Positions 1 to 64,000 of a stretch of DNA of 64,000 bases are shown here, in pieces (the stretch's first letter is position 1; each line of letters opens with the position of its first letter). A program made the translations under genes and the position numbers. The notes beneath the pieces are model-generated. The model had not been told where the DNA came from and searched no databases. It saw only the letters and a program-made list of their open reading frames with translations. The DNA is from an uncultured bacterium (lineage in GTDB: Bacteria; Verrucomicrobiota; Verrucomicrobiia; Verrucomicrobiales; DEV007): contig CAXBMO010000013.1 of NCBI GenBank assembly GCA_963977015.1, forward strand, positions 64,001 to 128,000, given 5' to 3'.

Positions 1-806
1 GCATTGGCTTTCCATTCGCGGATTTCAAACGCCCGCTCACCTTGTGAGTCCGGTTTGAAGAGATCCAGACGCACCGACTGCGCCAATTGATTCGCAACAG
101 GATAAATGCCATGAAGTTTGGTTGGCACTGGAATGACGAAACTATCGCGAACGCTGTATTCTTCCGCAGCTCCGCTGATTTCAATGGTTTCATTGGCCAT
201 CCGGAGGGCCAGGACGTGATGAATGGGCTGACTTGCGAACCAGCAGGCAATCATCGGTCGGATCTCCTGTGGTGATCCGTTGGGCTTGAGGTGAAGTGTC
301 ACGACAAAGTCCGCGTCCGGATGAACTCGCCATCCGGTTCCGAGGGGTGCTTCAGAAACGCTTGCTCGCGGCGTCCAAACCGTGAAAAGCGCTTCCGGAC
401 GGCGCAGGCTGGGCAATTCAGGGCGAGATGGAAAACCGGTCGTTTTGTCTTTCGCGTCGAGTTCCCTGCTATCGTCCGTCAAATCGAGTCGTATCACGGC
501 ATGTTGTACCACCGCGTCTGAGCCGGGGAGAAGTTCCAGAGATTGAAGATGTCTCGCCGTCTTCAACTGCGATGCCGGAACGACAAAACTGCGGATGATG
601 GGTTGGCCATTGGCGGGCAACTCGAAGGAATTCTCAGGCTCAAGAATTAAGTCCGGGGGACGTTCCGGTGCAATGGGGTGCTCGGTTTTCAGAGGAAAAC
701 GCCCCTCGGACGGGAGCCAAACGGCATCATCTTGAGCGATGCTCCGAGTCGGGAGCATCGTGGCGTTGCAAATGGTGATGAGGAGAAAAAGGGTTTTAAA
801 ATCCAC
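1..806 (-). CDS. Exported protein with a PHM/copper type II monooxygenase-like domain (partial, runs off the left edge)
   Basis: Not in the ORF track because it has no stop in the window. Hand translation from GTG at 806: MDFKTLFLLITIC...PPDLILEPENSFELPANGQPIIRSFVVP...LELLPGSDAVVQHAVIRLD...WTP...GWRVHPDADFVVTLHLKPNG...IYPVANQLA...IREWKAN. This follows the layout of bacterial PHM-like proteins. Confidence 0.65.
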   Translation of the reverse strand, partial: MDFKTLFLLITICNATMLPTRSIAQDDAVWLPSEGRFPLKTEHPIAPERPPDLILEPENSFELPANGQPIIRSFVVPASQLKTARHLQSLELLPGSDAVVQHAVIRLDLTDDSRELDAKDKTTGFPSRPELPSLRRPEALFTVWTPRASVSEAPLGTGWRVHPDADFVVTLHLKPNGSPQEIRPMIACWFASQPIHHVLALRMANETIEISGAAEEYSVRDSFVIPVPTKLHGIYPVANQLAQSVRLDLFKPDSQGERAFEIREWKAN

Positions 807-932
807 GCATTAAACTGACAGGAGCTTCGCCAGCGGCAACTGAAAGTTGAATTTCGGTAGACGAAAAGGGAAGGAACATCGCTAGAGTAAGCTTCTTCAA
901 CTGATTGCGACCCATGTGAGTCAAGAGAAGAG

Positions 933-1631
933 ATGAACCAGATCTCCGTTATCATTCCAGCTTATGAAGAAGGCCACGGTATTGAACTGGCGTTGGATAG
1001 TGTCCGGCGCACGTTGCCAAGCGCTGAGATCATTGTGAGCGATGGATCTCAGGATTCGATGACGCGGGAGGCTTGTGAGAAAAAGGGAGTGCAATATCTG
1101 GTGCCTTCCCGTCACCATCGATCTTCCGCGATGAACGCGGGCGCAAAACATGCGAAGGGGAATTTGTTGCTGTTTCTTCACGCGGATACCCTTCTGCCAA
1201 AATCTGTCTCGAAATTGGAAACGCTGGATCTGGAGAAATTTGGATACGGTGGGTTTTACAAATCGTTCTCCCCAAATGGCTTGATGCTTCAGTTGCATGC
1301 ATTTGTGGTGAATTGCTGGAAGCTTGAGCTTCAAAAGGAATTCCTTGGGGATAACACCATTTTTGTCAGGAAAGATATCTTTGAGGCCGTGAACGGATTT
1401 GGCGATCTGGCTCTTTTTGAGGATCTCGACCTTTCCCGCCGACTCCGCACCCATTGTCAATCAAACGGACTTCGGCCCGCAATTTTTCGGACCCCAATTG
1501 TAACCTCTTCGCGACGATTCAAGAAGCTCGGGGTGATCAGCACCATCGTCTTCATGCAGCGATGCAGGGCGTGGTATGCGTCGGGAATTCCGACCGCAGA
1601 GATTGCGCGACGCTATGCCCAACTCCAGTAG
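933..1631 (+). CDS. GT2 glycosyltransferase (TIGR04283-like)
   Basis: ISVIIPAYEE, SDGSQD, MNAGA, LLFLHADT, LFED and TSSRRF motifs. Confidence 0.85.
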   Translation: MNQISVIIPAYEEGHGIELALDSVRRTLPSAEIIVSDGSQDSMTREACEKKGVQYLVPSRHHRSSAMNAGAKHAKGNLLLFLHADTLLPKSVSKLETLDLEKFGYGGFYKSFSPNGLMLQLHAFVVNCWKLELQKEFLGDNTIFVRKDIFEAVNGFGDLALFEDLDLSRRLRTHCQSNGLRPAIFRTPIVTSSRRFKKLGVISTIVFMQRCRAWYASGIPTAEIARRYAQLQ

Positions 1632-1686
1632 CCTTCTCAAGTTCAGGGAAGTTGACGAGGTCTGGGCAAGGGCTTAACTGGCTGGT

Positions 1687-3579
1687 ATGCGAAAACTCCT
1701 CCTGTGGCTTTGTATCCCCTTCTCCGTTTTTGCGGACGAACGTCCAAATGTGCTTTGGATCACAGCGGAGGACATGAGTGCGACGTTGGGATGCTATGGT
1801 GATGAGTTTGCCATCACCCCGAACATTGACCGGCTTGCTGGGGAGGGGGTGCGCTACACCAATGCCTTTGCGACGGCCCCGGTTTGCTCACCAGCTCGCA
1901 GCACGTTGATTACCGGGGTTTATGCGACGAGCCTGGGCACGCAGCGACTGCGGAGCATGTTTCCCATTCCGGATTATGTGCGGGGCTTCCCCAGTTTCTT
2001 GAAGGAGCAGGGCTACTACACCACGAACAATGTCAAAACGGATTACAACACTGCGCAGCACGGTCGATTGATTGACGAGAGTTGGAATGAAGTCAGTGAT
2101 ACGGCCCATTGGAGAGGGAAGGGGGGCGACCAACCCTTCTTTCACATCTTCAATGATATGACCAGCCACCAGTCGAGAACCATGGTCTGGCCGTATGAGC
2201 AGTTCGAATTCGAGGTCGCAAGCCAACTCTCGCCTGAGCAGATTCATGACCCGGGCGATGCTCCAATCCCTCCCTATTACCCCGATACGCCAACGATTCG
2301 GCGGACGGTGGCTCGGTTTTACGACTGTGTGACCGCCATGGATCAAAATGTTGGCGATCTGCTCGATCAGCTGGAAGAGGATGGATTGGCTGAAAACACG
2401 ATCGTCTTTTTCTTTAGCGATCATGGAAGTGGGATGCCTCGGCACAAACGAAACCTACAGGATACCGGGATGCATGTTCCTCTCATTATTCGATTTCCAG
2501 AAAAGTGGAAACATCTGGCTCCCGCTTCTCCGGGGGAGGCGATTGATCAGCTCGTGAGCTTTGTCGACTTTGCGCCTACCATGCTGAGTTTGCTGGGACT
2601 CGAAATTCCCGCTCACATGCAAGGGACGGCTTTTCTTGGCGAGGCGGCAGGAGAACCCCGGCGTTATGTGTTTGGCGCGCGCGACCGCGTCGATGAAGCG
2701 TTTGATCTTTCTCGAAGCGTTCGAGACAAAAAGTGGCTCTATATTCGCAATTTCATGCCACACTTGAGTTACAACCAGCCCTGTGCGTGGCCTGGGCAGG
2801 GAGAAATTCGTAAGGAAATTGCCCGATTGGCCAATGCCGGATCCCTTCGACCGGGGCCGGCGCGGAACTATGCCGGTCCGACCAAGCCAGTGGAAGAGCT
2901 CTACGACACTTCGGTAGATCCGCTCTGCCTCAATAATTTGAGTCTAGATCCGCAACATTCGGCCGAACTCGAACGGCTTCGAAGCGAGCAGCTTTACTGG
3001 AGCCTGGAGTCTGGTGACGTGGGGTTTTTACCAGAGTCGATTGCCTGGGAACTTGCCAAGGAGCGTCCGCTTCTGGAATTGGGCGATCCGGACCTTTTGA
3101 GCCAGGTGAGGGAGGCGGCAGAGATCGTTGGAGCTGGAATCGAACGAAAAGAAGACGCGCTCGACGCTCTGCAGAGCGAGTTGGCTGCCAGCCGGTATTG
3201 GGGAGTTGTTGCTCTCCGGGCTTTGGGGCAGCATGCACTGGACGCATCAGGCGCTCTTGGGGCGGCATTGAGCGATTCCTCTCCAGCTGTTCGGATTGAA
3301 GCTGCGGGTGCATTGGTGGAATTGGGGAATGCCAGGGCTGGTTTGACGATCCTTGGCGAGGAAGTGCTCTCAGAGGATTTGATTTCCGCTCTTCATGCCT
3401 GCCGCACGATTGAGTTACTGGGTGACAAGGCGGCATCCTTGAAGCCGCAGATTCAGATTGTGTCTGAAAAGTGCAAGGAGGGCATGGGACAAGCGACTGA
3501 CCCCCTAATTCCTGGCAAAACCGATGAATTCATGTTTTTGGGCTTTTCCGCAGACGCCTTTTTGGCCGCTCTCGAGTGA
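1687..3579 (+). CDS. Exported Cys-type sulfatase with C-terminal HEAT-like repeats
   Basis: Signal peptide, RPNVLWITAED, CSPARSTLITG (CxPxR), FSDHG; C-terminal SRYWGVVAL and AVRIEAAGAL HEAT-like repeats. Confidence 0.92.
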   Translation: MRKLLLWLCIPFSVFADERPNVLWITAEDMSATLGCYGDEFAITPNIDRLAGEGVRYTNAFATAPVCSPARSTLITGVYATSLGTQRLRSMFPIPDYVRGFPSFLKEQGYYTTNNVKTDYNTAQHGRLIDESWNEVSDTAHWRGKGGDQPFFHIFNDMTSHQSRTMVWPYEQFEFEVASQLSPEQIHDPGDAPIPPYYPDTPTIRRTVARFYDCVTAMDQNVGDLLDQLEEDGLAENTIVFFFSDHGSGMPRHKRNLQDTGMHVPLIIRFPEKWKHLAPASPGEAIDQLVSFVDFAPTMLSLLGLEIPAHMQGTAFLGEAAGEPRRYVFGARDRVDEAFDLSRSVRDKKWLYIRNFMPHLSYNQPCAWPGQGEIRKEIARLANAGSLRPGPARNYAGPTKPVEELYDTSVDPLCLNNLSLDPQHSAELERLRSEQLYWSLESGDVGFLPESIAWELAKERPLLELGDPDLLSQVREAAEIVGAGIERKEDALDALQSELAASRYWGVVALRALGQHALDASGALGAALSDSSPAVRIEAAGALVELGNARAGLTILGEEVLSEDLISALHACRTIELLGDKAASLKPQIQIVSEKCKEGMGQATDPLIPGKTDEFMFLGFSADAFLAALE

Positions 3580-3660
3580 CCATGTCGCGGGAAAGCTTTC
3601 TTTACGTGGAGGCATAGAAGTGTCACACTTCGCCGGTTTGTGCCTTAACAAAGCGAAACA

Positions 3661-4164
3661 GTGAACATTTTAAGAACTTCCCTCCCCATCGTGTTTCTGC
3701 TTTTTGGCGTGATCTCAGCACTCGCGGCCGGAAGTGGAGAAGTGACTCTCATCGCGGGAAACGTGACCATGGTCCCGAAAGGGGGCGGTCCGGCCCAAAA
3801 GCTCAAAAAGGGATCCAAAGTCGAGGTTGGGGCGGAAGTCACGACGGACAAAAAGGCCCGCGTGGTCATCATGATGACGGATGCCAGCGCCATTCGAATT
3901 TCTGGGGGATCAAGGGTGGTGATTGCCACGATGACCGATTCCGGCGCATCCGGCCAAAGCTCGGTCAATGTCAATCTCAAGTCGGGAAGCGTGGGAGCAC
4001 TCATCGATAGCTCCAAGAATCGAAAAATTGATTTCAAAATCGAAACACCCCACGGGGTTGCGACTGCCAGGGGGACCTATTATGCGGTCGTGGTCGAAGG
4101 GGGCAAGACCTACACCAAGGTGCGAAACGGGCAAGTTAGCGTGACTGCCACACCCAATCAGTAA
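3661..4164 (+). CDS. Exported single-domain FecR-family protein
   Basis: Signal peptide; beta-rich; FKIETPHGVATARGT matches the FecR TP..xAxVRGT motif. Confidence 0.75.
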   Translation: MNILRTSLPIVFLLFGVISALAAGSGEVTLIAGNVTMVPKGGGPAQKLKKGSKVEVGAEVTTDKKARVVIMMTDASAIRISGGSRVVIATMTDSGASGQSSVNVNLKSGSVGALIDSSKNRKIDFKIETPHGVATARGTYYAVVVEGGKTYTKVRNGQVSVTATPNQ

Positions 4165-4169
4165 AAGCC

Positions 4170-7100
4170 GTGATTCCTTTGAAAATGCGACCCTTCTTTA
4201 TCAGTTTGGGCCTGATCCTGGGGACTTGTCTGCCGGGCGGCGTGAACGCAAATCCGCAGAACGCGAATATCGTTCACGGTGATGTGACGATCGAGAATTA
4301 TGGGAACACTCTTCAGATTCTGCAGGGATCCGACAAAGCGATCATCGAGTGGGGGGACTTTTCGATCGGGCTTGAAGAAGCGACTCAATTTCTTCAGCCT
4401 GGCAGCAGTTCATCCGTCTTAAACCGGGTAATGGGAGGGAATGCTTCGGCAATAGATGGCATCCTCGAAGCCAATGGCCGGGTGTTGCTGATTAATCCTA
4501 ACGGGATTCTCTTTGGACCTAACGCCACCGTTGATACCGGAGGATTTCTTGCATCAACGTTGGATTTAAGTGATGAGAACTTCCTCGGCGGCGGCGACCT
4601 TTTCTTTAGTGGCGCTTCTCCCGCAGCGATCGTTAACCTTGGCGCGATCAGCGCCAGCGACGGTGATGTCATTCTCATCGCCAATCAGGTAAGCAACCAA
4701 GGGAGCATCAATGCCCCGAACGGGATGGTTGGCCTAGGTGCCGGAACGGAAGTGCTGCTCGCCGAAAGCGGAAATGAACGCATGTTCGTCCGCGGCGGTA
4801 TCGGTGGAAGCGTTGGTGTCGATAACGCGGGTTCGATCGAAGCGCAGGTCTCGGAGTTGAAGGCTGGAGGTTCAATTTACGCGACTGCAATTCGGAATTC
4901 CGGACGAGTCCGTGCGACTTCCGTTCATCGGGAGGGCGGACGAATCATGTTGAAAGCGAACGGGGGCAATATCGTGAATCTGGGTGGGGTGACGGCGTCG
5001 AATGGCGATAACCAATCGGGAGTCGAAATCGATGCTGGTATCGGAGGAAACGTGGTGTTTGAGGCGAATGGGGAAGCCGTTGCCGACAGTGTATCGATCG
5101 CGACTGAAGGTGGCAGAATTGCGGTGAATGAGGGGGCAAGCGTAAAGGCGACCTCTGTCGACTTCCGGGCTCCATCCGGTTCAATCGATGTTTCCGGGGA
5201 GATTGTCGGGCATGACTCCGCGCTGGCACAAAGCCAGATCCTCTTGGATTCAAGCCCAGGCGGGTCGATTGACATTGGTCCAACGGGGTTCGTCCAGGCG
5301 AGTGGGGTCGCAATGACTGCGGATCTTGGACAGGTCGTGGTTCAGTCCGGTGGCCGCGTTCAAGGAGAAACCGTGAATTTGCAGGCGGAAGGTGGTAGAA
5401 TCACACACTTGGGAATCATCAAGAGTGAAGATGCTGCTGGAAATGGTGGGCAGGTATCAATGAGCGCCGGAGCGGGGGGAATTGTCGAAGTGGGAGGAGT
5501 TGTTGATACCAAGGGGCGTATTGGAAACGGGGGATCGATTACGGTGTCGGGAGAGGAGGTTGCGATCCGTGCTGGCGCCTTGCTTGAGGCCGACGGCGAG
5601 ACCGGAGGCGGTCAAATCTTGGTTGGGGGAGGCTATCAGGGCAGTGATCCAGCGATCTTCAATTCCCAGCGAACCGTGGTGGAGCCCGGAGCCGTGCTAA
5701 GCGCAAATGCAGTCTCATCGGGGAACGGAGGAACCATCGTTGTGTGGTCGGACGACGAAACCGTTTTTCGGGGAAGCATTTCGGCGACTGCGGTTGGCGA
5801 TGGAAAGGGGGGCCTGGCGGAGGTTTCCGGTAAACAGACGCTTACCTTTGATGGACTCGTGAATTTGAGCGCGGAAAAGGTGGGGAACTCCGGGATTTTG
5901 CTGCTCGATCCCACGAATTTCACGATCGACTCGTCCGGAGATGCCAACACCGCAAGCGCAGCGTCGATTGAATCGGTGTTAGGATCGGGGACGAGTGTGA
6001 CCATTTTGACCGACTCAGCGGGATCCGAAGATGGGGATGTGTGGGTCAATGAGGCAATTGATGTTCAAACCAGCTCTGGCATTTTCACGATATTGGCTCA
6101 CGACGACATTTTCGTCGAAAAAAGCATTCAGATTGGCGGCACTACCGGAGCTGTGAATCTGGTTGCTGGTTGGGATGGGTCCACGGGGTTTCAGACCGTC
6201 CCCTCGTCCGGCGTTGCCAATAATTCGGTGGCGGACATCGCGGAAATTGCGGACAGCCAGTCTGGATATGGGAACGGGGATTCCGGCGATCGTGGGAACA
6301 TTTTTATCGGCGATACCTCGGCAGCGTGGGTGGGGAGTCAAAGCGGGCCGACCGCGATTTTTGGATACAATGTCAATGTTGGGACGGAAAGCGGAATCGG
6401 GTATACAGGGGCTAACGGCACGGATATCAGCGGACAAATCTCGGTGGCTGCAAAAAACGACATCTCGGTAACGAATAGTGGCCCAGGCTCTTCCGGCATC
6501 GGCCACCGATCGAGTGCCAGCACCGCAGCGATCGACGGGGAAATTGATCTTCGGGCCGAGACTGGGGACATTACCGTGATGGCCGATTCCGGCTATGAGG
6601 TGCGAATTGGCCATGAGGGGATGGATTCTGTATCTGGTGGCATCCTTCTTGAAGCACGTCAGGGGGCCATTGTTCTTGATAGCGGCGACGGTAAAGTCGT
6701 GGTGGGTAGCCTGGGGAATTCCACGGTGGGAGAAATCGTGCTCGACGCAAAGTCGATTACCTTGGATGCCACGGGAGGGGGGACCGCCAAGGTGGGTGGG
6801 GAAGAAAGCGGAGGGGGAGGCGGTTCGGGTTCAATCGCGATTCGGGGATTTGAGGGGATTGCCTTGCTTGATTCGGAAGGTGAAGAAAGTAGCGGCGGGT
6901 GGGAAATCGGGCACGGAGGCTCGGGAGCCGGGATGTCGGATCTGATTTTTCTGGGGAAGGATCTCACGATCGACAGCGAACTTTCAAATCGGCTTATTGG
7001 TGCCAACTTAGGTGGAGGCGACGTCACCATTGGCGGATATGGCGACGTTAGCATCGCGACCGATGTCAATGTGAATGCAGACTACGATCTCCATTTCCTC

Positions 7101-8525
7101 GCAGCGGGAGACCTGTCCCTCAGTGCAGATATCACCAATTCATCGGTGAGCGGCGGTGATGTCTTTTTCATCGCCGGTTGGGATGGTGTCACGGGAGTGG
7201 AGAAAGTGGGGCCTCCGAGTTTTGATCCTACCGATCTTTCCGCGGATTTGACCAGTTTTGGTAATAACGAAGCCACCGTTACGACCGACGGTTTGGTGAG
7301 CTTGGGGACGGGAACCCTGGAAATTTTTGCCCAGTCTGTTTCGGTGGAGTCCACTCTCGCTGATGCTGCCATGAGCACGAAGATCCAACTCAGCGATCAT
7401 ATGCGAAGTGGAGATCCAAACGGGCTCAAGGGCGGGATGTTGGAACTGCAGGCCGGGATTGGTACCGCTCAAGTCAAAGGAGGAAGTCTCAGTGATTTGA
7501 TCCAGGGGCCCGATCTTGATGTTTTCTGGTCGATCAATCAGGATAACGGAGGATCCGTATCCTTTTCAGATTCCAGCTTCGGAGTCATTGGATTCGAAAG
7601 TATTGAAAATCTTTCGGGAGGAACTGCCAACGACAGTTTCACGTTTACCGATCAGGCGTCACTCGCGGGGCGAGTTGATGGAGGCGGGGGATCTGGAATT
7701 GATGCGTTGAAGATCGATGACTCCAATTTGGTCGCGGAGGGCTCCGTCACCTACAATATTACCAACGGATTGGTGAGCCGGAATCCCCAGTACACCTTTC
7801 GAAGCGTTGATTCGGTCGAAATCGAGGGCGGCGATAATGATTCGACTTTCAACACCCAGTTTTTTGACTTCACCCAGCAGATAACCGGAGGCGTTGGAAC
7901 CAACACCCTGAATGTGACCTTGGCTGCAGGAGTCGCTCAGCCGACCGATCCGGCATCGCCTCTGACTCAAAGCGGATCCGGGCAGATTGCGTTTTCGAAC
8001 ATGAATTCTGTGAACTTCGCCAATCGGTCGGCAACTGGCGATAGCGGCGCCCCTGCGGGCGGCGGAAATCAAAATGGTGGTGGTGGGGTATTGCCCAATG
8101 CCAATAATCCGAATCCAGTTGGTGGAAATGGGAGCCCGGATCCGAATGGCGAGAATCAAGAGGGAGTCGTCGGAAGAGGTGTGGAGGAGTTGGATGGGCA
8201 AATCGGGACGCAACTTGACAACACGACCGAAAATAGCAATCCAAACGGAAATCCTGAGGGTGAACAGACCATGCAGCAGGACGGGGACGAGGAGGACGCT
8301 CAGAACCCTGATCCCGCTCAGAATCAGACACCAGCAGGGAACACGGGAGGAACCACTCCTCCGGGAGAGGAAAAGCCCGTTACCAACGAATCGGGGGTTC
8401 AGGAAACAACCGGTGAAGGAACGTCAACGGTCGCTCCGCCAGACAATGTGGGCGGAGAGCTGGACAATCAATTGGGACCGCAGGGCCAGACCGATTTCCA
8501 GTCGACAGGGCTGAACGTCAACTAG
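4170..8525 (+). CDS. Filamentous-haemagglutinin-like TpsA exoprotein
   Basis: Signal peptide, TPS domain (AIIEWGDFSIG, VLNRV, LINPNGILFG, FLASTL), GGTIVVWSD, GGLAEVSGK, LLLDP; Gly-rich beta-helix repeats; low-complexity acidic tail. Confidence 0.9.
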   Translation: MIPLKMRPFFISLGLILGTCLPGGVNANPQNANIVHGDVTIENYGNTLQILQGSDKAIIEWGDFSIGLEEATQFLQPGSSSSVLNRVMGGNASAIDGILEANGRVLLINPNGILFGPNATVDTGGFLASTLDLSDENFLGGGDLFFSGASPAAIVNLGAISASDGDVILIANQVSNQGSINAPNGMVGLGAGTEVLLAESGNERMFVRGGIGGSVGVDNAGSIEAQVSELKAGGSIYATAIRNSGRVRATSVHREGGRIMLKANGGNIVNLGGVTASNGDNQSGVEIDAGIGGNVVFEANGEAVADSVSIATEGGRIAVNEGASVKATSVDFRAPSGSIDVSGEIVGHDSALAQSQILLDSSPGGSIDIGPTGFVQASGVAMTADLGQVVVQSGGRVQGETVNLQAEGGRITHLGIIKSEDAAGNGGQVSMSAGAGGIVEVGGVVDTKGRIGNGGSITVSGEEVAIRAGALLEADGETGGGQILVGGGYQGSDPAIFNSQRTVVEPGAVLSANAVSSGNGGTIVVWSDDETVFRGSISATAVGDGKGGLAEVSGKQTLTFDGLVNLSAEKVGNSGILLLDPTNFTIDSSGDANTASAASIESVLGSGTSVTILTDSAGSEDGDVWVNEAIDVQTSSGIFTILAHDDIFVEKSIQIGGTTGAVNLVAGWDGSTGFQTVPSSGVANNSVADIAEIADSQSGYGNGDSGDRGNIFIGDTSAAWVGSQSGPTAIFGYNVNVGTESGIGYTGANGTDISGQISVAAKNDISVTNSGPGSSGIGHRSSASTAAIDGEIDLRAETGDITVMADSGYEVRIGHEGMDSVSGGILLEARQGAIVLDSGDGKVVVGSLGNSTVGEIVLDAKSITLDATGGGTAKVGGEESGGGGGSGSIAIRGFEGIALLDSEGEESSGGWEIGHGGSGAGMSDLIFLGKDLTIDSELSNRLIGANLGGGDVTIGGYGDVSIATDVNVNADYDLHFLAAGDLSLSADITNSSVSGGDVFFIAGWDGVTGVEKVGPPSFDPTDLSADLTSFGNNEATVTTDGLVSLGTGTLEIFAQSVSVESTLADAAMSTKIQLSDHMRSGDPNGLKGGMLELQAGIGTAQVKGGSLSDLIQGPDLDVFWSINQDNGGSVSFSDSSFGVIGFESIENLSGGTANDSFTFTDQASLAGRVDGGGGSGIDALKIDDSNLVAEGSVTYNITNGLVSRNPQYTFRSVDSVEIEGGDNDSTFNTQFFDFTQQITGGVGTNTLNVTLAAGVAQPTDPASPLTQSGSGQIAFSNMNSVNFANRSATGDSGAPAGGGNQNGGGGVLPNANNPNPVGGNGSPDPNGENQEGVVGRGVEELDGQIGTQLDNTTENSNPNGNPEGEQTMQQDGDEEDAQNPDPAQNQTPAGNTGGTTPPGEEKPVTNESGVQETTGEGTSTVAPPDNVGGELDNQLGPQGQTDFQSTGLNVN

Positions 8526-8537
8526 GGCGAACGGGCC

Positions 8538-9146
8538 TTAGAAGCAGACTTCGACCTCGATAAAGCGTCGAGGTTCTCTGCCATATTCTGCCGAAATCTG
8601 TTGGAGCGTTTTCCATCTCGTCTCGTGAAACGGACTTTCGAATTGTGGCTTTTCAGCGGGTAATTGGGTAAGGACGTCTTTGCGGATCATCATCGCCCGA
8701 ACCTTTCGTTGGCGAATTTCCGGAGCTTCTTCACTTGTCAGGCAAACCAGGTATTTCTCGGTGAGAAGCGCTTCGCCGGCATCGCGCTTCAAGTAACCAG
8801 CCGCAAAATGCTCTGAAATTTCATTGAGAACGGAATTCAGGTAGAACCAGTATTCATCAATCGGCAGATCGAGAATGCTATCATTCGAATTGGTTCGGCG
8901 AGCGGCTTCAGTAACAGCCTGCGTCGTCGCTGCATTGAGAAAAACCTCTTCACAACTCTTCTCCACGAGTGTTCGGATCTTGAGTTTTCCGTCCCTGAGT
9001 ATGTTCAGCGAAACGTTCAAGCGATCATAGAATTCGCGCTTTGCCCATTTGCGTTTGGCGCGATGCATTCCGATTGCCCAACCCGCACCCAGGAAAATCA
9101 GCGACGTGGTTAATTCAAACCAATATTCTTTTAGGAGTTCAATCAT
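8538..9146 (-). CDS. Hypothetical protein with N-terminal membrane anchor
   Basis: 202-aa ORF filling the gap, one N-terminal hydrophobic helix. Confidence 0.7.
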   Translation of the reverse strand: MIELLKEYWFELTTSLIFLGAGWAIGMHRAKRKWAKREFYDRLNVSLNILRDGKLKIRTLVEKSCEEVFLNAATTQAVTEAARRTNSNDSILDLPIDEYWFYLNSVLNEISEHFAAGYLKRDAGEALLTEKYLVCLTSEEAPEIRQRKVRAMMIRKDVLTQLPAEKPQFESPFHETRWKTLQQISAEYGREPRRFIEVEVCF

Positions 9147-9229
9147 GAAGGGAAGATGAATTTGAACTTAAACGGAAAGAATCAGAGCTGCCCAGACAAA
9201 CTTTCTTCTTCTGGCGAACTTTGTGCGAT

Positions 9230-10363
9230 TCATTTCGGGGCGCTTTTGAAGGCATAGATGCCTCCGTCTTGCCCGTTGATCACCAAATAGCCGTTGGAGA
9301 TGGCCGGGGATGCGTTGAGCCGGGCCCCAATTTCGTAGCTCCAGAGCTCAGAGCCGTCGTTGGGATTGATTGCGTAAAGTCGTCCGTCGTCGGAACCGGT
9401 AAAGATTGCGGTTGGAGTCACCACCGGGGAGCTGTCGATCCCCCGTCGCGCGGTGAAATCCCAAATCAGCTCTCCCGTCGAGCGATCGATGCTGCGGAGT
9501 TTCTTGTCGCGACCGCCGATGATGACTCGGTCTTCAGTGACTGCGGGGGAAGCAATGAATTCGGTTCCTTCAGCGTCGTGAGTCCACGCTCGCTCGCCGG
9601 TCTTCAAATCAATCGCGACGACTTCACCGGCGTAGTGCGCCACATAGGCAATTTGATCCTTCACGGCGCAGGAATTTGCCATATAGGCTCCAATCTCGAT
9701 TTCTTTGGCTGACGTCCCCGTATTGGCATCTATCAGACGCAAAATCTCGTCACATCCCCCCATGATGACGACTCCGGATTCGGTATCCACGCTGGGAGCT
9801 CCGCGAATGTAATTTCCGGTTTCAACGGCCCAGACTTGCTCACCGGTTTTTGCATCAATCCCGTGAAGGAAAAAATCGTCACTGCCCACGAGAACGAGCT
9901 CTCGTCCTTCGGAGGTGACGTGAGTGTTGAGTCCGCCCACGATGCTGTCATCCGTTTCATAACGCCAGACTTCGGCGCCGGAATCTTGCCTGAGGCCAAA
10001 GACGATTCCGTCCGAATCGCCAAAGCAAACCAATTCGCCCACGAGACAGGCGGGGCCCTCGACTCCAAATGCGGTTTCAAACTTCCAAAGCACTTCTCCG
10101 CTCTTGAGATCCAGGCAGTAAAAATACTTGTCAAACGAACCGACGAAAACGCGATCTTGACTGATCACTGCCGTGGCGGGTACCGGTGCTTCAGCCAAGA
10201 AATCCCAAGCCAATTCCAGGGGCAATTTGAGATCCTCTTCGCTGACTCCCAGCATGTTTGGATCACCCCGGAAGAGTGGCCATGAGGAAGGGGGGGCCGA
10301 TTCCGCCAAAAGAGGATTCAAGAAACCGGTGGAAAAAAGAAGGAGGATGGAGATGAATCTCAT
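9230..10363 (-). CDS. Exported PQQ-like beta-propeller repeat protein (BamB-like fold)
   Basis: Signal peptide, WPLFRGD, repeated GSxDxxLYA.D..TG..LW motifs. Confidence 0.88.
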   Translation of the reverse strand: MRFISILLLFSTGFLNPLLAESAPPSSWPLFRGDPNMLGVSEEDLKLPLELAWDFLAEAPVPATAVISQDRVFVGSFDKYFYCLDLKSGEVLWKFETAFGVEGPACLVGELVCFGDSDGIVFGLRQDSGAEVWRYETDDSIVGGLNTHVTSEGRELVLVGSDDFFLHGIDAKTGEQVWAVETGNYIRGAPSVDTESGVVIMGGCDEILRLIDANTGTSAKEIEIGAYMANSCAVKDQIAYVAHYAGEVVAIDLKTGERAWTHDAEGTEFIASPAVTEDRVIIGGRDKKLRSIDRSTGELIWDFTARRGIDSSPVVTPTAIFTGSDDGRLYAINPNDGSELWSYEIGARLNASPAISNGYLVINGQDGGIYAFKSAPK

Positions 10364-10492
10364 GAAATGAGGGGCTATTTCGGAAGAAATTCAGTCAATG
10401 AAGAACCAATTGGACAATCAACAACCGAAAGAACGAACTTCGCACTTTTGGTTGGACTTCAGATGGGTATCATTACTTTATAATCTCTGCGC

Positions 10493-11029
10493 ATGAATGA
10501 TGATAGTCAGAGCGATCTTCCCCCGATTCCGGAGGAATTGCATTCAGAATACGAAGAGCGCCCTTTTCGTTGTTGCACAAGGTGTGGGGAGACGTTGGCC
10601 GATTTTGAAGAGGGCTATCGAATTTCCAAAGTGATCAAAAGTGGCGAAGTCATTTTTGAATATGCGCTTTGCTTCCCGTGCATGGAGCGAATGATGGAGG
10701 AGAGCAGTGAGGAATCGCAACAACGGCTCATGGAGTTTCAGAACGAGCGGATGCGTGAAGACGTTTCCGGAACCTACGAGTGCGCCCTTTGCGATCACAC
10801 CAGAGATACCCTGAAGCCGCCTGAATTTGCATTGGTTGCGGGATGTGTTGGTTCGGGGCTGTTAGATTCCCATCTCGTCTGCATTCACTGCATGGAAGAG
10901 ATGAGTGCCTTGGTGAGCGAAAAGACTCGTAATCAGTGGAATCGATTCGTTGAAGAAAACTTCCCTGGGGTTCCGTCCGATTTTGTGCCGACCCCAACGG
11001 AGGGAAGCCCTTCGCCAATCTTTATGTGA
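10493..11029 (+). CDS. Hypothetical Cys-rich protein with four CxxC motifs (putative double zinc finger)
   Basis: CTRC, CFPC, CALC, CIHC. Confidence 0.7.
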   Translation: MNDDSQSDLPPIPEELHSEYEERPFRCCTRCGETLADFEEGYRISKVIKSGEVIFEYALCFPCMERMMEESSEESQQRLMEFQNERMREDVSGTYECALCDHTRDTLKPPEFALVAGCVGSGLLDSHLVCIHCMEEMSALVSEKTRNQWNRFVEENFPGVPSDFVPTPTEGSPSPIFM

Positions 11030-11906
11030 TTTTTCCCCAACGTCGAATGTTCGGCAAGGTGCGATACAGGAGGTGATGGAATACCTGTCTGGGAAAAAAA
11101 CGTCGCATCATGGAGAATAGATGAGCATCCAGGGTCACCGGAACTCTCAGGGGCGGGTTGTTCCTTTTCATGACGTTATGAATCCGTTTTGCCACGCTTT
11201 GGGGAGTGGCAATAGCCTGATTCATAAAGCGGGCAATCAATCGATCCATCTGCAGATAGTGCTGATAATAGGCATCATCCGGGGATTCGAATGCCTGCTG
11301 ACTGGCTTCTGTCATCCTCGTGTTTTGAAAGGAATCGGACCGGATGAAGCCGGGTTGAACCAGCGAAACATGAATGTTCCAGGGGCGCGTTTCATACCAC
11401 AGGGCCTCAGTTACCCCTTCAAGTGCCCATTTTGAGGCGGAATACGGTGCCATGGTGGGCATCGCCAACATGCCGCTCACCGATGAAACGTTGATGATTC
11501 GCCCGTTACGTTGCGAACGCATCCAGGGGAGAACCAGCCGAATCAATTGGAGTGGTGCCTCGAAATTGATTTCCATCTGACGCTCAAGCTCAGAGTGACC
11601 CAAATGTTCGACAACGGAGCGGTAGGCGACCCCGGCATTGTTCACCAGAATATCGACCCCTCCCCAACGGTCCTCGATTTCGCGAATCACCTCGCGGCGC
11701 TCATCATCCGTATTCACGCGCATGGGACGAATGATCACACGGTTGCATTCGGAAAAACCCTCTTCATCAAAGCGAGACAATGAACTATCTCGGGCAGTCA
11801 GGACGAGTCGATAGTCGGAATGGGAAACCAACCGATGGGCAAGGGCTAAGCCCAAGCCGGTACTGGCTCCGGTAATCAACACAGTCTGTACGGACGACTC
11901 AGCCAT
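11022..11906 (-). CDS. SDR family oxidoreductase
   Basis: TGASTGLG, NNAG, NVSS, YSASK. Confidence 0.92.
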   Translation of the reverse strand: MAESSVQTVLITGASTGLGLALAHRLVSHSDYRLVLTARDSSLSRFDEEGFSECNRVIIRPMRVNTDDERREVIREIEDRWGGVDILVNNAGVAYRSVVEHLGHSELERQMEINFEAPLQLIRLVLPWMRSQRNGRIINVSSVSGMLAMPTMAPYSASKWALEGVTEALWYETRPWNIHVSLVQPGFIRSDSFQNTRMTEASQQAFESPDDAYYQHYLQMDRLIARFMNQAIATPQSVAKRIHNVMKRNNPPLRVPVTLDAHLFSMMRRFFPRQVFHHLLYRTLPNIRRWGKIT

Positions 11907-11991
11907 TTTCTACCGCATTCTCTGGGATATCGCGTGTCAAGTTGAGCAAAAAAACTTCCTAAATTGCGATTGTGTGTATGTTAGCCGTGCC

Positions 11992-12285
11992 ATGAACAAG
12001 GGAGAAAAAGTCGTCTGTATCAACGATAAATGGGAACCATGGGTGTTCGACACCTACAATCAGCTTCCGGAAAAGGGAGAGGTTTACACGATTCGTTCGG
12101 TGCGCCCCGGCCGTCCTGATCTAGGCGGCGGAGCTGCCGTTTTGACGCTTTTGCTCGAAGAACTACACAACGATATCGATTTTACCCACATTGGTGGAGA
12201 CGAGCTCGGATTTAAGGCGAATCGCTTCGCCCCGATGAGTTCCATAGCCATGGAGCGTCACGAGGAAGAGGCGGCGACGATCTAG
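11992..12285 (+). CDS. Small hypothetical protein
   Basis: ATG at 11992 within ORF 11974-12285; fills the gap; protein-like composition (KGEKVVCIND...LPEKGEVYTIR). Confidence 0.65.
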   Translation: MNKGEKVVCINDKWEPWVFDTYNQLPEKGEVYTIRSVRPGRPDLGGGAAVLTLLLEELHNDIDFTHIGGDELGFKANRFAPMSSIAMERHEEEAATI

Positions 12286-12381
12286 ATTTCTTGATCCGGC
12301 GGCATCAAATTGCGCACAACTTTATTATTCTTAGGTAAAATCGGCGATTGATTACGTCGAAATGTCGCTAATCTTTGTCAA

Positions 12382-13512
12382 GTGTCGCGCCAAGTACCAA
12401 AATTGCTTCTAATTTCCGCAATCAGTCTAATTACTGGCTGCGTAACCACTCCCCGTTATAAGGATCTATTTGAGCCTCTGAACCGGATGAACGTTTCAGC
12501 AAGTGTGCTGAACGAATTTCCGATCTCCCTGGTGGATCGACAGACTGGGAAGCCTGCGACCAACGCCAGATTGATTCTCGATACCAAACCCGAACCGATT
12601 GTGCTTCGCAGTGATTCGTCGGGTCAGGTCATGGTTCCAGTGACGAGGGATTTGCTGGCGGTAAATCCCGTCATGAGGGCTGAGCCTGCTGGGATTGACA
12701 CCGTTGTCAGCCTTACGGCAACGATTCACGGCCAAATCGAGGACGTGGAAGTCAGTTCGGCACTCGAACTCAAGAAAATTGGAGATGCAAATGTTGCGGT
12801 ATTTTCCGAACCGGAAGACGCGGCCCTTGCGCGGAAAGTCTTGGCTGAACTGATGCGGGCCCGAAAAGAAGTTCGGAGACTGCTGGGCTTGGAGCCTGAG
12901 CGCTGGGCTGTAATTGTGGGGCCAAAGCGAAAGCGCGATGTGCTTTATATGACGGTGCCCGCCTCCGGTTATGAATCAACTTGGATGTGTTTTCGCGAAG
13001 AATGGGAAACGGGTGAGTTTATGCGGACCAATGTTCATGAGTGGGTTGAATCGACGATTGAGTCGCGACTTGCGCTTTATAGTGATCCGAGAAACCGCTT
13101 CATCGGGGACGGTCTGGCCGAATACGCAAGCTGGCGTCTCTATGGCTTGGGGCCGGAATATCGGGACCGGCTTTCGCCAGCGGCCGTTCCACAAGAAACC
13201 GTTGATCTCTTGACCGCTTTTCAGGCCGTTCCGGGAAGTGCCTTTCATCGGCGCAAATTTGATCGTGGAATCGCGAAACATGGTTACAGCCCCGGTTACG
13301 CGCTGGCCTTTGTCTTTTGGCACGATCTTCTCAAGGAGCACGGCACTCAAGTTCCAGCTCGAATGGTGGCGAATCTCGCGCAACAAAGGCCCGTTACCGT
13401 TGAGCGTGCCATTGCAACGCTTGAAGCGATTACGGGTGAGCAAGGTCTGGAGGAGCAGTTGCGAAACAGCAACGTCGCAGACGCTCGCAATACCATCGCG
13501 CGACTCCGTTAG
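12382..13512 (+). CDS. Lipoprotein with a gluzincin-like metallopeptidase region and variant metal motif
   Basis: Lipobox LITGC; VHEWVE followed by FIGDGLAEYAS and GYALAFVFW. Confidence 0.6.
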   Translation: MSRQVPKLLLISAISLITGCVTTPRYKDLFEPLNRMNVSASVLNEFPISLVDRQTGKPATNARLILDTKPEPIVLRSDSSGQVMVPVTRDLLAVNPVMRAEPAGIDTVVSLTATIHGQIEDVEVSSALELKKIGDANVAVFSEPEDAALARKVLAELMRARKEVRRLLGLEPERWAVIVGPKRKRDVLYMTVPASGYESTWMCFREEWETGEFMRTNVHEWVESTIESRLALYSDPRNRFIGDGLAEYASWRLYGLGPEYRDRLSPAAVPQETVDLLTAFQAVPGSAFHRRKFDRGIAKHGYSPGYALAFVFWHDLLKEHGTQVPARMVANLAQQRPVTVERAIATLEAITGEQGLEEQLRNSNVADARNTIARLR

Positions 13513-13585
13513 GTAGGAAATCGCCGGAGGCAGGTGGAAACTCCGCTGGAAAATGGGGCGAAACTGACGTTGTTTGGCAACAACG

Positions 13586-14488
13586 ATGTCTGCCCGCCCC
13601 AAAATTGATCCGGAACTCCATCAGGCTAAAAAGCCGAGCTGGATTAAAGTGCGTTTGCCCAACAATCCGGTTTTTTGGTCCACCAAATCCCTGATTTCCG
13701 ATTTGCGACTTCATACGGTTTGCGAAGAGGCGCAGTGCCCAAACCGCTGGGAATGTTGGGGACAGGGAACGGCCACATTCATGATCGCTGGAGATCGTTG
13801 CACCCGTGCCTGTGGGTTCTGCGCCGTCAAGACCGCGAAACCTTTTGCGCTTGAAATCGATGAACCCGACCGTGTTGCTGAAGCGACTTCAAGAATGAAT
13901 TTAAATCACGTCGTCATTACAGCGGTTGCCCGTGATGACGTCGCAGATGGGGGCGCAGACCATTTTGCCAAGACCATCGAAGCGATCCGGGCGAAAAATC
14001 CGGAGCTGGTAATTGAAGTTCTTGTACCCGATTTCAACGGCAAAGATGATGCACTCCAAGTGGTCATGGATGCCCGTCCCCACATCTTCAATCACAATCT
14101 CGAAACTATCGAACGTCTCACCCCCTTGGTGAGGTCTCGGGCCAAGTATTCCCGATCGCTTGAGGTGCTGCAACGAGCCAAGGAAATGGTCCCGTCTGTG
14201 GCAACGAAAAGCGGTCTCATGTTGGGACTGGGGGAAACTGAAGAAGAGTTGTTTCAGGCGATGGATGACTTGCTGGAACATCAGGTCACCGTTTTGACAT
14301 TGGGACAGTATTTGCGCCCGTCGGAATCTCATCTTCCGGTCGTGGATTACATCCACCCCGACAAGTTCGCCGAATACAAAGTCGTAGCTGAGCAAAAAGG
14401 CTTTGTCCATGTGGCCTCGGGCCCGCTGGTTCGCAGTTCCTACCACGCGGCAGATTTCCGCCCTGAATTGGACGCGGTTTCGCAGTAA
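13586..14488 (+). CDS. lipA: Lipoyl synthase
   Basis: CEEAQCPNRWEC, CTRACGFC, VRSSYHA; ATG at 13586 (ORF track uses TTG at 13574). Confidence 0.97.
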   Translation: MSARPKIDPELHQAKKPSWIKVRLPNNPVFWSTKSLISDLRLHTVCEEAQCPNRWECWGQGTATFMIAGDRCTRACGFCAVKTAKPFALEIDEPDRVAEATSRMNLNHVVITAVARDDVADGGADHFAKTIEAIRAKNPELVIEVLVPDFNGKDDALQVVMDARPHIFNHNLETIERLTPLVRSRAKYSRSLEVLQRAKEMVPSVATKSGLMLGLGETEEELFQAMDDLLEHQVTVLTLGQYLRPSESHLPVVDYIHPDKFAEYKVVAEQKGFVHVASGPLVRSSYHAADFRPELDAVSQ

Positions 14489-14558
14489 ACTGCCGGCTCA
14501 GCGGTATTTTGAGCATTCAGCAGTATTTGAGCATCGAAGCTCGATGCCTTCCCTCCAC

Positions 14559-14590
14559 AAAAAAAGCCCGGAGTCTCTCGACCCCGGGCT
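14559..14590 (-). terminator. Intrinsic terminator of the PKS-NRPS gene
   Basis: Minus strand AGCCCGGGGTC-GAGA-GACTCCGGGCT followed by a T run, about 30 nt after the stop. Confidence 0.85.
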
Positions 14591-14618
14591 CAATTAAGTT
14601 TTCTGGGCGAAGCTTACC

Positions 14619-17600
14619 CTAGGTTAGGGCGTTCTTAGGCTTGACCTTTGCAAACGTGGCCACTCGCTCGGGATCGAGGAAGTAGCGATGCATCTGGAGC
14701 CGCGCTGGTTTGAACCCGCGTTTGGCGAGATACTGGTAGTGTGCGAGAACGTCCTTTGGAGAAACCGGCCCCAACGTTGGCTTCACATCGGCTTGCATGC
14801 TGGTGAGCAAGCTGACGACGATACATCCGGTGATTTCTTTCGGATCACGCCCTGCCAACAGACTGATGTGACGGCTGTCGACAAGGGTGGAAAGTTCCTG
14901 GGCCATATTGGGCAGGTAAATCGTCTCCCTGATGTCTTCGTCCAGGTGCAGCTCACCCCCTGTTGTGAACAGGATGTCGTTGCGCTCTTCAAACCGCTTC
15001 ACAGCATCAGCAATCCGGAAACTTGGCGGGAAGCTGTAGTCAACAATGACCGTCCCGGGATTCAACTTGGAGATATCCAAGATTCCTGGGATGCTCGTGG
15101 TTCCAACGACGAAGGTCGCACCGTAGACTGAGGCTGGGAGGCCTCCGCCATTGGGATGAACCGTAATCTGGCCGTTGTAGCCGGTTTGCTTCACTTCCCG
15201 ACGAATCATGTCGAGTTGCTCAGCGCTCATGTATGGGTCGCAAAGGAGGATTTCCTTGGGATGCGGAAGCACTTCCAACGCAAGCTTGACGGTGCCCATG
15301 CCGATGGAGCGAAGGCCAACAAAGGCGACTCGTTCATCCGCGAACTTACGGTCCGTTTGCTCAAGCGTTCCCTCAATGGTCTTGATGATGGTTGCGGTTC
15401 GGGTCGCGTCACCTGTGGTGATCGCCGGAAGTTCGACACCATCGTCAAACCAGGTTTGAATCTCGCGACCATAGTCGGTTGCACTCGGCAGCATTCCCGT
15501 CAGGGAAACGGTCTTGGCTCCCATCTTGGAAGCCATTTCCAAACCGTGTGTGATGGATTTCCGTAAACGGGCTTCATCCTTGAAGATATCCAACTCGAAG
15601 GTCGGAAGAACGATCAAGCCAATCTTACCGAACGGAAGCTCATAAACGTTTCCAAGGCGTGGTTCGTGCTTGAACCACTGCCCGACCATCTCTTCGCGGC
15701 TCATTCCGGTAATGCCCGCAAAAGCATCGGGAATGCACGCGAGGGCGACCGCGTCCACTTGAGGCAGGGCAGAGCCTTCCTCGACAAACTCGACACTCAG
15801 ATGTGTCGAACTGGCAAGTTTCTCAAGATGGCTGAGATCGAACGCCGTTTCTTCCTGGCTCTCATCGGAGTGCAGATAATTGGCGAGTTGCTCGATGGTT
15901 GGAAAGCGCAGAAACGCTTCGACTGGGATGTCGCGATTGAACGCCTCACTGGCTTGAGCCAGAACCCGGACCGCCAGGAGTGAGTCACCACCCATTTCGA
16001 AGAAGTTGTCTCGAATTCCGAACTTCTCAGTTTCGAAAGCCTCGGTGAAAATATCGGCGAGGAGCTGTTCGCTCTCCGTCTGAGGCGCAACGTATTCCGT
16101 TTCCAGACCAGAACGGTCAATTTGCGGAACGGGTAGGCGTTTCCGGTCGACTTTCTTATTCGGGGTCAGAGGGTATTCGTCGACGATGCTGTAGAAAGCG
16201 GGGCGCATACTTTCCGGGAGGCGATCCGACAAATGAGCTCGAAGATCGGGAATCAATCCGTCGGTCTCACCATTCGGAATCACGTAGGCCACCAGGTTGG
16301 GTCCACCGGGTAAATCATCCCGGCGAATGACCACAGCTTGTTTGACTCGGGAAGAATCCACGAGGTGAGCTTCGATGTCGTCCAGTTCCATCCGGACCCC
16401 GCGAAGTTTGATCTGGAAGTCCGAACGGCCCAGGCACTCAAGCTTGCCGTCTTGAGTCCAGCGAGCGAGGTCACCGGTATTGTAAACCCGCTCCTTCTCC
16501 CCGTTGGGAAGCGTGATGGTTCCAAATCGGTCCATCGTCAGATCAGGCTTCTCGTGGTAGCCGCGGGCCAGTCCTGCTCCACCGATGTAGAGATTGCCCA
16601 CAAATCCGGCGGGAACCGGCTTCTCGTTATCATCGAGAATGTAAATGGAGGTGTTCGCGATCGGGCGACCAACCGAGATGGTTTCATCGCCGGCTTCGAC
16701 TTTTTCCACGGTTGACCACACGGTGGTCTCGGTTGGACCGTAAAGGTTCCAAACTTGACCCGCACGCTCCAACAGTTGGGTTGCCAGACCGCGTGAGAGT
16801 GGTTCGCCTCCGGAAAAGACTCGCAGGCTTTCCTTACCGTTCCAGCCACCTTCGATCAACATCTGCCAAGTCGCCGGAGTGGCCTGCATGACCGTGATAT
16901 CGAACTCTTCCAGCATGTGACCAAGATGGCGCCCGTCTTTGACCTCATCCCGGCTTGCAATCACCACTTCACCACCTGAAAGCAGCGGAAGGTACAGTTC
17001 GAGCAAGGAGATATCGAAGCTCAGGGTCGTGACGGCCAAAAGGCGGTCATTTTCGTCCATGCCAGGAGTGATCTGCATCGACGTGAGGAAGTTCACGGCA
17101 GCACGGTGCGAAATCTCGACGCCTTTAGGCGTTCCTGTGGAGCCCGAAGTATAAATGATGTAGGCCAGAGATTCTGCTGAAAGCTGTGATATCGAGGGCG
17201 ATTCATCGGTCGGAGTAACATCCTCCAAACAAATTACCATCCAATCGCCGTCCGGGAGTCCCTTCTGTAGCGAACGCTGGGTTACGATCACATCAGGCTT
17301 TGCATCCTGCAGCATCTGTTCGAGTCGATAGGCCGGAAACTCCGGATCCATCGGCACGTAGCAGGCACCTGACTTCAGGATTCCCAGCGTGCCGACGACC
17401 ATGTCGCAGGAACGCTCCGTCAAAAGGGCAACCGGCTGATCGGGACCAACTCCAACATCCGCCAACTTTTGCGCAAGCCCGTCAGCTTTCCGGTCGAGTT
17501 GGTTGTAGGTCAACGTGTCGCCACCGCAGCGAATTGCGATTTTGTCAGGCGTTTGAGTCACGGCATCCGCCACCAATTCATGGAGCAGACTTTCCTCTGG

Positions 17601-20600
17601 ATAGGGTGAGGAAGTATCGTTCCAATCATCGACGATCCGCTTCTCGTCTTCCTCGGACAGGAGGTTGATCTCAGAGATATGAAGATCCGGATTCGCGGTG
17701 ATCTGACTAAGAACCTGGGCGTAGAGCTTGTTGAGATAAGCAATGGTGCTCTCATCAAAAAGATCGGAATTGTATTGCCAGCATCCGTAGAGAATTCCAT
17801 CCGCTTCTTCGACCACGAGGGTGATCTCGAATTGGGCTTGGCGTAGAGTCAAATCGACAGTCTCAACGCTCATGTCCCCAACATGGATCTTGTGTCCTCC
17901 CTGGCCGATCATGAAGACTGCTGCGTCTCCACCATCCAGGCCCGGAATTTTCTCCATGCTGAACGAGACTTGGAAAATTGGCGAGCGACTTGGATCGCGC
18001 GGCACTTTCAGTTGGTCCACCAATTTGGCCAAGGGGTAGTGCTGGTTTTCCAGTGCACCGAGAACCGAGGCGCTGTTGCGAGAGACATACTCGCTGAACT
18101 TGGGATCATCCTCCACCTGGCTTCGCACGGCGACAGGATTGATGAAGTAGCCAATCATGTCGTGCAACTCCTGCTGATTTCTTCCGGCGAGAGGTACGCC
18201 AACAAGAAGATCTTCCTGGTTACAGTAGCGGTGAAGGAGAATCTCAAAGCCACTTAAAAGCGTCGTGAAAAGCGTCGCATTCTGCTGTTGGGAGAGCTCG
18301 ATCACACGCTTGGTGAGACCTTCGTCGAGCTTGAATCCGTAGGCTGCGCCGTTGAACGTTTGCACAGGAGGACGCGGGCGGTCGGTTGGTAAATCGAGAA
18401 TCAGTGGCGCATCTGCCAAATGATCTTTCCAGTATTCCAACATCCGATCACCGGTTTCACCCTCCAAGTGAGCTTGCTCCCACCGTACGAAATCGTGGTA
18501 GCGTGCCTCGATCTCCTCCCACTCCGGTTCCTTGCCGATCTTACGGGAGAAGTAACTCTCGATCAGATCGTTCATGAAGAGGGTGACCGACCATGCATCA
18601 CTGACAATGTGGTGCATGCAGAGCAGGGTGATGTGCGCATTGTCGCCGGTTTTGAACAGTTCAAGACGAACGACCGGTCCTTTCTCGAGATTGAACGGCT
18701 TGTTGGCATGCTCGACCAACAACGACTTGATTTCGTCATCAGTCAGGCTCGTTACGTCGTGCTCGCGGAAATCAATGGTTCGCCCCTTATGGATCCGTTG
18801 GATTGGAGAGCCATTCACAGTGTGGAACGTGACATCCAGCATTGGGTGGCGAGAATAGAGGCCCATGAAGGCTTCTTTCATCACTTCGATATCAATGCCT
18901 GGAGAAATCTTGCCGCTGTAAACCAGGTTGTAGGCTGGGCTTTCCGGCGCCAATTGATGGAGGAACCAAAGAGCTTTTTGACCCTCTGTAAGCGGGAATT
19001 CGAGAACTTCTTCACCAGAAAGTTCAAGCGCAGGCAAGGAGCCTGATCCCGTGTTTCCACCACCTCCGGACTCGGAAAGCTCGTCTCCCGCACTCTCCAA
19101 AAGAGTCTCAAGAACCGGGATGGCCAATTCTTTGATGTTCGGTCCGTTCAGAACCGAGCCCATGGGAACACTGATGCCGAGTTGGGATTCAACCCGGTTC
19201 ATCAATTCAATCGCCATCAGGGAGTCGAGTCCGATCTGATTGAGCGGAAGGTCCTTACTGATTTTGCTGACATCGGTTCCAAAAACTCCTGCCACTTGCT
19301 CAGACAGGAAATCGACCATCAGTCCATGACGTTTGTCTGGTGCTGCCTGGATGATTTGGCTCCGAATCGCGCCGCCTTCACCATCGCCGTCATCACCCAC
19401 CAATGCTCCATAAACGGGAGAATTTGCAATGAGCGAGGAGAAACGCGCCAGTGAATTCCAGTCGATCCGGCTTGCGGCAAGGTTGGTTGCCTTCCGTGGA
19501 AGAAAGCGCCCGAACACACTCAGCGTTTCCGGCATATTGTAAGCCTTCATGCCAAGCATATCGAGATACTGCGCGGTCTTCTCATTTCGCTCCACGAAAC
19601 CAGCTCCGGTCAACGCGCCCCAGTTGAAGGTCAGTCCGTCGCCAATTCCAATGGAGTTCCGATGTTGCGCGATCGCATCAAGGAACGAGTTGCCGGCGTT
19701 GTAATTCGATTGGCGAACCGCTCCAATTACGGTCGAAAACGAGGAAAAGGACGTAAAGAAGTCCAGCGCGATATCCTTGGTGAGGGTGTGGAGAATCCAC
19801 GCTCCCAGCATTTTCGGGTGAACCACGCGGTCAAAGCCTTCCTCGTCCAACTCAACGATATCCAGGTCATTGATGACCATCGCACCATGGACGACGCCGC
19901 CCAACGGAGCTTTTGATCCCTGAATCTTGGCGACGATTTCCTTGAGTCGCGGTTGATCGGTCACGTCAGCGCGGAGGTCGAGGACGTTCACGCCCTTCTT
20001 CTCCAGCACGGCAATATCGGCTTGCGCCTCCTCTTTCGGGCCGCTTCTGGATACCAACGCCAAATTCTTGGCTCCGTTCTTCACCATCCATTTGGCGAGT
20101 TCGAAACCGAAACCACCGGCACCACCGGTGATCAGGTAGGTGCGATCCTCGCGGAAGAGATGACCTCCCTGGGTGCAGGGACCAACTTGAATGGAAGGCA
20201 GATCGAAGGAGAGAACGTTTTTCCCGATGTGCTTGCCTTGCGCCATGTAACGAAAGGCGTCGACAACCTCGGTAATCGGGAAGGTCTTATGAGGCAACGC
20301 TTCGTAGGTTTGCGCGTAAAACTCGTCTTCCAATTCCTTGAGCATCGCAGCGACATAGGATGGCTTGGATTCCAAATGCTGGGCAAGATCAACCACATGA
20401 TAGCTGATGTTGTTCTTCAGCATCTCCATGCCAAATTTCGAGTTGCCGTAGACGTCGATCTTCCCGATCTCGACGAAACGGCCGAAACGCCGCAGGCACT
20501 GGAAGGATTTGGGAATGAAATCGCCAGCCAATGAGTTGAGGACACAATCGATCCCCTCACCGTTGGTGATTTCCATGATCTCGTCCGCGAAATCCAGGGT

Positions 20601-23600
20601 TCTGGAATTCATGACGTGATGCACACCCCAGTCGCGGAGAAGTTGACGTTTTTCGTCAGTCCCGGCTGTCGCGAAAATTTCGAGACCAAGGTTCTTCGCA
20701 ATTTGGATCGCGGCAGATCCAACGCCGCCAGTTCCGGCATGAATCAAGACGCGTTCACCTTTCTGCATGTGTGCGAGATGAACCAAGGCGTAATGGCTGG
20801 TCAGGAAAACCGTAGGCAGGGTCGCCGCCCCTTCGAACTCGAGATGATCCGGCTTCTTGAAGACCAGGTTCCGATTCACGGTGACGTAACTCCGGAACGC
20901 ATAGGGAGCCATTCCGACGACGTTGTCGCCAGGGCGAAGATCTTTGACACCTTTTCCAACTTTGACCACCGTTCCTGCGATATCATCGCCGAACCACTTG
21001 ATGTCGATCGGGTTGCCGGGATACATCCCCAAAGCTTTCATGACGTCGCGGAAGTTGATTCCGCCCGCCTTGACTTGAATTTCAATTTCGCCTTCGCCGG
21101 GCTCTCGACGCGGCGTCTCATTGAGGCTCAAGTTCTGAAGAACTCCGGGCTTATCGATTTCAAGGCGATAGCTCAGGACGGATCCATCAGGCTGAACCGC
21201 CTCCCGGGTTTTCATCGGGATTTCGTCGTTCTTGACCCGGGTCAAACGGTTTACGTGGCGAATATCACCGCGATAGGCGATTTCCAGCTCACGACCAGGT
21301 TTGGTCAATTCCCAGAAAACATCTTCAACTTCAAACGCGGACGCGTTCGCATCCAAATCGACCATTGTGATCGGCCATTCAGGATGCTCATTGTTCGCTA
21401 CCCGGACAAATCCGGTGAGAGGTGCGGCGGAAATGTCGCCCAGTTTTTCACCCTGAATTGAGGTGCGGCCCCGGGTCAAAACCAGCATTCGAGGCGCCGG
21501 CTCCGGTTTGATCCGGTTCAGCGCATGAATCATGGTCCGGAGGCTGTGGGTGCCGAGCTTTTGCGAGGCTGCGAGATCTTCCAGCGAGACGTCGTCGACG
21601 GAAGGCGCATCGAGTGTCCATGCGTGAAGGAATGCCGTGGCACGGTGACCAGCTTCACTCAGTTTGGCGAACAGTTGTTCCCAGTCTGAGGTAAGGTCGG
21701 GCGCAATCTCAAAGGAGCTGTCGCTGGTTTCCGCAAATTCTGGACCGGCGGAGACCGTCACGACACGGATCCCTGAATTGGTCAGCGAATCCGTCAGTTT
21801 GGCCGCAAAGCCAGCTTTGTCTTCCAGCAGAACATAGGTTTCCTGGGCTGGAAGGTCTTCCTCGACTTCGGAATCTTGATCCAAAGCCACAGGTTTTGGA
21901 GCTCTCGCCAAAAAGACGGCTTGTTGACATTCCTCGGGCTTCTCCGAACTCACAAAGGAGTCCACATCCTGATAGCCCAATTCGCTCAGGAGAGAAATCC
22001 ACTTCTCCCGAGGCATGAGGGCCGAATCGGGCCGGAGATCGGTGTCTTCGTAATACCACCACCCCTGAAGCAGGCCGAACAGGTTGTTCAAAGCCGTCCT
22101 TGGTTTGGTGACTTCCAGGAACATCAGGACGCCGTCTTCGGAGAGGCAGCGGGTGATGTTCCCCAGAGTATTTTTCAGGTCGCCGGTCGCGTGAACGACG
22201 TTGGTTCCCAAAATCAGGTCATAGCCTTCTACGTCGAGACCCTGGCCTTCAGGATCCTTCTCGATATCAAAGGTCGTGTATTCGACAAAGTTGTAGTCGC
22301 CAAACTGCTTCTTGGCATCCCCCAGAAACGCAGGACTGGTATCCGTGAAGGTGTATTCGCTTCGGTGAGGAGGCAGAACCGGCAAAACCGCGCGGGTCAA
22401 AGAACCTGTGCCGGCTCCGACTTCGAGCACCCGAATGGCACGGCGCTCGGGCATGGAGGCAATCAGTTCCGCGACGGCCTTCCCGACCATGTCGTTATTC
22501 GCGGGGAAGTCAGCGCCTTCCCGATAAAACCGGGTCAGCGAATCAATCGCCTGGCCGGACGGGAACAGCATTTCCACAGGGTCCACTTCTCCGGACAACA
22601 CGCCGGCGAGATTGGGGCCCGTGAGTTGCTGCAATTCGGATTCCGAGGCGAATTGCTCAAACTCAGCATTCAGCGGAGCAAGATCCACCGGGAGAGCTTT
22701 GGGCTTCTCGATGACCTCCCACTGGTCCGCGCTGACCGACTTGAGCCAACCAGAACTGGTGAGCGTGTCGAGATGGGCCCGGAAAAGTCGTGCATGGGTG
22801 TCGAGAACGCCAAGCTTCTCCTTCAACTCTTCAAACTCGAACTGGGCGCCAACCTTTGGTTTCCAGCCCAATTCAATGAAGGCGTTGATGACATACTGCT
22901 CCGCGGCAGCTTCCAACTGTTTGGCGAAGGAACTGTAATAGGCGGAGAGACCGTATTCCTCGTAAACCTGAGGAACGATCTTGTGAATTCCATCGAGAAC
23001 CTTGGAGATGGAAATATAGCCGGGAGTTCCTTCGGCATGACTTCCCTTGAGGCGTCTGGGCTCCCACTTGAACTGGTAGAAAGAGTTATCGACCTCTTCC
23101 TCAGCTTCATCCTTTTGAGCTGCCCGATCGACTCGGAAACCATTGATTTCGGCAACCGGTTCGCCGCTTTCGTCATAGACGTAAATATTGGAAATCAGGG
23201 TCTCGCGATCATCAAAGAAGATCTTGGAGTGAATCCACAGCTTACTTTCGGGAATTGGCTCACGGAGAATGCGGACGCGATTAATCGCAGCCGGCAGGTA
23301 GAAGTAATCAGAGCCCTTCGCTCCATCCGGAATGACTTGAGCCCCTTTCACGCCATGGAAGCAAGCATCAAGCACGGCTGGATGAATGCGGTAGCCTTCC
23401 ATGGACTTCAGAACGCCTTCGGGAACCTCAATTTCGGCAACCGACTCGTGCGGCTTGCGCCAGACATTCTGCAAATGGCGAAAGTTGGGGCCGAACTGGT
23501 AACCGGCGTCGAGATAGTCCTGATAGTACTCCTCGTGATCATAATGCCGTTCCATTCGATCGCGAAGCGCCTTCAAATCCGCTTTCCCGATGTTTGGAAC

Positions 23601-26600
23601 ACCGAGCTTGCGAAGTTTTCCAACGGCATTGAGATCCCATTCTTTGAGGGCATTTCCTCCAGCATTGGAATAGACTTGGAAGGAGCGGTCAGATTCGTCA
23701 AAGACCACGCGAATCGTGGGGACTTTGGACTCGCTAACGAAAAGCGCCTTCTTGGCCTCCAGTTCCTCGACACAATAGTCTTCTCCGGGGAACAGCTCCT
23801 CACAGAGGGCCAGGCCGATCTCCGCGTAACCCGCTGCCGGGAAAATGATCGAATCCCAGAAACGGTGATCCTCAAGGTAAGGGAAAAGCCGGGGATCGAG
23901 ATAAAACTCGTAGGTGGGCTTGACTCCATTTGTCCGAATACCCAGCAAAGGGTGAACGGTTGGAGAACAGCGAAGATGAGTTCCTTCTTCACTCTCGAGC
24001 CAGAACTTCTCCCGATTCCAAGGGTAGCTTGGCTGCGGAATAAAGCGGCCCGCCGCCTGACACACGGATTTCCAATCAACCTTGGTTCCGTAATTGTGCA
24101 GACCGGCCAGATTCGTCAGCATTTCCTGATTCTCCCTAGTCTTCCGTTTCAGGGAGTAGAAAACCGCGCCTTTGCGCTTCTGTTCCGCCAGACAGTCTCC
24201 GATCGGACCTTGAAGGGCAGGGTGTGGTCCCAGTTCAACAAACAATCTCTCGCCTCCGCGAATCAGATTGGTCATCGCCGGGGCGAAAAGCACGCTTTCG
24301 CGGACATTGCGCCACCAATACATTCCATCCAACTCTTCGCCCCGGAGCATTCCCCCCGTAACGGTCGAGATATAGGGAATCTTGGTGTCGCGTGGCTTGA
24401 TGCCCTTCAGCGCCTCAAGGAGTTCGTCCTTGATCGGCTCCATCTGGTGCGTGTGGAACGCGTAATTGATTCTGAGTAGGCGGACGAACTTTCCTTCGGA
24501 TTCGAGCTTTGCAGCAAGCTCCTCAAGGGGAAGCTTGTCTCCAGCCAAGGTGATCATCGTCGGGCTGTTCACCACCGCGACCTGGATCTTGTCTTCCAAA
24601 CCCTTGATGGCGGCTTTCCCTTCAGCCTCGCTCAGGCCGACGGCATACATTCTTCCCTTGTTGCCGTCACCACCGGTGTTCTCCTGCAGACGAGAGCGAT
24701 GAAAGATGACTTTGACCGCGTCCTCGAGGGTGTAAGCACCGGCAACGTAAGCGGCGGCAACCTCTCCAACGGAGTGACCAACCACTTTTGCGGGTTCAAC
24801 GCCCCAGCTCTTCCAGAGCTCGGCGAGAGCAACCTGGAGGGCAAAAATCGCCGGTTGAGCAATGTAGGTTCGATTGATGTTCGAATCCTCTTCACTCCGG
24901 GTCATCTCTTCCAACAAAGACCAATCTCCAAGCTTCCGAATCTGCTTGTCGATCTTTTCAATGGTCTTCCGGAAAACGGGCTCGGTTTCGAGCAATTCCT
25001 GGCCCATGGCCCACCACTGGGCTCCTTGTCCGGTGAAAACAAAGACAACTGGGGCTGGTTCATCGGCAGTTGTCCCGTGAACGACACCTTCGATGTCGGC
25101 GCCGGAAGTGTTTTTGGCGAAGGCACGAAGGCGGTCCCGAAGTTCTTTTGCGCTGTTTCCGAAAACGACAGCTCGTTGATCGTGCTGTTCCTTGCGAGCT
25201 CCGGCGGAATAAGTGACCTCTGCAAGGTCAAGCGATTCGTCCTCGAGCCAGGCGCGATACCGATTTGCATAAGCCTTGATCGTCGTTTCGTCCTTGCCGG
25301 AAATCGGCAGGGCGTACGGGCGATCGGCCTTTTCCCGAGGCTTCTTGGGAAGCTTTTGTTCCGGCGCGCCCTCCAAGACGATGTGGGCGTTGGTTCCACC
25401 AAATCCGAAGGAGTTGACGGAGGCAACCGGGAGGTCTCCAGGTGCCGGCTCCAGCGGAGTCAGTTCGGTGACGACCTGAAGTTTAAGCCCTTCGAAGTCG
25501 ATGTTCGGATTGGGATTCTTAAAATTGAGGTTGGGAGGAACCTTTCCTTTGTTGAGGACCAGCGCCGCTTTCACCATACCGGCGGCACCCGATCCGGATT
25601 CCAGGTGTCCCACGTTGGTCTTCACGGAACCGATCAGGCACTTGTTGTCATCGGAGCGGCCTTGGGAAAGGACGTTACCGAGGGCATTGGTCTCGATCGG
25701 GTCACCGACAGGTGTTCCCGTTCCGTGAGCTTCCATGTAGGTTACCCGTGAAGGAGACATGTTCGCCTCCTCGTAGGCTTGGACCAACATGACTTCTTGA
25801 GTTTCCTGGCCAGGAACGGTCATTGAAGACGTATTTCCGTCCTGATTGATGACGGCGGAACGCACCGTGGCGTAAATCCGGTCGTTGTTTTCGAGTGCCT
25901 TGGACAGCGGCAGAATCATCATCATCCCCGCGCCTTCGCCACGGACATAACCGTTCGCGCGATCGTCAAAGGCGAAGCATTGCCCGCTTGGAGACAGCAT
26001 CGTGGCTTTGGAGAAGCCAATCGAGGTGTCTGGAGTGAGCAACGCATTTACGCCGCCAACCAATGCGTGATCAATTGTGCCGGCCCACATGTCGCGGCAG
26101 CCAATGTTGATGGCAACAAGAGCGGAAGAGCAGGCGGTGTCCACCGAGATGGCAGGCCCTTTCAAATCCATCAGGTAGGCAATGCGATTGGAGGCAATCG
26201 AAAGCGTCGAACCCGAGTTGGTATGAACGTCCACATCGTCAGGGCTTGTCATCTGCACCTGAGCGTAATCATTCGAAGCAATGCCAACGTAGACCCCGGT
26301 TCGGGTATTCTTCAGGGCACTAGGTTGATATCCTGCATCCTCAATCGACTCCCAGGCACATTCGAGCAGCCACCGCTGTTGAGGATCCATTCGGAGAGCT
26401 TCACGAGGGGAAATTCCCCAGAACTGGGCGTCGAAATGGTCCAGGTTGGAGACAAAGCCACCCCATTTGGTGTGCATCTTTCTCGGAATCGAGGTGTCTG
26501 GATGATAGAATCGCTCTCGATTCCAGCGATTTTCCGGCACTTCGATGATTCCAGAACGGCCTTCGGCCAGCATGTTCCAAAATGACTCCGTGTCTTCTAC

Positions 26601-26678
26601 TCCACCAGGGAAGCGGCACCCAATGCCAACAATAGCAAGAGGTTCCCGGTTGGTTGGCCCAGTCGGTTGTTTATCCAT
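14619..26678 (-). CDS. Hybrid type I PKS-NRPS: KS-AT-DH-cMT-ER-KR-ACP-C-A-PCP plus a terminal acyl-ACP-reductase-like domain
   Basis: KS DTACSS/EAHGTGT/NVGHLE; AT GHSVG/YAFH; DH HPLLG/HRFWDSIIFP/HPAVLD; cMT VLEVGAGTG/NVVHAT; ER LIHAGTGGVG; KR YLITGGAGGFG/QSNYNAGN; ACP GLDSL; C HHIVSD; A YTSGSTGTPKG/YGPTE/YNTGDL; PCP GGDSL; then a roughly 380-aa Rossmann-containing tail. Confidence 0.95.
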   Translation of the reverse strand: MDKQPTGPTNREPLAIVGIGCRFPGGVEDTESFWNMLAEGRSGIIEVPENRWNRERFYHPDTSIPRKMHTKWGGFVSNLDHFDAQFWGISPREALRMDPQQRWLLECAWESIEDAGYQPSALKNTRTGVYVGIASNDYAQVQMTSPDDVDVHTNSGSTLSIASNRIAYLMDLKGPAISVDTACSSALVAINIGCRDMWAGTIDHALVGGVNALLTPDTSIGFSKATMLSPSGQCFAFDDRANGYVRGEGAGMMMILPLSKALENNDRIYATVRSAVINQDGNTSSMTVPGQETQEVMLVQAYEEANMSPSRVTYMEAHGTGTPVGDPIETNALGNVLSQGRSDDNKCLIGSVKTNVGHLESGSGAAGMVKAALVLNKGKVPPNLNFKNPNPNIDFEGLKLQVVTELTPLEPAPGDLPVASVNSFGFGGTNAHIVLEGAPEQKLPKKPREKADRPYALPISGKDETTIKAYANRYRAWLEDESLDLAEVTYSAGARKEQHDQRAVVFGNSAKELRDRLRAFAKNTSGADIEGVVHGTTADEPAPVVFVFTGQGAQWWAMGQELLETEPVFRKTIEKIDKQIRKLGDWSLLEEMTRSEEDSNINRTYIAQPAIFALQVALAELWKSWGVEPAKVVGHSVGEVAAAYVAGAYTLEDAVKVIFHRSRLQENTGGDGNKGRMYAVGLSEAEGKAAIKGLEDKIQVAVVNSPTMITLAGDKLPLEELAAKLESEGKFVRLLRINYAFHTHQMEPIKDELLEALKGIKPRDTKIPYISTVTGGMLRGEELDGMYWWRNVRESVLFAPAMTNLIRGGERLFVELGPHPALQGPIGDCLAEQKRKGAVFYSLKRKTRENQEMLTNLAGLHNYGTKVDWKSVCQAAGRFIPQPSYPWNREKFWLESEEGTHLRCSPTVHPLLGIRTNGVKPTYEFYLDPRLFPYLEDHRFWDSIIFPAAGYAEIGLALCEELFPGEDYCVEELEAKKALFVSESKVPTIRVVFDESDRSFQVYSNAGGNALKEWDLNAVGKLRKLGVPNIGKADLKALRDRMERHYDHEEYYQDYLDAGYQFGPNFRHLQNVWRKPHESVAEIEVPEGVLKSMEGYRIHPAVLDACFHGVKGAQVIPDGAKGSDYFYLPAAINRVRILREPIPESKLWIHSKIFFDDRETLISNIYVYDESGEPVAEINGFRVDRAAQKDEAEEEVDNSFYQFKWEPRRLKGSHAEGTPGYISISKVLDGIHKIVPQVYEEYGLSAYYSSFAKQLEAAAEQYVINAFIELGWKPKVGAQFEFEELKEKLGVLDTHARLFRAHLDTLTSSGWLKSVSADQWEVIEKPKALPVDLAPLNAEFEQFASESELQQLTGPNLAGVLSGEVDPVEMLFPSGQAIDSLTRFYREGADFPANNDMVGKAVAELIASMPERRAIRVLEVGAGTGSLTRAVLPVLPPHRSEYTFTDTSPAFLGDAKKQFGDYNFVEYTTFDIEKDPEGQGLDVEGYDLILGTNVVHATGDLKNTLGNITRCLSEDGVLMFLEVTKPRTALNNLFGLLQGWWYYEDTDLRPDSALMPREKWISLLSELGYQDVDSFVSSEKPEECQQAVFLARAPKPVALDQDSEVEEDLPAQETYVLLEDKAGFAAKLTDSLTNSGIRVVTVSAGPEFAETSDSSFEIAPDLTSDWEQLFAKLSEAGHRATAFLHAWTLDAPSVDDVSLEDLAASQKLGTHSLRTMIHALNRIKPEPAPRMLVLTRGRTSIQGEKLGDISAAPLTGFVRVANNEHPEWPITMVDLDANASAFEVEDVFWELTKPGRELEIAYRGDIRHVNRLTRVKNDEIPMKTREAVQPDGSVLSYRLEIDKPGVLQNLSLNETPRREPGEGEIEIQVKAGGINFRDVMKALGMYPGNPIDIKWFGDDIAGTVVKVGKGVKDLRPGDNVVGMAPYAFRSYVTVNRNLVFKKPDHLEFEGAATLPTVFLTSHYALVHLAHMQKGERVLIHAGTGGVGSAAIQIAKNLGLEIFATAGTDEKRQLLRDWGVHHVMNSRTLDFADEIMEITNGEGIDCVLNSLAGDFIPKSFQCLRRFGRFVEIGKIDVYGNSKFGMEMLKNNISYHVVDLAQHLESKPSYVAAMLKELEDEFYAQTYEALPHKTFPITEVVDAFRYMAQGKHIGKNVLSFDLPSIQVGPCTQGGHLFREDRTYLITGGAGGFGFELAKWMVKNGAKNLALVSRSGPKEEAQADIAVLEKKGVNVLDLRADVTDQPRLKEIVAKIQGSKAPLGGVVHGAMVINDLDIVELDEEGFDRVVHPKMLGAWILHTLTKDIALDFFTSFSSFSTVIGAVRQSNYNAGNSFLDAIAQHRNSIGIGDGLTFNWGALTGAGFVERNEKTAQYLDMLGMKAYNMPETLSVFGRFLPRKATNLAASRIDWNSLARFSSLIANSPVYGALVGDDGDGEGGAIRSQIIQAAPDKRHGLMVDFLSEQVAGVFGTDVSKISKDLPLNQIGLDSLMAIELMNRVESQLGISVPMGSVLNGPNIKELAIPVLETLLESAGDELSESGGGGNTGSGSLPALELSGEEVLEFPLTEGQKALWFLHQLAPESPAYNLVYSGKISPGIDIEVMKEAFMGLYSRHPMLDVTFHTVNGSPIQRIHKGRTIDFREHDVTSLTDDEIKSLLVEHANKPFNLEKGPVVRLELFKTGDNAHITLLCMHHIVSDAWSVTLFMNDLIESYFSRKIGKEPEWEEIEARYHDFVRWEQAHLEGETGDRMLEYWKDHLADAPLILDLPTDRPRPPVQTFNGAAYGFKLDEGLTKRVIELSQQQNATLFTTLLSGFEILLHRYCNQEDLLVGVPLAGRNQQELHDMIGYFINPVAVRSQVEDDPKFSEYVSRNSASVLGALENQHYPLAKLVDQLKVPRDPSRSPIFQVSFSMEKIPGLDGGDAAVFMIGQGGHKIHVGDMSVETVDLTLRQAQFEITLVVEEADGILYGCWQYNSDLFDESTIAYLNKLYAQVLSQITANPDLHISEINLLSEEDEKRIVDDWNDTSSPYPEESLLHELVADAVTQTPDKIAIRCGGDTLTYNQLDRKADGLAQKLADVGVGPDQPVALLTERSCDMVVGTLGILKSGACYVPMDPEFPAYRLEQMLQDAKPDVIVTQRSLQKGLPDGDWMVICLEDVTPTDESPSISQLSAESLAYIIYTSGSTGTPKGVEISHRAAVNFLTSMQITPGMDENDRLLAVTTLSFDISLLELYLPLLSGGEVVIASRDEVKDGRHLGHMLEEFDITVMQATPATWQMLIEGGWNGKESLRVFSGGEPLSRGLATQLLERAGQVWNLYGPTETTVWSTVEKVEAGDETISVGRPIANTSIYILDDNEKPVPAGFVGNLYIGGAGLARGYHEKPDLTMDRFGTITLPNGEKERVYNTGDLARWTQDGKLECLGRSDFQIKLRGVRMELDDIEAHLVDSSRVKQAVVIRRDDLPGGPNLVAYVIPNGETDGLIPDLRAHLSDRLPESMRPAFYSIVDEYPLTPNKKVDRKRLPVPQIDRSGLETEYVAPQTESEQLLADIFTEAFETEKFGIRDNFFEMGGDSLLAVRVLAQASEAFNRDIPVEAFLRFPTIEQLANYLHSDESQEETAFDLSHLEKLASSTHLSVEFVEEGSALPQVDAVALACIPDAFAGITGMSREEMVGQWFKHEPRLGNVYELPFGKIGLIVLPTFELDIFKDEARLRKSITHGLEMASKMGAKTVSLTGMLPSATDYGREIQTWFDDGVELPAITTGDATRTATIIKTIEGTLEQTDRKFADERVAFVGLRSIGMGTVKLALEVLPHPKEILLCDPYMSAEQLDMIRREVKQTGYNGQITVHPNGGGLPASVYGATFVVGTTSIPGILDISKLNPGTVIVDYSFPPSFRIADAVKRFEERNDILFTTGGELHLDEDIRETIYLPNMAQELSTLVDSRHISLLAGRDPKEITGCIVVSLLTSMQADVKPTLGPVSPKDVLAHYQYLAKRGFKPARLQMHRYFLDPERVATFAKVKPKNALT

Positions 26679-26905
26679 GCGCGAGGCTGTTTAGTTCTTC
26701 AGTTGGTTCTGAAAGGATCAGAGTTCCTTACGGTTGAATTTATTGCGAGTGTGTGTGGCGGTGAGATGCGGACCCTAATTTGAAGCGAATCCTGGGCAAA
26801 TTTCAACGGATTGCTGTGATTTCATGGTAAGAAAGACTAACTCTACGGGAGAAACTGTAATTTTTAGAATGGCTAGTCTTCGCATCTGGAGCAGAATTGG
26901 GCTGG

Positions 26906-26933
26906 ATTATGGCTGGCATTTGGTCCGCGTCAA
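26906..26933 (-). promoter_or_regulatory. Candidate sigma70 promoter for the PKS-NRPS
   Basis: Minus strand TTGACG-N16-CATAAT about 230 nt upstream of the ATG; a weaker TTGCCC-N16-TAGGGT lies near 26772-26799. Confidence 0.45.
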
Positions 26934-27059
26934 GCGCCCCTGATCGATAGAATTTTATGCGATGATGACTGGAGTTGAGTCGATTGTGGTTCGCAAAGTC
27001 GCCTAACCTTCCCGAAATGCTGTCGGATGTTGGGGAAGGAAACGCTGCGAAAGCGGGAA

Positions 27060-28130
27060 TCAGCTCCCTACGTCGGGATAACTGCCCAGAATCTTCACGA
27101 AATTGCAATGTCCACGGAGTTCATCCAGGGCTGTTTGCAGCTGGTCGTCAGTGCAGTGTGCTGCAACATCAACGTAGAAGAAATACTCCCACTTGGACTG
27201 GCGGTTGGGGCGACTCTCAATCTTTGAAAGATTGATGTGAAAGTGGTTAAACGGCTTCAAAGCCGAGAACAACGAGCCGGGTTGGTCGCGAACGCTGAAC
27301 ATGATCGAGGTGCGATCTGAGCCCGTCGGAGGACAGGTGCGATGGCCAATTACGAGGAACCTTGTGGCATTATTCGCGTTATCTTGGATACTTTGCTCCA
27401 AAAGCTCCAAGCCGTGAAGTTCCGCCAGCAGGGCGCCTCCCAGTGCTCCTGATTCGGGATCGTTTTTCGCCAACTCGGCAGCTTTTGCGGTTGAGGACAC
27501 TTCGATCGTTTCGCCATTAAAAAAGCTTTCCGCCAGCCATCGACGGCATTGCCCAAAAACCTGCGGATGGGAATAAAGCTTGGTGATCTTTTCTTTCGGA
27601 ACTTTGGACAGCAAGTTGTTCTCGATGGGAAGGAGAATTTGCGCACAGATCTGAAGCGGAGAGGTCGCGAACAAGTCGAGGGTGTGATTGACGGCGCCCT
27701 CGGTCGAATTCTCAATGGGAACGACGCCATAGCCGGCTTTCTTGCGTTCAACCTGGTCAAAGACGTCCGCAAGGCTGCTCTGGGGAAGGTATTCGACGCT
27801 ATTTCCAAATTTGCTGATCGCGGCCTGATGGGTCCACGTGCCTTCAGGACCAAGAAAGGCGATTTTCAAATCCTCTTCCAAAGCCAGCGCCGCTGACATG
27901 ATTTCCCGGTAAATGGCTCGAATTGAACGCTCGCTCAGGCGGCCTTCGCTCTTGGCGACGAGGGCTTTGAGGAGTTTCTCTTCTCTCTCGGGCGCATAAA
28001 TTTCCAAGCCCCCCCGCTTTTTGATTTCCCCGACTTCATGCACGAGATCAGCTCTCTCGTTCAGCAAGGCGAGAAGTTGGGAGTCGATCTTGTCGATCTG
28101 AATTCGGATTTTACCCAGTGGGTCGGCCAT
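27060..28130 (-). CDS. pheA: Chorismate mutase / prephenate dehydratase
   Basis: RIQIDKID, FLGPEGT, VPIENSTEG, YSHPQ, NATRF, KIESRP ACT domain; start placed at MADPL. Confidence 0.96.
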   Translation of the reverse strand: MADPLGKIRIQIDKIDSQLLALLNERADLVHEVGEIKKRGGLEIYAPEREEKLLKALVAKSEGRLSERSIRAIYREIMSAALALEEDLKIAFLGPEGTWTHQAAISKFGNSVEYLPQSSLADVFDQVERKKAGYGVVPIENSTEGAVNHTLDLFATSPLQICAQILLPIENNLLSKVPKEKITKLYSHPQVFGQCRRWLAESFFNGETIEVSSTAKAAELAKNDPESGALGGALLAELHGLELLEQSIQDNANNATRFLVIGHRTCPPTGSDRTSIMFSVRDQPGSLFSALKPFNHFHINLSKIESRPNRQSKWEYFFYVDVAAHCTDDQLQTALDELRGHCNFVKILGSYPDVGS

Positions 28131-28134
28131 GTGG

Positions 28135-28827
28135 TTATTCGGATACCTCCGTTGGTTGAGTTGGTTGGACTTCGGCAAGTTCCAGCTGTTGTTCTTGCTG
28201 GTCGCTTTTGCTTCCGTCTTCGTTTTCGGCTCCCGGAAGCTTTACTGATCGCAATTCGGCTGCATTTGGGAGGTCGTCCACCGTTTTGATGCCGAAATGC
28301 TCCATAAAAAGCTCGGTGGTCCCATACAGGAGCGGCCGGCCGGGCAAATCGGCTTTTCCGACAATCGTGATCAAGCCGCGATCGATAATCTTATTCATTA
28401 CGCCATCGACACTCACCCCGCGAACCGCCTCGATGTCGGATTTGGTGATGGGCTGCCGATAGGCAATGATGGCGAGTGTTTCGAGAGCTGGCGGGCTGAG
28501 TTTGGCGGGTTTGTGGCCGGGAAAAAGCTCGCGAATCCAGTCTGCGAATTCCGGTTGTGAAGCCATTCTCCAACCACAAGGGCCTTCCACGATCCGAAAC
28601 GCCCGCCCCGTCTGCTCGTATTCCAGGTTGAGAGTGCTGATCGCCGTTTCTACGTCTTTTGGTTTTGCCACGAAACCGACAGATGAGCTGCTGCCGTTTT
28701 CTGGCGGATCAGAATCCGGCGCGTCTTCATCTTCGAGCTTTCGCTGAATGCACTGGGCCAATTCTTTGGCAGAAATGGGTTCAGGGCAGGCAAAAAGCAG
28801 CGCTTCGATGATGGTTTTCAGCTCCAT
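28135..28827 (-). CDS. scpB: SMC-Scp complex subunit ScpB
   Basis: IEALLFA, LETLAIIAYRQPIT, VRGV, GRPLLYGTT; start placed at MELK. Confidence 0.95.
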   Translation of the reverse strand: MELKTIIEALLFACPEPISAKELAQCIQRKLEDEDAPDSDPPENGSSSSVGFVAKPKDVETAISTLNLEYEQTGRAFRIVEGPCGWRMASQPEFADWIRELFPGHKPAKLSPPALETLAIIAYRQPITKSDIEAVRGVSVDGVMNKIIDRGLITIVGKADLPGRPLLYGTTELFMEHFGIKTVDDLPNAAELRSVKLPGAENEDGSKSDQQEQQLELAEVQPTQPTEVSE

Positions 28828-28852
28828 TCGTCGGAAGTTCAGCTTCAAAACG

Positions 28853-30016
28853 CTAAATTCCAGAGCAAATATCCCGAATCGCGGTTGCGAGTCCCTGGAT
28901 CTGTTCCGTTGCATGCGCTGAACTCAGGGAGATACGGAGCCGCTCGGTCCCGCGTGGCACGGTAGGGAAACGGATTGCAGGAACCAAAAAACCACGCTCC
29001 TTCAATCGATTGCTGGCCGATAGTGCTGCGTCGGAGTCGCCCAGAATGTGTGGTCGAACCGCGCTTTGCGAAGCGGGAGTATCCGGAAGCAATTGGTTGA
29101 GAGCTTCAATGTTGTTCTGGAGAGCCTCCCTTCTTCGATCCCCTTCATCGCTCCGGATGAGCCGAATTGATTGAGTCGCGGCGCCGGCAACGGCGGGTGG
29201 CGGCGCTGTTGAGTAGATGAAGCTGCGAGCTCGGTTGATGAGCAAATCAACCCAGTCTTCTTTCGCGGCGATGTATCCTCCGGCTACGCCAATCGCTTTA
29301 CTGAGAGTTCCCATGGCAAAATCCACGGATTCATTGACGCCGAGGTGATCCGCCAAACCGCGTCCTTCAGGGCCGATCACGCCAACCGCATGGGCTTCAT
29401 CCAGGAGGAGGAGTGCGCCAAATTGTTGCTTGAGTTGGGCAATTTGAACAAGCGGTGCAAAATCGCCATCCATGCTGAAAACAGACTCGGTCGCAATGAG
29501 GATCCGACTTTGCGGCGAGGCTTTGCCCCGGGCCCAGGTGAGGTGTTTTTCGAGCCGATTCAGGTCGTTGTGGGGAAAAACCCGAATCGTCGCACCGCTG
29601 AGTCTGGCTCCATCGATCAAACACGCGTGGCAAAGCTTGTCGAGAATGACGAAGTCGTCCTTTCCCAGAATGGAAGTGAGTGTGCCGACCGCAGCCGCGT
29701 ATCCGGACGAAAAGGCCAACGCGCGTTCCGTTCGCTTGAAGTCCGCCAGTTCCAGCTCGAGCCCTTCATGGGCGGGATTGGTGCCCGAGATCAATCGGGA
29801 AGCACCAGCGCCAACCCCATGGAGGTCGATCGCGGAATGAAATGCCTGTTTGAGCTCTTCGGATTGCGCCAGTCCGAGGTAATCATTCGAGGCAAATTGA
29901 ACGTAGGTTTGCCCCGCGAGTTGGAGTTCGGCGCCGTTGTTGGTAACGGTTCGAGTTTGCCGAAACAGCTTTTCGGCTCTGATGGAATCCAACTCGTCGG
30001 CGGGCTCGCGCATCAA
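28853..30016 (-). CDS. bioF: 8-amino-7-oxononanoate synthase
   Basis: FASNDYLGL, GAGASRLISG, ESVFSMDGD, DEAHA, GTLSKA, FIYSTA. Confidence 0.9.
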   Translation of the reverse strand: MMREPADELDSIRAEKLFRQTRTVTNNGAELQLAGQTYVQFASNDYLGLAQSEELKQAFHSAIDLHGVGAGASRLISGTNPAHEGLELELADFKRTERALAFSSGYAAAVGTLTSILGKDDFVILDKLCHACLIDGARLSGATIRVFPHNDLNRLEKHLTWARGKASPQSRILIATESVFSMDGDFAPLVQIAQLKQQFGALLLLDEAHAVGVIGPEGRGLADHLGVNESVDFAMGTLSKAIGVAGGYIAAKEDWVDLLINRARSFIYSTAPPPAVAGAATQSIRLIRSDEGDRRREALQNNIEALNQLLPDTPASQSAVRPHILGDSDAALSASNRLKERGFLVPAIRFPTVPRGTERLRISLSSAHATEQIQGLATAIRDICSGI

Positions 30017-30900
30017 ATTTCCTCAACATCCAATGCCCAATGGAGGAGAGCTCGAGAGTCCTCCCAAATATCGGGGACCTGACTTCCCAGGACCACGCAA
30101 ATGACTCGTTGGATTCCCTTTTGTCCGACTGAGACGAGGCATCTGCCTGCTGGAACGGTGTAGCCGGTTTTCATTCCCTGGCAGTAGGGCGTCATTCTCA
30201 AAACCTTGTTCGTATTGTAAATGACCTTTTGTCGGCCGTCTGGAAATGAAAAGACAATTTCCCGCGTCCCGGAAAACCGCCGGATCGTCGAGTTATTGTA
30301 AGCGTGAGTCGCCAGAGTTGCGATATCGTGAGCCGTCGAATATTGCCCAGCGGCGGTCAGACCGTGGGGATTCACGAAGCGCGAGTTGTTCATGCCGAGT
30401 TGCCGGGCCTTGGCGTTCATCTGCTGAACAAAGGCGGCTTCGCTGCCCGATTCATTTCGCGCGAGGCATTTCGCGATATCATTGCTACTGCGCACGATCA
30501 TCGCTTCAAGCAAGTCCCGCTTCCGGTAGCGTTCGCCCGCGCTAATGCCCATTTTGGTGGGTTCCACGTAGGTATCGCTTGCTGATACCGTCACCGTTCG
30601 CTCCAGATTTCCTCCCTCCAGCAGCACCAATGCCGTCAATAACTTCTGGGTGCTGGCCACCGCTCTGCGCTGGTTTCCATTCTTCTCCAAAAGGATTTCG
30701 CCCGTTCGGGGATTGATGACGACATAGGCCTCGGCGTGGACGGAAGGCGGCGCGGTTTTGACAAGAGTCTGTTCAGGTTCCGGGGGTGCCGGAGCGGCTG
30801 GAGTTACCTTGAAAGTCTGACCGTCTCCCGGAGATGAGGTCTCGCAGCTGAGGAGAGGCAGAAAAAGGACGCAGAGGGTGAGTGGAAAAACAGGCTTCAT
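30013..30900 (-). CDS. D-alanyl-D-alanine carboxypeptidase (peptidase S11), probable lipoprotein
   Basis: ASTQK (SxxK), SSN (SxN), NPHGL, KTGY; LLSC lipobox. Confidence 0.9.
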   Translation of the reverse strand: MKPVFPLTLCVLFLPLLSCETSSPGDGQTFKVTPAAPAPPEPEQTLVKTAPPSVHAEAYVVINPRTGEILLEKNGNQRRAVASTQKLLTALVLLEGGNLERTVTVSASDTYVEPTKMGISAGERYRKRDLLEAMIVRSSNDIAKCLARNESGSEAAFVQQMNAKARQLGMNNSRFVNPHGLTAAGQYSTAHDIATLATHAYNNSTIRRFSGTREIVFSFPDGRQKVIYNTNKVLRMTPYCQGMKTGYTVPAGRCLVSVGQKGIQRVICVVLGSQVPDIWEDSRALLHWALDVEEI

Positions 30901-31682
30901 GGAGTCTTTGAGACTTCGTCAGGGCCATCCTTCGGCTTATTTGGCTTAGGATTCAACCTTTCCTCGATACGAACGCTCGGTTCTTCTCCGTAATCGATTG
31001 CCGCGTAGTAATGTCTGCGGGCCAACTCGATTAAAGGTGGTGAGCGATCGAGGTACATCACTGCCAGGTTGTAGTGAGCGCTTCCGTAAGTCGGATCCAG
31101 AAGCAACGCGCGCTGCAATTCGGTCTCCGCGCCAAGAATCCAGCCCAGGTCACGAATCGTCACTCCAAGCAGGTTGTGAATTCTTGGGTCGCCGGGTTCT
31201 TCGTGCAATGCCCGGGAAAGGGCCGATACGGCGAGGTGGGTCTGGCCCTTTTTGCGATAAATCAGGCCCAAGGTCATCCAGTTTTGAGCAATCGCGGGAT
31301 TAATCTGGGTCGCCTTCGTCAGAAGCTTCTCCGCTTCGGCCACATTTCCGAGCCGGTATTCAACCGTGCCCAGATTGCTGAGCGCGAGAGCATTGTCCGG
31401 AGCCAATTTCAGCATGTCGGTGTAGGCTTTCTTGGCTGTTGGCCAGTCCAGGTCAGCTGAAGCAAGTGCTCCGGCTTTCGCGAGCTCTTCCGTGCCCTTG
31501 GGAAGTTTCCCCGATTCTTTCGGATTCAACCCGACCTGGAGGCCGGTCGGGTTCGTCGTAGGCTTTGCCAAAATCTCCTCCTCACCGGTTCTGGTTTCGG
31601 TGGCAGCCTCTTGAGCGTGAGAGACTTCGTTCAAGAGGAGGGTGAGGAGTAGGGCAGGGAGAAAACGGTGGAGAGAAAACAT
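30897..31682 (-). CDS. Exported TPR repeat protein
   Basis: Signal peptide; ALSNLGTV, WMTLGLIY, HNLLGV, AHYNLA repeats; start placed at MFSL. Confidence 0.85.
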   Translation of the reverse strand: MFSLHRFLPALLLTLLLNEVSHAQEAATETRTGEEEILAKPTTNPTGLQVGLNPKESGKLPKGTEELAKAGALASADLDWPTAKKAYTDMLKLAPDNALALSNLGTVEYRLGNVAEAEKLLTKATQINPAIAQNWMTLGLIYRKKGQTHLAVSALSRALHEEPGDPRIHNLLGVTIRDLGWILGAETELQRALLLDPTYGSAHYNLAVMYLDRSPPLIELARRHYYAAIDYGEEPSVRIEERLNPKPNKPKDGPDEVSKTP

Positions 31683-31744
31683 AGCTAACAAAAGACCTTG
31701 GCTAAATATTCTGATTTTGAGTTGCAATAGTTAGGATATTTCAT

Positions 31745-31762
31745 AGTGTTCGCAGGAACACT
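31745..31762. promoter_or_regulatory. LexA operator (SOS box), autoregulatory site of lexA
   Basis: Palindrome AGTGTTC-GCAG-GAACACT 11 nt upstream of the lexA ATG; matches the TGTTC-N4-GAACA motif described for Verrucomicrobia LexA. Confidence 0.88.
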
Positions 31763-31773
31763 CCTTCTTCATT

Positions 31774-32397
31774 ATGCTCACAGACCGCCAGCAACAACTC
31801 TTGGATTTCTTGCATCAGTACTATCTTGAGACTGGCATAATGCCTTCGACGCGGGAAATTCAAAACCATTTTGGTTTCTCTAGTCAAACTGCGGCGGTGA
31901 GCCATTTAAAGGCGCTTGAAAAAAAGGGTGTCATTCAAAGGCTTCCCGGAAAAGCCAGAGCAGTTATTTTCTCTGATCAGTTTGCTCCTGCGGCCAAAGA
32001 GTCGAACTCGATCGAGATCCCGTTGTATGGCCACATTGCAGCAGGAATGGCAGAAGAAGCATCGCAGGAGCCGGATGAGACGATTTCCGTGGACCCAACC
32101 TCCATGGGATTGTCTCGCAATGCAAAAGTCTTTGCCTTGAAGGTTCGGGGAGACTCGATGATCGATGCACACATCACCGAAGGCGATCTCGTGATTCTCG
32201 AACACAAGGAACCTCGTAATCGCGATGTTGTGGCGGCTCTGATTGATGGAGAAACCACTCTGAAACGCTTTATCGTGGAAGGAAGTCGGCCGTTCCTGAG
32301 AGCCGAGAATGAAATGTTTCCGGATCTCATTCCCGCTCAAGAGTTGATCATTCAAGGAGTGATGGTTGGACTCATGAGGACTGGTGGTTGGAATTGA
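31774..32397 (+). CDS. lexA: SOS repressor LexA
   Basis: LTDRQ, PSTREI, HLKALEKKG, IAAG cleavage site, VRGDSM, TLKR. Confidence 0.97.
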   Translation: MLTDRQQQLLDFLHQYYLETGIMPSTREIQNHFGFSSQTAAVSHLKALEKKGVIQRLPGKARAVIFSDQFAPAAKESNSIEIPLYGHIAAGMAEEASQEPDETISVDPTSMGLSRNAKVFALKVRGDSMIDAHITEGDLVILEHKEPRNRDVVAALIDGETTLKRFIVEGSRPFLRAENEMFPDLIPAQELIIQGVMVGLMRTGGWN

Positions 32398-32637
32398 GGC
32401 AGGTGTCAGGTTCCAAGGGCGTTGGAAACTGATGTTAGAAGCGCAAGCTGCTCTTGGGTTTTAGGACCGGCTTCGCGTAATGCTTGAGATGCGGCCCTTT
32501 TGCCGTTGGGCAATGTTTTTTTAGAGCTTTGTGAGGATACGCATTGCTGCCCCGAGCCATCATTCTCAGTCGACAAAATCACTCGCAGCGCGTCTCGGCC
32601 TCGGTTTCAAACGCTCCCCGGCAACGGTTGGGCCCTG

Positions 32638-34563
32638 CTAGGATGCTGTTCCGCTGTCTTCCTCGTGGAGGTATTCCTTCGGTTTGTAGAATCGAAGCAC
32701 GGGCAGGTAGGCAAACGCTGTTACCAACATGAAGATGGCAAAAAACCAGAAGTATGGCGCTCCTTCCAGCAGTGTGAGTCCACCCACGAATGGGCTCCTG
32801 CTCACGGTTGGTGTTGGCTCATCACTTTTTGTGTCGACTGAATTGGCGAGTCCAAGTTCTTGTTTGCGCCGGTCAATCCAGGAAACGTCGGGACGGAACG
32901 CGGATTCGATTCCTCCCAGCCAGCCGCCCTCCTTGGGCGGATCGGGAATGCTGATCTCGAGCCGGATGCCCTGATCCCACTCGGTCTTGTGCTTTTTGTC
33001 GGGACCGGAAGAGGTCACCCGGCTTTGAGCGCGGGTCACCATCGCGTAGAGCAAGGGTTCGCCCCAGGGGTCCTTCAATCCTTCCAGCAACGCCTGTCCT
33101 TGTTCCGGCGAAAGGCTTAGCCAATCATTGTTCGGGATCTCGGCTTCGAGGCGTGCGGCTGCTTCATCGAGGACTTCGCGGCTCGCAAATTGGATGTCCT
33201 GACGAACGGCTGCTTCGTAGATGGCCGTGAGGTCGTCTTCGGTTCCTTTTTCCTTGTCGAGGCCGTCCAAAACGATCGTGACCGGTTCCGTTTTCGTGAA
33301 ATTGTCCGGGTCCGCCTCAAATCGGGTGTCAGCGACTTTGATTGGATTGGGCACCTGGATCAGGTGATTGACCGCCTCGGTAATAAAGTTCCCCAGCGAA
33401 ACGGAAAGAAAGAAGATCCCCATGATGAACGATTTCATCGCTCTTGGAGCCTGGGTGTAGCTGAATTCCAGCGCGACGATCGAGACCATTACTTCTCCCG
33501 CAGTCAGGAGAACAAAGGCGAGTAGCTGCCAGCCGACAGATGGTCTGGCCCCCGCATCAACCGCTTCTTGAACCAGTGCGATAACGACAAAGGACAGCGC
33601 AGTGATAAAGAGGCCGATCGCGATTTTGCGAAGTGGCGTCAGGGGGAAATAGTTGTCGATCCACGGGTAAAGTACAAAGGTGAAAAGTGGGATAAACGTC
33701 AGGACCAGGATCGGGTTGATGGCTTGAACCTGGGAGGGTAACCATTTGATTCCGAATTGGAGATTCAAATCCTGTGCTTGCAGGACCCAGGAGGAGCTGT
33801 GCTGATCAAACAGCATCCAGAACATCGTTACAAAGAGGTAGATCACCACCAACTTGCCGATCGCAGCTTTTCCTTCCGGTCCCCAGATTTCGCGCAGCGC
33901 GTCCATCCCCCGGGGAGGAATGTGGATGAACTTCCAGCGCCCGATCCAGAAGACGAGTGTCGCCAATGCCATCAAGATGCCAGGAACTCCAAAGGCCCAA
34001 TGCGGTCCGTGCCACTTCAGGAGCCACGGCGTCAACATGGAAGAAAGGAAGGCGCCAAAATTGATCGACCAATAGAAGTAATTGAATACCTTGGTCAGAA
34101 GATGGCTGTTCGATTGGCCGAATTGATCACCGACATGGGCGGAGACGCAGGGTTTGATGCCACCTGCGCCAACCGTGATCAGCCACAAACCCGTCATCAA
34201 GAGCAGCTCGACTTCCCCAAATTGCCCCATCATGGCCAATGCTAGGTGCCCGAGACAGTAGACGATCGAGAGCCAGATGATGGTGTAGTACTTGCCAAGC
34301 AGCACATCTGCCAAAAGCGCACCCAAAATTGGCGTCAAATAGACCAGGCCGGCAAAGTGATGGAACTTGGCGTTGGCCTCCGGTCCCGTCATCGGTTCTC
34401 CCGGGCGGTCACCCATCAAATGCAGGTAGCCGACCATGAAAACAACGAGGATATTCCGCATCCCGTAGTAACTGAAGCGCTCGGCGGCTTCGTTCCCGAC
34501 GATGTAGGGGATGCCGGGTGGCATCGTTGTGCGGGGTTCGGGAGCGGTACGGTAAGTCGCCAT
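32638..34563 (-). CDS. POT/PTR family proton-dependent oligopeptide transporter with a large inserted loop domain
   Basis: NEAAERFSYYG, GGIKP, FYWSINFG, QAINP, EFSYTQAP..MKS; about 200 hydrophilic residues before the last helix. Confidence 0.92.
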   Translation of the reverse strand: MATYRTAPEPRTTMPPGIPYIVGNEAAERFSYYGMRNILVVFMVGYLHLMGDRPGEPMTGPEANAKFHHFAGLVYLTPILGALLADVLLGKYYTIIWLSIVYCLGHLALAMMGQFGEVELLLMTGLWLITVGAGGIKPCVSAHVGDQFGQSNSHLLTKVFNYFYWSINFGAFLSSMLTPWLLKWHGPHWAFGVPGILMALATLVFWIGRWKFIHIPPRGMDALREIWGPEGKAAIGKLVVIYLFVTMFWMLFDQHSSSWVLQAQDLNLQFGIKWLPSQVQAINPILVLTFIPLFTFVLYPWIDNYFPLTPLRKIAIGLFITALSFVVIALVQEAVDAGARPSVGWQLLAFVLLTAGEVMVSIVALEFSYTQAPRAMKSFIMGIFFLSVSLGNFITEAVNHLIQVPNPIKVADTRFEADPDNFTKTEPVTIVLDGLDKEKGTEDDLTAIYEAAVRQDIQFASREVLDEAAARLEAEIPNNDWLSLSPEQGQALLEGLKDPWGEPLLYAMVTRAQSRVTSSGPDKKHKTEWDQGIRLEISIPDPPKEGGWLGGIESAFRPDVSWIDRRKQELGLANSVDTKSDEPTPTVSRSPFVGGLTLLEGAPYFWFFAIFMLVTAFAYLPVLRFYKPKEYLHEEDSGTAS

Positions 34564-34648
34564 GGGAGGATGTTGTTAGCGTTTTCGAGCGGGAAGGGCA
34601 AGTGCTGGATGGCTTGCAAATTGGTTCGGGCTCGCTCAGATTCCGCCG

Positions 34649-35053
34649 ATGGCTTTTTCCGCGACCAGAGTTCTCTTCGTTTTTGTCGGCCTGTTTGGTT
34701 TCGTGGCGGCGTTTTCGGCGGTGGACAGCCTTCGGCGTGAGACTTTGGAGGTGGTTTCGGAGCCGACATCGCTCGGTGATGAGCATTTTTTCCCCAATGA
34801 ATCGGATTTCGCGCTTTGGGATCCTGTTTTGACTCTGAATGCAAAGCCACTTTACCGGGCGAACAGCGGGCTTCCGGAGAAACGTGATTGGCTCATGGTT
34901 CCCGATCAATTCGACGATTCGGGCGAGTGGTTGCTCTATCTTGAAACGCTTCCGCGGGGGAGTTCGCGCGAATTGGATCCGGAGTTGCGCTATTTGAAGG
35001 TTGGGAAAGATCAATACCTTCGGCTAACGAAAAAAGCTCCCCCAGAGGCCTGA
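34649..35053 (+). CDS. Exported hypothetical protein
   Basis: Signal-peptide-like N-terminus; fills the gap before purH. Confidence 0.6.
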   Translation: MAFSATRVLFVFVGLFGFVAAFSAVDSLRRETLEVVSEPTSLGDEHFFPNESDFALWDPVLTLNAKPLYRANSGLPEKRDWLMVPDQFDDSGEWLLYLETLPRGSSRELDPELRYLKVGKDQYLRLTKKAPPEA

Positions 35054-35128
35054 GATTTGCGCTTGAACCGATGAATTTCCCGGTCAAGGCTTCGCTTCCG
35101 CGTCCCAACCACGTCGCGGCCTTTCCTT

Positions 35129-36667
35129 ATGAGCATCCAACGCGCTCTCATCTCCGTATCTGACAAGACCGGCCTCGATTCACTGGCGCAAGCGCTCCAT
35201 GAACAGGATGTTGAAATCTTGTCGACCGGAGGGACCGCCAAATTCATTCGCGATCTGGACATTCCCGTTACGGATGTCTCGGATTACACAGGGTTTCCCG
35301 AACTTTTTGAAGGGCGCGTCAAAACGCTCCATCCCAAGGTTCATGGCGGTTTGCTTTACCTGAGAAACTCCGAGTTGCATCAGGAGCAGGCGAAAGAGAA
35401 CGACATTCAGCCGATCGACCTAGTCGTGGTCAATCTGTATCCGTTCGAGGAAACGATCTCCAAACCAGATATCGAGCTGAAAGACGCGATCGAGCAGATC
35501 GATATCGGGGGACCTTCCATGTTACGATCGGCGGCGAAGAATTATCAGGCTGTCACGGTGGTTTGCGAACCGGTCGACTACGACCGGGTTGTTGGCGAAA
35601 TGTTGGCGAACGAGGGCAAAACGACCCTCAAAACGCGGGAGTATCTTGCGGTGAAAGTGTTCCAGAAGACGGCGGGCTACGATGACGCCATCGCGCGATA
35701 CCTGAACAAAAATCAAGAAACCCGAAGTTCCTTCAGCGTAAGTCTGCCGTTGGAACAAAAGCTTCGTTATGGTGATAATCCGCACCAGGAAGCGTGGCTC
35801 TACGGCCATTTTGGCAATTATTTTGAGCAGTTTCATGGAAAAGGGCTGAGCTACACCAACATTCTCGACATCGCGTCCGCAGCGGAGCTGATTTGCGAAT
35901 TCCGGCGCCCGACGGTCGCGATTCTGAAGCATACCAATCCTTGTGGTGTTGGCGCTGATGCTGAGGACCTTCGAGCAGCCTGGGAAAAAGCCTATGAGAC
36001 CGACCGGCAGGCGCCGTTTGGCGGCGTGATCATCTGCAATCGTCCGATGCCCGCGAGCTTGGCCCGAGTCATCAGCGAGATTTTCACGGATGTCATCATC
36101 GCACCTGAATTCGAAATCGAAGCGAGAGCGATCCTTCAGAAGAAGAAGAATCTGCGGCTGATTCGGATGGCTGACGGCGTGAAGGACGTATTTTCTGAGC
36201 CCATCATCCGCTCGACAGTTGGTGGATTAATGGTCGTTGACAGTGATCCGGTTGCTTTGGGAACCGAGGACATGGAGGAGAACGTCGTGACCGAGCGGCC
36301 TCCCACAAGCGAGGAGATTGAGGCGATGCGTTTTACGTGGCGAGTCGTCAAGCATGTGAAGTCGAACGCGATCGTTTTCGGAACCAGTGACCGGACGCTT
36401 GGGATTGGTGCGGGACAGATGTCCCGGGTGGATTCCGTTCGGATTGCGATTTGGAAGGCTCGCGAGGCGGGGTTGGATTTGGAAGGAAGCGTTGTCGCCA
36501 GTGATGCAATGTTCCCGTTTGCCGATGGCCTGATTTCAGCGGCGGAAGCCGGAGCGACTGCGGCGATTCAGCCGGGAGGTTCGGTCCGCGACGAGGAAGT
36601 GATCAAGGCCGCGAACGAACGCGACATGGCGATGGTCTTCAGCCGTCATCGTCACTTCCTTCATTGA
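35129..36667 (+). CDS. purH: Bifunctional AICAR transformylase / IMP cyclohydrolase
   Basis: RALISVSDK, GRVKTLHP, IDIGGP, KHTNPCG, GAGQMSRVDS, IQPGGS. Confidence 0.98.
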   Translation: MSIQRALISVSDKTGLDSLAQALHEQDVEILSTGGTAKFIRDLDIPVTDVSDYTGFPELFEGRVKTLHPKVHGGLLYLRNSELHQEQAKENDIQPIDLVVVNLYPFEETISKPDIELKDAIEQIDIGGPSMLRSAAKNYQAVTVVCEPVDYDRVVGEMLANEGKTTLKTREYLAVKVFQKTAGYDDAIARYLNKNQETRSSFSVSLPLEQKLRYGDNPHQEAWLYGHFGNYFEQFHGKGLSYTNILDIASAAELICEFRRPTVAILKHTNPCGVGADAEDLRAAWEKAYETDRQAPFGGVIICNRPMPASLARVISEIFTDVIIAPEFEIEARAILQKKKNLRLIRMADGVKDVFSEPIIRSTVGGLMVVDSDPVALGTEDMEENVVTERPPTSEEIEAMRFTWRVVKHVKSNAIVFGTSDRTLGIGAGQMSRVDSVRIAIWKAREAGLDLEGSVVASDAMFPFADGLISAAEAGATAAIQPGGSVRDEEVIKAANERDMAMVFSRHRHFLH

Positions 36668-36813
36668 TCCTGAGAGGTTCGGTTTGCCATCCGTTCCAAG
36701 GATCGGACCGCGCAAAGTTCATCGAAGTTAGACAAGGTTTCGTCTGGCCGACGATTTACCTCTGAACACGAGCGAAGTCGTCGCTCGCATCTCTAACTCT
36801 AAGACACATATCG

Positions 36814-37794
36814 ATGAAAGTTTGTAAGACCCGCTCAACGGCGCTGCTCGGTGCAATCACCCTGTTCGCTTCCTCCGCCCTTGGGTTTTCTCAGGAAGCT
36901 AAAGAAGAAGTTCTGGATTCCATCCGCTATTTCGAGCGCCCCGATGGCCATTCCGAACTTCAAACCGCGATTGTGAGTTTCCAACATCCCGAAGGTGCGG
37001 TTGTCGATCTGGTTGGTGCCGTCCATATTGGAGATGAATCCTATTTTCGGCAGATCAACCAGTTGCTCTCGACCTACGATGTTGTGCTCTATGAGTTGGT
37101 TGGTGGCCCCATGGAAGATCGTGGGAAGGCTCAGCGCGATGAACTTGGCCTAACCCATCTTATGCAGCGGGTAACGCAAAATATATTGGGTCTGAAATAC
37201 CAATTGGAAGGAATTGATTACAGCCAGCCGAACTTTGTTCATGCGGATGCGACTTGGGATCAATGGGATTCGCTGATGAAGTCTCGAGATCAGAATATGG
37301 CGACTCTCTTTCGCCGTGCGATGGAGTTGGAGGGCGATCCTGCGATGAAGGAGAAAGTAGAGCAGATGGGGAGCGAAGAAATGATGGCGGAACTGGGAAA
37401 GGCGATCACGGAATTCAATCCTGACAAGCTCAAGAAAAACCTGGCCCCGCTTTTGGCAAACAGTGAAACGTTTATCGATATGATCGAGGGTGATGACGGG
37501 ACGGTTCTGATTAGCGAGCGTAATAAGATTGTGATGAAGGCGATTGAAGAACAAGTCGCCATGGGTCAGAAAAAGGTCGCGGTCTTCTACGGTGCCGGGC
37601 ACATGCCGGATTTTGAGAAGCGTCTTACGGCATTAGGTTATACCCAGGGTGATACCCAGTGGATTCAAGCGTGGGACATCGGCGACGGAACAACGCCACT
37701 CAACGGCTTGGATATCGTCGAGAATTTGCTCAAAGACGACTACGTCGTTGAGAGCGTGATGGGCTTTCTGCGGGGCCTGGTTCCTCAGGAATAA
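36814..37794 (+). CDS. Exported TraB/GumN-like protein
   Basis: Signal peptide; LVGAVHIG, VLYE, ERN, FYGAGHM. Confidence 0.65.
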   Translation: MKVCKTRSTALLGAITLFASSALGFSQEAKEEVLDSIRYFERPDGHSELQTAIVSFQHPEGAVVDLVGAVHIGDESYFRQINQLLSTYDVVLYELVGGPMEDRGKAQRDELGLTHLMQRVTQNILGLKYQLEGIDYSQPNFVHADATWDQWDSLMKSRDQNMATLFRRAMELEGDPAMKEKVEQMGSEEMMAELGKAITEFNPDKLKKNLAPLLANSETFIDMIEGDDGTVLISERNKIVMKAIEEQVAMGQKKVAVFYGAGHMPDFEKRLTALGYTQGDTQWIQAWDIGDGTTPLNGLDIVENLLKDDYVVESVMGFLRGLVPQE

Positions 37795-37820
37795 ACAGAT
37801 CCAGTCTTCTTCATAGTGCC

Positions 37821-37856
37821 AAGCCGCGGAACCTTGATTGGTTTCGCGGCTTTTTT
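37821..37856 (+). terminator. Intrinsic terminator
   Basis: AAGCCGCGGAACC-TTGATT-GGTTTCGCGGCTT followed by T run. Confidence 0.85.
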
Positions 37857-37930
37857 GTTCAGGGCTTTGTCAGGTTACTGAGGCGCTCATTTGCTTGACC
37901 GGGGAAGGATGCAGGCTTTGATACTTTGGA

Positions 37931-38539
37931 ATGACGAACGGCAAATTTGGCATGGTTTCAGTGTTGGTGGCGGGAAGCTTTGGCTTGGCGATAATGGCGA
38001 TGACTTCGTGCTCTGGGGAAAGTGAACTCGCCAGAATTGAGAAGTTGGCGGCACGCAAACCCAAGTCTTTTCTTCATCATCTGCTCCTCAATGTTGAACC
38101 CGAATACTTCTATTGGGCAAAAACAGGAAGAGGCCTCAATGCGCTTTGGGGAGAGATCATTTTCGAGGCGGATCGAATCGAGGTCGACGGAAACAGGATC
38201 AGCATTGGCGCCAACTTCATCGGGTATTCGCTCAGTTCGCTGGATTTTGAACGGCAGGGGGAGCACTATCGCCAGATTCTGAAGGACAAGGATGACGAAG
38301 GCTCGCTGGTATTTAAAGAGTCCCTGATCGTTCACAAGACGACGGACGAATACGTTTACATCAATGTTGCTGACCATTTTTTCAATGGCCGGGTTGCCGA
38401 GCAGTTGCTGCTGAAGATTCCCAAAAACGCGGAAGCCAAGTCGGAAATATTTCGCGACCGAATGAACAACTCCGCATTCCGGGAACTCAAGAAAGCCTCG
38501 CGGCAAGCCCTGCTTGACTACATTGCCAGCAAGACCTGA
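37931..38539 (+). CDS. Hypothetical lipoprotein
   Basis: Hydrophobic N-terminus ending MTSC; 202 aa. Confidence 0.6.
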   Translation: MTNGKFGMVSVLVAGSFGLAIMAMTSCSGESELARIEKLAARKPKSFLHHLLLNVEPEYFYWAKTGRGLNALWGEIIFEADRIEVDGNRISIGANFIGYSLSSLDFERQGEHYRQILKDKDDEGSLVFKESLIVHKTTDEYVYINVADHFFNGRVAEQLLLKIPKNAEAKSEIFRDRMNNSAFRELKKASRQALLDYIASKT

Positions 38540-38599
38540 CCCCGTTGGGAAAATGCCATTCGCAGCTTGCGGGATCTTCCCGCCCGTCAAGATTGAGGA

Positions 38600-40027
38600 A
38601 TGAGTTCAAGAGAAACCCCTTCTGAATTATCCCGCCGTTCAGTGCTCAAAGCAGGCGGAGCCGTCGCAACCACTTCAGCACTCGCAGGAATCACTCTACC
38701 CCACGTTCATGCGGCGAATGACGATCCCACGATTCGGCTTGCCTTGGTTGGGTGCGGAGGTCGCGGAGCTGGAGCGGTTCAGAACGCGCTGAAAACGTCG
38801 ACCGAACAAGGACCGGTCAAGCTTCATGCGATGGCCGACGTTTTCGAAAACAATCTCGAAAGCAAGCACCGGGCTCTGACCGCTCGCGAAGATATGGCGC
38901 GCAACGTCGATGTGCCGCCTGAGCGCAGGTTCATCGGTTTTGACGGGTTTCGGAATGCGATCGACACCTTGCGGCCGGGCGACGTCGCCATTTTCACCAC
39001 GCCATGTGCCTTTCGAGCCGTTCACTACGAGTATGCGATCGAAAAAGGCGTCAACGTCTTCATGGAAAAGCCCGTCACTCCGGACGGCCCGACCACAAAG
39101 AAGATGTTTGAGCTCAACAAGAAGGCGAAAGCGAAGAATCTGAAGGTTGGGGTCGGCCTGATGTGTCGCCACTGCGTCGCGCGGGGGGAGTTGGCAAAAC
39201 GGGTTCAAGATGGCGAGATTGGGGACATCATCAATATGCGGGCCTATCGCATGCAGGGACCGATCGGATCCTGCTTTTCCAAGCCGAATCCTGGGGACAT
39301 GAGCGATCTGATGTATCAGATCAAACGCTTCCACAGCTTCCTCTGGCTGAGCGGAGGCTCTTTCAGCGATTTCTTCATTCACAACATCGACGAATGCTGT
39401 TGGATCAAGGGCGACTGGCCGATCGAAGCTCGCGCAACCGGTGGGCGTCACTACCGCGACCCAGACCATATTGACCAAAACTTCGACAGCTACTCGGTGG
39501 AATACACCTTTGGTGACGGTTCCAAACTGTATCTCGACGGCCGCAACATTGCCGGTTGCCAACAGGAATTCGCCAGCTTTGCCCACGGCTCAAAAGGGAG
39601 CGCGGTCATTTCCGAAAAAGGTCACGCGCCTTCCCGTGCTCGAATTTACAAGGGCCAGGTGATTCATCGTTCTGCTCGTCGGGGCGGTGGGCCCACTCAT
39701 CCTGATCAGGTTTGGGCCTATCCGCAGGAGCCTCGCGAGCCGAATCCCTATGATTTGGAGTGGGAAGCATTGATTCAGGCGATACAAACGGATACTGAGC
39801 ACAACGAAGTCGACCGTGGGCTCAAAGCCAGTCTGGTCACCTCAATGGGAAGGATGGCCGCTCACACCGGGCAGGTCATTACCTACGATCAGATCCTGAA
39901 CCACGATCACGAATTCGGTCCCGGCGCGGGCAAATTGACTTTGGAGTCCGACTCCCCGCTCATGCCTGATTCCGATGGTCGCTATCCGATTCCTCAGCCC
40001 GGCATCAAGCAGGATCGGGAATACTAA
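38600..40027 (+). CDS. Tat-exported Gfo/Idh/MocA oxidoreductase
   Basis: SRRSVLK twin-arginine signal; VGCGGRG, FMEKP, HNID. Confidence 0.92.
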   Translation: MSSRETPSELSRRSVLKAGGAVATTSALAGITLPHVHAANDDPTIRLALVGCGGRGAGAVQNALKTSTEQGPVKLHAMADVFENNLESKHRALTAREDMARNVDVPPERRFIGFDGFRNAIDTLRPGDVAIFTTPCAFRAVHYEYAIEKGVNVFMEKPVTPDGPTTKKMFELNKKAKAKNLKVGVGLMCRHCVARGELAKRVQDGEIGDIINMRAYRMQGPIGSCFSKPNPGDMSDLMYQIKRFHSFLWLSGGSFSDFFIHNIDECCWIKGDWPIEARATGGRHYRDPDHIDQNFDSYSVEYTFGDGSKLYLDGRNIAGCQQEFASFAHGSKGSAVISEKGHAPSRARIYKGQVIHRSARRGGGPTHPDQVWAYPQEPREPNPYDLEWEALIQAIQTDTEHNEVDRGLKASLVTSMGRMAAHTGQVITYDQILNHDHEFGPGAGKLTLESDSPLMPDSDGRYPIPQPGIKQDREY

Positions 40028-40155
40028 CTCTCCCTTTACGGGGACGAGATCACCCTTCGCCAATTTCCCGGCAAAGCGTCCAAAGTTTTTCCTTGGACGA
40101 GGGAGGCGATTGCGTTAAGGAAAATCTCTACGCTAATCTATAGACCCTTCGAAAA

Positions 40156-40959
40156 ATGCCTCACGTTCAAACCAACGGAATCAACATGTATTACGAGGAG
40201 CAGGGCTCCGGTGATCCTCTCATTATGATCATGGGAATTACAGCCCCGGGGGCTGTATGGGAAGCTCATTGTGAGGATTGGAGCCAGCAGTTCCGATGCA
40301 TCATGCCGGACAACCGGGGAGTCGGGAAAAGCGACAAGCCAGACGGCGACTATTCCAGCGAAATGATGGCGGACGATTATGCCGGATTGATGGACGCTCT
40401 CGGAATCGCGCAGGCCCGTGTCGTTGGAGTATCCATGGGATCGATCATTGCTCAGCAGCTTTGCCTGCGGCATCCGGCCAAAGTGAAGAGCGCGGTTTTG
40501 ATGTGTCCTTGGGCACGTTGTGATCGCTATGCGAAGTCCGTTTTCCAGCACATGGTGGATTGTAAGGCTCATTTGAGCCCAGCGCAGTTTATGGAATGGA
40601 TTCAACTCCTGATCTTCACCAAACCGTTTTGGGATAACGACGAAGCCTACGCAACGTTTCCGGAGGGACGAAAGGATGCGATGGAGGATCCCAATCCTCA
40701 ACCGTTGCAGGGGCTGAAGGGCCAGAAAGCGGCATGCGTGAATCACAACGTCGTCGATCAATTGGGATCCATCGCCCAGCCTTGTCTGGTAATTGGTGGT
40801 AAGAACGACATTTTTACTCCTCTCTGGATGGGCGAGGAAGTCGCGAATGGCATTCCGAATTGCGATCGCCATTTCTACGACGACGCCGGCCACGCCTTCC
40901 ATTGGGAACAAATGGGCGATTTTAATCCTCGCGTTCGCGAATGGCTCACCGCGCACTAA
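40156..40959 (+). CDS. Alpha/beta hydrolase
   Basis: DNRGVGKS, GVSMG nucleophile elbow, GKND, AGH. Confidence 0.92.
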   Translation: MPHVQTNGINMYYEEQGSGDPLIMIMGITAPGAVWEAHCEDWSQQFRCIMPDNRGVGKSDKPDGDYSSEMMADDYAGLMDALGIAQARVVGVSMGSIIAQQLCLRHPAKVKSAVLMCPWARCDRYAKSVFQHMVDCKAHLSPAQFMEWIQLLIFTKPFWDNDEAYATFPEGRKDAMEDPNPQPLQGLKGQKAACVNHNVVDQLGSIAQPCLVIGGKNDIFTPLWMGEEVANGIPNCDRHFYDDAGHAFHWEQMGDFNPRVREWLTAH

Positions 40960-40998
40960 CTTCCGAATTCTCAGAAAAAGCACTTACCAAAAAATACC

Positions 40999-41868
40999 AT
41001 GTCTAAGATCAAATTTGGCTCTGAAGTTTACACCTGGTTCATGCAAGGAACCGGAAAAGGCTACGACAACAAACTCGACCACATGATTCGTGTGGCGGCC
41101 CAGGCCGGCTTTACCGGAATTGAGCCGATGGTGCTCGAAATTTCCGAGAGCGCGCTTGGTTGCTCCAAGTATTGGCTGGGCGATTTTGCGGACGGCGCAA
41201 AACTGAAAGACACGCTGCAGGCCAACAACATGGAGTTGGCAGGTTTGGCGTTGGTTTGTGCTTGGGACAACGAAGAGGAGACTCCCGAGGAAAGAGCCGC
41301 GGCTGATTTCACGATGGATCTGCTCAAGCAGTTCCCGGGTTCGATGCTCGGAACGGTTACTCTGCCCAGTGGTCGCGCCAAGGATCTGCAACGCAGAAGA
41401 CTCAACGTTGCCCGGAACGTGAACAATGTCTCGAAGCGGGCGACCGACATGGGAATCAAGTGCTCCTATCATCCAAACAGCCCGCCGGATTCACTGGTTC
41501 GCACCCAGTATGACTATGACGTCGTGCTGAGTTCACTGGATCCAGCGGTTACCGGTTGGACTCCGGATGTCGGACACATCATCCGTGGTGGAATGGATGT
41601 GATCGAAACCTTGAACAAGTGGCAGCACTTGGTGAACCACATCCACTACAAGGATTTCTCCGGAAATGGTCCGGAGCCTTGGGCGCAGATGGGAACCGGA
41701 AAGCTGGATTTTCACAAAGTCACCGAGTGGCTCACGTTGCGGAACTACGAAGGCTGGATCATCTGCGAAGATGAAGCTCATGGTGCGGTCGAAGATCCCG
41801 ATGGCATCACGCTGCAGAACGGTCAGTGGTGCAAGGACAACTTGTACAAGCTGGTCGGCCTCGAGTAA
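40999..41868 (+). CDS. Sugar phosphate isomerase/epimerase TIM barrel (IolE-like)
   Basis: GFTGIE, YHPN, DVGH, HIHYKD, MGTG.LDF, YEGWIICE. Confidence 0.85.
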   Translation: MSKIKFGSEVYTWFMQGTGKGYDNKLDHMIRVAAQAGFTGIEPMVLEISESALGCSKYWLGDFADGAKLKDTLQANNMELAGLALVCAWDNEEETPEERAAADFTMDLLKQFPGSMLGTVTLPSGRAKDLQRRRLNVARNVNNVSKRATDMGIKCSYHPNSPPDSLVRTQYDYDVVLSSLDPAVTGWTPDVGHIIRGGMDVIETLNKWQHLVNHIHYKDFSGNGPEPWAQMGTGKLDFHKVTEWLTLRNYEGWIICEDEAHGAVEDPDGITLQNGQWCKDNLYKLVGLE

Positions 41869-42533
41869 TCAGCGACGCCAGATCAACTCTGTTTGTCGGC
41901 ATTGATGTCGGCATCAATCGTGGATGCGCCTACTCGGTCTTGGATCGAGACGCCTCCATGGTTGCCAGTGGTTGGTTCGCGCAGAAGCCACCGGCTGAAC
42001 TTCTCCAACGGATTCGGAGCGCCGATTTTGCCCATGTGGGAATCGACGCGCCGCGGTGCGCGGTTCCGAAACCCCGTTCCTGGTATTGGGAAGGTGCCAA
42101 ACAGACGTGGCGACGCCGGACCAGGGAGCGTGGCGCAGGCAGGCATTGTGAGGTCGTGATCAAGGCCCACAAGCTCGGGAATCCGCAATGGTCGCCGCTG
42201 GTCGGTGATGAAATTCCGGCGTGGATGACGCAGGGGTTCGCGTTGTTTGCGCGTTTTTCCGCATTGGATCGGATTCGGGTTGATGAGGTGTTTCCCACCG
42301 CAAGCTATGCCTGCCTGGCCGGAAAGACGAGTCCCCGGCTCCAGATCGATCTTTCCAGTTGTCGACCGGGCCCCAAGGACCTTCTCGACTCCAGTGTGGC
42401 GGCGCTCACCGTGCTGGAATTTGCGCAGGGGAGGGGGCAGGAAGTTGGTGGAGGTGATGGTTTGGGAACCATCGTGCTGCCTACAATGTTGGGTGCGCCG
42501 ATACGGGAGGTTCTGGCGTGGCCGGAATCATGA
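41826..42533 (+). CDS. DUF429-like predicted RNase H-fold nuclease (start uncertain)
   Basis: FVGIDVG, VGIDAP, EVFPTA, DLLDS motifs. Confidence 0.7.
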   Translation: MVQGQLVQAGRPRVISDARSTLFVGIDVGINRGCAYSVLDRDASMVASGWFAQKPPAELLQRIRSADFAHVGIDAPRCAVPKPRSWYWEGAKQTWRRRTRERGAGRHCEVVIKAHKLGNPQWSPLVGDEIPAWMTQGFALFARFSALDRIRVDEVFPTASYACLAGKTSPRLQIDLSSCRPGPKDLLDSSVAALTVLEFAQGRGQEVGGGDGLGTIVLPTMLGAPIREVLAWPES

Positions 42534-42552
42534 GCACGACGGATCATTAACG

Positions 42553-42583
42553 AAAAAGCCCGACCTTCTCGCGAAGGCCGGGC
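42553..42583 (-). terminator. Intrinsic terminator closing the minus-strand suf run
   Basis: Minus strand GCCCGGCCTTC-GCGA-GAAGGTCGGGC-TTTTT. Confidence 0.8.
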
Positions 42584-42677
42584 CCACTCTTCTATCGTCG
42601 GTTAGTTGAGAAATCCAATGGCAACGCCATCAGACCCAAATTGGTCGTGGAGGACAGCAATCGCCTTACATTGATCG

Positions 42678-43970
42678 CTAGGTTTGTGGCCAGTCGTGCT
42701 TGGTCTCTTTGAGGATTTCAAGAATCCGATCACGTTCGGTGAGAGACAGGTGCGACGAGAGCGCTTCCAGTGAGTCACCCGAAAGCGTGGCGTGGAGTTG
42801 TCGATAAACTTCCGCTTTGAGCCAGGGAGTCAGGTGGTCGAAGACTTCGGAATAAATGACGTAACTGCAGCGGTATTTGAACAACCGCTCGTAAAGCCGG
42901 AGATCCTTCAGGGATCGACCATCGGCTGCGGGTCGTCGATTTCGACTGAAGGCGGTTGCAAACGCTTCGCCGCCTTCGACGCCGTCGCCTTTCATCTGGT
43001 GTTCATTGCGAAAGAGGAGCCCTTCGACAATTCTGGTAGCCTGCGATTCGATCACACGTTTCAACGTCCCTTCGGGCACCGTGAGGGGAGGTTCGTCCAT
43101 TGCCTTTCGCATTGCCGCGGTCCGGTGCTGGAGTTGGCGAACGCTGAGGTTGGCCGCGCTCAAGGTGTTGTGCATCGCGACTTGGTGCTCGAAAATCATC
43201 AGGGCAACGACATCACTGCTGCCTTTGGCCGGGTATTGGTGGGTGTCAAAGATCTCGTTGAGACGAGTCAGGGCCAGATGTTGGTCGGCGAGGGGAACCA
43301 TGGTGACTTCGCCTTCGGTTTCCCTCGCGATGGCATTCCCGAGATGGGTTTGATCTCCAACGGTTCCGGTAACAAACCAGCCTCCCCATCGGTCCTGGAC
43401 CGCCGTGGATTGATCAACGTAGGTTGAGCCGGCGTGGAAGAGTGGCAGTCCATCTTCCTGGGCAAAAACGGAGCGGACCAACCCGCCGGGGATTCCTCCG
43501 GTCGAGGAACGCTCATGGCAACTGAGACAGGAAGTCGGCCGGTCGAATCGACGGTGGCTGGTTTCCGGCTGTGTCGGATCGACGAGGTAAAAAACGGCCC
43601 CCAGCTTTGGATCATACGTCAGGATCTCGATGCTTCCGCCTTTCGCCCAACCAACGTAGCAATTGTCCGAAAAAAAGATGGCCCGAGGGTGCTGTGGGCT
43701 GATCAGCGAGTTTTGGGCGCTGGTTTTGGAGAAGACCAGAATCTGCGATTCGACCGGAACCTCCAACTGCTCAAGGATCTGGAGCAGCGCCTTGTTTCGA
43801 GTCGTTGAGAGGCTGAAGCTTCCCGACTCGATCTTTCTCTGAAGCAGGGCAAACCGATCGGTTGGAACCGAGTCCGTATAATTGATCGGCGCCGATTCAA
43901 TGTCGACCGCTGCGAGTTGAATCAGGCTCGCTGCGAAAAATGCGCTGAGATAGGTGACCGAACGAATCAT
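42678..43970 (-). CDS. Exported protein with one c-type heme motif (PVC-type hypothetical)
   Basis: Signal peptide; SQILVFSKTS, CLSCH, RWGGWFVTG, SDVVALM; start placed at MIRS. Confidence 0.75.
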   Translation of the reverse strand: MIRSVTYLSAFFAASLIQLAAVDIESAPINYTDSVPTDRFALLQRKIESGSFSLSTTRNKALLQILEQLEVPVESQILVFSKTSAQNSLISPQHPRAIFFSDNCYVGWAKGGSIEILTYDPKLGAVFYLVDPTQPETSHRRFDRPTSCLSCHERSSTGGIPGGLVRSVFAQEDGLPLFHAGSTYVDQSTAVQDRWGGWFVTGTVGDQTHLGNAIARETEGEVTMVPLADQHLALTRLNEIFDTHQYPAKGSSDVVALMIFEHQVAMHNTLSAANLSVRQLQHRTAAMRKAMDEPPLTVPEGTLKRVIESQATRIVEGLLFRNEHQMKGDGVEGGEAFATAFSRNRRPAADGRSLKDLRLYERLFKYRCSYVIYSEVFDHLTPWLKAEVYRQLHATLSGDSLEALSSHLSLTERDRILEILKETKHDWPQT

Positions 43971-44009
43971 GGTGCGGGCCAATTACACGCATCGCACCAG
44001 CTCGAGCTA

Positions 44010-45224
44010 TCATCCAACCAACCTGCGCAATCTCTTCGTCACCAATCCAATGAGGATTTCGCGAATGTCTTCACATTCGATTTTCGAGATCACTTCGTTG
44101 GCAAAACCAAGGGTGATCAGCCGTCTCGCTGAAACTTCCGGAATGCCTCTGGCGTTGAGGTAGAAGAGCTGCTCAGGATCAATTTGACCGTTGGTTGCAC
44201 CGTGACTGCACCTCACTTGATCCGCATTGATTTCCAGTCCGGGGAGCGAGTTGGCTTCTGCCTCGTCGCTCAACAGCAGGTTGCGGCAGGTTTGGAATGA
44301 ATCCGTATGGTGCGCATTGTCATCGACTTGAATCAGGCCGGCGAAAATCGTCTTGGCCTTCGCGAAGAGCGCGTTCTTGAACAACAAATTACTGTGGGCG
44401 TTGCCGCTGGCGTGATGTTGCAAGGTTCGCTGATCGAACTCGCGGACTCCATCCACCAAGTTGAGTCCCAATAGTTCGCAATCGGCTCCGGGCGACGCCA
44501 TTTCAGCAGTGCATTCCTGACGAACCCAATCCGAGCCAAAGTTTCCAAAAAACGTGCGAATCTGAGCATCGCGGCCAGTTTCAGAGTGGGCGGCATGAAC
44601 AAATTTGCTCGTATCGCTCATTTCCTGGGACAATGCGTAGGTTGTTTTGGCCCCTTGAGCCGCAGAAATTGCGGTCGCATGGATGGCGAGGTTGCTGGAC
44701 GAAGCCGATGCCTGGATGCGTTCGAAGACGCTGATTTTCGAATTCTCGCCAGCCAGGATGACGGTGAGACTGTAGGCAGCGGTTTGGTCGCCTTCGACTT
44801 CGCGGATCAAGGAGATGGGCGATTCAATCTCGACATTCTTGGGAACGACGATGCAGGTGCCGACGAGCGTCTCCGCAGCGTGTGCCTTGGCCATGAAGAT
44901 CTCTGAACCGAGCTTTCCTTCGAGGTTGGAAAGTTGAGCGGCAACCGCTTCGCCGTATTTGGTTAACCCTTCCTCGAGGGTCATGATTTCGATTCTCTCG
45001 TCGGCGCCCTCCAGCAAAGGCTGGCTCGCTGGGGCCGGAGAAAAGCCGTCGATCGAAGCACGCTTCAAGTCGGCAAAACGCCAACGTTCGTCGGTTCGCT
45101 TCGGCCAATCTAACGCGTCAAGACGGGTTGCGGCTTGGGCGCGGAATTGGGAAATAGGCGAATGAGCGGCGGACACGGAAGACTGAGGCACTGGTTCTGG
45201 TTGGAGTTGAGCAGATTGGGACAT
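44010..45224 (-). CDS. sufD: Fe-S cluster assembly protein SufD
   Basis: ERWRF, NLLLS, PGLEINADQVRCSHGAT, FYLNARGI. Confidence 0.93.
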   Translation of the reverse strand: MSQSAQLQPEPVPQSSVSAAHSPISQFRAQAATRLDALDWPKRTDERWRFADLKRASIDGFSPAPASQPLLEGADERIEIMTLEEGLTKYGEAVAAQLSNLEGKLGSEIFMAKAHAAETLVGTCIVVPKNVEIESPISLIREVEGDQTAAYSLTVILAGENSKISVFERIQASASSSNLAIHATAISAAQGAKTTYALSQEMSDTSKFVHAAHSETGRDAQIRTFFGNFGSDWVRQECTAEMASPGADCELLGLNLVDGVREFDQRTLQHHASGNAHSNLLFKNALFAKAKTIFAGLIQVDDNAHHTDSFQTCRNLLLSDEAEANSLPGLEINADQVRCSHGATNGQIDPEQLFYLNARGIPEVSARRLITLGFANEVISKIECEDIREILIGLVTKRLRRLVG

Positions 45225-45245
45225 TGAAAAAAGGAGTAAAGCGAT

Positions 45246-46661
45246 TTAACCAACGGAACCTTCCATTTCGAGGTCGATCAGGCGCTTCAGTTCGACGCTG
45301 TATTCCATCGGGAATTCCCGAACGAGATCGTTGACGAATCCATTGACGCTTAAGCTCATGGCCGCGGCTTCACTGAGTCCCCGCTGCCGCATGTAAAAGA
45401 TTTGTTCTTCGCTGACCTGGCTGACGCTGGCTTCGTGCTGCGTTGCATTCTGGTTCCCCCGCACGGTGATGGCAGGGTAGGTGTCGGTACGACTATTCGA
45501 GTTAATGAGGAGGGCGTCGCATTCGGTATTGTTTTTGCAGCCCTTCAGGTGACGCGGAATGTGAACCTGGCCGCGGTAGGTGGACCGGCCTTTTCCAACG
45601 CTGATGCTTTTGGCCACGATATTCGACGTCGTTTCGTCAGCGGCATGAATCATTTTCGCTCCGGTATCCTGATGCTGACCGTCGTTGGCGAGTGCGATGG
45701 AGATGACCTCGCCACGGGCTTTGCGCCCCTTCATGATGACGCCGGGGTACTTCATGGTAAGACGCGAGCCGATGTTGCAGTCGATCCAGCGAATCTCCGC
45801 GTTCTCGTGAGCCAGGCCGCGTTTCGTGACCAGGTTGAAGACGTTGTTGCTCCAGTTTTGAACGGTGATGTATTGGATCTTGGCGTTCGGCATCGCCACG
45901 AGTTCGACCACGGCACTGTGGAGAGTCGCAGTCTCAAACTTGGGTGCGGTACATCCTTCCATGTAGGTAACTTCGGCACCTTCATCCACGATGATGAGGG
46001 TTCGCTCGAACTGCCCAAATTGCTCGGCATTGATGCGGAAGTAGGCCTGAAGCGGGTGAGCGACTTTGACGCCCGGAGGAACATAAATGAAGCTACCCCC
46101 ACTGAAGACTGCGCTGTTGAGGGCGGAGAACTTATTGTCGCCGGTCGGAATCACCTTGCCGAACCACTTCCGGAAAATCTCCGGATGTTCGCGCAGGCCT
46201 TCACTGCTGTTCATGAAGATGACGCCCTGCTTGTTGAACTCATCCTTAATGTTGGAATAAGCTGCCTCGCTGTCGAACTGGGCCTCGACTCCCGCCAGAA
46301 ATTTGCGCTCCTGCTCCGGAATTCCAAGCCGTTCGAACGTCTCTTTCACGTCGTCAGGAACTTCATCCCAACTGCGGGTTGGAGTCTGCCCTTTCGAGAG
46401 GTAGTAACGGATCTCGTCGAAATGGATATTCTCCAAATCCTTGCTCGCCCAGTTGGTGGGCATCGGCTTGTCATTGAAGACTTTGAGGGCGCGTTGCCGA
46501 AAGTCGCGAATCCAATCGTCCTCCCCCTTGATGTTGGAGATGTAATCGACGGTCTCTTTGCTGAGACCACGTCCCGCATCGTGTTTGTAGTCTTCCGGGT
46601 AGGTAAAGTCGCCTTTGCTACGATCGATGGCGACCGCTTCGAGTGTGGTGGATTCGGACAT
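45246..46661 (-). CDS. sufB: Fe-S cluster assembly protein SufB
   Basis: [37 protein letters not shown]. Confidence 0.97.
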
Positions 46662-46690
46662 GGTTCTAAAAGTGGGGAGTCGTTAAAAAA

Positions 46691-47455
46691 TTAGGCAGTC
46701 ACAGCTTCTGGCTCTTGCTCTTTCAGCCAGTCGTAGCCCTTTTCTTCCAGTTCCAAGGCAAGCTCTTTCCCGCCTGTGCGAACGATTTTTCCATTGGAAA
46801 GCACGTGAACGTAGTCGGGCTCAATGTAGTCGAGAAGTCGCTGGTAGTGGGTGATCAGGAGAAAACCTCTCTCCGGGGAGCGCATGCGGTTAACCCCGTC
46901 TGCAACGATCTTGAGGGCGTCGATGTCGAGACCGGAATCGGTTTCGTCAAGCACCGCGTAGGTTGGCTCCAGCATCGTCATCTGGAGGATCTCATTTCGC
47001 TTTTTCTCACCACCGGAGAAGCCTTCGTTGACGGAGCGACCGGTAAATTTCCGGTCCATTCCAAGTTCATCCATCTTGGCATACATTCCCTTGTAGAACT
47101 GCACCGCGTCGATGTCCTCACCCTTGGGCAATCTTGCTTGAAGTGCCTCCCTCAGAAAGTTGGCGTTGGTCACACCGGGGATTTCGTAGGGATATTGAAA
47201 CGCCAGGAAGAATCCGGCGCGGGACCGCTCGTCCACCTCCATATCAAGGAGATTGACCCCATCCATGATCACCTCGCCAGCGGTCACTTCGTAGTCTTCA
47301 TGGCCGGCCAAGACCTTGGCCAGCGTGCTTTTGCCAGAGCCGTTCGGTCCCATAATTGCATGGATCTCCCCTTTGGGAATTTCAAGATTCAGCCCTTTGA
47401 GGATTTCCTGACCTTCCACCGAGGCGCGAAGGTTGTTGATTTTCAGTGAGTTCAT
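46691..47455 (-). CDS. sufC: Fe-S cluster assembly ATPase SufC
   Basis: [36 protein letters not shown]; start placed at MNSL. Confidence 0.97.
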
Positions 47456-47469
47456 TATGGTAGGTAAAT

Positions 47470-47928
47470 TTATGATTCTTGGCTTGCTGCCGCACAAGAG
47501 GAGCAGACTCCCCTCATCGCCACTTCCACGAGTTCAACCTTGGTGCCGCTGGGGATATCCCAGGAGGACAGCGTTGAACTGGGCTCCGCTGGAGCTACGT
47601 CCTGGACTTGTCCACAGTTGCTGCAGAAAAAATGGGCGTGATCGTGCAGATTGGGACAAAACCGGGAGGGCTCTCGATCGACATTAACCTGTTTGACGAG
47701 GCCGGCATCGGTAAGCGTTTCGAGGCAATTGTAGACGGTTGCCAGCGAAATAGCTGACATCCGTTCCTTGCTGCGTAGAAAGACCTCGGTAGCCGTTGGA
47801 TGATCTTTCTGATCCATCAGAACGTCGTAAACCACCCTGCGCTGCTTCGTCATCCGGATTCCCGGAGTCTTGGCCGGGGATGCGGATTGAACGCGCTCGA
47901 GATCGGTACGCAATTTTGATGGGGGCAT
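47470..47928 (-). CDS. Fur/PerR family transcriptional regulator, first gene of the suf operon
   Basis: [34 protein letters not shown]. Confidence 0.93.
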
Positions 47929-47958
47929 GTAAGACCCTAGCCATCAGCTATTTTAGAT

Positions 47959-47973
47959 CAAGAATTATTCTAA
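47959..47973. promoter_or_regulatory. Per/Fur-box-like 7-1-7 imperfect inverted repeat
   Basis: Minus strand TTAGAAT-A-ATTCTTG in an AT-rich patch 30 nt upstream of the regulator ATG. Confidence 0.6.
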
Positions 47974-48005
47974 ATAAAAACTAGCTCGTCGTATCTCGAC
48001 CGATT

Positions 48006-50168
48006 TCAGGTCAATTCGCCGCCGTTCTTTGCGATGGCCTGGCATTGCTTGATATCGAGCTTGCCAGACGCGAGGTGAGGAATATCCCCGACCTTGATGA
48101 TTTGTTTGGGAATCCACAAACTCGGGAGACCTGCTTCGAGGAGTCGGTAACGCAGGTCCGTCGCGTCGAGGCTTGGTGTCGCTGAAATCAGCACCAAAGC
48201 TTCTCCCTTGGACTCATCCGGGATCCCTACAACGGTGATTTGCCGTTCGCCACCTGAATCCACCCCAAGTTCGCGATTTATCGCATCTTCGATCGTTTCG
48301 TGCGGCACCATCTCGCCGGCAATTTTGGAGAATCGCGAGAGCCTGCCTTCGATATAAAGGAATCCGTCCTCGTCCATTCTCCCGATATCGCCGGTTTTCA
48401 GCCATCCATCTTTGACCACTTCTTTTGATTTCTCCTCCATATTGAGGTAGCCGGCAAAAACATTGGGACCGCTGAGCCAAATCATCCCGGACTCGTGGAT
48501 CGTGAGAGGCGCTCCGGTATCGGGATCCGTGATTCGAATCGCCATTCCCGGGATAAGTTGACCAACCGAGCCGCGGCGATGGGAGGGGAGAGTTGGCTCA
48601 GCATCCCCCGTGGAACCGGGGTCGGGGAGATTGACGTTCGAAACGGGGGACGTCTCGGTCAGGCCATAACCTTCGAGGACCGGTTTCCCGAATTTCTTCT
48701 CAAAATCGTCCGCAATTTTGGCTGGTAGTTTCTCCGCGCCCGTGACGACCAGTTTGAGAGACGACAGCTGTTCGCGTTTGGCTTTGCGGAGATATCCTCT
48801 CAAAAAGGTGGGGGTCGAAACCAGCAGGCTGACCTGCTTTTCCTCGATCAACTCCGCGAGCTTGGGGGCCTCAAGCGGAGTTGGGTAAGTTACCAGGTTA
48901 ATTCCCTCGATCACCGGATACCACATGGTCACCGTGCAGCCGAAGCTGTGAAACAATGGCAGGCATCCCAACACGCTATCGTGGGATTCCAGTTGAAGGC
49001 GGCTGGAAAACTGGTTCACATTCGCCATCACGTTGCGGTGAGTGAGAGCAACGCCTTTGGGATCTCCGGAACTTCCGCTGGTGAACAAGAGGACGGCTTC
49101 CTCGTCTCCGCCGGTCTTTGGGATGCCGATGGAATTTGCCAGTGCCGCGAGAGGCATGAATTTGGAGGCGATGAGCCAGAGCCCGATTTTGGTTTTGAGC
49201 TTGGGCAGCGTTCGCTCCAGAAAAATCAACTGACGCGTGGGCGGCCATGGGAAGCGCTGGGTCTTGCGGACAAACGGATCGGCTGTGATGAGGCGATCCA
49301 CTTCCGCCTGTTCCATGGCGGATTGAATGGCCGATTCGCCTGCGGTGAAGTTGATGTTGACCGGAGTCTTTCCGGCAAACAACACCGCGATATTGGCCAG
49401 AAGGCCGCCCGTGCCGGGAGGAAGCACAATCCCAACCCGATCCTTCTGCGTCTCCTGTCGAATGACTTTGCTCAGAACAATCGCCGCAGCGAGAAGCTTG
49501 TCGAACCCGGTTTCCTTGTTCTGAAAACCGTCAAAGACGTGGTTTTTTGCCCCGTGTCTCTTCAGGCCCATCAGCATTGCGTAACCAAGATTCAAATTGA
49601 GGCCCGGTCGCGTGTTGAACGCTTCTTGGGCAGCCAAGAGCAGATCTTCCTGGAAACTTGCGAGGTCTGCTTTGTCTTTTGTGAACGGATTACCAAACGA
49701 GAAGACGGCGGATTTGAGAGATCCCGCATTCTCGATCGCCAGTTTTGCCGTTCGAGGATGGTCGATGTAAAGGCCGATCGTAGGGACTTCGCTCTTCAGC
49801 AGGAAGGCGAGCGTTTTACTGACGACGCTCGTCAGTGTACCGGTCCTGATTTTGGCCTTGCCCGGCACAAAAATGACATATTCACCCTTGGAAATGCTGT
49901 CGCCCAACTCTTTTTGAAACGTTTCAACCTGTTCATCATCAGCGACAAACACCATTGCCGAGGAATTGTCCCCTTCGAGATGATTCTGAAGCTGCGTTTC
50001 GAATTTGGCGTCCTTCTCGACCAGATAGGTGATGCTTTTTCCTTCGAGTTGGCGCTCAAGAATTTGCAGATCGCTAAAACTCAAAACATTTGGGATGACT
50101 AGGATTCCCGTCTCTGGAAGTCGCTCATTTCCAAGAGCAATGAAGTCGTCGTTGTGGTCTGCCGCCAT
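48006..50168 (-). CDS. Aas-like protein: acyltransferase-like N-domain plus acyl-ACP synthetase (AMP-binding)
   Basis: FTSGSSGDPKG, LPLFHSFG, EGYGLTE, TGDIG, RFSKIAGEMV; N-domain has the PlsC-like layout. Confidence 0.85.
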   Translation of the reverse strand: MAADHNDDFIALGNERLPETGILVIPNVLSFSDLQILERQLEGKSITYLVEKDAKFETQLQNHLEGDNSSAMVFVADDEQVETFQKELGDSISKGEYVIFVPGKAKIRTGTLTSVVSKTLAFLLKSEVPTIGLYIDHPRTAKLAIENAGSLKSAVFSFGNPFTKDKADLASFQEDLLLAAQEAFNTRPGLNLNLGYAMLMGLKRHGAKNHVFDGFQNKETGFDKLLAAAIVLSKVIRQETQKDRVGIVLPPGTGGLLANIAVLFAGKTPVNINFTAGESAIQSAMEQAEVDRLITADPFVRKTQRFPWPPTRQLIFLERTLPKLKTKIGLWLIASKFMPLAALANSIGIPKTGGDEEAVLLFTSGSSGDPKGVALTHRNVMANVNQFSSRLQLESHDSVLGCLPLFHSFGCTVTMWYPVIEGINLVTYPTPLEAPKLAELIEEKQVSLLVSTPTFLRGYLRKAKREQLSSLKLVVTGAEKLPAKIADDFEKKFGKPVLEGYGLTETSPVSNVNLPDPGSTGDAEPTLPSHRRGSVGQLIPGMAIRITDPDTGAPLTIHESGMIWLSGPNVFAGYLNMEEKSKEVVKDGWLKTGDIGRMDEDGFLYIEGRLSRFSKIAGEMVPHETIEDAINRELGVDSGGERQITVVGIPDESKGEALVLISATPSLDATDLRYRLLEAGLPSLWIPKQIIKVGDIPHLASGKLDIKQCQAIAKNGGELT

Positions 50169-50349
50169 GAATTACTTTTTTTGAAAGGTGCAGGGTTATC
50201 TAGCACATCCTAGATTTTTAGAAAATATCGAATTCTTTTTCTTTACAGATAGATGAGGACGTCGTGTTATCTGGCCTTTTTGCAGGCATAACGCTTCGCA
50301 AAACAAGCCCCGCAAATCAACCCCACACAGATTCTATCACTTTTCGATC

Positions 50350-50628
50350 ATGGCCTCGGATAGTTCAGGAACAACCTACGATGCATCGGCATACTGGAAA
50401 AAGAACATCTCCATTTTGGGGATTCTTTTGGCAATTTGGTTTTTGGTTTCCTACGGATTTGGAATCCTCTTTGCCGACCAACTCAATCAGTTTCGAATCG
50501 GAGGCTTCAAACTTGGCTTTTGGTTTGCGCAACAAGGCAGCATTTACGTTTTCGTCATTTTGATTGCCGTTTACGTGAAATGGATGAATCGGCTCGATAA
50601 AGAGTTCGGGATTACGGAGAAGGGTTAA
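50350..50628 (+). CDS. DUF4212-type small membrane partner of a solute symporter
   Basis: YW, two helices, GFKLGFWFAQQGSI, MNRLD. Confidence 0.9.
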   Translation: MASDSSGTTYDASAYWKKNISILGILLAIWFLVSYGFGILFADQLNQFRIGGFKLGFWFAQQGSIYVFVILIAVYVKWMNRLDKEFGITEKG

Positions 50629-50649
50629 CGATCGAATCGCTTTCAGGTC

Positions 50650-52413
50650 ATGGATGTACAAACTTGGACTTATATCATCGTCGGCGCGACCTTTGCGCTG
50701 TATATCGGAATCGCCATTTGGTCGCGAGCTGGTTCGACTGGTGAATTCTACGTAGCAGGTGGGGGCGTTCCCGCTTTGGCCAACGGAATGGCAACGGCAG
50801 CAGACTGGATGAGCGCGGCGTCGTTCATCTCGATGGCCGGGATCATTTCGTTCATCGGATACGACGGTTCCGTCTATCTGATGGGTTGGACAGGAGGCTA
50901 CGTGTTGTTGGCACTGTTGCTGGCCCCGTATCTGCGCAAATTTGGCAAATTCACGGTGCCGGATTTCGTGGGAGATCGCTACTACTCCGACTGGGCACGC
51001 TTTGTTGCCGTTTTTTGCGCCTTATTCGTCTCTTTCACCTACGTTTGCGGGCAGATGCGCGGCGTTGGAATCGTGTTTTCGCGGTTTTTGGAGGTTTCAA
51101 TCAACTCGGGCGTCGTTATTGGGATGGCGATCGTCTTTCTCTATGCCGTTCTGGGCGGGATGAAGGGGATCACCTATACTCAGGTTGCCCAGTATTGTGT
51201 TCTGATTTTTGCGTTCCTCGTTCCCGCCATTTTTATCGCGGTCATGTTGACCGGAAACCCGATTCCTCAATTGGGCTTCGGCGCGAAAGTCGTGGGCGAA
51301 GGTGTCTACCTGCTCGATAAGCTGGATGGCCTGCATCGAGACTTGGGCTTTGATCTCTACACGGAACGGAAGAAACCGATCATTGATATATTCTGTATCA
51401 CCATGGCCCTGATGGTGGGGACCGCCGGTCTGCCTCACGTGATTGTCCGTTTCTACACCGTCAAGAAGGTCAGCGCTGCCCGGGTTTCAGCTTTCTGGGC
51501 CCTGTTGTTCATTGCCATTCTCTACAGTTGCGCACCGGCTGTTTCGGTTTTTGCGAGAACCAATTTGCTGCAGACCATACCGGGAAGTTCCTATCAGGAC
51601 GCGCCAGCTTGGTTTGGAAAATGGGAAAAAAGCGGGTTGATTGCCTGGGTTGATAAGAATGAGGACGGCAAGATTCAGTACGTCAATGGATCCGCATTTG
51701 CCGGGAAACCCATTTTTGAATTGGGTGAGGAGCGCGGGAAGTCCGGTGAGCGATTGATCAAAAACCAGATTTCTGACAACGAGAATGAACTGTATGTCGA
51801 TCGAGACATCATGGTCCTGGCTAATCCGGAAATTGCCAAGCTCCCGAATTGGGTCATCGCCTTGGTTGCCGCTGGTGGACTGGCGGCTGCGTTGTCCACT
51901 GCTGCGGGACTTCTTCTCGTGATTTCAACGTCGGTTGCTCATGATTTGGTGAAGCGAATCATCATGGAGCGCATCTTGAAGAAGGAATTTCCGGAAAAGA
52001 GCGAATTGCTCTGTGCTCGCGTTGCGGCCGGATTCGCGGTGGTCGTCGCCGGCTTGTTTGGCATCTATCCCCCCGGCTTTGTTGCTCAAGTTGTCGCGTT
52101 CGCATTTGGCTTGGCCGCATCCTCTTTCTTCCCCGTGATCATCCTCGGCGTGTTCTGGAAGCGGATGAATCAACCTGGCGCGATTTCCGGAATGCTGTCG
52201 GGAATTATCTTCACGGCAGGCTACATCATTTACTTCAAGTTCATCAATCCATCCATCAATACCAAGGAGCATTGGTTCCTGGGGATTTCGCCTGAAGGAA
52301 TCGGAACGGTTGGAATGATCCTGAATTTCACGGTTTCCATCGTGGTTTCTCATTTCACGGCACCGCCGCCGAAGCATATTGAGGAATTGGTCGACAGGAT
52401 TCGGGTGCCCTAA
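50650..52413 (+). CDS. Sodium:solute symporter (ActP-like, VC_2705 subfamily)
   Basis: NGMATAADWMSAASF, GWTGGY, GTAGLPH, GLAAALSTA. Confidence 0.93.
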   Translation: MDVQTWTYIIVGATFALYIGIAIWSRAGSTGEFYVAGGGVPALANGMATAADWMSAASFISMAGIISFIGYDGSVYLMGWTGGYVLLALLLAPYLRKFGKFTVPDFVGDRYYSDWARFVAVFCALFVSFTYVCGQMRGVGIVFSRFLEVSINSGVVIGMAIVFLYAVLGGMKGITYTQVAQYCVLIFAFLVPAIFIAVMLTGNPIPQLGFGAKVVGEGVYLLDKLDGLHRDLGFDLYTERKKPIIDIFCITMALMVGTAGLPHVIVRFYTVKKVSAARVSAFWALLFIAILYSCAPAVSVFARTNLLQTIPGSSYQDAPAWFGKWEKSGLIAWVDKNEDGKIQYVNGSAFAGKPIFELGEERGKSGERLIKNQISDNENELYVDRDIMVLANPEIAKLPNWVIALVAAGGLAAALSTAAGLLLVISTSVAHDLVKRIIMERILKKEFPEKSELLCARVAAGFAVVVAGLFGIYPPGFVAQVVAFAFGLAASSFFPVIILGVFWKRMNQPGAISGMLSGIIFTAGYIIYFKFINPSINTKEHWFLGISPEGIGTVGMILNFTVSIVVSHFTAPPPKHIEELVDRIRVP

Positions 52414-52435
52414 AGCGAAGAAGCCGACCAGTGAA

Positions 52436-53620
52436 TCATACCGAGTATTTCGCGACTCCGCTCTTCTGAAGGAGCCATTTCGCGAGGTATTTTGAACCGA
52501 AATAGATCCGCTTGGCGGCGAGGCGCCCCAGGTTCAGGAGGCCGGCCGGATAGACGGTGTGAGCGCAAACTTGGTAGCTCCGGTCCGTGAATTCTGATTT
52601 GTAACGCTCGTTACCAAGCAGGAAGTCGATCGTGCGGATCCCATCGTGGCGCACCAACCAGTCGATGCGTCGCAGGAGAAGCACGTTGCCGGGACTGATT
52701 TGGCGATACTTCGGGTCGAAGGTGGTGAGAAAACCGTGGTAGGTCCCATTGAGGGTAAAGCCGATGTCGATCGCCATGAGTTCCTCGCCGTTGCGGAGGG
52801 TGGCAAGCCGAAGTCCGCTGTTCGGATCGTGGCTTGCGCTCTGAATTAGAGCCACGAAATCTGGGGCAGCGAGAAGGCTGACGCCGTCTTTCCGAAAGTG
52901 CGCGGCGTGAAAGTGGGCTACTTCTTCAACCAACTCGGGAGCAATTTCGCCGGCACGATGAACCTCAAGCTTGGCGTCTGGATACTCCCGAGCGGTCTTG
53001 TTGAGATGGCGTTTGAAGTTGCCTCGCGTTTTGCGAGGGAGCGATTTCAGAAACGCGTCCAGACTCTCCGGCATTTCGAGAACGGGACAGGCTGAATAGC
53101 ATCGCTGATAGTGAAAAGTCCCGTCTTTCCAGAGATGCAGTCCCCTCATGGCCCCTGCCACCCAGGCCTGTTCCCGAACCTGGCTTAGTTCCAGGTAAGT
53201 CCCGTTCCGCCGGGCCCAATTCAGGATCTCGCGGAGCAGTTCGGCGGCGCTGGCGGAATCGGCTGCGAGAAAATCCTGGTGATCGCCGACACCGTCAGCG
53301 GCGAACCGCAGGCGACGTCCCTTTTGGTAGAGCGGAGCGATGCCAATGGTCTTACCGTCGCGCTGGAGGGAGAAAACCAGCATCTCATCATAAGCGTGGG
53401 CGAAATGTCGATACCAACCGCGATTCCAACTGAAGCTTTGGAAGGGGCCGGAGACGGAGGATTGGGCCAGGGCGTTCCAGGCGGACTGAAGTCGATCGAG
53501 CCCGTTGAGGGAATGGGTCAGTTGAAAGGCTGGGGCCTCTCCGGCAAGGTGGTGCGAACGAGAGGCTGGAGCGACGGCCTCGGAGTTGAGTGGAGCGAGT
53601 TGGGCAATTGAGAGTTCCAT
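52436..53620 (-). CDS. GNAT acetyltransferase (CelD/BcsL-like)
   Basis: PFQSFSW, IGIAPL, SPGNVLL, DFLLGNERYK; start placed at MELS. Confidence 0.85.
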   Translation of the reverse strand: MELSIAQLAPLNSEAVAPASRSHHLAGEAPAFQLTHSLNGLDRLQSAWNALAQSSVSGPFQSFSWNRGWYRHFAHAYDEMLVFSLQRDGKTIGIAPLYQKGRRLRFAADGVGDHQDFLAADSASAAELLREILNWARRNGTYLELSQVREQAWVAGAMRGLHLWKDGTFHYQRCYSACPVLEMPESLDAFLKSLPRKTRGNFKRHLNKTAREYPDAKLEVHRAGEIAPELVEEVAHFHAAHFRKDGVSLLAAPDFVALIQSASHDPNSGLRLATLRNGEELMAIDIGFTLNGTYHGFLTTFDPKYRQISPGNVLLLRRIDWLVRHDGIRTIDFLLGNERYKSEFTDRSYQVCAHTVYPAGLLNLGRLAAKRIYFGSKYLAKWLLQKSGVAKYSV

Positions 53621-53762
53621 GTCAAATATGATGGAAATTATAGAAAAGATAATCAGAGCTGAGAAAATTGGCAAGCCTCGAGCTGTTTTTTCTTTCTCAA
53701 CCGGCTCTCCCCTTACTCAATTGCGGGTGGACCTGCACAAACTGCGGGCTTCGTCGGCCCGA

Positions 53763-55232
53763 CTATTTAAAGAATCCCTTCAGCAGGTCGGTTCCCATCT
53801 TGATCGCATCGTCTTTTGCTTTCATGGGATCACTCACCACGCCACGCCCAAAGTCCATCGCCGCGTCAATTCCGGCATCCCGCATTTGGGCAACCAAGTC
53901 ATGGGTTGGTTCGCTGACCGTTCCGGAGACGTTGATATCCGTCCACAGGTAGCCATCGCGGGAATCCACAAATACGGTGCGCTCTGCTCCAGGAATGAGT
54001 CGCAGGGTGCCGGGAACGATTCCGAGTTGAAGCACTCCCGAAAGATCCTTTCCTTCGATATCCAGACTGCCGGACAACTTTGCCAAACCGTCAGATTGAA
54101 GATCAATATTTCGAATTTCGGTCCGACTTCCTTTTCGACTGAACTCGGCCGATCCTCCATCGCGAAGCGCGATTCTCCGAAAGCGGTCGTTTTTCGTGTA
54201 GGTGCCAAGGAGGTCGAGAACCGGTAGAGCTTCGATGACGCCTTTGTCCAGAGTAACGGTTCCCACCTGAATCGCTGATTCCATGTCATTGGGATCGCCT
54301 GTCATGGTGGCCTCAGCTTTCAGGTTTCCCTGGAGTCTGCGCTGCCAGGTATCAGCCACCAAGTCACGAATATCGAGGTCTGTTATATTCGCACGAAGAA
54401 GCATATCACCCTTGGCATCATCGCCGCCCATCTTGATATCACCTTCTACACGGAGTTTGGCATCGGACCCGAAACCGATATCCGCTTTTGATATGTAGAA
54501 CTCGTTCTTCTCCAGATTCCAATTCAGATCGACTTCTTGAATCTTCAATTTTTCAGATCCGGTGCCTTGAATCGTGCCCCCGACGCTTTGAATTCGCAGC
54601 GAATTTTGAGCAGATGTCGGCGTGATGGTGGTTTGAATGCCGGTCGCCTGAAATTTTTCGTCCCCTTTTTCCCAGTAGAGATTCACATTCGAAATCCGCG
54701 TTGTATCGACTTCAATCTCTTTTGGCAACAGCGCCGCCAGCGCATTTGGTTCTCCCTCTTGGGCTGCCATCTCAACTTCCCGGCTTTTCTGATTCGCTTC
54801 GGCATAGGTACCGGGAAGTCGATTTTCGGATAACACGACATCGAGTTGGGAAACCGTGATCTCCGGGATCTTCCAGACTCCTCTCTTGAAATGTTCGGTG
54901 CTGAGGTCCAGCTGGGCGCGAACGCCTGCGACATCCAGTTTCGCGAACCCGGCGTCCTGGTAGCCTCGGGCTGTCAGGCGATCGGTAAATGCCGACGAGT
55001 CTTGCCAGGTGACAGATTCAATTTGGCCTGCCGCTTTGAGATTCTCAGACAACACGTTGGCCAGCATTTCGCGGAATTTATCGCTTCGGACGTAGTTTTT
55101 GGCGGCGGAAAGGGCTCCAAAAACCACGATTACCAACGAGATAATGAAGACAGCCAGTCCAATTCCCGCTCCGGTGAAGAAATTCTTACTGACGTTGGAT
55201 TTGGTGGCGGGGGTCGAACGGCGTCTGCTCAT
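53763..55232 (-). CDS. AsmA-like membrane-anchored beta-rich protein
   Basis: Single N-terminal TM helix, beta-strand-rich body, C-terminal INVSGTVSEP motif. Confidence 0.7.
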   Translation of the reverse strand: MSRRRSTPATKSNVSKNFFTGAGIGLAVFIISLVIVVFGALSAAKNYVRSDKFREMLANVLSENLKAAGQIESVTWQDSSAFTDRLTARGYQDAGFAKLDVAGVRAQLDLSTEHFKRGVWKIPEITVSQLDVVLSENRLPGTYAEANQKSREVEMAAQEGEPNALAALLPKEIEVDTTRISNVNLYWEKGDEKFQATGIQTTITPTSAQNSLRIQSVGGTIQGTGSEKLKIQEVDLNWNLEKNEFYISKADIGFGSDAKLRVEGDIKMGGDDAKGDMLLRANITDLDIRDLVADTWQRRLQGNLKAEATMTGDPNDMESAIQVGTVTLDKGVIEALPVLDLLGTYTKNDRFRRIALRDGGSAEFSRKGSRTEIRNIDLQSDGLAKLSGSLDIEGKDLSGVLQLGIVPGTLRLIPGAERTVFVDSRDGYLWTDINVSGTVSEPTHDLVAQMRDAGIDAAMDFGRGVVSDPMKAKDDAIKMGTDLLKGFFK

Positions 55233-55314
55233 GTTCTCGAAAGGTTCGGTGGTCCATCATCCTGTCAAAGACTCGAAGGTTTTGCTAGCTCTTTGGCGAA
55301 AAGTTCCCTAAAAA

Positions 55315-57039
55315 TTGCGCACCGTGCTCGAACTCGAAAACATCCATTTTACGATAACGGCCGACGGCGAGGAGCGTCATTTGCTGGAAAAAGTATCGAT
55401 CAAAGTTCCCCGAGGTCACTTTATGGCAATTGTCGGCCCATCAGGTTGCGGAAAGTCGACGCTTTTGAAGACCGTTGCCGGAATCAATCTGGAAAGTGCT
55501 GGCGATATCAAGTGGGATGGAAGAAACCTGTCGGAAGACGGCGATCTGGAGCCCTGGGAGTTTGGTTATGTTCCTCAGTTCAGCATCGCCTACGACGAGC
55601 TTACGGTGGAGGAAAGTATCGACAACGCGATCAAGCTCAAAGTGAAGACTCGGGGGCGTGGCGATATGGAGAAAATCGCGGACCGAATCATTGAGCAGGT
55701 GGGATTGGATGCGATTCGGGATAGTCGGGTTGCCGTCCTTTCCGGAGGTCAAAAACGTCGCCTGGGATTGGCGCTGGAAATGGCGACGAATCCTGACCTG
55801 CTTCTCTGTGACGAGGTAACCAGTGGTCTGGACCCAAAAAGTGAAAACGAGATTGTTCAACTGCTTCACAAGCTCGCCAAAACCGACAATCGAATTGTAA
55901 TTAGCGTAACCCACAGTTTGGGAAACCTTGACCTGTATGATTCTGTTCTGGTTCTTTATGAGGGAAAAGTGGTCTACCACGGCCCTCCTCGGGCGTTGAA
56001 TCACTATTTTGGCGTCGGCGAGGCTGAAGATGTGTATCCTGCGTTGGCAAAACGTGAGTCCGAGGCGTGGCGAATTTCCTGGGAAAAGCACGCGGAAGCC
56101 TATTACCAGACCGTTCCCGGAATGATGGAAGGCCCGGTTATTCGAACCGAGGAGGAGCAGGCAGAGAGAAAGCAAAAGGCCAGAGGCCCTGGGTTTTTTA
56201 GCCAATTGGCGGTGTTGTCAGAGCGTCGCTGGAAGATCTTTTTTCGCGACAGAACCCAACTCTTTTTACAGATGGCGATGTTGGTGATTTTTCCGATTAT
56301 TGTCGTTCTGTTCGCCTTTGATGGTATTCCGGATTTGAAGCGGCCTTCTGATACGCGATCGAATAACCTCGAGGCAGAGATTCGCGAAGAACGGATGATC
56401 ACGGAGAACCGAATGGAGGTGGGTGGTCTTCTTTCCGGGTTGGTCATGTTTCAGGTTGTACTTTTGTCACTCATGGGGTCCAACAACTCGGCCCGGGAAA
56501 TTGCCGGTGAACGCGAAATTTTCGAAAAGGAGAAACTCGGAGGGCTGAAGACGATGAGTTATTTGGGGAGCAAAGTGATGTTCCTCTCAGTTCTCGTCCT
56601 GGTGCAATCGTTGTGGATGTACCTTTTTGTTTCAGTGTTTGCCCAGATACCGAGTTTGGCGATCGCGCATGCCGCGATGCTGGTTCTCGTGAACGCCGGG
56701 ATGACGGCGGTTTGTTTGGGCATTTCCGCGTCCATGAAATCCGCGGACCAGGCATCACTCCTCAGCATTTATCTCGTCGGATTTCAATTGCCCCTTTCCG
56801 GGGCCGTTCTCGCATTGCCCAAAATTCTTGAACCGGTGATCACACCGTTTATTTCCGCCTACTGGAGTTGGTCTGGAATCATCAAGTCTTTGGAAGGACG
56901 GTTTCTAACGGCTGCCGAGCAGGTCACGGAGGCCCATTTGAATGGATTGCCGATCTGCATTTTGGTCCTGGTTGCCCACCTGATGGTCGGGATGGTCATC
57001 GCCCTGATCGGGGCGAGCAAGGCCCGATGGGCGCACTGA
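55315..57039 (+). CDS. ABCG-type fused ABC transporter (NBD followed by ABC2 permease)
   Basis: GPSGCGKST, GYVPQ, LSGGQKRR, DEVTSGLD, VTH; then NSAREIAGEREIFEKE and several TM helices. Confidence 0.92.
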   Translation: MRTVLELENIHFTITADGEERHLLEKVSIKVPRGHFMAIVGPSGCGKSTLLKTVAGINLESAGDIKWDGRNLSEDGDLEPWEFGYVPQFSIAYDELTVEESIDNAIKLKVKTRGRGDMEKIADRIIEQVGLDAIRDSRVAVLSGGQKRRLGLALEMATNPDLLLCDEVTSGLDPKSENEIVQLLHKLAKTDNRIVISVTHSLGNLDLYDSVLVLYEGKVVYHGPPRALNHYFGVGEAEDVYPALAKRESEAWRISWEKHAEAYYQTVPGMMEGPVIRTEEEQAERKQKARGPGFFSQLAVLSERRWKIFFRDRTQLFLQMAMLVIFPIIVVLFAFDGIPDLKRPSDTRSNNLEAEIREERMITENRMEVGGLLSGLVMFQVVLLSLMGSNNSAREIAGEREIFEKEKLGGLKTMSYLGSKVMFLSVLVLVQSLWMYLFVSVFAQIPSLAIAHAAMLVLVNAGMTAVCLGISASMKSADQASLLSIYLVGFQLPLSGAVLALPKILEPVITPFISAYWSWSGIIKSLEGRFLTAAEQVTEAHLNGLPICILVLVAHLMVGMVIALIGASKARWAH

Positions 57040-57135
57040 CAGGAAATTTAACGTTTTCAAAACAGTTTAGGGAAATATACTCATTGAAAGGGCCTCTCCA
57101 AATCCCCGGACAACAACTTTTGCTACCATAAACAT

Positions 57136-57567
57136 ATGCCTCGTCGAGCCAGTTCAGGAATCAGCACCGGTCAAATCATTGGTCTCGTGGCCGGTGTCGT
57201 CTTCATTCTGGTCATCATGTTTGTGATGGCCTTGGTTCTGATGAAGGGAAACTTTCTGGGCGATGGTGAATCCCGGCCGCCGACAGCCAGCTCCGAGCTG
57301 AATTTGGATGACTACATGAACAACGCCAACTCGATGCGCGGAAACGCCTATCGGGTGACGGGGAAAGTGGAAGAACAGCTCAAGTGGACGCCTTCGCGTG
57401 GACGACTTTACAGTGTCACCGTGACCCAGGGGACTCGTTCTCCCATTCCAATTCTGATTCCCCAGAGTTTCAGCCATGTGAACATCGAGAAAGGCAGCGA
57501 ATTCACTTTCGTCGTTGAGGTTGGCAATGACGGCGTCCTCATCGCTCGTGAAATCAAACAAGGTTAA
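57136..57567 (+). CDS. Membrane-anchored hypothetical protein (possible OB-fold)
   Basis: One N-terminal TM helix, then a short beta-rich domain (YRVTGKV...FTFVVEV). Confidence 0.65.
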   Translation: MPRRASSGISTGQIIGLVAGVVFILVIMFVMALVLMKGNFLGDGESRPPTASSELNLDDYMNNANSMRGNAYRVTGKVEEQLKWTPSRGRLYSVTVTQGTRSPIPILIPQSFSHVNIEKGSEFTFVVEVGNDGVLIAREIKQG

Positions 57568-57583
57568 ACGCAGAAAAACACCC

Positions 57584-59512
57584 ATGAAAACCCGGCTTTA
57601 TCTACTTCATACGGCAATCTTTGCTGCATCCGGCCTGGCGCTCCAGGCCCAAGTTTTCACCCCTCAATCGACCGGCGGAGGCCAACAAGGGGGAGGGAAT
57701 TCCGGCGGACCTCAGAATACCACCACGGTGGTTACAGAGGACAACAGCAATCAAGGGGACCAGAACATCATGGGGAATGTTCTTCCCCTCTTCGATCCTT
57801 CGTCCGAGACGATGATGTTCGAAGGTCAGATGTGGGACATCAACGACAACCGCGTCTTCAACGCGAGATTCGAAAAGTATCTGAATTCACCTCCCGCCAT
57901 GAGCGAGGAAGATATCAAATATCGCGAAACGATTGCCGGCATTCGCGAAGCGCTGTCTCCCCATAATAAGCAGCGAGGCGGGCGTCCTGATATGCAGCGA
58001 GCCGTCGCTTTATTGGAGCAGGCTGCGCGTTTTAAGCAGGATTCGAGAATGTCGGAGTCGCTTGCCAATGCCATCTATCGAGTTTGGTTGGCCCGCAAAA
58101 GCGTGGGAAATCTGGAGAAAGCCAATGAACGCCTCCGCGAGGAACGGAAAGTGGCCGTGCGGAATTCAGAGATTATCGGCGAGGGAAGCAAGCTAAGTGG
58201 CTCAAGCAGCTCCAATGAAGAGGATGAGCAAGCCAAAGCGCAGGCGGGAGACACGGTTTCTCGACTTACGCTGCTGGGTGAAGAAGCGACCCGTTATACC
58301 GAAATTCAGGCCAAAATCACGGCCAACGAAGGGAAAATCGCCATTTCCGATGTGCAAAGCCGGCTCGAATTTCAGTCATTGATCGTCCAGTTCTTTATGC
58401 AGCGCCGTTTTGAGCATGTCATCATCGCCGCTCGGCTCTATACGGAGTTTTACTCAGATGGGGCAGGGAAAATTGATTTCAAGGAAGGGTCGGATGCCGA
58501 GAAAATGTTTAAGGAGACCGCTGGCTTTGATCCTACCGTAACGACGCTCGACACACTGGCAAATGAAGCCATTCAGGATACCAAAGACGCCGTTGAGGCG
58601 TTCAGCTATCTCATTGAGAAAGATGAGCGGGCAAGCGCGAGCAAGCGATTGATGGAGGGGTTTGTGGTCGGTGAGCACCTTCCCCCGATTCAAACGATCT
58701 CATTGGAGAAGAAACAATCGATTCTCACATTCGTAAGAGCCTACAATCAGCTTTTGTCCTCGATCGAGGTCAAGGATTACGAATTGGCGGAAGAGAAAAC
58801 GGACGAATTGCGCCAGTTAGCAGGTGATTTTGATCACTCCAAGCCGATGGCGGCCATCAATATCGCCAAAACCACCAGCAGTATGCATATCCAGACGGCG
58901 GTGAATGCCGCGCTAACTGGGGATAAGGAGACTTTTCAGGAGAACATTGGAGCCGCGGCGCAGATTTGGCCGACCAATCCTGAATTGAAGCGGGCATTTG
59001 ATCAGACGAGTGAGATGAACAATGTCCAGATCCAAACGGTGAATGACCTGGATCGATTGATCGCAACGCGCAGTTTCCGGCAGATATACAACGACCAAGC
59101 CCGCTACATTGGTGCGGTGGGAATGACGAAAGACACGGAGCGTCAGGATGCGCTCAAGCAGATCATTGGGAATATCACCAAGATTGATATTGCCATTCAA
59201 CAGGCTCAAAAGCTGGAGCAGGTCGGGAATGCTTATGGTGCGTGGGAAACCGTGGAAGAGGTGTTCAAGGAGTTTCCAGATGATCCGCCACTGAGTAAGG
59301 CACGTTCAGATTACGCGACCCAAGTCGCCACTTTTGTCAGTGCCCTAAAGAAAGCCGAGGAACTGGAGGAGCGTGATCAACATGGGTCCAGTCTGGCATG
59401 GTTCCTGAAATCCAGACAAATGTATCCGGCCAGTTATTTTGCAGCCCAGGGAATCGGCCGACTCGTTGAAGAAGTTCTTCCCGATTCTACGGGTGGAACC
59501 GGTCTCGAGTAG
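57584..59512 (+). CDS. Exported alpha-helical (coiled-coil / TPR-like) hypothetical protein
   Basis: Signal peptide from MKTRL, G/Q/N linker, helical body. Confidence 0.75.
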   Translation: MKTRLYLLHTAIFAASGLALQAQVFTPQSTGGGQQGGGNSGGPQNTTTVVTEDNSNQGDQNIMGNVLPLFDPSSETMMFEGQMWDINDNRVFNARFEKYLNSPPAMSEEDIKYRETIAGIREALSPHNKQRGGRPDMQRAVALLEQAARFKQDSRMSESLANAIYRVWLARKSVGNLEKANERLREERKVAVRNSEIIGEGSKLSGSSSSNEEDEQAKAQAGDTVSRLTLLGEEATRYTEIQAKITANEGKIAISDVQSRLEFQSLIVQFFMQRRFEHVIIAARLYTEFYSDGAGKIDFKEGSDAEKMFKETAGFDPTVTTLDTLANEAIQDTKDAVEAFSYLIEKDERASASKRLMEGFVVGEHLPPIQTISLEKKQSILTFVRAYNQLLSSIEVKDYELAEEKTDELRQLAGDFDHSKPMAAINIAKTTSSMHIQTAVNAALTGDKETFQENIGAAAQIWPTNPELKRAFDQTSEMNNVQIQTVNDLDRLIATRSFRQIYNDQARYIGAVGMTKDTERQDALKQIIGNITKIDIAIQQAQKLEQVGNAYGAWETVEEVFKEFPDDPPLSKARSDYATQVATFVSALKKAEELEERDQHGSSLAWFLKSRQMYPASYFAAQGIGRLVEEVLPDSTGGTGLE

Positions 59513-59549
59513 CCCCGGATTCCAACTGGAATCAACCATTTGAGAACCC

Positions 59550-59582
59550 AAAAAAAAGGGAGCCAATATTGGCTCCCTTTTT
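59550..59582. terminator. Bidirectional intrinsic terminator
   Basis: Perfect palindrome AAAAAGGGAGCCAAT/ATTGGCTCCCTTTTT between convergent genes. Confidence 0.9.
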
Positions 59583-59613
59583 GGTAAAATGGTAAAATGG
59601 TAGAATGGTTTAT
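59582..59613. repeat. Octamer tandem repeat, about 3.5 copies
   Basis: TGGTAAAA TGGTAAAA TGGTAGAA TGGTTTAT. Confidence 0.75.
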
Positions 59614-59618
59614 CGAGA

Positions 59619-60071
59619 TCAGCCCTTAAAGAAGTAGCGGGTGCTCTTGAGCTTACCGCGCTTGCCGACAACGCCTTCTTCGAGAAGTTCTTTAAGTTTT
59701 TTGGCCGTCGTTTGATAGTGAACGCCAGACTTGTCACTAATCTCTTTCTGGGAAAGGCCATCTGCTCCAGCAGATTTAACCGTTTCGACCGTCCGGTTGG
59801 TAACGTCTTCGCTGCTCATGCGGGTTCTCTTACCGCGCTTCTTTGCAGCAGGTTTGGACTTAACAGTGGTAGGAGCAGCTTTTGGTGCTGCTGAGCGTGT
59901 CCCGCGTGAGGCAGGAACGGATACTCCACCCGCGGAATGAGCCAATGCTTGTTGCTGAGCAGCTTTCAGTTCAGCTTCGAGCAGATTCACACGGCGCTTG
60001 AGTAGGGCCGATAGCTCATTTTCTACGCGAGCGATGTCTTTGTCTAATTGAGCGATATCGCCAGTATTCAT
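59619..60071 (-). CDS. Basic DNA-binding protein: coiled coil, Ala/Lys linker, winged HTH
   Basis: Heptad N-terminus; AAPKAAP/KKRGKR linker; GLSQKEISDKSGVHYQTTAKKLKELLEEGVV..RG...TRYF. Confidence 0.8.
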   Translation of the reverse strand: MNTGDIAQLDKDIARVENELSALLKRRVNLLEAELKAAQQQALAHSAGGVSVPASRGTRSAAPKAAPTTVKSKPAAKKRGKRTRMSSEDVTNRTVETVKSAGADGLSQKEISDKSGVHYQTTAKKLKELLEEGVVGKRGKLKSTRYFFKG

Positions 60072-60227
60072 ATTAGCGGTTGTTCCTCTAAATAGTCAGC
60101 TATGTCAATATGGTTTTTTATAATTAGAGTAAAACTGAGGGTGTTTACATAATTATCTAGGAATTATCTAAGATAACCTAATCAGAAGAGCCTGTTCACC
60201 TTGCGAAATTTTAGAATGAACGCAAAC

Positions 60228-60241
60228 TGTTCAGTCGAACA
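60228..60241. promoter_or_regulatory. Second LexA box
   Basis: TGTTC-AGTC-GAACA (extends to CTGTTC...GAACAG), same pattern as the box at lexA, in a divergent intergenic region. Confidence 0.65.
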
Positions 60242-60402
60242 GCTTTCCGGGGCAATTTTGAGGTTTACAAATGGAGATTCGGCCTTTAATTCCGCGCACT
60301 CGAGTCCAGACAACTGCCGTTGGTCCTTTGGGGGGAACGAAACAAATGAGTTTCGTTTCACGACTCGCCCAAAAGTAACCCGGCTTTCATCAGAAAATAC
60401 CT

Positions 60403-61482
60403 ATGCCTACTACACTTGCTCGCTTCGAGATGCCGAAGCACCTCGTCAAAGACGATGATACCGCGACCGATACCTACGCTCGCTTCACCGCCGAACCTTT
60501 CGAAGGCGGATACGGTCACACCATTGGAAACTCCCTTCGACGAGTTCTTCTCTCCTCTCTGGAAGGTGCTTCCATCACTTCCGTCCGCATCGCCGGTGCC
60601 CCCCATGAGTTCACTTCGCTTCCCGGCGTCGTTGAAGATGTGACCGAGATCATTCTGAACCTGAAAAAGATCCGGTTTAAGCATTTCGAAAACAAAGATC
60701 CCGCGACGATGACCATTTCGGTCGACAAGCAGGGAGAAGTCACCGCTGCAGACATTCAAGAGGTCCAATATGAGATCATCAACAAAGATCAGGTGATCTG
60801 CACGCTCGACCGCAAGACCAAATTTGAGGCCGATATTGAAGTTCGGGTAGGTCGCGGATTCAATACCAGCGAAGACAACAAATATCCGGAAATGCCAATC
60901 GGTGTTATCGCGATCGATTCCATTTTCTCTCCGGTTCAGCGCGTTCGCTACGGCGTTGAGGCAACCCGTGTTGGTCAGCGCACGGACTACGACAAGCTGG
61001 TTTTGGAGATGTGGACGGATGGTCGTGTTGAGCCTTCCGACGCGTTGCTTCAGGCTTCCGCAATTCTTCGCCATCACTTGGATGTCTTCGTTCACTACGA
61101 TGATGACTTGGTGAGCTTCATTGAAGAAAAAGACATCGATACCGAGGAAAACGCCGAGCTGAAGAAGCTTCTGAACATGAGCGTGAACGAGATCGAGCTG
61201 TCTGTTCGTGCTGCGAACTGCCTCAACAATGCTAATATCACGACCGTCGGCCAGTTGGCGATGAAGAGTGAGGCAGAAATGCTCAAATACCGCAACTTCG
61301 GTAAGAAATCGCTCAACGAGATCAAGGAAAAGCTGGCCGAACTCGGTCTTTCCCTTGGGATGCAGTTCGATCCAGCCCTGTTGGAATCACCCTATCCAAG
61401 TCCGCTTTTGGGTGAGCCCAAGCCTCGCGCAGGCGGCTTGACCGATTTGATTGAAGGAAATCTTGCAAATTACGAAGACTAG
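60403..61482 (+). CDS. rpoA: RNA polymerase alpha subunit
   Basis: EPFEGGYGHTIGNSLRRVLLSS, HEF, RVGQRTDYD, LSVRAANCL, NFGKKSL. Confidence 0.99.
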   Translation: MPTTLARFEMPKHLVKDDDTATDTYARFTAEPFEGGYGHTIGNSLRRVLLSSLEGASITSVRIAGAPHEFTSLPGVVEDVTEIILNLKKIRFKHFENKDPATMTISVDKQGEVTAADIQEVQYEIINKDQVICTLDRKTKFEADIEVRVGRGFNTSEDNKYPEMPIGVIAIDSIFSPVQRVRYGVEATRVGQRTDYDKLVLEMWTDGRVEPSDALLQASAILRHHLDVFVHYDDDLVSFIEEKDIDTEENAELKKLLNMSVNEIELSVRAANCLNNANITTVGQLAMKSEAEMLKYRNFGKKSLNEIKEKLAELGLSLGMQFDPALLESPYPSPLLGEPKPRAGGLTDLIEGNLANYED

Positions 61483-61528
61483 GCTCGATTGACGCCCCGC
61501 TTAATTTCGATACCGATCACTTACTGTC

Positions 61529-61966
61529 ATGAGACACCGGCGTAAAACTGTTAAACTTCAACGCGATTCTGCCCATCGCCGTTCACTGCTTGCCAACTTG
61601 GCCTGCAGCTTGATCGAGCACGGTCGCATTCGCACCACCTTGGCAAAAGCTAAAGCCCTTAAACCTGTGGCCGATAAGCTTGTGACACTTGGAAAGCGCA
61701 ACGAACTTGCCAAGGAAAAGTCCAAGAATGGTTCTCCAAAGGTGACTCCGCAGACGCTTCATGCTCGTCGCCAGGCTCTCGCGTTTCTGCGTCAGGAGCA
61801 GGCCGTGAAGAAGTTGTTTGAGGATATTGCACCTGCTGCCGCTGGTCGTCAGGGTGGCTATACTCGAGTTGTGAAGCTGGGGCCACGCGCGAGCGATTCG
61901 GCTCCCATGGCTTTTGTCGAGTGGGTGGATTCACCGGTTTCCGCTGGTGATTCCGACGACGATTAA
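61529..61966 (+). CDS. rplQ: 50S ribosomal protein L17
   Basis: MRHR, IRTTLAKAK, LHARR, GGYTR, DSAPMA. Confidence 0.98.
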   Translation: MRHRRKTVKLQRDSAHRRSLLANLACSLIEHGRIRTTLAKAKALKPVADKLVTLGKRNELAKEKSKNGSPKVTPQTLHARRQALAFLRQEQAVKKLFEDIAPAAAGRQGGYTRVVKLGPRASDSAPMAFVEWVDSPVSAGDSDDD

Positions 61967-61996
61967 GCAAGGGGATCATTCCCAATCCTAATTTCG

Positions 61997-62033
61997 AAAA
62001 ACGCGGTGTCCTTTACGGATGCCGCGTTTTTTT
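61997..62033 (+). terminator. Intrinsic terminator of rpoA-rplQ (probably bidirectional)
   Basis: AAAAACGCGGTGTCC-TTTAC-GGATGCCGCGTTTTTTT. Confidence 0.88.
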
Positions 62034-62095
62034 GTGGTTGAGGAGGCTGTTCCGAAGGCAACGGAAACTACCGCCCTACCAACGAATGGTTCCGT

Positions 62096-62470
62096 TTAGC
62101 GACTGCTGATCGCATCCGTTACGATCGGCTTCGCCCGAATTGTTGCTGCGGGCGATGGTGCGCTGGCTGGAATTTTGATCTCTTCTTCGCCTTTGGTTGG
62201 CGAGTCTGCGCCCGACTGCTTGGAATCCTCCCGGGCAAGCGCGGCCGTTGCAATTTCGAGGGACGCGTCGCCTCCGACTGGAACGAGATCCTCTGGAGCC
62301 ATTGGCTTGAGACTGGAGAGGTATCCAACGTTTTTGACGTTGGAGCTGAAGGAGCCCAGATAGCGGGGAGTCACCTCAAAATGCTTTGGCAATAGATAAG
62401 TAGCCGTAATTAACCCTCCTGCTGCAACTGCATACATTGAGCCAATCCAAGGGTTTCGTTGCGAAGGCAT
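62096..62470 (-). CDS. Small membrane-anchored hypothetical protein
   Basis: One N-terminal hydrophobic helix, P/A/S-rich tail. Confidence 0.55.
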   Translation of the reverse strand: MPSQRNPWIGSMYAVAAGGLITATYLLPKHFEVTPRYLGSFSSNVKNVGYLSSLKPMAPEDLVPVGGDASLEIATAALAREDSKQSGADSPTKGEEEIKIPASAPSPAATIRAKPIVTDAISSR

Positions 62471-62574
62471 TAAACAGGTTCCGAGCTACGATTAGGTTGC
62501 GAAGACGATAATTGAGAAAATGTTAGCAGGGCATCATTCAGACTGCCAGCCAATTTTCGCTTCGGTTCCGGCGA

Positions 62575-64000
62575 TCAGGACTCTTGAAGATCAAATTCCG
62601 GATAGGCGGTCGTTGCATGTTCGCTGAAGTCGAGTCCGGCAGCCTGGTCTTCGTCGCTGGCCCGAAGCCCCAGCCCAATTTCAACGGCTTTGAAAACGAG
62701 GATGCCAATCAAGTAAGCAAGTCCACAAATGGCCGTAATCCCAAGCAGCTGAATCAGGAAAAACTCGAGGCTGAAAGGGCCGACCAGAGAAACCGCAAGG
62801 GTTCCCCAAACACCAGCATAGAGATGGACCGGCACGGCCCCGACCACGTCATCCAATTGGCGGTTCTCCAGATAAGCGATTCCCCATGCGGCGAACAGCC
62901 CGGCAACCCCGCCAATCAAGAGTGCGACCAGGGGATGGATTTGATCGGCCGAGGCGGATACGGCAACAAGCCCGGCCAGAATGCCATTTAGCGCGAAGTT
63001 TAAATCACTTCGACCACGTTGACGCCAGACTGACAGGGAGGCGAAAACGGAACCTCCTGCCGCCGCAATTGCGAAATTCACCGAAATTCGGCCAACAGTT
63101 TGGATCTCATAACCAGCGGAAAGGGTTTGTCCAAGCCCCAGTCCAAACCAGCCCAGCCAAACCAGCAATGTTCCCACCGCAGCCTGCGGAAGGCTATGTC
63201 CGGTGACGATCTTGGGAAGACCATCATTGCTGAACCGTTCATGTCGCGGACCGAGGATCTTAATTCCCGCCAAGGCGAACGCTCCGCCGATTCCATGAAT
63301 GACTGCTGAACCCCCAAAATCGACAAAGCCCAGTTTTTCAAGCCAACCCAGGGAGCCTGGGTAGCCAAAGTAGCTGACTCGCGATCCCCAGGCGAATTGG
63401 GCAAGGAGCGGATAAACCACTCCGGTAAAAATCAGGATCACGAGAAGATAGTTTCCGAACCGGGTTCGCTCGCCCGTCGCTCCGGAACAAATGCTTGCAG
63501 CTACGACCACAAATCCGGATTGAAGCAGCCAGAAACTCCAGATCGAGTCGCTCGCGCTCGTGTGGGTGATCCACGCGAAATCAATCCCAAACATCAGCGG
63601 AAACCCGGCAAAAACAAACGTCGCCATTCCAATGGAGAGGGTCAACATCGCTTTCATCACCGCATTGACCCCATTGCGGGCATGCGAAAGTCCAATCTCC
63701 CGGACCGCAAAGCCGATAATCATCAGAAAAACGCATAGAGATGCGAAGAAGAGCCAGGTTGGTTGGGGAGTATTCTCCGTCGAGGTCGGGGGGGGGAGAG
63801 TGGCTTGGGATGGGGGCGTTCCCACTTGTTGAGTCGCGGGAGGGCTGTTCGGCTCGGAGATCCCTTTTAGCGGCGAGTCCCTCAATGGACGCAGGGAACG
63901 CTCTTGCTTCAATGCATTGAGTTCGGCTTGAAGAATACGAAGGTTTATCGTGTTCTCTTGGGTGGCCGCGGCCGACGCTTCCAGCGCTTCGAATTCTCTT
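62575..64000 (-). CDS. Ammonium transporter (Amt) family protein with N-terminal extension (partial, starts beyond the right edge)
   Basis: SGATGER, DFGGSAVIH, LGPR, NGILAGLVAVS, DDVVGAVPVH, GLDFSEH...AY; frame stays open to 64000 (REFEALEAS...LQAELNALKQE). Confidence 0.88.
   Translation of the reverse strand, partial: REFEALEASAAATQENTINLRILQAELNALKQERSLRPLRDSPLKGISEPNSPPATQQVGTPPSQATLPPPTSTENTPQPTWLFFASLCVFLMIIGFAVREIGLSHARNGVNAVMKAMLTLSIGMATFVFAGFPLMFGIDFAWITHTSASDSIWSFWLLQSGFVVVAASICSGATGERTRFGNYLLVILIFTGVVYPLLAQFAWGSRVSYFGYPGSLGWLEKLGFVDFGGSAVIHGIGGAFALAGIKILGPRHERFSNDGLPKIVTGHSLPQAAVGTLLVWLGWFGLGLGQTLSAGYEIQTVGRISVNFAIAAAGGSVFASLSVWRQRGRSDLNFALNGILAGLVAVSASADQIHPLVALLIGGVAGLFAAWGIAYLENRQLDDVVGAVPVHLYAGVWGTLAVSLVGPFSLEFFLIQLLGITAICGLAYLIGILVFKAVEIGLGLRASDEDQAAGLDFSEHATTAYPEFDLQES

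What the first reader, a model, noticed from the sequence alone, without database searches (positions are those of the whole stretch)
14619..26678. Fungal-style highly reducing PKS-NRPS in a bacterium, predicted to make a methyl-branched N-acyl-glycine-derived lipid
Seen: one PKS module with the full DH-cMT-ER-KR set and apparently intact motifs, fused to one C-A-PCP module, with no loading module. A-domain pocket residues read by eye from FDISLL, MQAT, VFSGGE, NLYG and TVWS give about DILQFGLVWK. Established: KS-AT-DH-MT-ER-KR-ACP-C-A-T-R is the layout of fungal iterative PKS-NRPS (where ER is usually inactive), and DILQLG.(I/V)WK is the glycine code. Inference: iterative synthesis, or one-round extension of a fatty acid, gives a reduced methylated acyl chain joined to Gly. 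Reductive release would give an N-acyl-glycinal or N-acyl-ethanolamine-type lipid.
Basis: partly seen in the sequence, partly recalled or inferred. Interest (0 to 1): 0.75.

Follow-up and report, generated by a model that had tools for sequence, protein, structure and literature searches.

The report
Verrucomicrobial PKS-NRPS with amidation-type end domain
One 4019-residue enzyme, conserved across many Verrucomicrobiota, is predicted to build a methyl-branched fatty chain, attach glycine and release the product through a recently described, still unexplained end domain rather than the usual reductase.

Summary
The ORF at 14619-26678 (-) is real and intact (4019 aa). Every catalytic motif checked is invariant in 76 of 76 family members. 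The A-domain pocket reads DILQFGLVWK and matches two structurally known glycine-activating domains.

The end domain is not an SDR-type R domain. It is a homologue of the CarI "terminal amidation domain" (TAD, PDB 9E4S), which has an acyl-ACP-reductase-like fold and a catalytic Cys. Its chemistry has not been demonstrated.

By sequence the PKS part is bacterial (CurL, DEBS, MAS), not fungal.

The gene belongs to a large orthologous family of about 4000-aa proteins in Verrucomicrobiales and Opitutales. It stands alone, with no loader and no conserved neighbours. In 15 of 46 full-length related loci a sulfotransferase gene is adjacent, though none is present in this window.

The likely product is a methyl-branched N-acyl-glycine derivative. 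It would be released as an aldehyde or alcohol (my lean) or as a primary amide. This is a new variant of a known kind and of moderate interest.

The parts
14619..26678 (-). Whole ORF, 4019 aa, hybrid type I PKS-NRPS ending in a TAD domain
25170..26645 (-). Ketosynthase (residues 12-503). Cys183 in DTACSS, His318 and His358.
   Evidence: Pfam PF00109, PF02801 and PF16197. Motifs invariant in 76 of 76.
24087..25046 (-). Acyltransferase (545-864). GHSVGE and YAFH motifs.
   Evidence: PF00698. Motifs conserved. In the aligned DEBS AT the same positions read GHSQGE and YASH.
23109..23954 (-). Dehydratase (909-1190). His938 and Asp1104.
   Evidence: PF21089 and PF14765. H938 invariant in 76 of 76. 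H938 and D1104 invariant in 22 of 22.
21963..22478 (-). C-methyltransferase (1401-1572). SAM motif LEVGAGTGS, His1496 and Glu1522.
   Evidence: PF08242 and PF13489. Best PDB hit is the CurJ cMT at 233 bits. Invariant columns.
20211..21098 (-). Enoylreductase (1861-2156). NADPH motif HAGTGGVG.
   Evidence: PF08240, PF00107 and PF13602. CurK ER 268 bits. Motif conserved.
19608..20141 (-). Ketoreductase (2180-2357). GGAGGFG, Tyr2326 and Asn2330.
   Evidence: PF08659. Motifs conserved.
19098..19301 (-). ACP (2460-2527). Ser2486 in GLDSLM.
   Evidence: PF23297 and PF00550. Motif invariant.
17634..18998 (-). Condensation domain (2561-3015). HHIVSD at 2689-2694.
   Evidence: PF00668, E 1.6e-98. HH..D invariant.
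16152..17567 (-). Adenylation domain (3038-3509). Pocket DILQFGLVWK, glycine-type.
   Evidence: PF00501 and PF13193..
15873..16040 (-). PCP (3547-3602). Ser3566 in GGDSL.
   Evidence: PF00550. Motif conserved.
14646..15770 (-). TAD-type terminal domain (about 3637-4011), AAR-like fold. Features: TTG 3754-3756, P-loop GLRSIG 3788-3793 (Arg3790 in place of the second Gly), Asp3814, Tyr3881 in VDYSFPP, and catalytic-position Cys3952.
   Evidence: phmmer E 3.1e-68 to 9e4s_A. AF2 model pLDDT 87.3. Foldseek TM 0.84-0.89 to CarI TAD and 0.60-0.63 to AAR. Motif conservation.
26906..26933 (-). Promoter-like site TTGACG-16-CATAAT, about 228 nt before the ATG. It lies in the 381-nt gap after the upstream pheA-like gene.
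   Evidence: One site found against 0.7 expected, so this is weak evidence.
14564..14591 (-). Terminator-like hairpin (12-pair stem, 8 GC pairs, T-run) starting 28 nt after the stop codon
   Evidence: One site found against 0.7 expected in shuffles.

Best explanation
This is a self-contained, probably monocistronic lipo-amino-acid synthase of a Verrucomicrobiales bacterium. The steps below are marked shown or inferred.

1. Shown by sequence: KS, AT, DH, cMT, ER, KR and ACP are all catalytically intact, so each elongation round gives a fully reduced, alpha-methylated C2 unit. The AT carries the malonyl-type diagnostic residues, so the methyl group would come from SAM.

2. Inferred: there is no loader, no N-terminal docking sequence and no partner PKS. 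I therefore expect the KS to be primed directly from primary metabolism by a fatty acyl thioester. It would then extend once or a few times, as mycocerosic-acid-synthase-like enzymes do. De novo iteration from acetate is the alternative.

3. Shown for specificity, inferred for chemistry: the C domain joins the ACP-bound acyl chain to glycine loaded on the PCP, giving N-acyl-glycyl-S-PCP.

4. Shown for homology and fold, inferred for chemistry: the terminal TAD takes the chain onto Cys3952, next to a bound nicotinamide cofactor, and off-loads it. I lean towards NADH-dependent reduction to N-acyl-aminoacetaldehyde, then reduction to an N-acyl-ethanolamine-type alcohol. That hydroxyl would be the one sulfated in the related lineages where a sulfotransferase gene sits next to the synthase. 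Release as the primary amide (N-acyl-glycinamide) is nearly as likely.

My odds: assembly logic (steps 1 and 3) about 0.8; reductive release about 0.4; amide release about 0.3. The confidence given for this entry (0.4) is for the whole statement including reductive release.
For: Domains and motifs:
- Domain set from Pfam.
- All catalytic motifs checked are invariant in 76 of 76 family proteins, and in 22 of 22 in A1.

Glycine specificity:
- The pocket is identical at 9 of the 10 pocket positions to that of DhbF module 1 or AB3403.
- The code DILQ[F or L]GLVW plus Lys is kept in nearly all of the family. Position 299 is F in 57 and L in 19 of 76; two members have Met at 322 and two have Ile at 330.

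No loader or partner:
-.
- The window's neighbours recur only in the two closest loci, L001 and L002.
- A promoter-like site and a hairpin terminator flank the gene.

Terminal domain:
- Homology to CarI TAD at E 3.1e-68.
- Model pLDDT 87.3.
- TM 0.84-0.89 to CarI TAD and 0.60-0.63 to acyl-ACP reductase, with all other folds at 0.35 or below.
- The Cys, TTG and the NAD-selecting Asp are invariant in 76 of 76.
- In 146 of the 150 best TAD-profile hits, the match ends within 50 residues of the C-terminus (my reading of the table). This fits a chain-release role.

For the reductive reading:
- AAR and the TamH TR domain, from the same superfamily, reduce carrier-bound thioesters to aldehydes (passages read).
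- A sulfotransferase (PF13469) lies 21-107 bp downstream on the same strand in 14 of 46 full-length related loci, and divergently upstream in 1 more. It occurs in three different flanking contexts.
- Planctomycetota relatives of the same PKS module end in canonical thioester-reductase domains.
Against: - No TAD has a demonstrated reaction. CarI and VatR TADs released nothing in vitro with NAD(H), metals, ammonia or any amino acid.
- The only product correlation for TADs is with primary amides: carmabin, vatiamide and hectoramide.
- Opitutales orthologues of this same family keep the CarI-like TTGH and VDDS motifs and also carry the sulfotransferase. The Tyr3881 variant therefore cannot be read as a switch to reduction.
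- This window holds no sulfotransferase homologue in 64 kb. The sulfation link is thus borrowed from relatives at 48-57% identity.
- The window's TAD has Arg at the second Gly of GxGxxG. This occurs in 3 of 76, and in 2 of 32 in A2. It could impair cofactor binding.
- The AT segment is overall most similar to methylmalonyl-specific DEBS ATs (134 bits against 97 for CurL). The malonyl assignment rests on two diagnostic residues and on a rule I recall rather than tested.
- Priming and the number of rounds are untested.
Confidence: 0.4

Rival explanations
1. The assembly line is the same, but the TAD does what its name proposes. The N-acyl-glycyl thioester on Cys3952 is attacked by ammonia or an equivalent donor and leaves as the primary amide, N-(methyl-branched acyl)glycinamide.
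For: - This is the only correlation known for the domain family. Three cyanobacterial pathways with TAD-terminated NRPS modules give C-terminal primary amides.
- CarI TAD is selective for NAD(H) through an Asp that is invariant here (Asp3814, 76 of 76).
- Opitutales orthologues keep the CarI-type TTGH and DDS residues.
Against: - Amidation was never reconstituted, and the nitrogen source is unknown.
- The three precedents have 85-95% identical TADs, so they amount to one data point.
- A glycinamide offers no obvious hydroxyl for the sulfotransferase found beside 15 of 46 related synthase genes.
- The fold and the catalytic Cys are those of proven thioester reductases.
Confidence: 0.3
2. The enzyme is a true fungal-like iterative highly reducing PKS-NRPS. 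The KS self-primes from malonyl or acetyl and iterates many rounds with programmed methylation. This makes a poly-methylated chain de novo, which is then joined to glycine.
For: - Single module, no loader, single ACP, full reducing set with cMT.
- The gene is autonomous in varied genomic contexts.
- Bacterial iterative single-module PKS-NRPSs exist (polycyclic tetramate macrolactam synthases; recalled, not checked here).
Against: - KS-AT and the modifying region are nearer to bacterial modular and MAS-type PKSs than to fungal HR-PKSs.
- Nothing in the sequence reports the number of rounds.
- As I recall, MAS-type enzymes start from preformed fatty acyl chains.
Confidence: 0.35
3. Glycine is sacrificial. 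The NAD-dependent terminal domain oxidises the glycine C-alpha to N bond, with logic analogous to myxothiazol amidation or peptidylglycine amidation. This would release a primary fatty amide plus glyoxylate.
For: - A glycine-type code is conserved across all 76 family members.
- Glycine-dependent amidation is an established route in other pathways (introduction of the preprint).
- The TAD binds NAD next to the catalytic Cys.
Against: - In the known TAD pathways the last amino acid is retained in the product.
- No monooxygenase or comparable domain is present.
- This is pure inference with no homologous precedent.
Confidence: 0.07
4. The terminal domain in this particular genome is inactive because of the P-loop Arg3790. 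Release would then be by spontaneous or trans hydrolysis to N-acyl-glycine.
For: - Arg replaces the second Gly of GxGxxG in the window and in 2 other of 76 proteins. Lys replaces it in L003 and L005.
Against: - All other TAD signature residues are intact.
- The substitution is shared by relatives at 85-94% identity, so it has been maintained under selection.
- The whole 4019-aa ORF is uninterrupted.
Confidence: 0.08

Closest known systems
TAD-terminated NRPS modules CarI, VatR and HcaD of marine cyanobacteria (carmabin, vatiamide, hectoramide); CarI TAD structures 9E4S, 9E4U, 9E4X, 9E50, 9E56
   Same: - A terminal C-A-PCP module is followed by a roughly 400-aa domain.
- Sequence homology at E 3.1e-68, 34-35% identity and TM 0.84-0.89.
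- Conserved TTG motif, NAD-selecting Asp and catalytic-position Cys.
- The preprint already notes an SSN cluster 'mostly Verrucomicrobiota' with Tyr in place of Asp2170. This window's VDYSFPP matches that description.
   Different: - Here the TAD ends a single-protein, single-PKS-module assembly line that loads glycine. The cyanobacterial cases are long multimodular lines.
- The loop is DYSFP rather than DDSGP, and TTGD replaces TTGH.
- The P-loop has Arg at the second Gly.
- The product is unknown.
Fungal PKS-NRPS hybrids (for example PsoA, 9X29; and the HR-PKS LovB, 7CPX)
   Same: Same order of domains: KS-AT-DH-cMT-ER-KR-ACP-C-A-T plus a terminal release domain. Size is also similar (PsoA 4007 aa).
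   Different: - Sequence affinity is lower than to bacterial PKSs: 487 and 471 bits against 598-704.
- The ER here has an intact NADPH motif.
- The terminal domain is a TAD, not an SDR-type R or Dieckmann domain.
- The host is bacterial.
Mycocerosic acid synthase and MAS-like PKSs of mycobacteria (5BP1, 5BP4, 9D2Z)
   Same: - Best PDB match for the modifying region, 411 bits.
- A loader-less KS-AT-DH-ER-KR-ACP enzyme that makes methyl-branched saturated acyl chains.
- The NCBIfam models scoring highest include Pks2 of sulfolipid-1 (below that model's cut-off).
   Different: - MAS takes its branches from methylmalonyl-CoA and has no cMT. As I recall, it iterates on fatty acyl primers.
- It has no NRPS module and no TAD.
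Cyanobacterial acyl-ACP reductase (6JZQ, 6JZU) and the TamH thioester-reductase domain
   Same: Same two-lobed fold (TM 0.60-0.63), with a catalytic Cys facing the nicotinamide. Both off-load carrier-bound thioesters as aldehydes.
   Different: - 14-15% identity.
- AAR is a stand-alone enzyme that uses NADPH.
- The TAD N-terminal lobe differs and forms a dimer in CarI.
Curacin and jamaicamide PKS modules (CurJ, CurK, CurL, JamJ)
   Same: Nearest solved relatives for KS-AT (CurL, 678 bits), cMT (CurJ, 233 bits) and ER (CurK 268 bits, JamJ 218 bits). They show the same cis-AT module layout with cMT.
   Different: Those are non-iterative modules inside long assembly lines with upstream partners.

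Membership tests
Type I PKS-NRPS hybrid megasynthase | KS, AT and ACP plus C, A and PCP domains on one polypeptide | tested here: met
   Pfam hits are all far above their gathering scores.
Fungal-type iterative HR-PKS-NRPS | Domain order KS-AT-DH-cMT-ER-KR-ACP-C-A-T | tested here: met
Fungal-type iterative HR-PKS-NRPS | Terminal SDR-type reductase or Dieckmann cyclase domain (NAD_binding_4) | tested here: not met
   No Pfam family on the last 424 residues at E up to 10. The domain is a TAD.
Fungal-type iterative HR-PKS-NRPS | Closest sequence relatives are fungal HR-PKSs | tested here: not met
   Among solved structures, bacterial PKSs score 598-704 bits, and fungal PsoA and LovB score 487 and 471. 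This tests PDB chains only and is not a full phylogeny.
Fungal-type iterative HR-PKS-NRPS | Iterative use of the single module | not testable with these tools
   This needs labelling or in vitro reconstitution.
Terminal amidation domain (TAD) family of Rankin et al. (bioRxiv 10.1101/2024.10.28.620694) | Sequence homology to CarI TAD over the full roughly 375 residues | tested here: met
   E 3.1e-68, query residues 42-416 aligned to chain residues 39-411.
Terminal amidation domain (TAD) family of Rankin et al. (bioRxiv 10.1101/2024.10.28.620694) | Two-lobed fold: a macrodomain-like N-terminal lobe and a Rossmann C-terminal lobe | tested here: met
   AF2 model pLDDT 87.3, pTM 0.88. TM 0.84-0.89 to ten CarI TAD chains.
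Terminal amidation domain (TAD) family of Rankin et al. (bioRxiv 10.1101/2024.10.28.620694) | Invariant Cys (CarI Cys2238) and invariant Thr-Thr-Gly | tested here: met
   Cys3952 and TTG 3754-3756 align and are invariant in 76 of 76.
Terminal amidation domain (TAD) family of Rankin et al. (bioRxiv 10.1101/2024.10.28.620694) | GxGxxG P-loop and the NAD-selecting Asp (CarI Asp2102) | tested here: inconclusive
   Asp3814 is present in 76 of 76. The P-loop here reads GLRSIG, with Arg at the second Gly. In the family that position is G in 70, R in 3 and K in 1 of 76.
Terminal amidation domain (TAD) family of Rankin et al. (bioRxiv 10.1101/2024.10.28.620694) | Asp-Asp-Ser-Gly-cisPro loop with Asp2170 stacked on the nicotinamide | tested here: not met
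   The loop here is Asp-Tyr-Ser-Phe-Pro. The preprint itself reports this Tyr as invariant in its Verrucomicrobiota cluster 3, so this is a sub-family trait and not grounds for exclusion.
Terminal amidation domain (TAD) family of Rankin et al. (bioRxiv 10.1101/2024.10.28.620694) | Position directly after the PCP at the C-terminus of a terminal NRPS module | tested here: met
   The PCP ends at residue 3602 and the TAD runs from about 3637 to 4011 of 4019.
Terminal amidation domain (TAD) family of Rankin et al. (bioRxiv 10.1101/2024.10.28.620694) | Product carries a terminal primary amide | not testable with these tools
   The product is unknown, and the activity has not been shown even for CarI.
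Glycine-activating NRPS adenylation domains | Specificity pocket of the DILQLG(L/V)(I/V)WK type | tested here: met
   Pocket codes: ours DILQFGLVWK, DhbF module 1 (5u89) DILQLGLIW, AB3403 (4zxh) DILQLGVVW. These are read from the alignments. The pocket positions are assigned from recalled PheA numbering.
Glycine-activating NRPS adenylation domains | Glycine-dependent adenylation activity | not testable with these tools
   This needs an ATP-PPi exchange or hydroxamate assay.
Acyl-ACP reductase (AAR) family | Close sequence membership, a stand-alone enzyme and NADPH use | tested here: not met
   Only 14-15% identity and TM 0.60-0.63. No NCBIfam AAR model among the hits. The domain is fused, and the 2'-phosphate-excluding Asp is present. 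It may work like an AAR but is not a member of that family.

The most novel reading that the evidence does not exclude
This synthase family makes a previously unrecognised class of glycine-derived, methyl-branched lipids that is ancestral to much of the Verrucomicrobiota. Candidates are N-acyl-ethanolamine O-sulfates, which are structural analogues of N-acyl-taurines, or N-acyl-glycinamides. The lipid would be exported by the RND pump encoded next to the gene in Opitutales. In this reading the TAD superfamily (1281 representative clusters) is at root a family of Cys-dependent thioester reductases, and its 'amidation' is a downstream elaboration.
Probability: 0.2. Interest if true: 0.8.

Novelty: new variant of a known kind. 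Interest (0 to 1): 0.58.

Why it matters
Three reasons.

1. The chemistry of the TAD release domain is an open question. The structure paper could not obtain turnover and blamed the lack of authentic substrates. This family offers a minimal system. It is one protein whose predicted TAD substrate is simply a fatty-acyl-glycyl thioester, which is easy to synthesise. That makes the amide-versus-aldehyde question directly testable.

2. The gene is conserved at full length, with every catalytic motif checked invariant, across Verrucomicrobiales and Opitutales, and it sits in unrelated genomic contexts. That pattern points to a lineage-wide physiological product, such as a membrane or surface lipid or a signal, rather than a sporadic antibiotic. 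No product is known.

3. The recurring sulfotransferase, and in Opitutales the RND pump, suggest an exported sulfated lipid.

Tried and rejected
1. LgrA as the best A-domain match (539 bits). Rejected: the score is the sum of two A domains, 262 and 275 bits. I re-ran the search with the pocket segment alone.

2. Pfam on the C-terminal 424 aa found nothing. NCBIfam gave only a weak hit to the N-terminal part of PigE (E 3.3e-10, far below that model's cut-off).

3. Conserved synteny of the window's neighbours. None beyond L001 and L002.

4. The FabG-like SDR found 97-180 bp upstream in L036, L051, L054 and L080 as the aldehyde-reducing partner. Set aside: it travels with an MR/MLE enolase-type gene, which looks like a sugar-acid catabolic pair (inference).

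5. Tyr3881 as a marker for a reductive sub-family. Weakened: Opitutales orthologues with the CarI-like Asp belong to the same family and also carry the sulfotransferase.

6. A sulfotransferase in this window. No tblastn hit in 64 kb.

7. A hidden carrier protein, MbtH-like protein or loader among small ORFs. None.

8. Literature.
- PDB codes as search terms gave 2 unrelated papers.
- '12-5D' with metagenomic and polyketide gave 0 papers.
- Two searches for Verrucomicrobia PKS-NRPS or sulfotransferase listed 20 and 15 papers. None of these, judged by title and abstract start, describes this family.
- A search for follow-up work on TADs found only the preprint itself.

9. Not checked.
- The preprint's supplementary figures (S2-S15: cluster taxonomy, alignments, neighbourhoods) could not be read and may already show this architecture.
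- No complex prediction was run.
Full report

Pfam finds ten domains:
- KS 12-503
- AT 545-864
- DH 909-1190
- C-methyltransferase 1401-1572
- ER 1861-2156
- KR 2180-2357
- ACP 2460-2527
- condensation domain 2561-3015
- adenylation domain 3038-3509
- PCP 3547-3602

The KS begins at residue 12. There is therefore no loading didomain, no acyl-AMP ligase domain and no N-terminal docking sequence. It omits the last roughly 410 residues, which have no Pfam family at all.

**Are the domains intact?** I collected relatives by searching with the C-terminal region of the protein. That search returned 84 hits among 1709 scored candidates. I aligned the 76 proteins of 3900-4110 aa, including the query.

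These residues or motifs are invariant in 76 of 76:
- KS Cys in DTACSS, plus HGTGT and GHL
- AT GHSVGE and Arg661
- DH His938
- the cMT SAM motif
- the ER HAGTGGVG motif
- the KR GGAGGFG motif with Tyr2326 and Asn2330
- both carrier-protein serines
- HHxxxD of the C domain

A 22-sequence alignment (A1) also shows invariant DH Asp1104 and cMT His1496 and Glu1522. I recall that pair as the cMT catalytic dyad, but I did not test this. None of these domains looks decayed, including the ER, which is usually dead in fungal PKS-NRPSs.

**AT specificity.** The AT reads GHSVGE and YAFH. In the best-aligned solved ATs, the methylmalonyl-specific DEBS ATs, the same positions read GHSQGE and YASH. By the rule I recall (HAFH for malonyl, YASH for methylmalonyl), this points to malonyl, with the branch methyl coming from SAM. 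Overall similarity is higher to DEBS ATs (134 bits) than to CurL (97 bits), so I hold this only moderately.

**Amino acid.** The full A domain's top PDB hit, LgrA at 539 bits, is an artefact of two A domains being summed. With the pocket-bearing segment alone (residues 3200-3360), two chains stand out:
- 5u89_A at 146.8 bits
- 4zxh_A at 137.2 bits
- then 8www_A at 116 bits
- the other 30 listed chains at 74 bits or less

A review describes 5U89 as the A-PCP of the first module of DhbF, whose two modules it says load glycine and threonine. It describes 4ZXI as AB3403 with AMP and glycine bound (passages read).

I read the aligned motifs at the pocket positions, using PheA numbering from memory:
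- ours: DILQFGLVW plus the invariant Lys3509
- DhbF: DILQLGLIW
- AB3403: DILQLGVVW

Across the family, position 299 is Phe in 57 and Leu in 19 of 76. The rest of the code is essentially fixed. Glycine is well supported.

**The terminal domain.** A sequence search of the PDB with the last 424 residues gives 9e4s_A and 9e4x_A at E 3.1e-68 and 3.7e-68, aligned over about 375 residues. Nothing else scores below E 0.4.

These entries are the 'TAD from Carmabin Biosynthetic Pathway'. They are described in a bioRxiv preprint, of which I read the abstract, introduction, results part 1 and discussion.

An AlphaFold model built on 32 family sequences has pLDDT 87.3. Foldseek results:
- TM 0.84-0.89 to ten CarI TAD chains
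- TM 0.60-0.63 to cyanobacterial acyl-ACP reductase
- TM 0.35 or less to every other listed fold

The residues the preprint singles out are all present and invariant in 76 of 76:
- Cys3952, equivalent to CarI Cys2238
- TTG at 3754-3756
- Asp3814, which in CarI excludes NADP and CoA

The loop that reads DDSGP in CarI reads DYSFP here. The preprint reports exactly this Tyr as invariant in its sequence-similarity cluster 3, 'mostly Verrucomicrobiota'. So the TAD sub-family has been seen in print. The megasynthase it terminates is not described in the text I could read, and the preprint's supplement was not readable.

The domain is therefore not the SDR-type R domain that the fungal analogy implies.

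**What TADs do is unresolved.** Three cyanobacterial pathways with nearly identical TADs give C-terminal primary amides. Yet CarI and VatR TADs released nothing in vitro under any tested condition. The authors themselves list a reduce-then-reoxidise route among the options.

The same superfamily contains proven thioester reductases. AAR is one. The NADH-dependent TR domain of TamH is another; it liberates aldehydes from carrier-bound acyl chains (passages read).

A profile of the family's TAD finds 1281 representative clusters at E up to 1e-3, and 553 at 1e-30, among 1.84 billion proteins. In 146 of the 150 best hits the match ends within 50 residues of the C-terminus. The exceptions are P0154, P0164, P0197 and P0229 (my reading of the table). 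This fits a chain-release role.

**Is it fungal-style?** Only in layout. Bit scores for KS-AT against solved structures:

| Structure | Bits |
|---|---|
| bacterial 'putative polyketide synthase' 7zma | 704 |
| CurL | 678 |
| PikAI | 649 |
| DEBS | 646 |
| MAS | 598 |
| fungal PsoA | 487 |
| LovB | 471 |
| animal FAS | about 370-384 |

For the other parts:
- The modifying region is nearest MAS (411 bits).
- The cMT is nearest CurJ (233 bits, against 132 for the fungal citrinin cMT).
- The ER is nearest CurK (268 bits) and JamJ (218 bits).

**Family and host.** Of these, 551 were confirmed and the best 80 kept.

The 80 loci break down as follows:
- 46 loci match to about residue 4009 or beyond. 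All are titled Verrucomicrobiota, Verrucomicrobiales, Akkermansiaceae, Opitutales or 'Candidatus Moanabacter', at 48-85% identity.
- 19 further Verrucomicrobiota loci are cut by contig ends. The closest of these is L001 at 92%.
- 12 Planctomycetota loci match only part of the protein.
- 3 more are truncated (2 Planctomycetota, 1 Acidobacteriota).

A KS-AT tree of 70 rows (quick IQ-TREE, LG+G4, SH-aLRT only; 10 loci dropped for stops or short sequence) places the window as follows:
- with L001 (support 97), then L002 (100), inside a seven-row clade whose other rows are titled Verrucomicrobiales or Verrucomicrobia/Verrucomicrobiota
- Opitutales form one clade (100)
- the Planctomycetota rows form one clade (99)

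The window is thus from a Verrucomicrobiales bacterium. The gene tree broadly follows taxonomy. The tree is unrooted and several branches are long.

The Planctomycetota relatives keep the PKS module but end differently:
- C-A-PCP-TE (L050)
- C followed by an NAD_binding_4 reductase (L058, L053)
- ACP followed by a reductase (Novipirellula, L062)
- C alone (L043)

**Surroundings in the window.**
- Upstream on the same strand lie a chorismate mutase/prephenate dehydratase gene (27060-28178), then ScpB, an aminotransferase, a D-Ala-D-Ala carboxypeptidase and a TPR protein.
- Downstream and convergent lie a lipoyl-synthase-like radical SAM gene (13574-14488) and an ORF without a Pfam family (12382-13512).
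- A promoter-like site (26933-26906) lies in the 381-nt upstream gap. A 12-pair hairpin with a T-run begins 28 nt after the stop. Both are consensus matches, and neither count exceeds what shuffles give.
- No PPTase, acyl-AMP ligase, carrier protein or MbtH-like gene is nearby. An AMP-binding enzyme lies 21 kb away (48006-50168).
- The window's neighbours recur only in L001 and L002.

**Surroundings in relatives.** I clustered 458 flank ORFs from the 46 full-length loci. This gave one notable family, a PF13469 sulfotransferase of 369-387 aa.

Its position:
- 21-107 bp downstream on the same strand in 14 loci
- divergently upstream in one locus (L014)
- so 15 of 46 in total
- three or four of the 46 have too little downstream sequence to tell

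On the KS-AT tree, the positive loci are:
- 13 of the 14 full-length rows of the clade joining Opitutales with one Verrucomicrobiales subclade
- L073, which is not in the tree
- L014

They sit in three different flanking contexts, which argues for functional linkage.

The sulfotransferase's nearest solved relatives are weak: 2zq5 and 2z6v at about 5e-8 to 9e-8, the CurM sulfotransferase at 8e-8 and an olefin-synthase sulfotransferase at 1.5e-5. I recall 2zq5 and 2z6v as mycobacterial Stf1-type enzymes, but the table says only 'putative uncharacterized protein'.

In 10 Opitutales loci an AcrB-type RND transporter gene lies divergently 440-794 bp upstream.

The 64-kb window has no sulfotransferase homologue.

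**Sequence variation in the TAD (32 rows).**
- All 9 Opitutales rows read TTGH and VDDSFPP, as in CarI.
- All 23 Verrucomicrobiales-type rows read VDYSFP, with TTGD in 21 and TTGN in 2.
- The two positions therefore co-vary.
- Sulfotransferase adjacency occurs with both types. The Tyr alone therefore cannot be taken as a switch of chemistry.
- The second Gly of the P-loop is Arg in the window and L002, Lys in L003 and L005, and Gly in the other 28. I cannot explain this.

**Mechanism.**
- Shown: an intact, fully reducing, C-methylating PKS module; a glycine-type NRPS module; a Cys-bearing AAR-fold release domain; autonomy of the gene.
- Inferred, priming: the KS is primed from primary metabolism and extends once or a few times, or iterates de novo.
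- Inferred, coupling: the C domain makes N-acyl-glycyl-S-PCP.
- Inferred, release: the chain passes to Cys3952.

I lean to reductive release (about 0.4) for three reasons: the fold family's proven chemistry, the adjacent O-sulfotransferase-like gene in relatives, and canonical reductases ending the sister PKSs. Amide release (about 0.3) is the only reading with product correlation. A sacrificial-glycine route and an inactive TAD are minor options.

**Novelty.** PKS-NRPS hybrids, glycine modules and TADs are all known, and the Verrucomicrobiota TAD cluster is mentioned in the preprint. Two things are new here. One is the recognition of a single-protein HR-type PKS, Gly-NRPS and TAD synthase as a conserved family across Verrucomicrobiales and Opitutales. 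The other is its recurrent sulfotransferase and RND neighbours. My searches found no paper describing it. I rate it a new variant of a known kind.

Noticed in passing
window 15023-15043 (Tyr3881 loop) and 15410-15418 (TTG); loci of alignment A2: Two active-site positions of the TAD co-vary between orders. Opitutales read TTGH with VDDSFPP in 9 of 9 rows, as in CarI. Verrucomicrobiales-type rows read VDYSFP in 23 of 23, with TTGD or TTGN. This suggests a swapped residue pair near the nicotinamide.
   Followed up: partly
window 15309-15311 (Arg3790): The second Gly of the Rossmann GxGxxG motif is Arg in the window and L002 and Lys in L003 and L005. It is Gly in 70 of 76 family proteins. The effect on NAD binding is unknown.
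   Followed up: partly
L030, L036, L051, L054, L061, L063, L065, L069-L074, L080 (downstream of the synthase); L014 (upstream): A PF13469 sulfotransferase gene is adjacent to the synthase in 15 of 46 full-length related loci. It is absent from this window.
   Followed up: yes
L030, L063, L065, L069-L074, L079, about 440-794 bp upstream, divergent: An AcrB-type RND transporter gene (1005-1053 aa, with a weak MMPL match) lies next to the synthase in 10 Opitutales loci. It is a possible exporter of the product.
   Followed up: partly
L050, L058, L053, L062, L064, L043 (Planctomycetota): Relatives of the same KS-AT-DH-cMT-ER-KR-ACP module end in different release modules: C-A-PCP-TE, C-R, ACP-R or C alone. 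One PKS chassis is combined with several off-loading solutions across the two phyla.
   Followed up: partly
L006 and L073: In these two MAG loci, the reading frame that holds the TAD is open for only 2547 and 1332 codons although tblastn matches the full length. This indicates a frameshift, a split gene or an assembly error.
   Followed up: no
window 3661-8525 (+): A FecR-domain ORF is followed by a 1451-aa protein with a TPS (two-partner secretion) domain, i.e. a large secreted exoprotein of the TpsA type.
   Followed up: no
window 44010-47928 (-): A Fur-family regulator is followed by SufC-like ABC ATPase, SufB and SufD genes, forming an Fe-S cluster assembly operon.
   Followed up: no
window 12382-13512 (+): A 376-aa ORF between the SDR gene and the lipoyl-synthase-like gene has no Pfam family. 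Its only match is a sub-threshold one to a PKS docking model at E 0.088. It has no counterpart in the 80 related loci.
   Followed up: partly
window 48006-50168 (-): A 720-aa AMP-binding enzyme lies 21 kb from the synthase. It was not tested as a possible acyl activator.
   Followed up: no
L005, L017, L025, L059, L076 record titles: Several environmental MAGs that carry the synthase are titled Akkermansia or Akkermansia muciniphila. They cluster with marine and freshwater Verrucomicrobiales rows in the tree, so the titles look like loose taxonomic labels.
   Followed up: no
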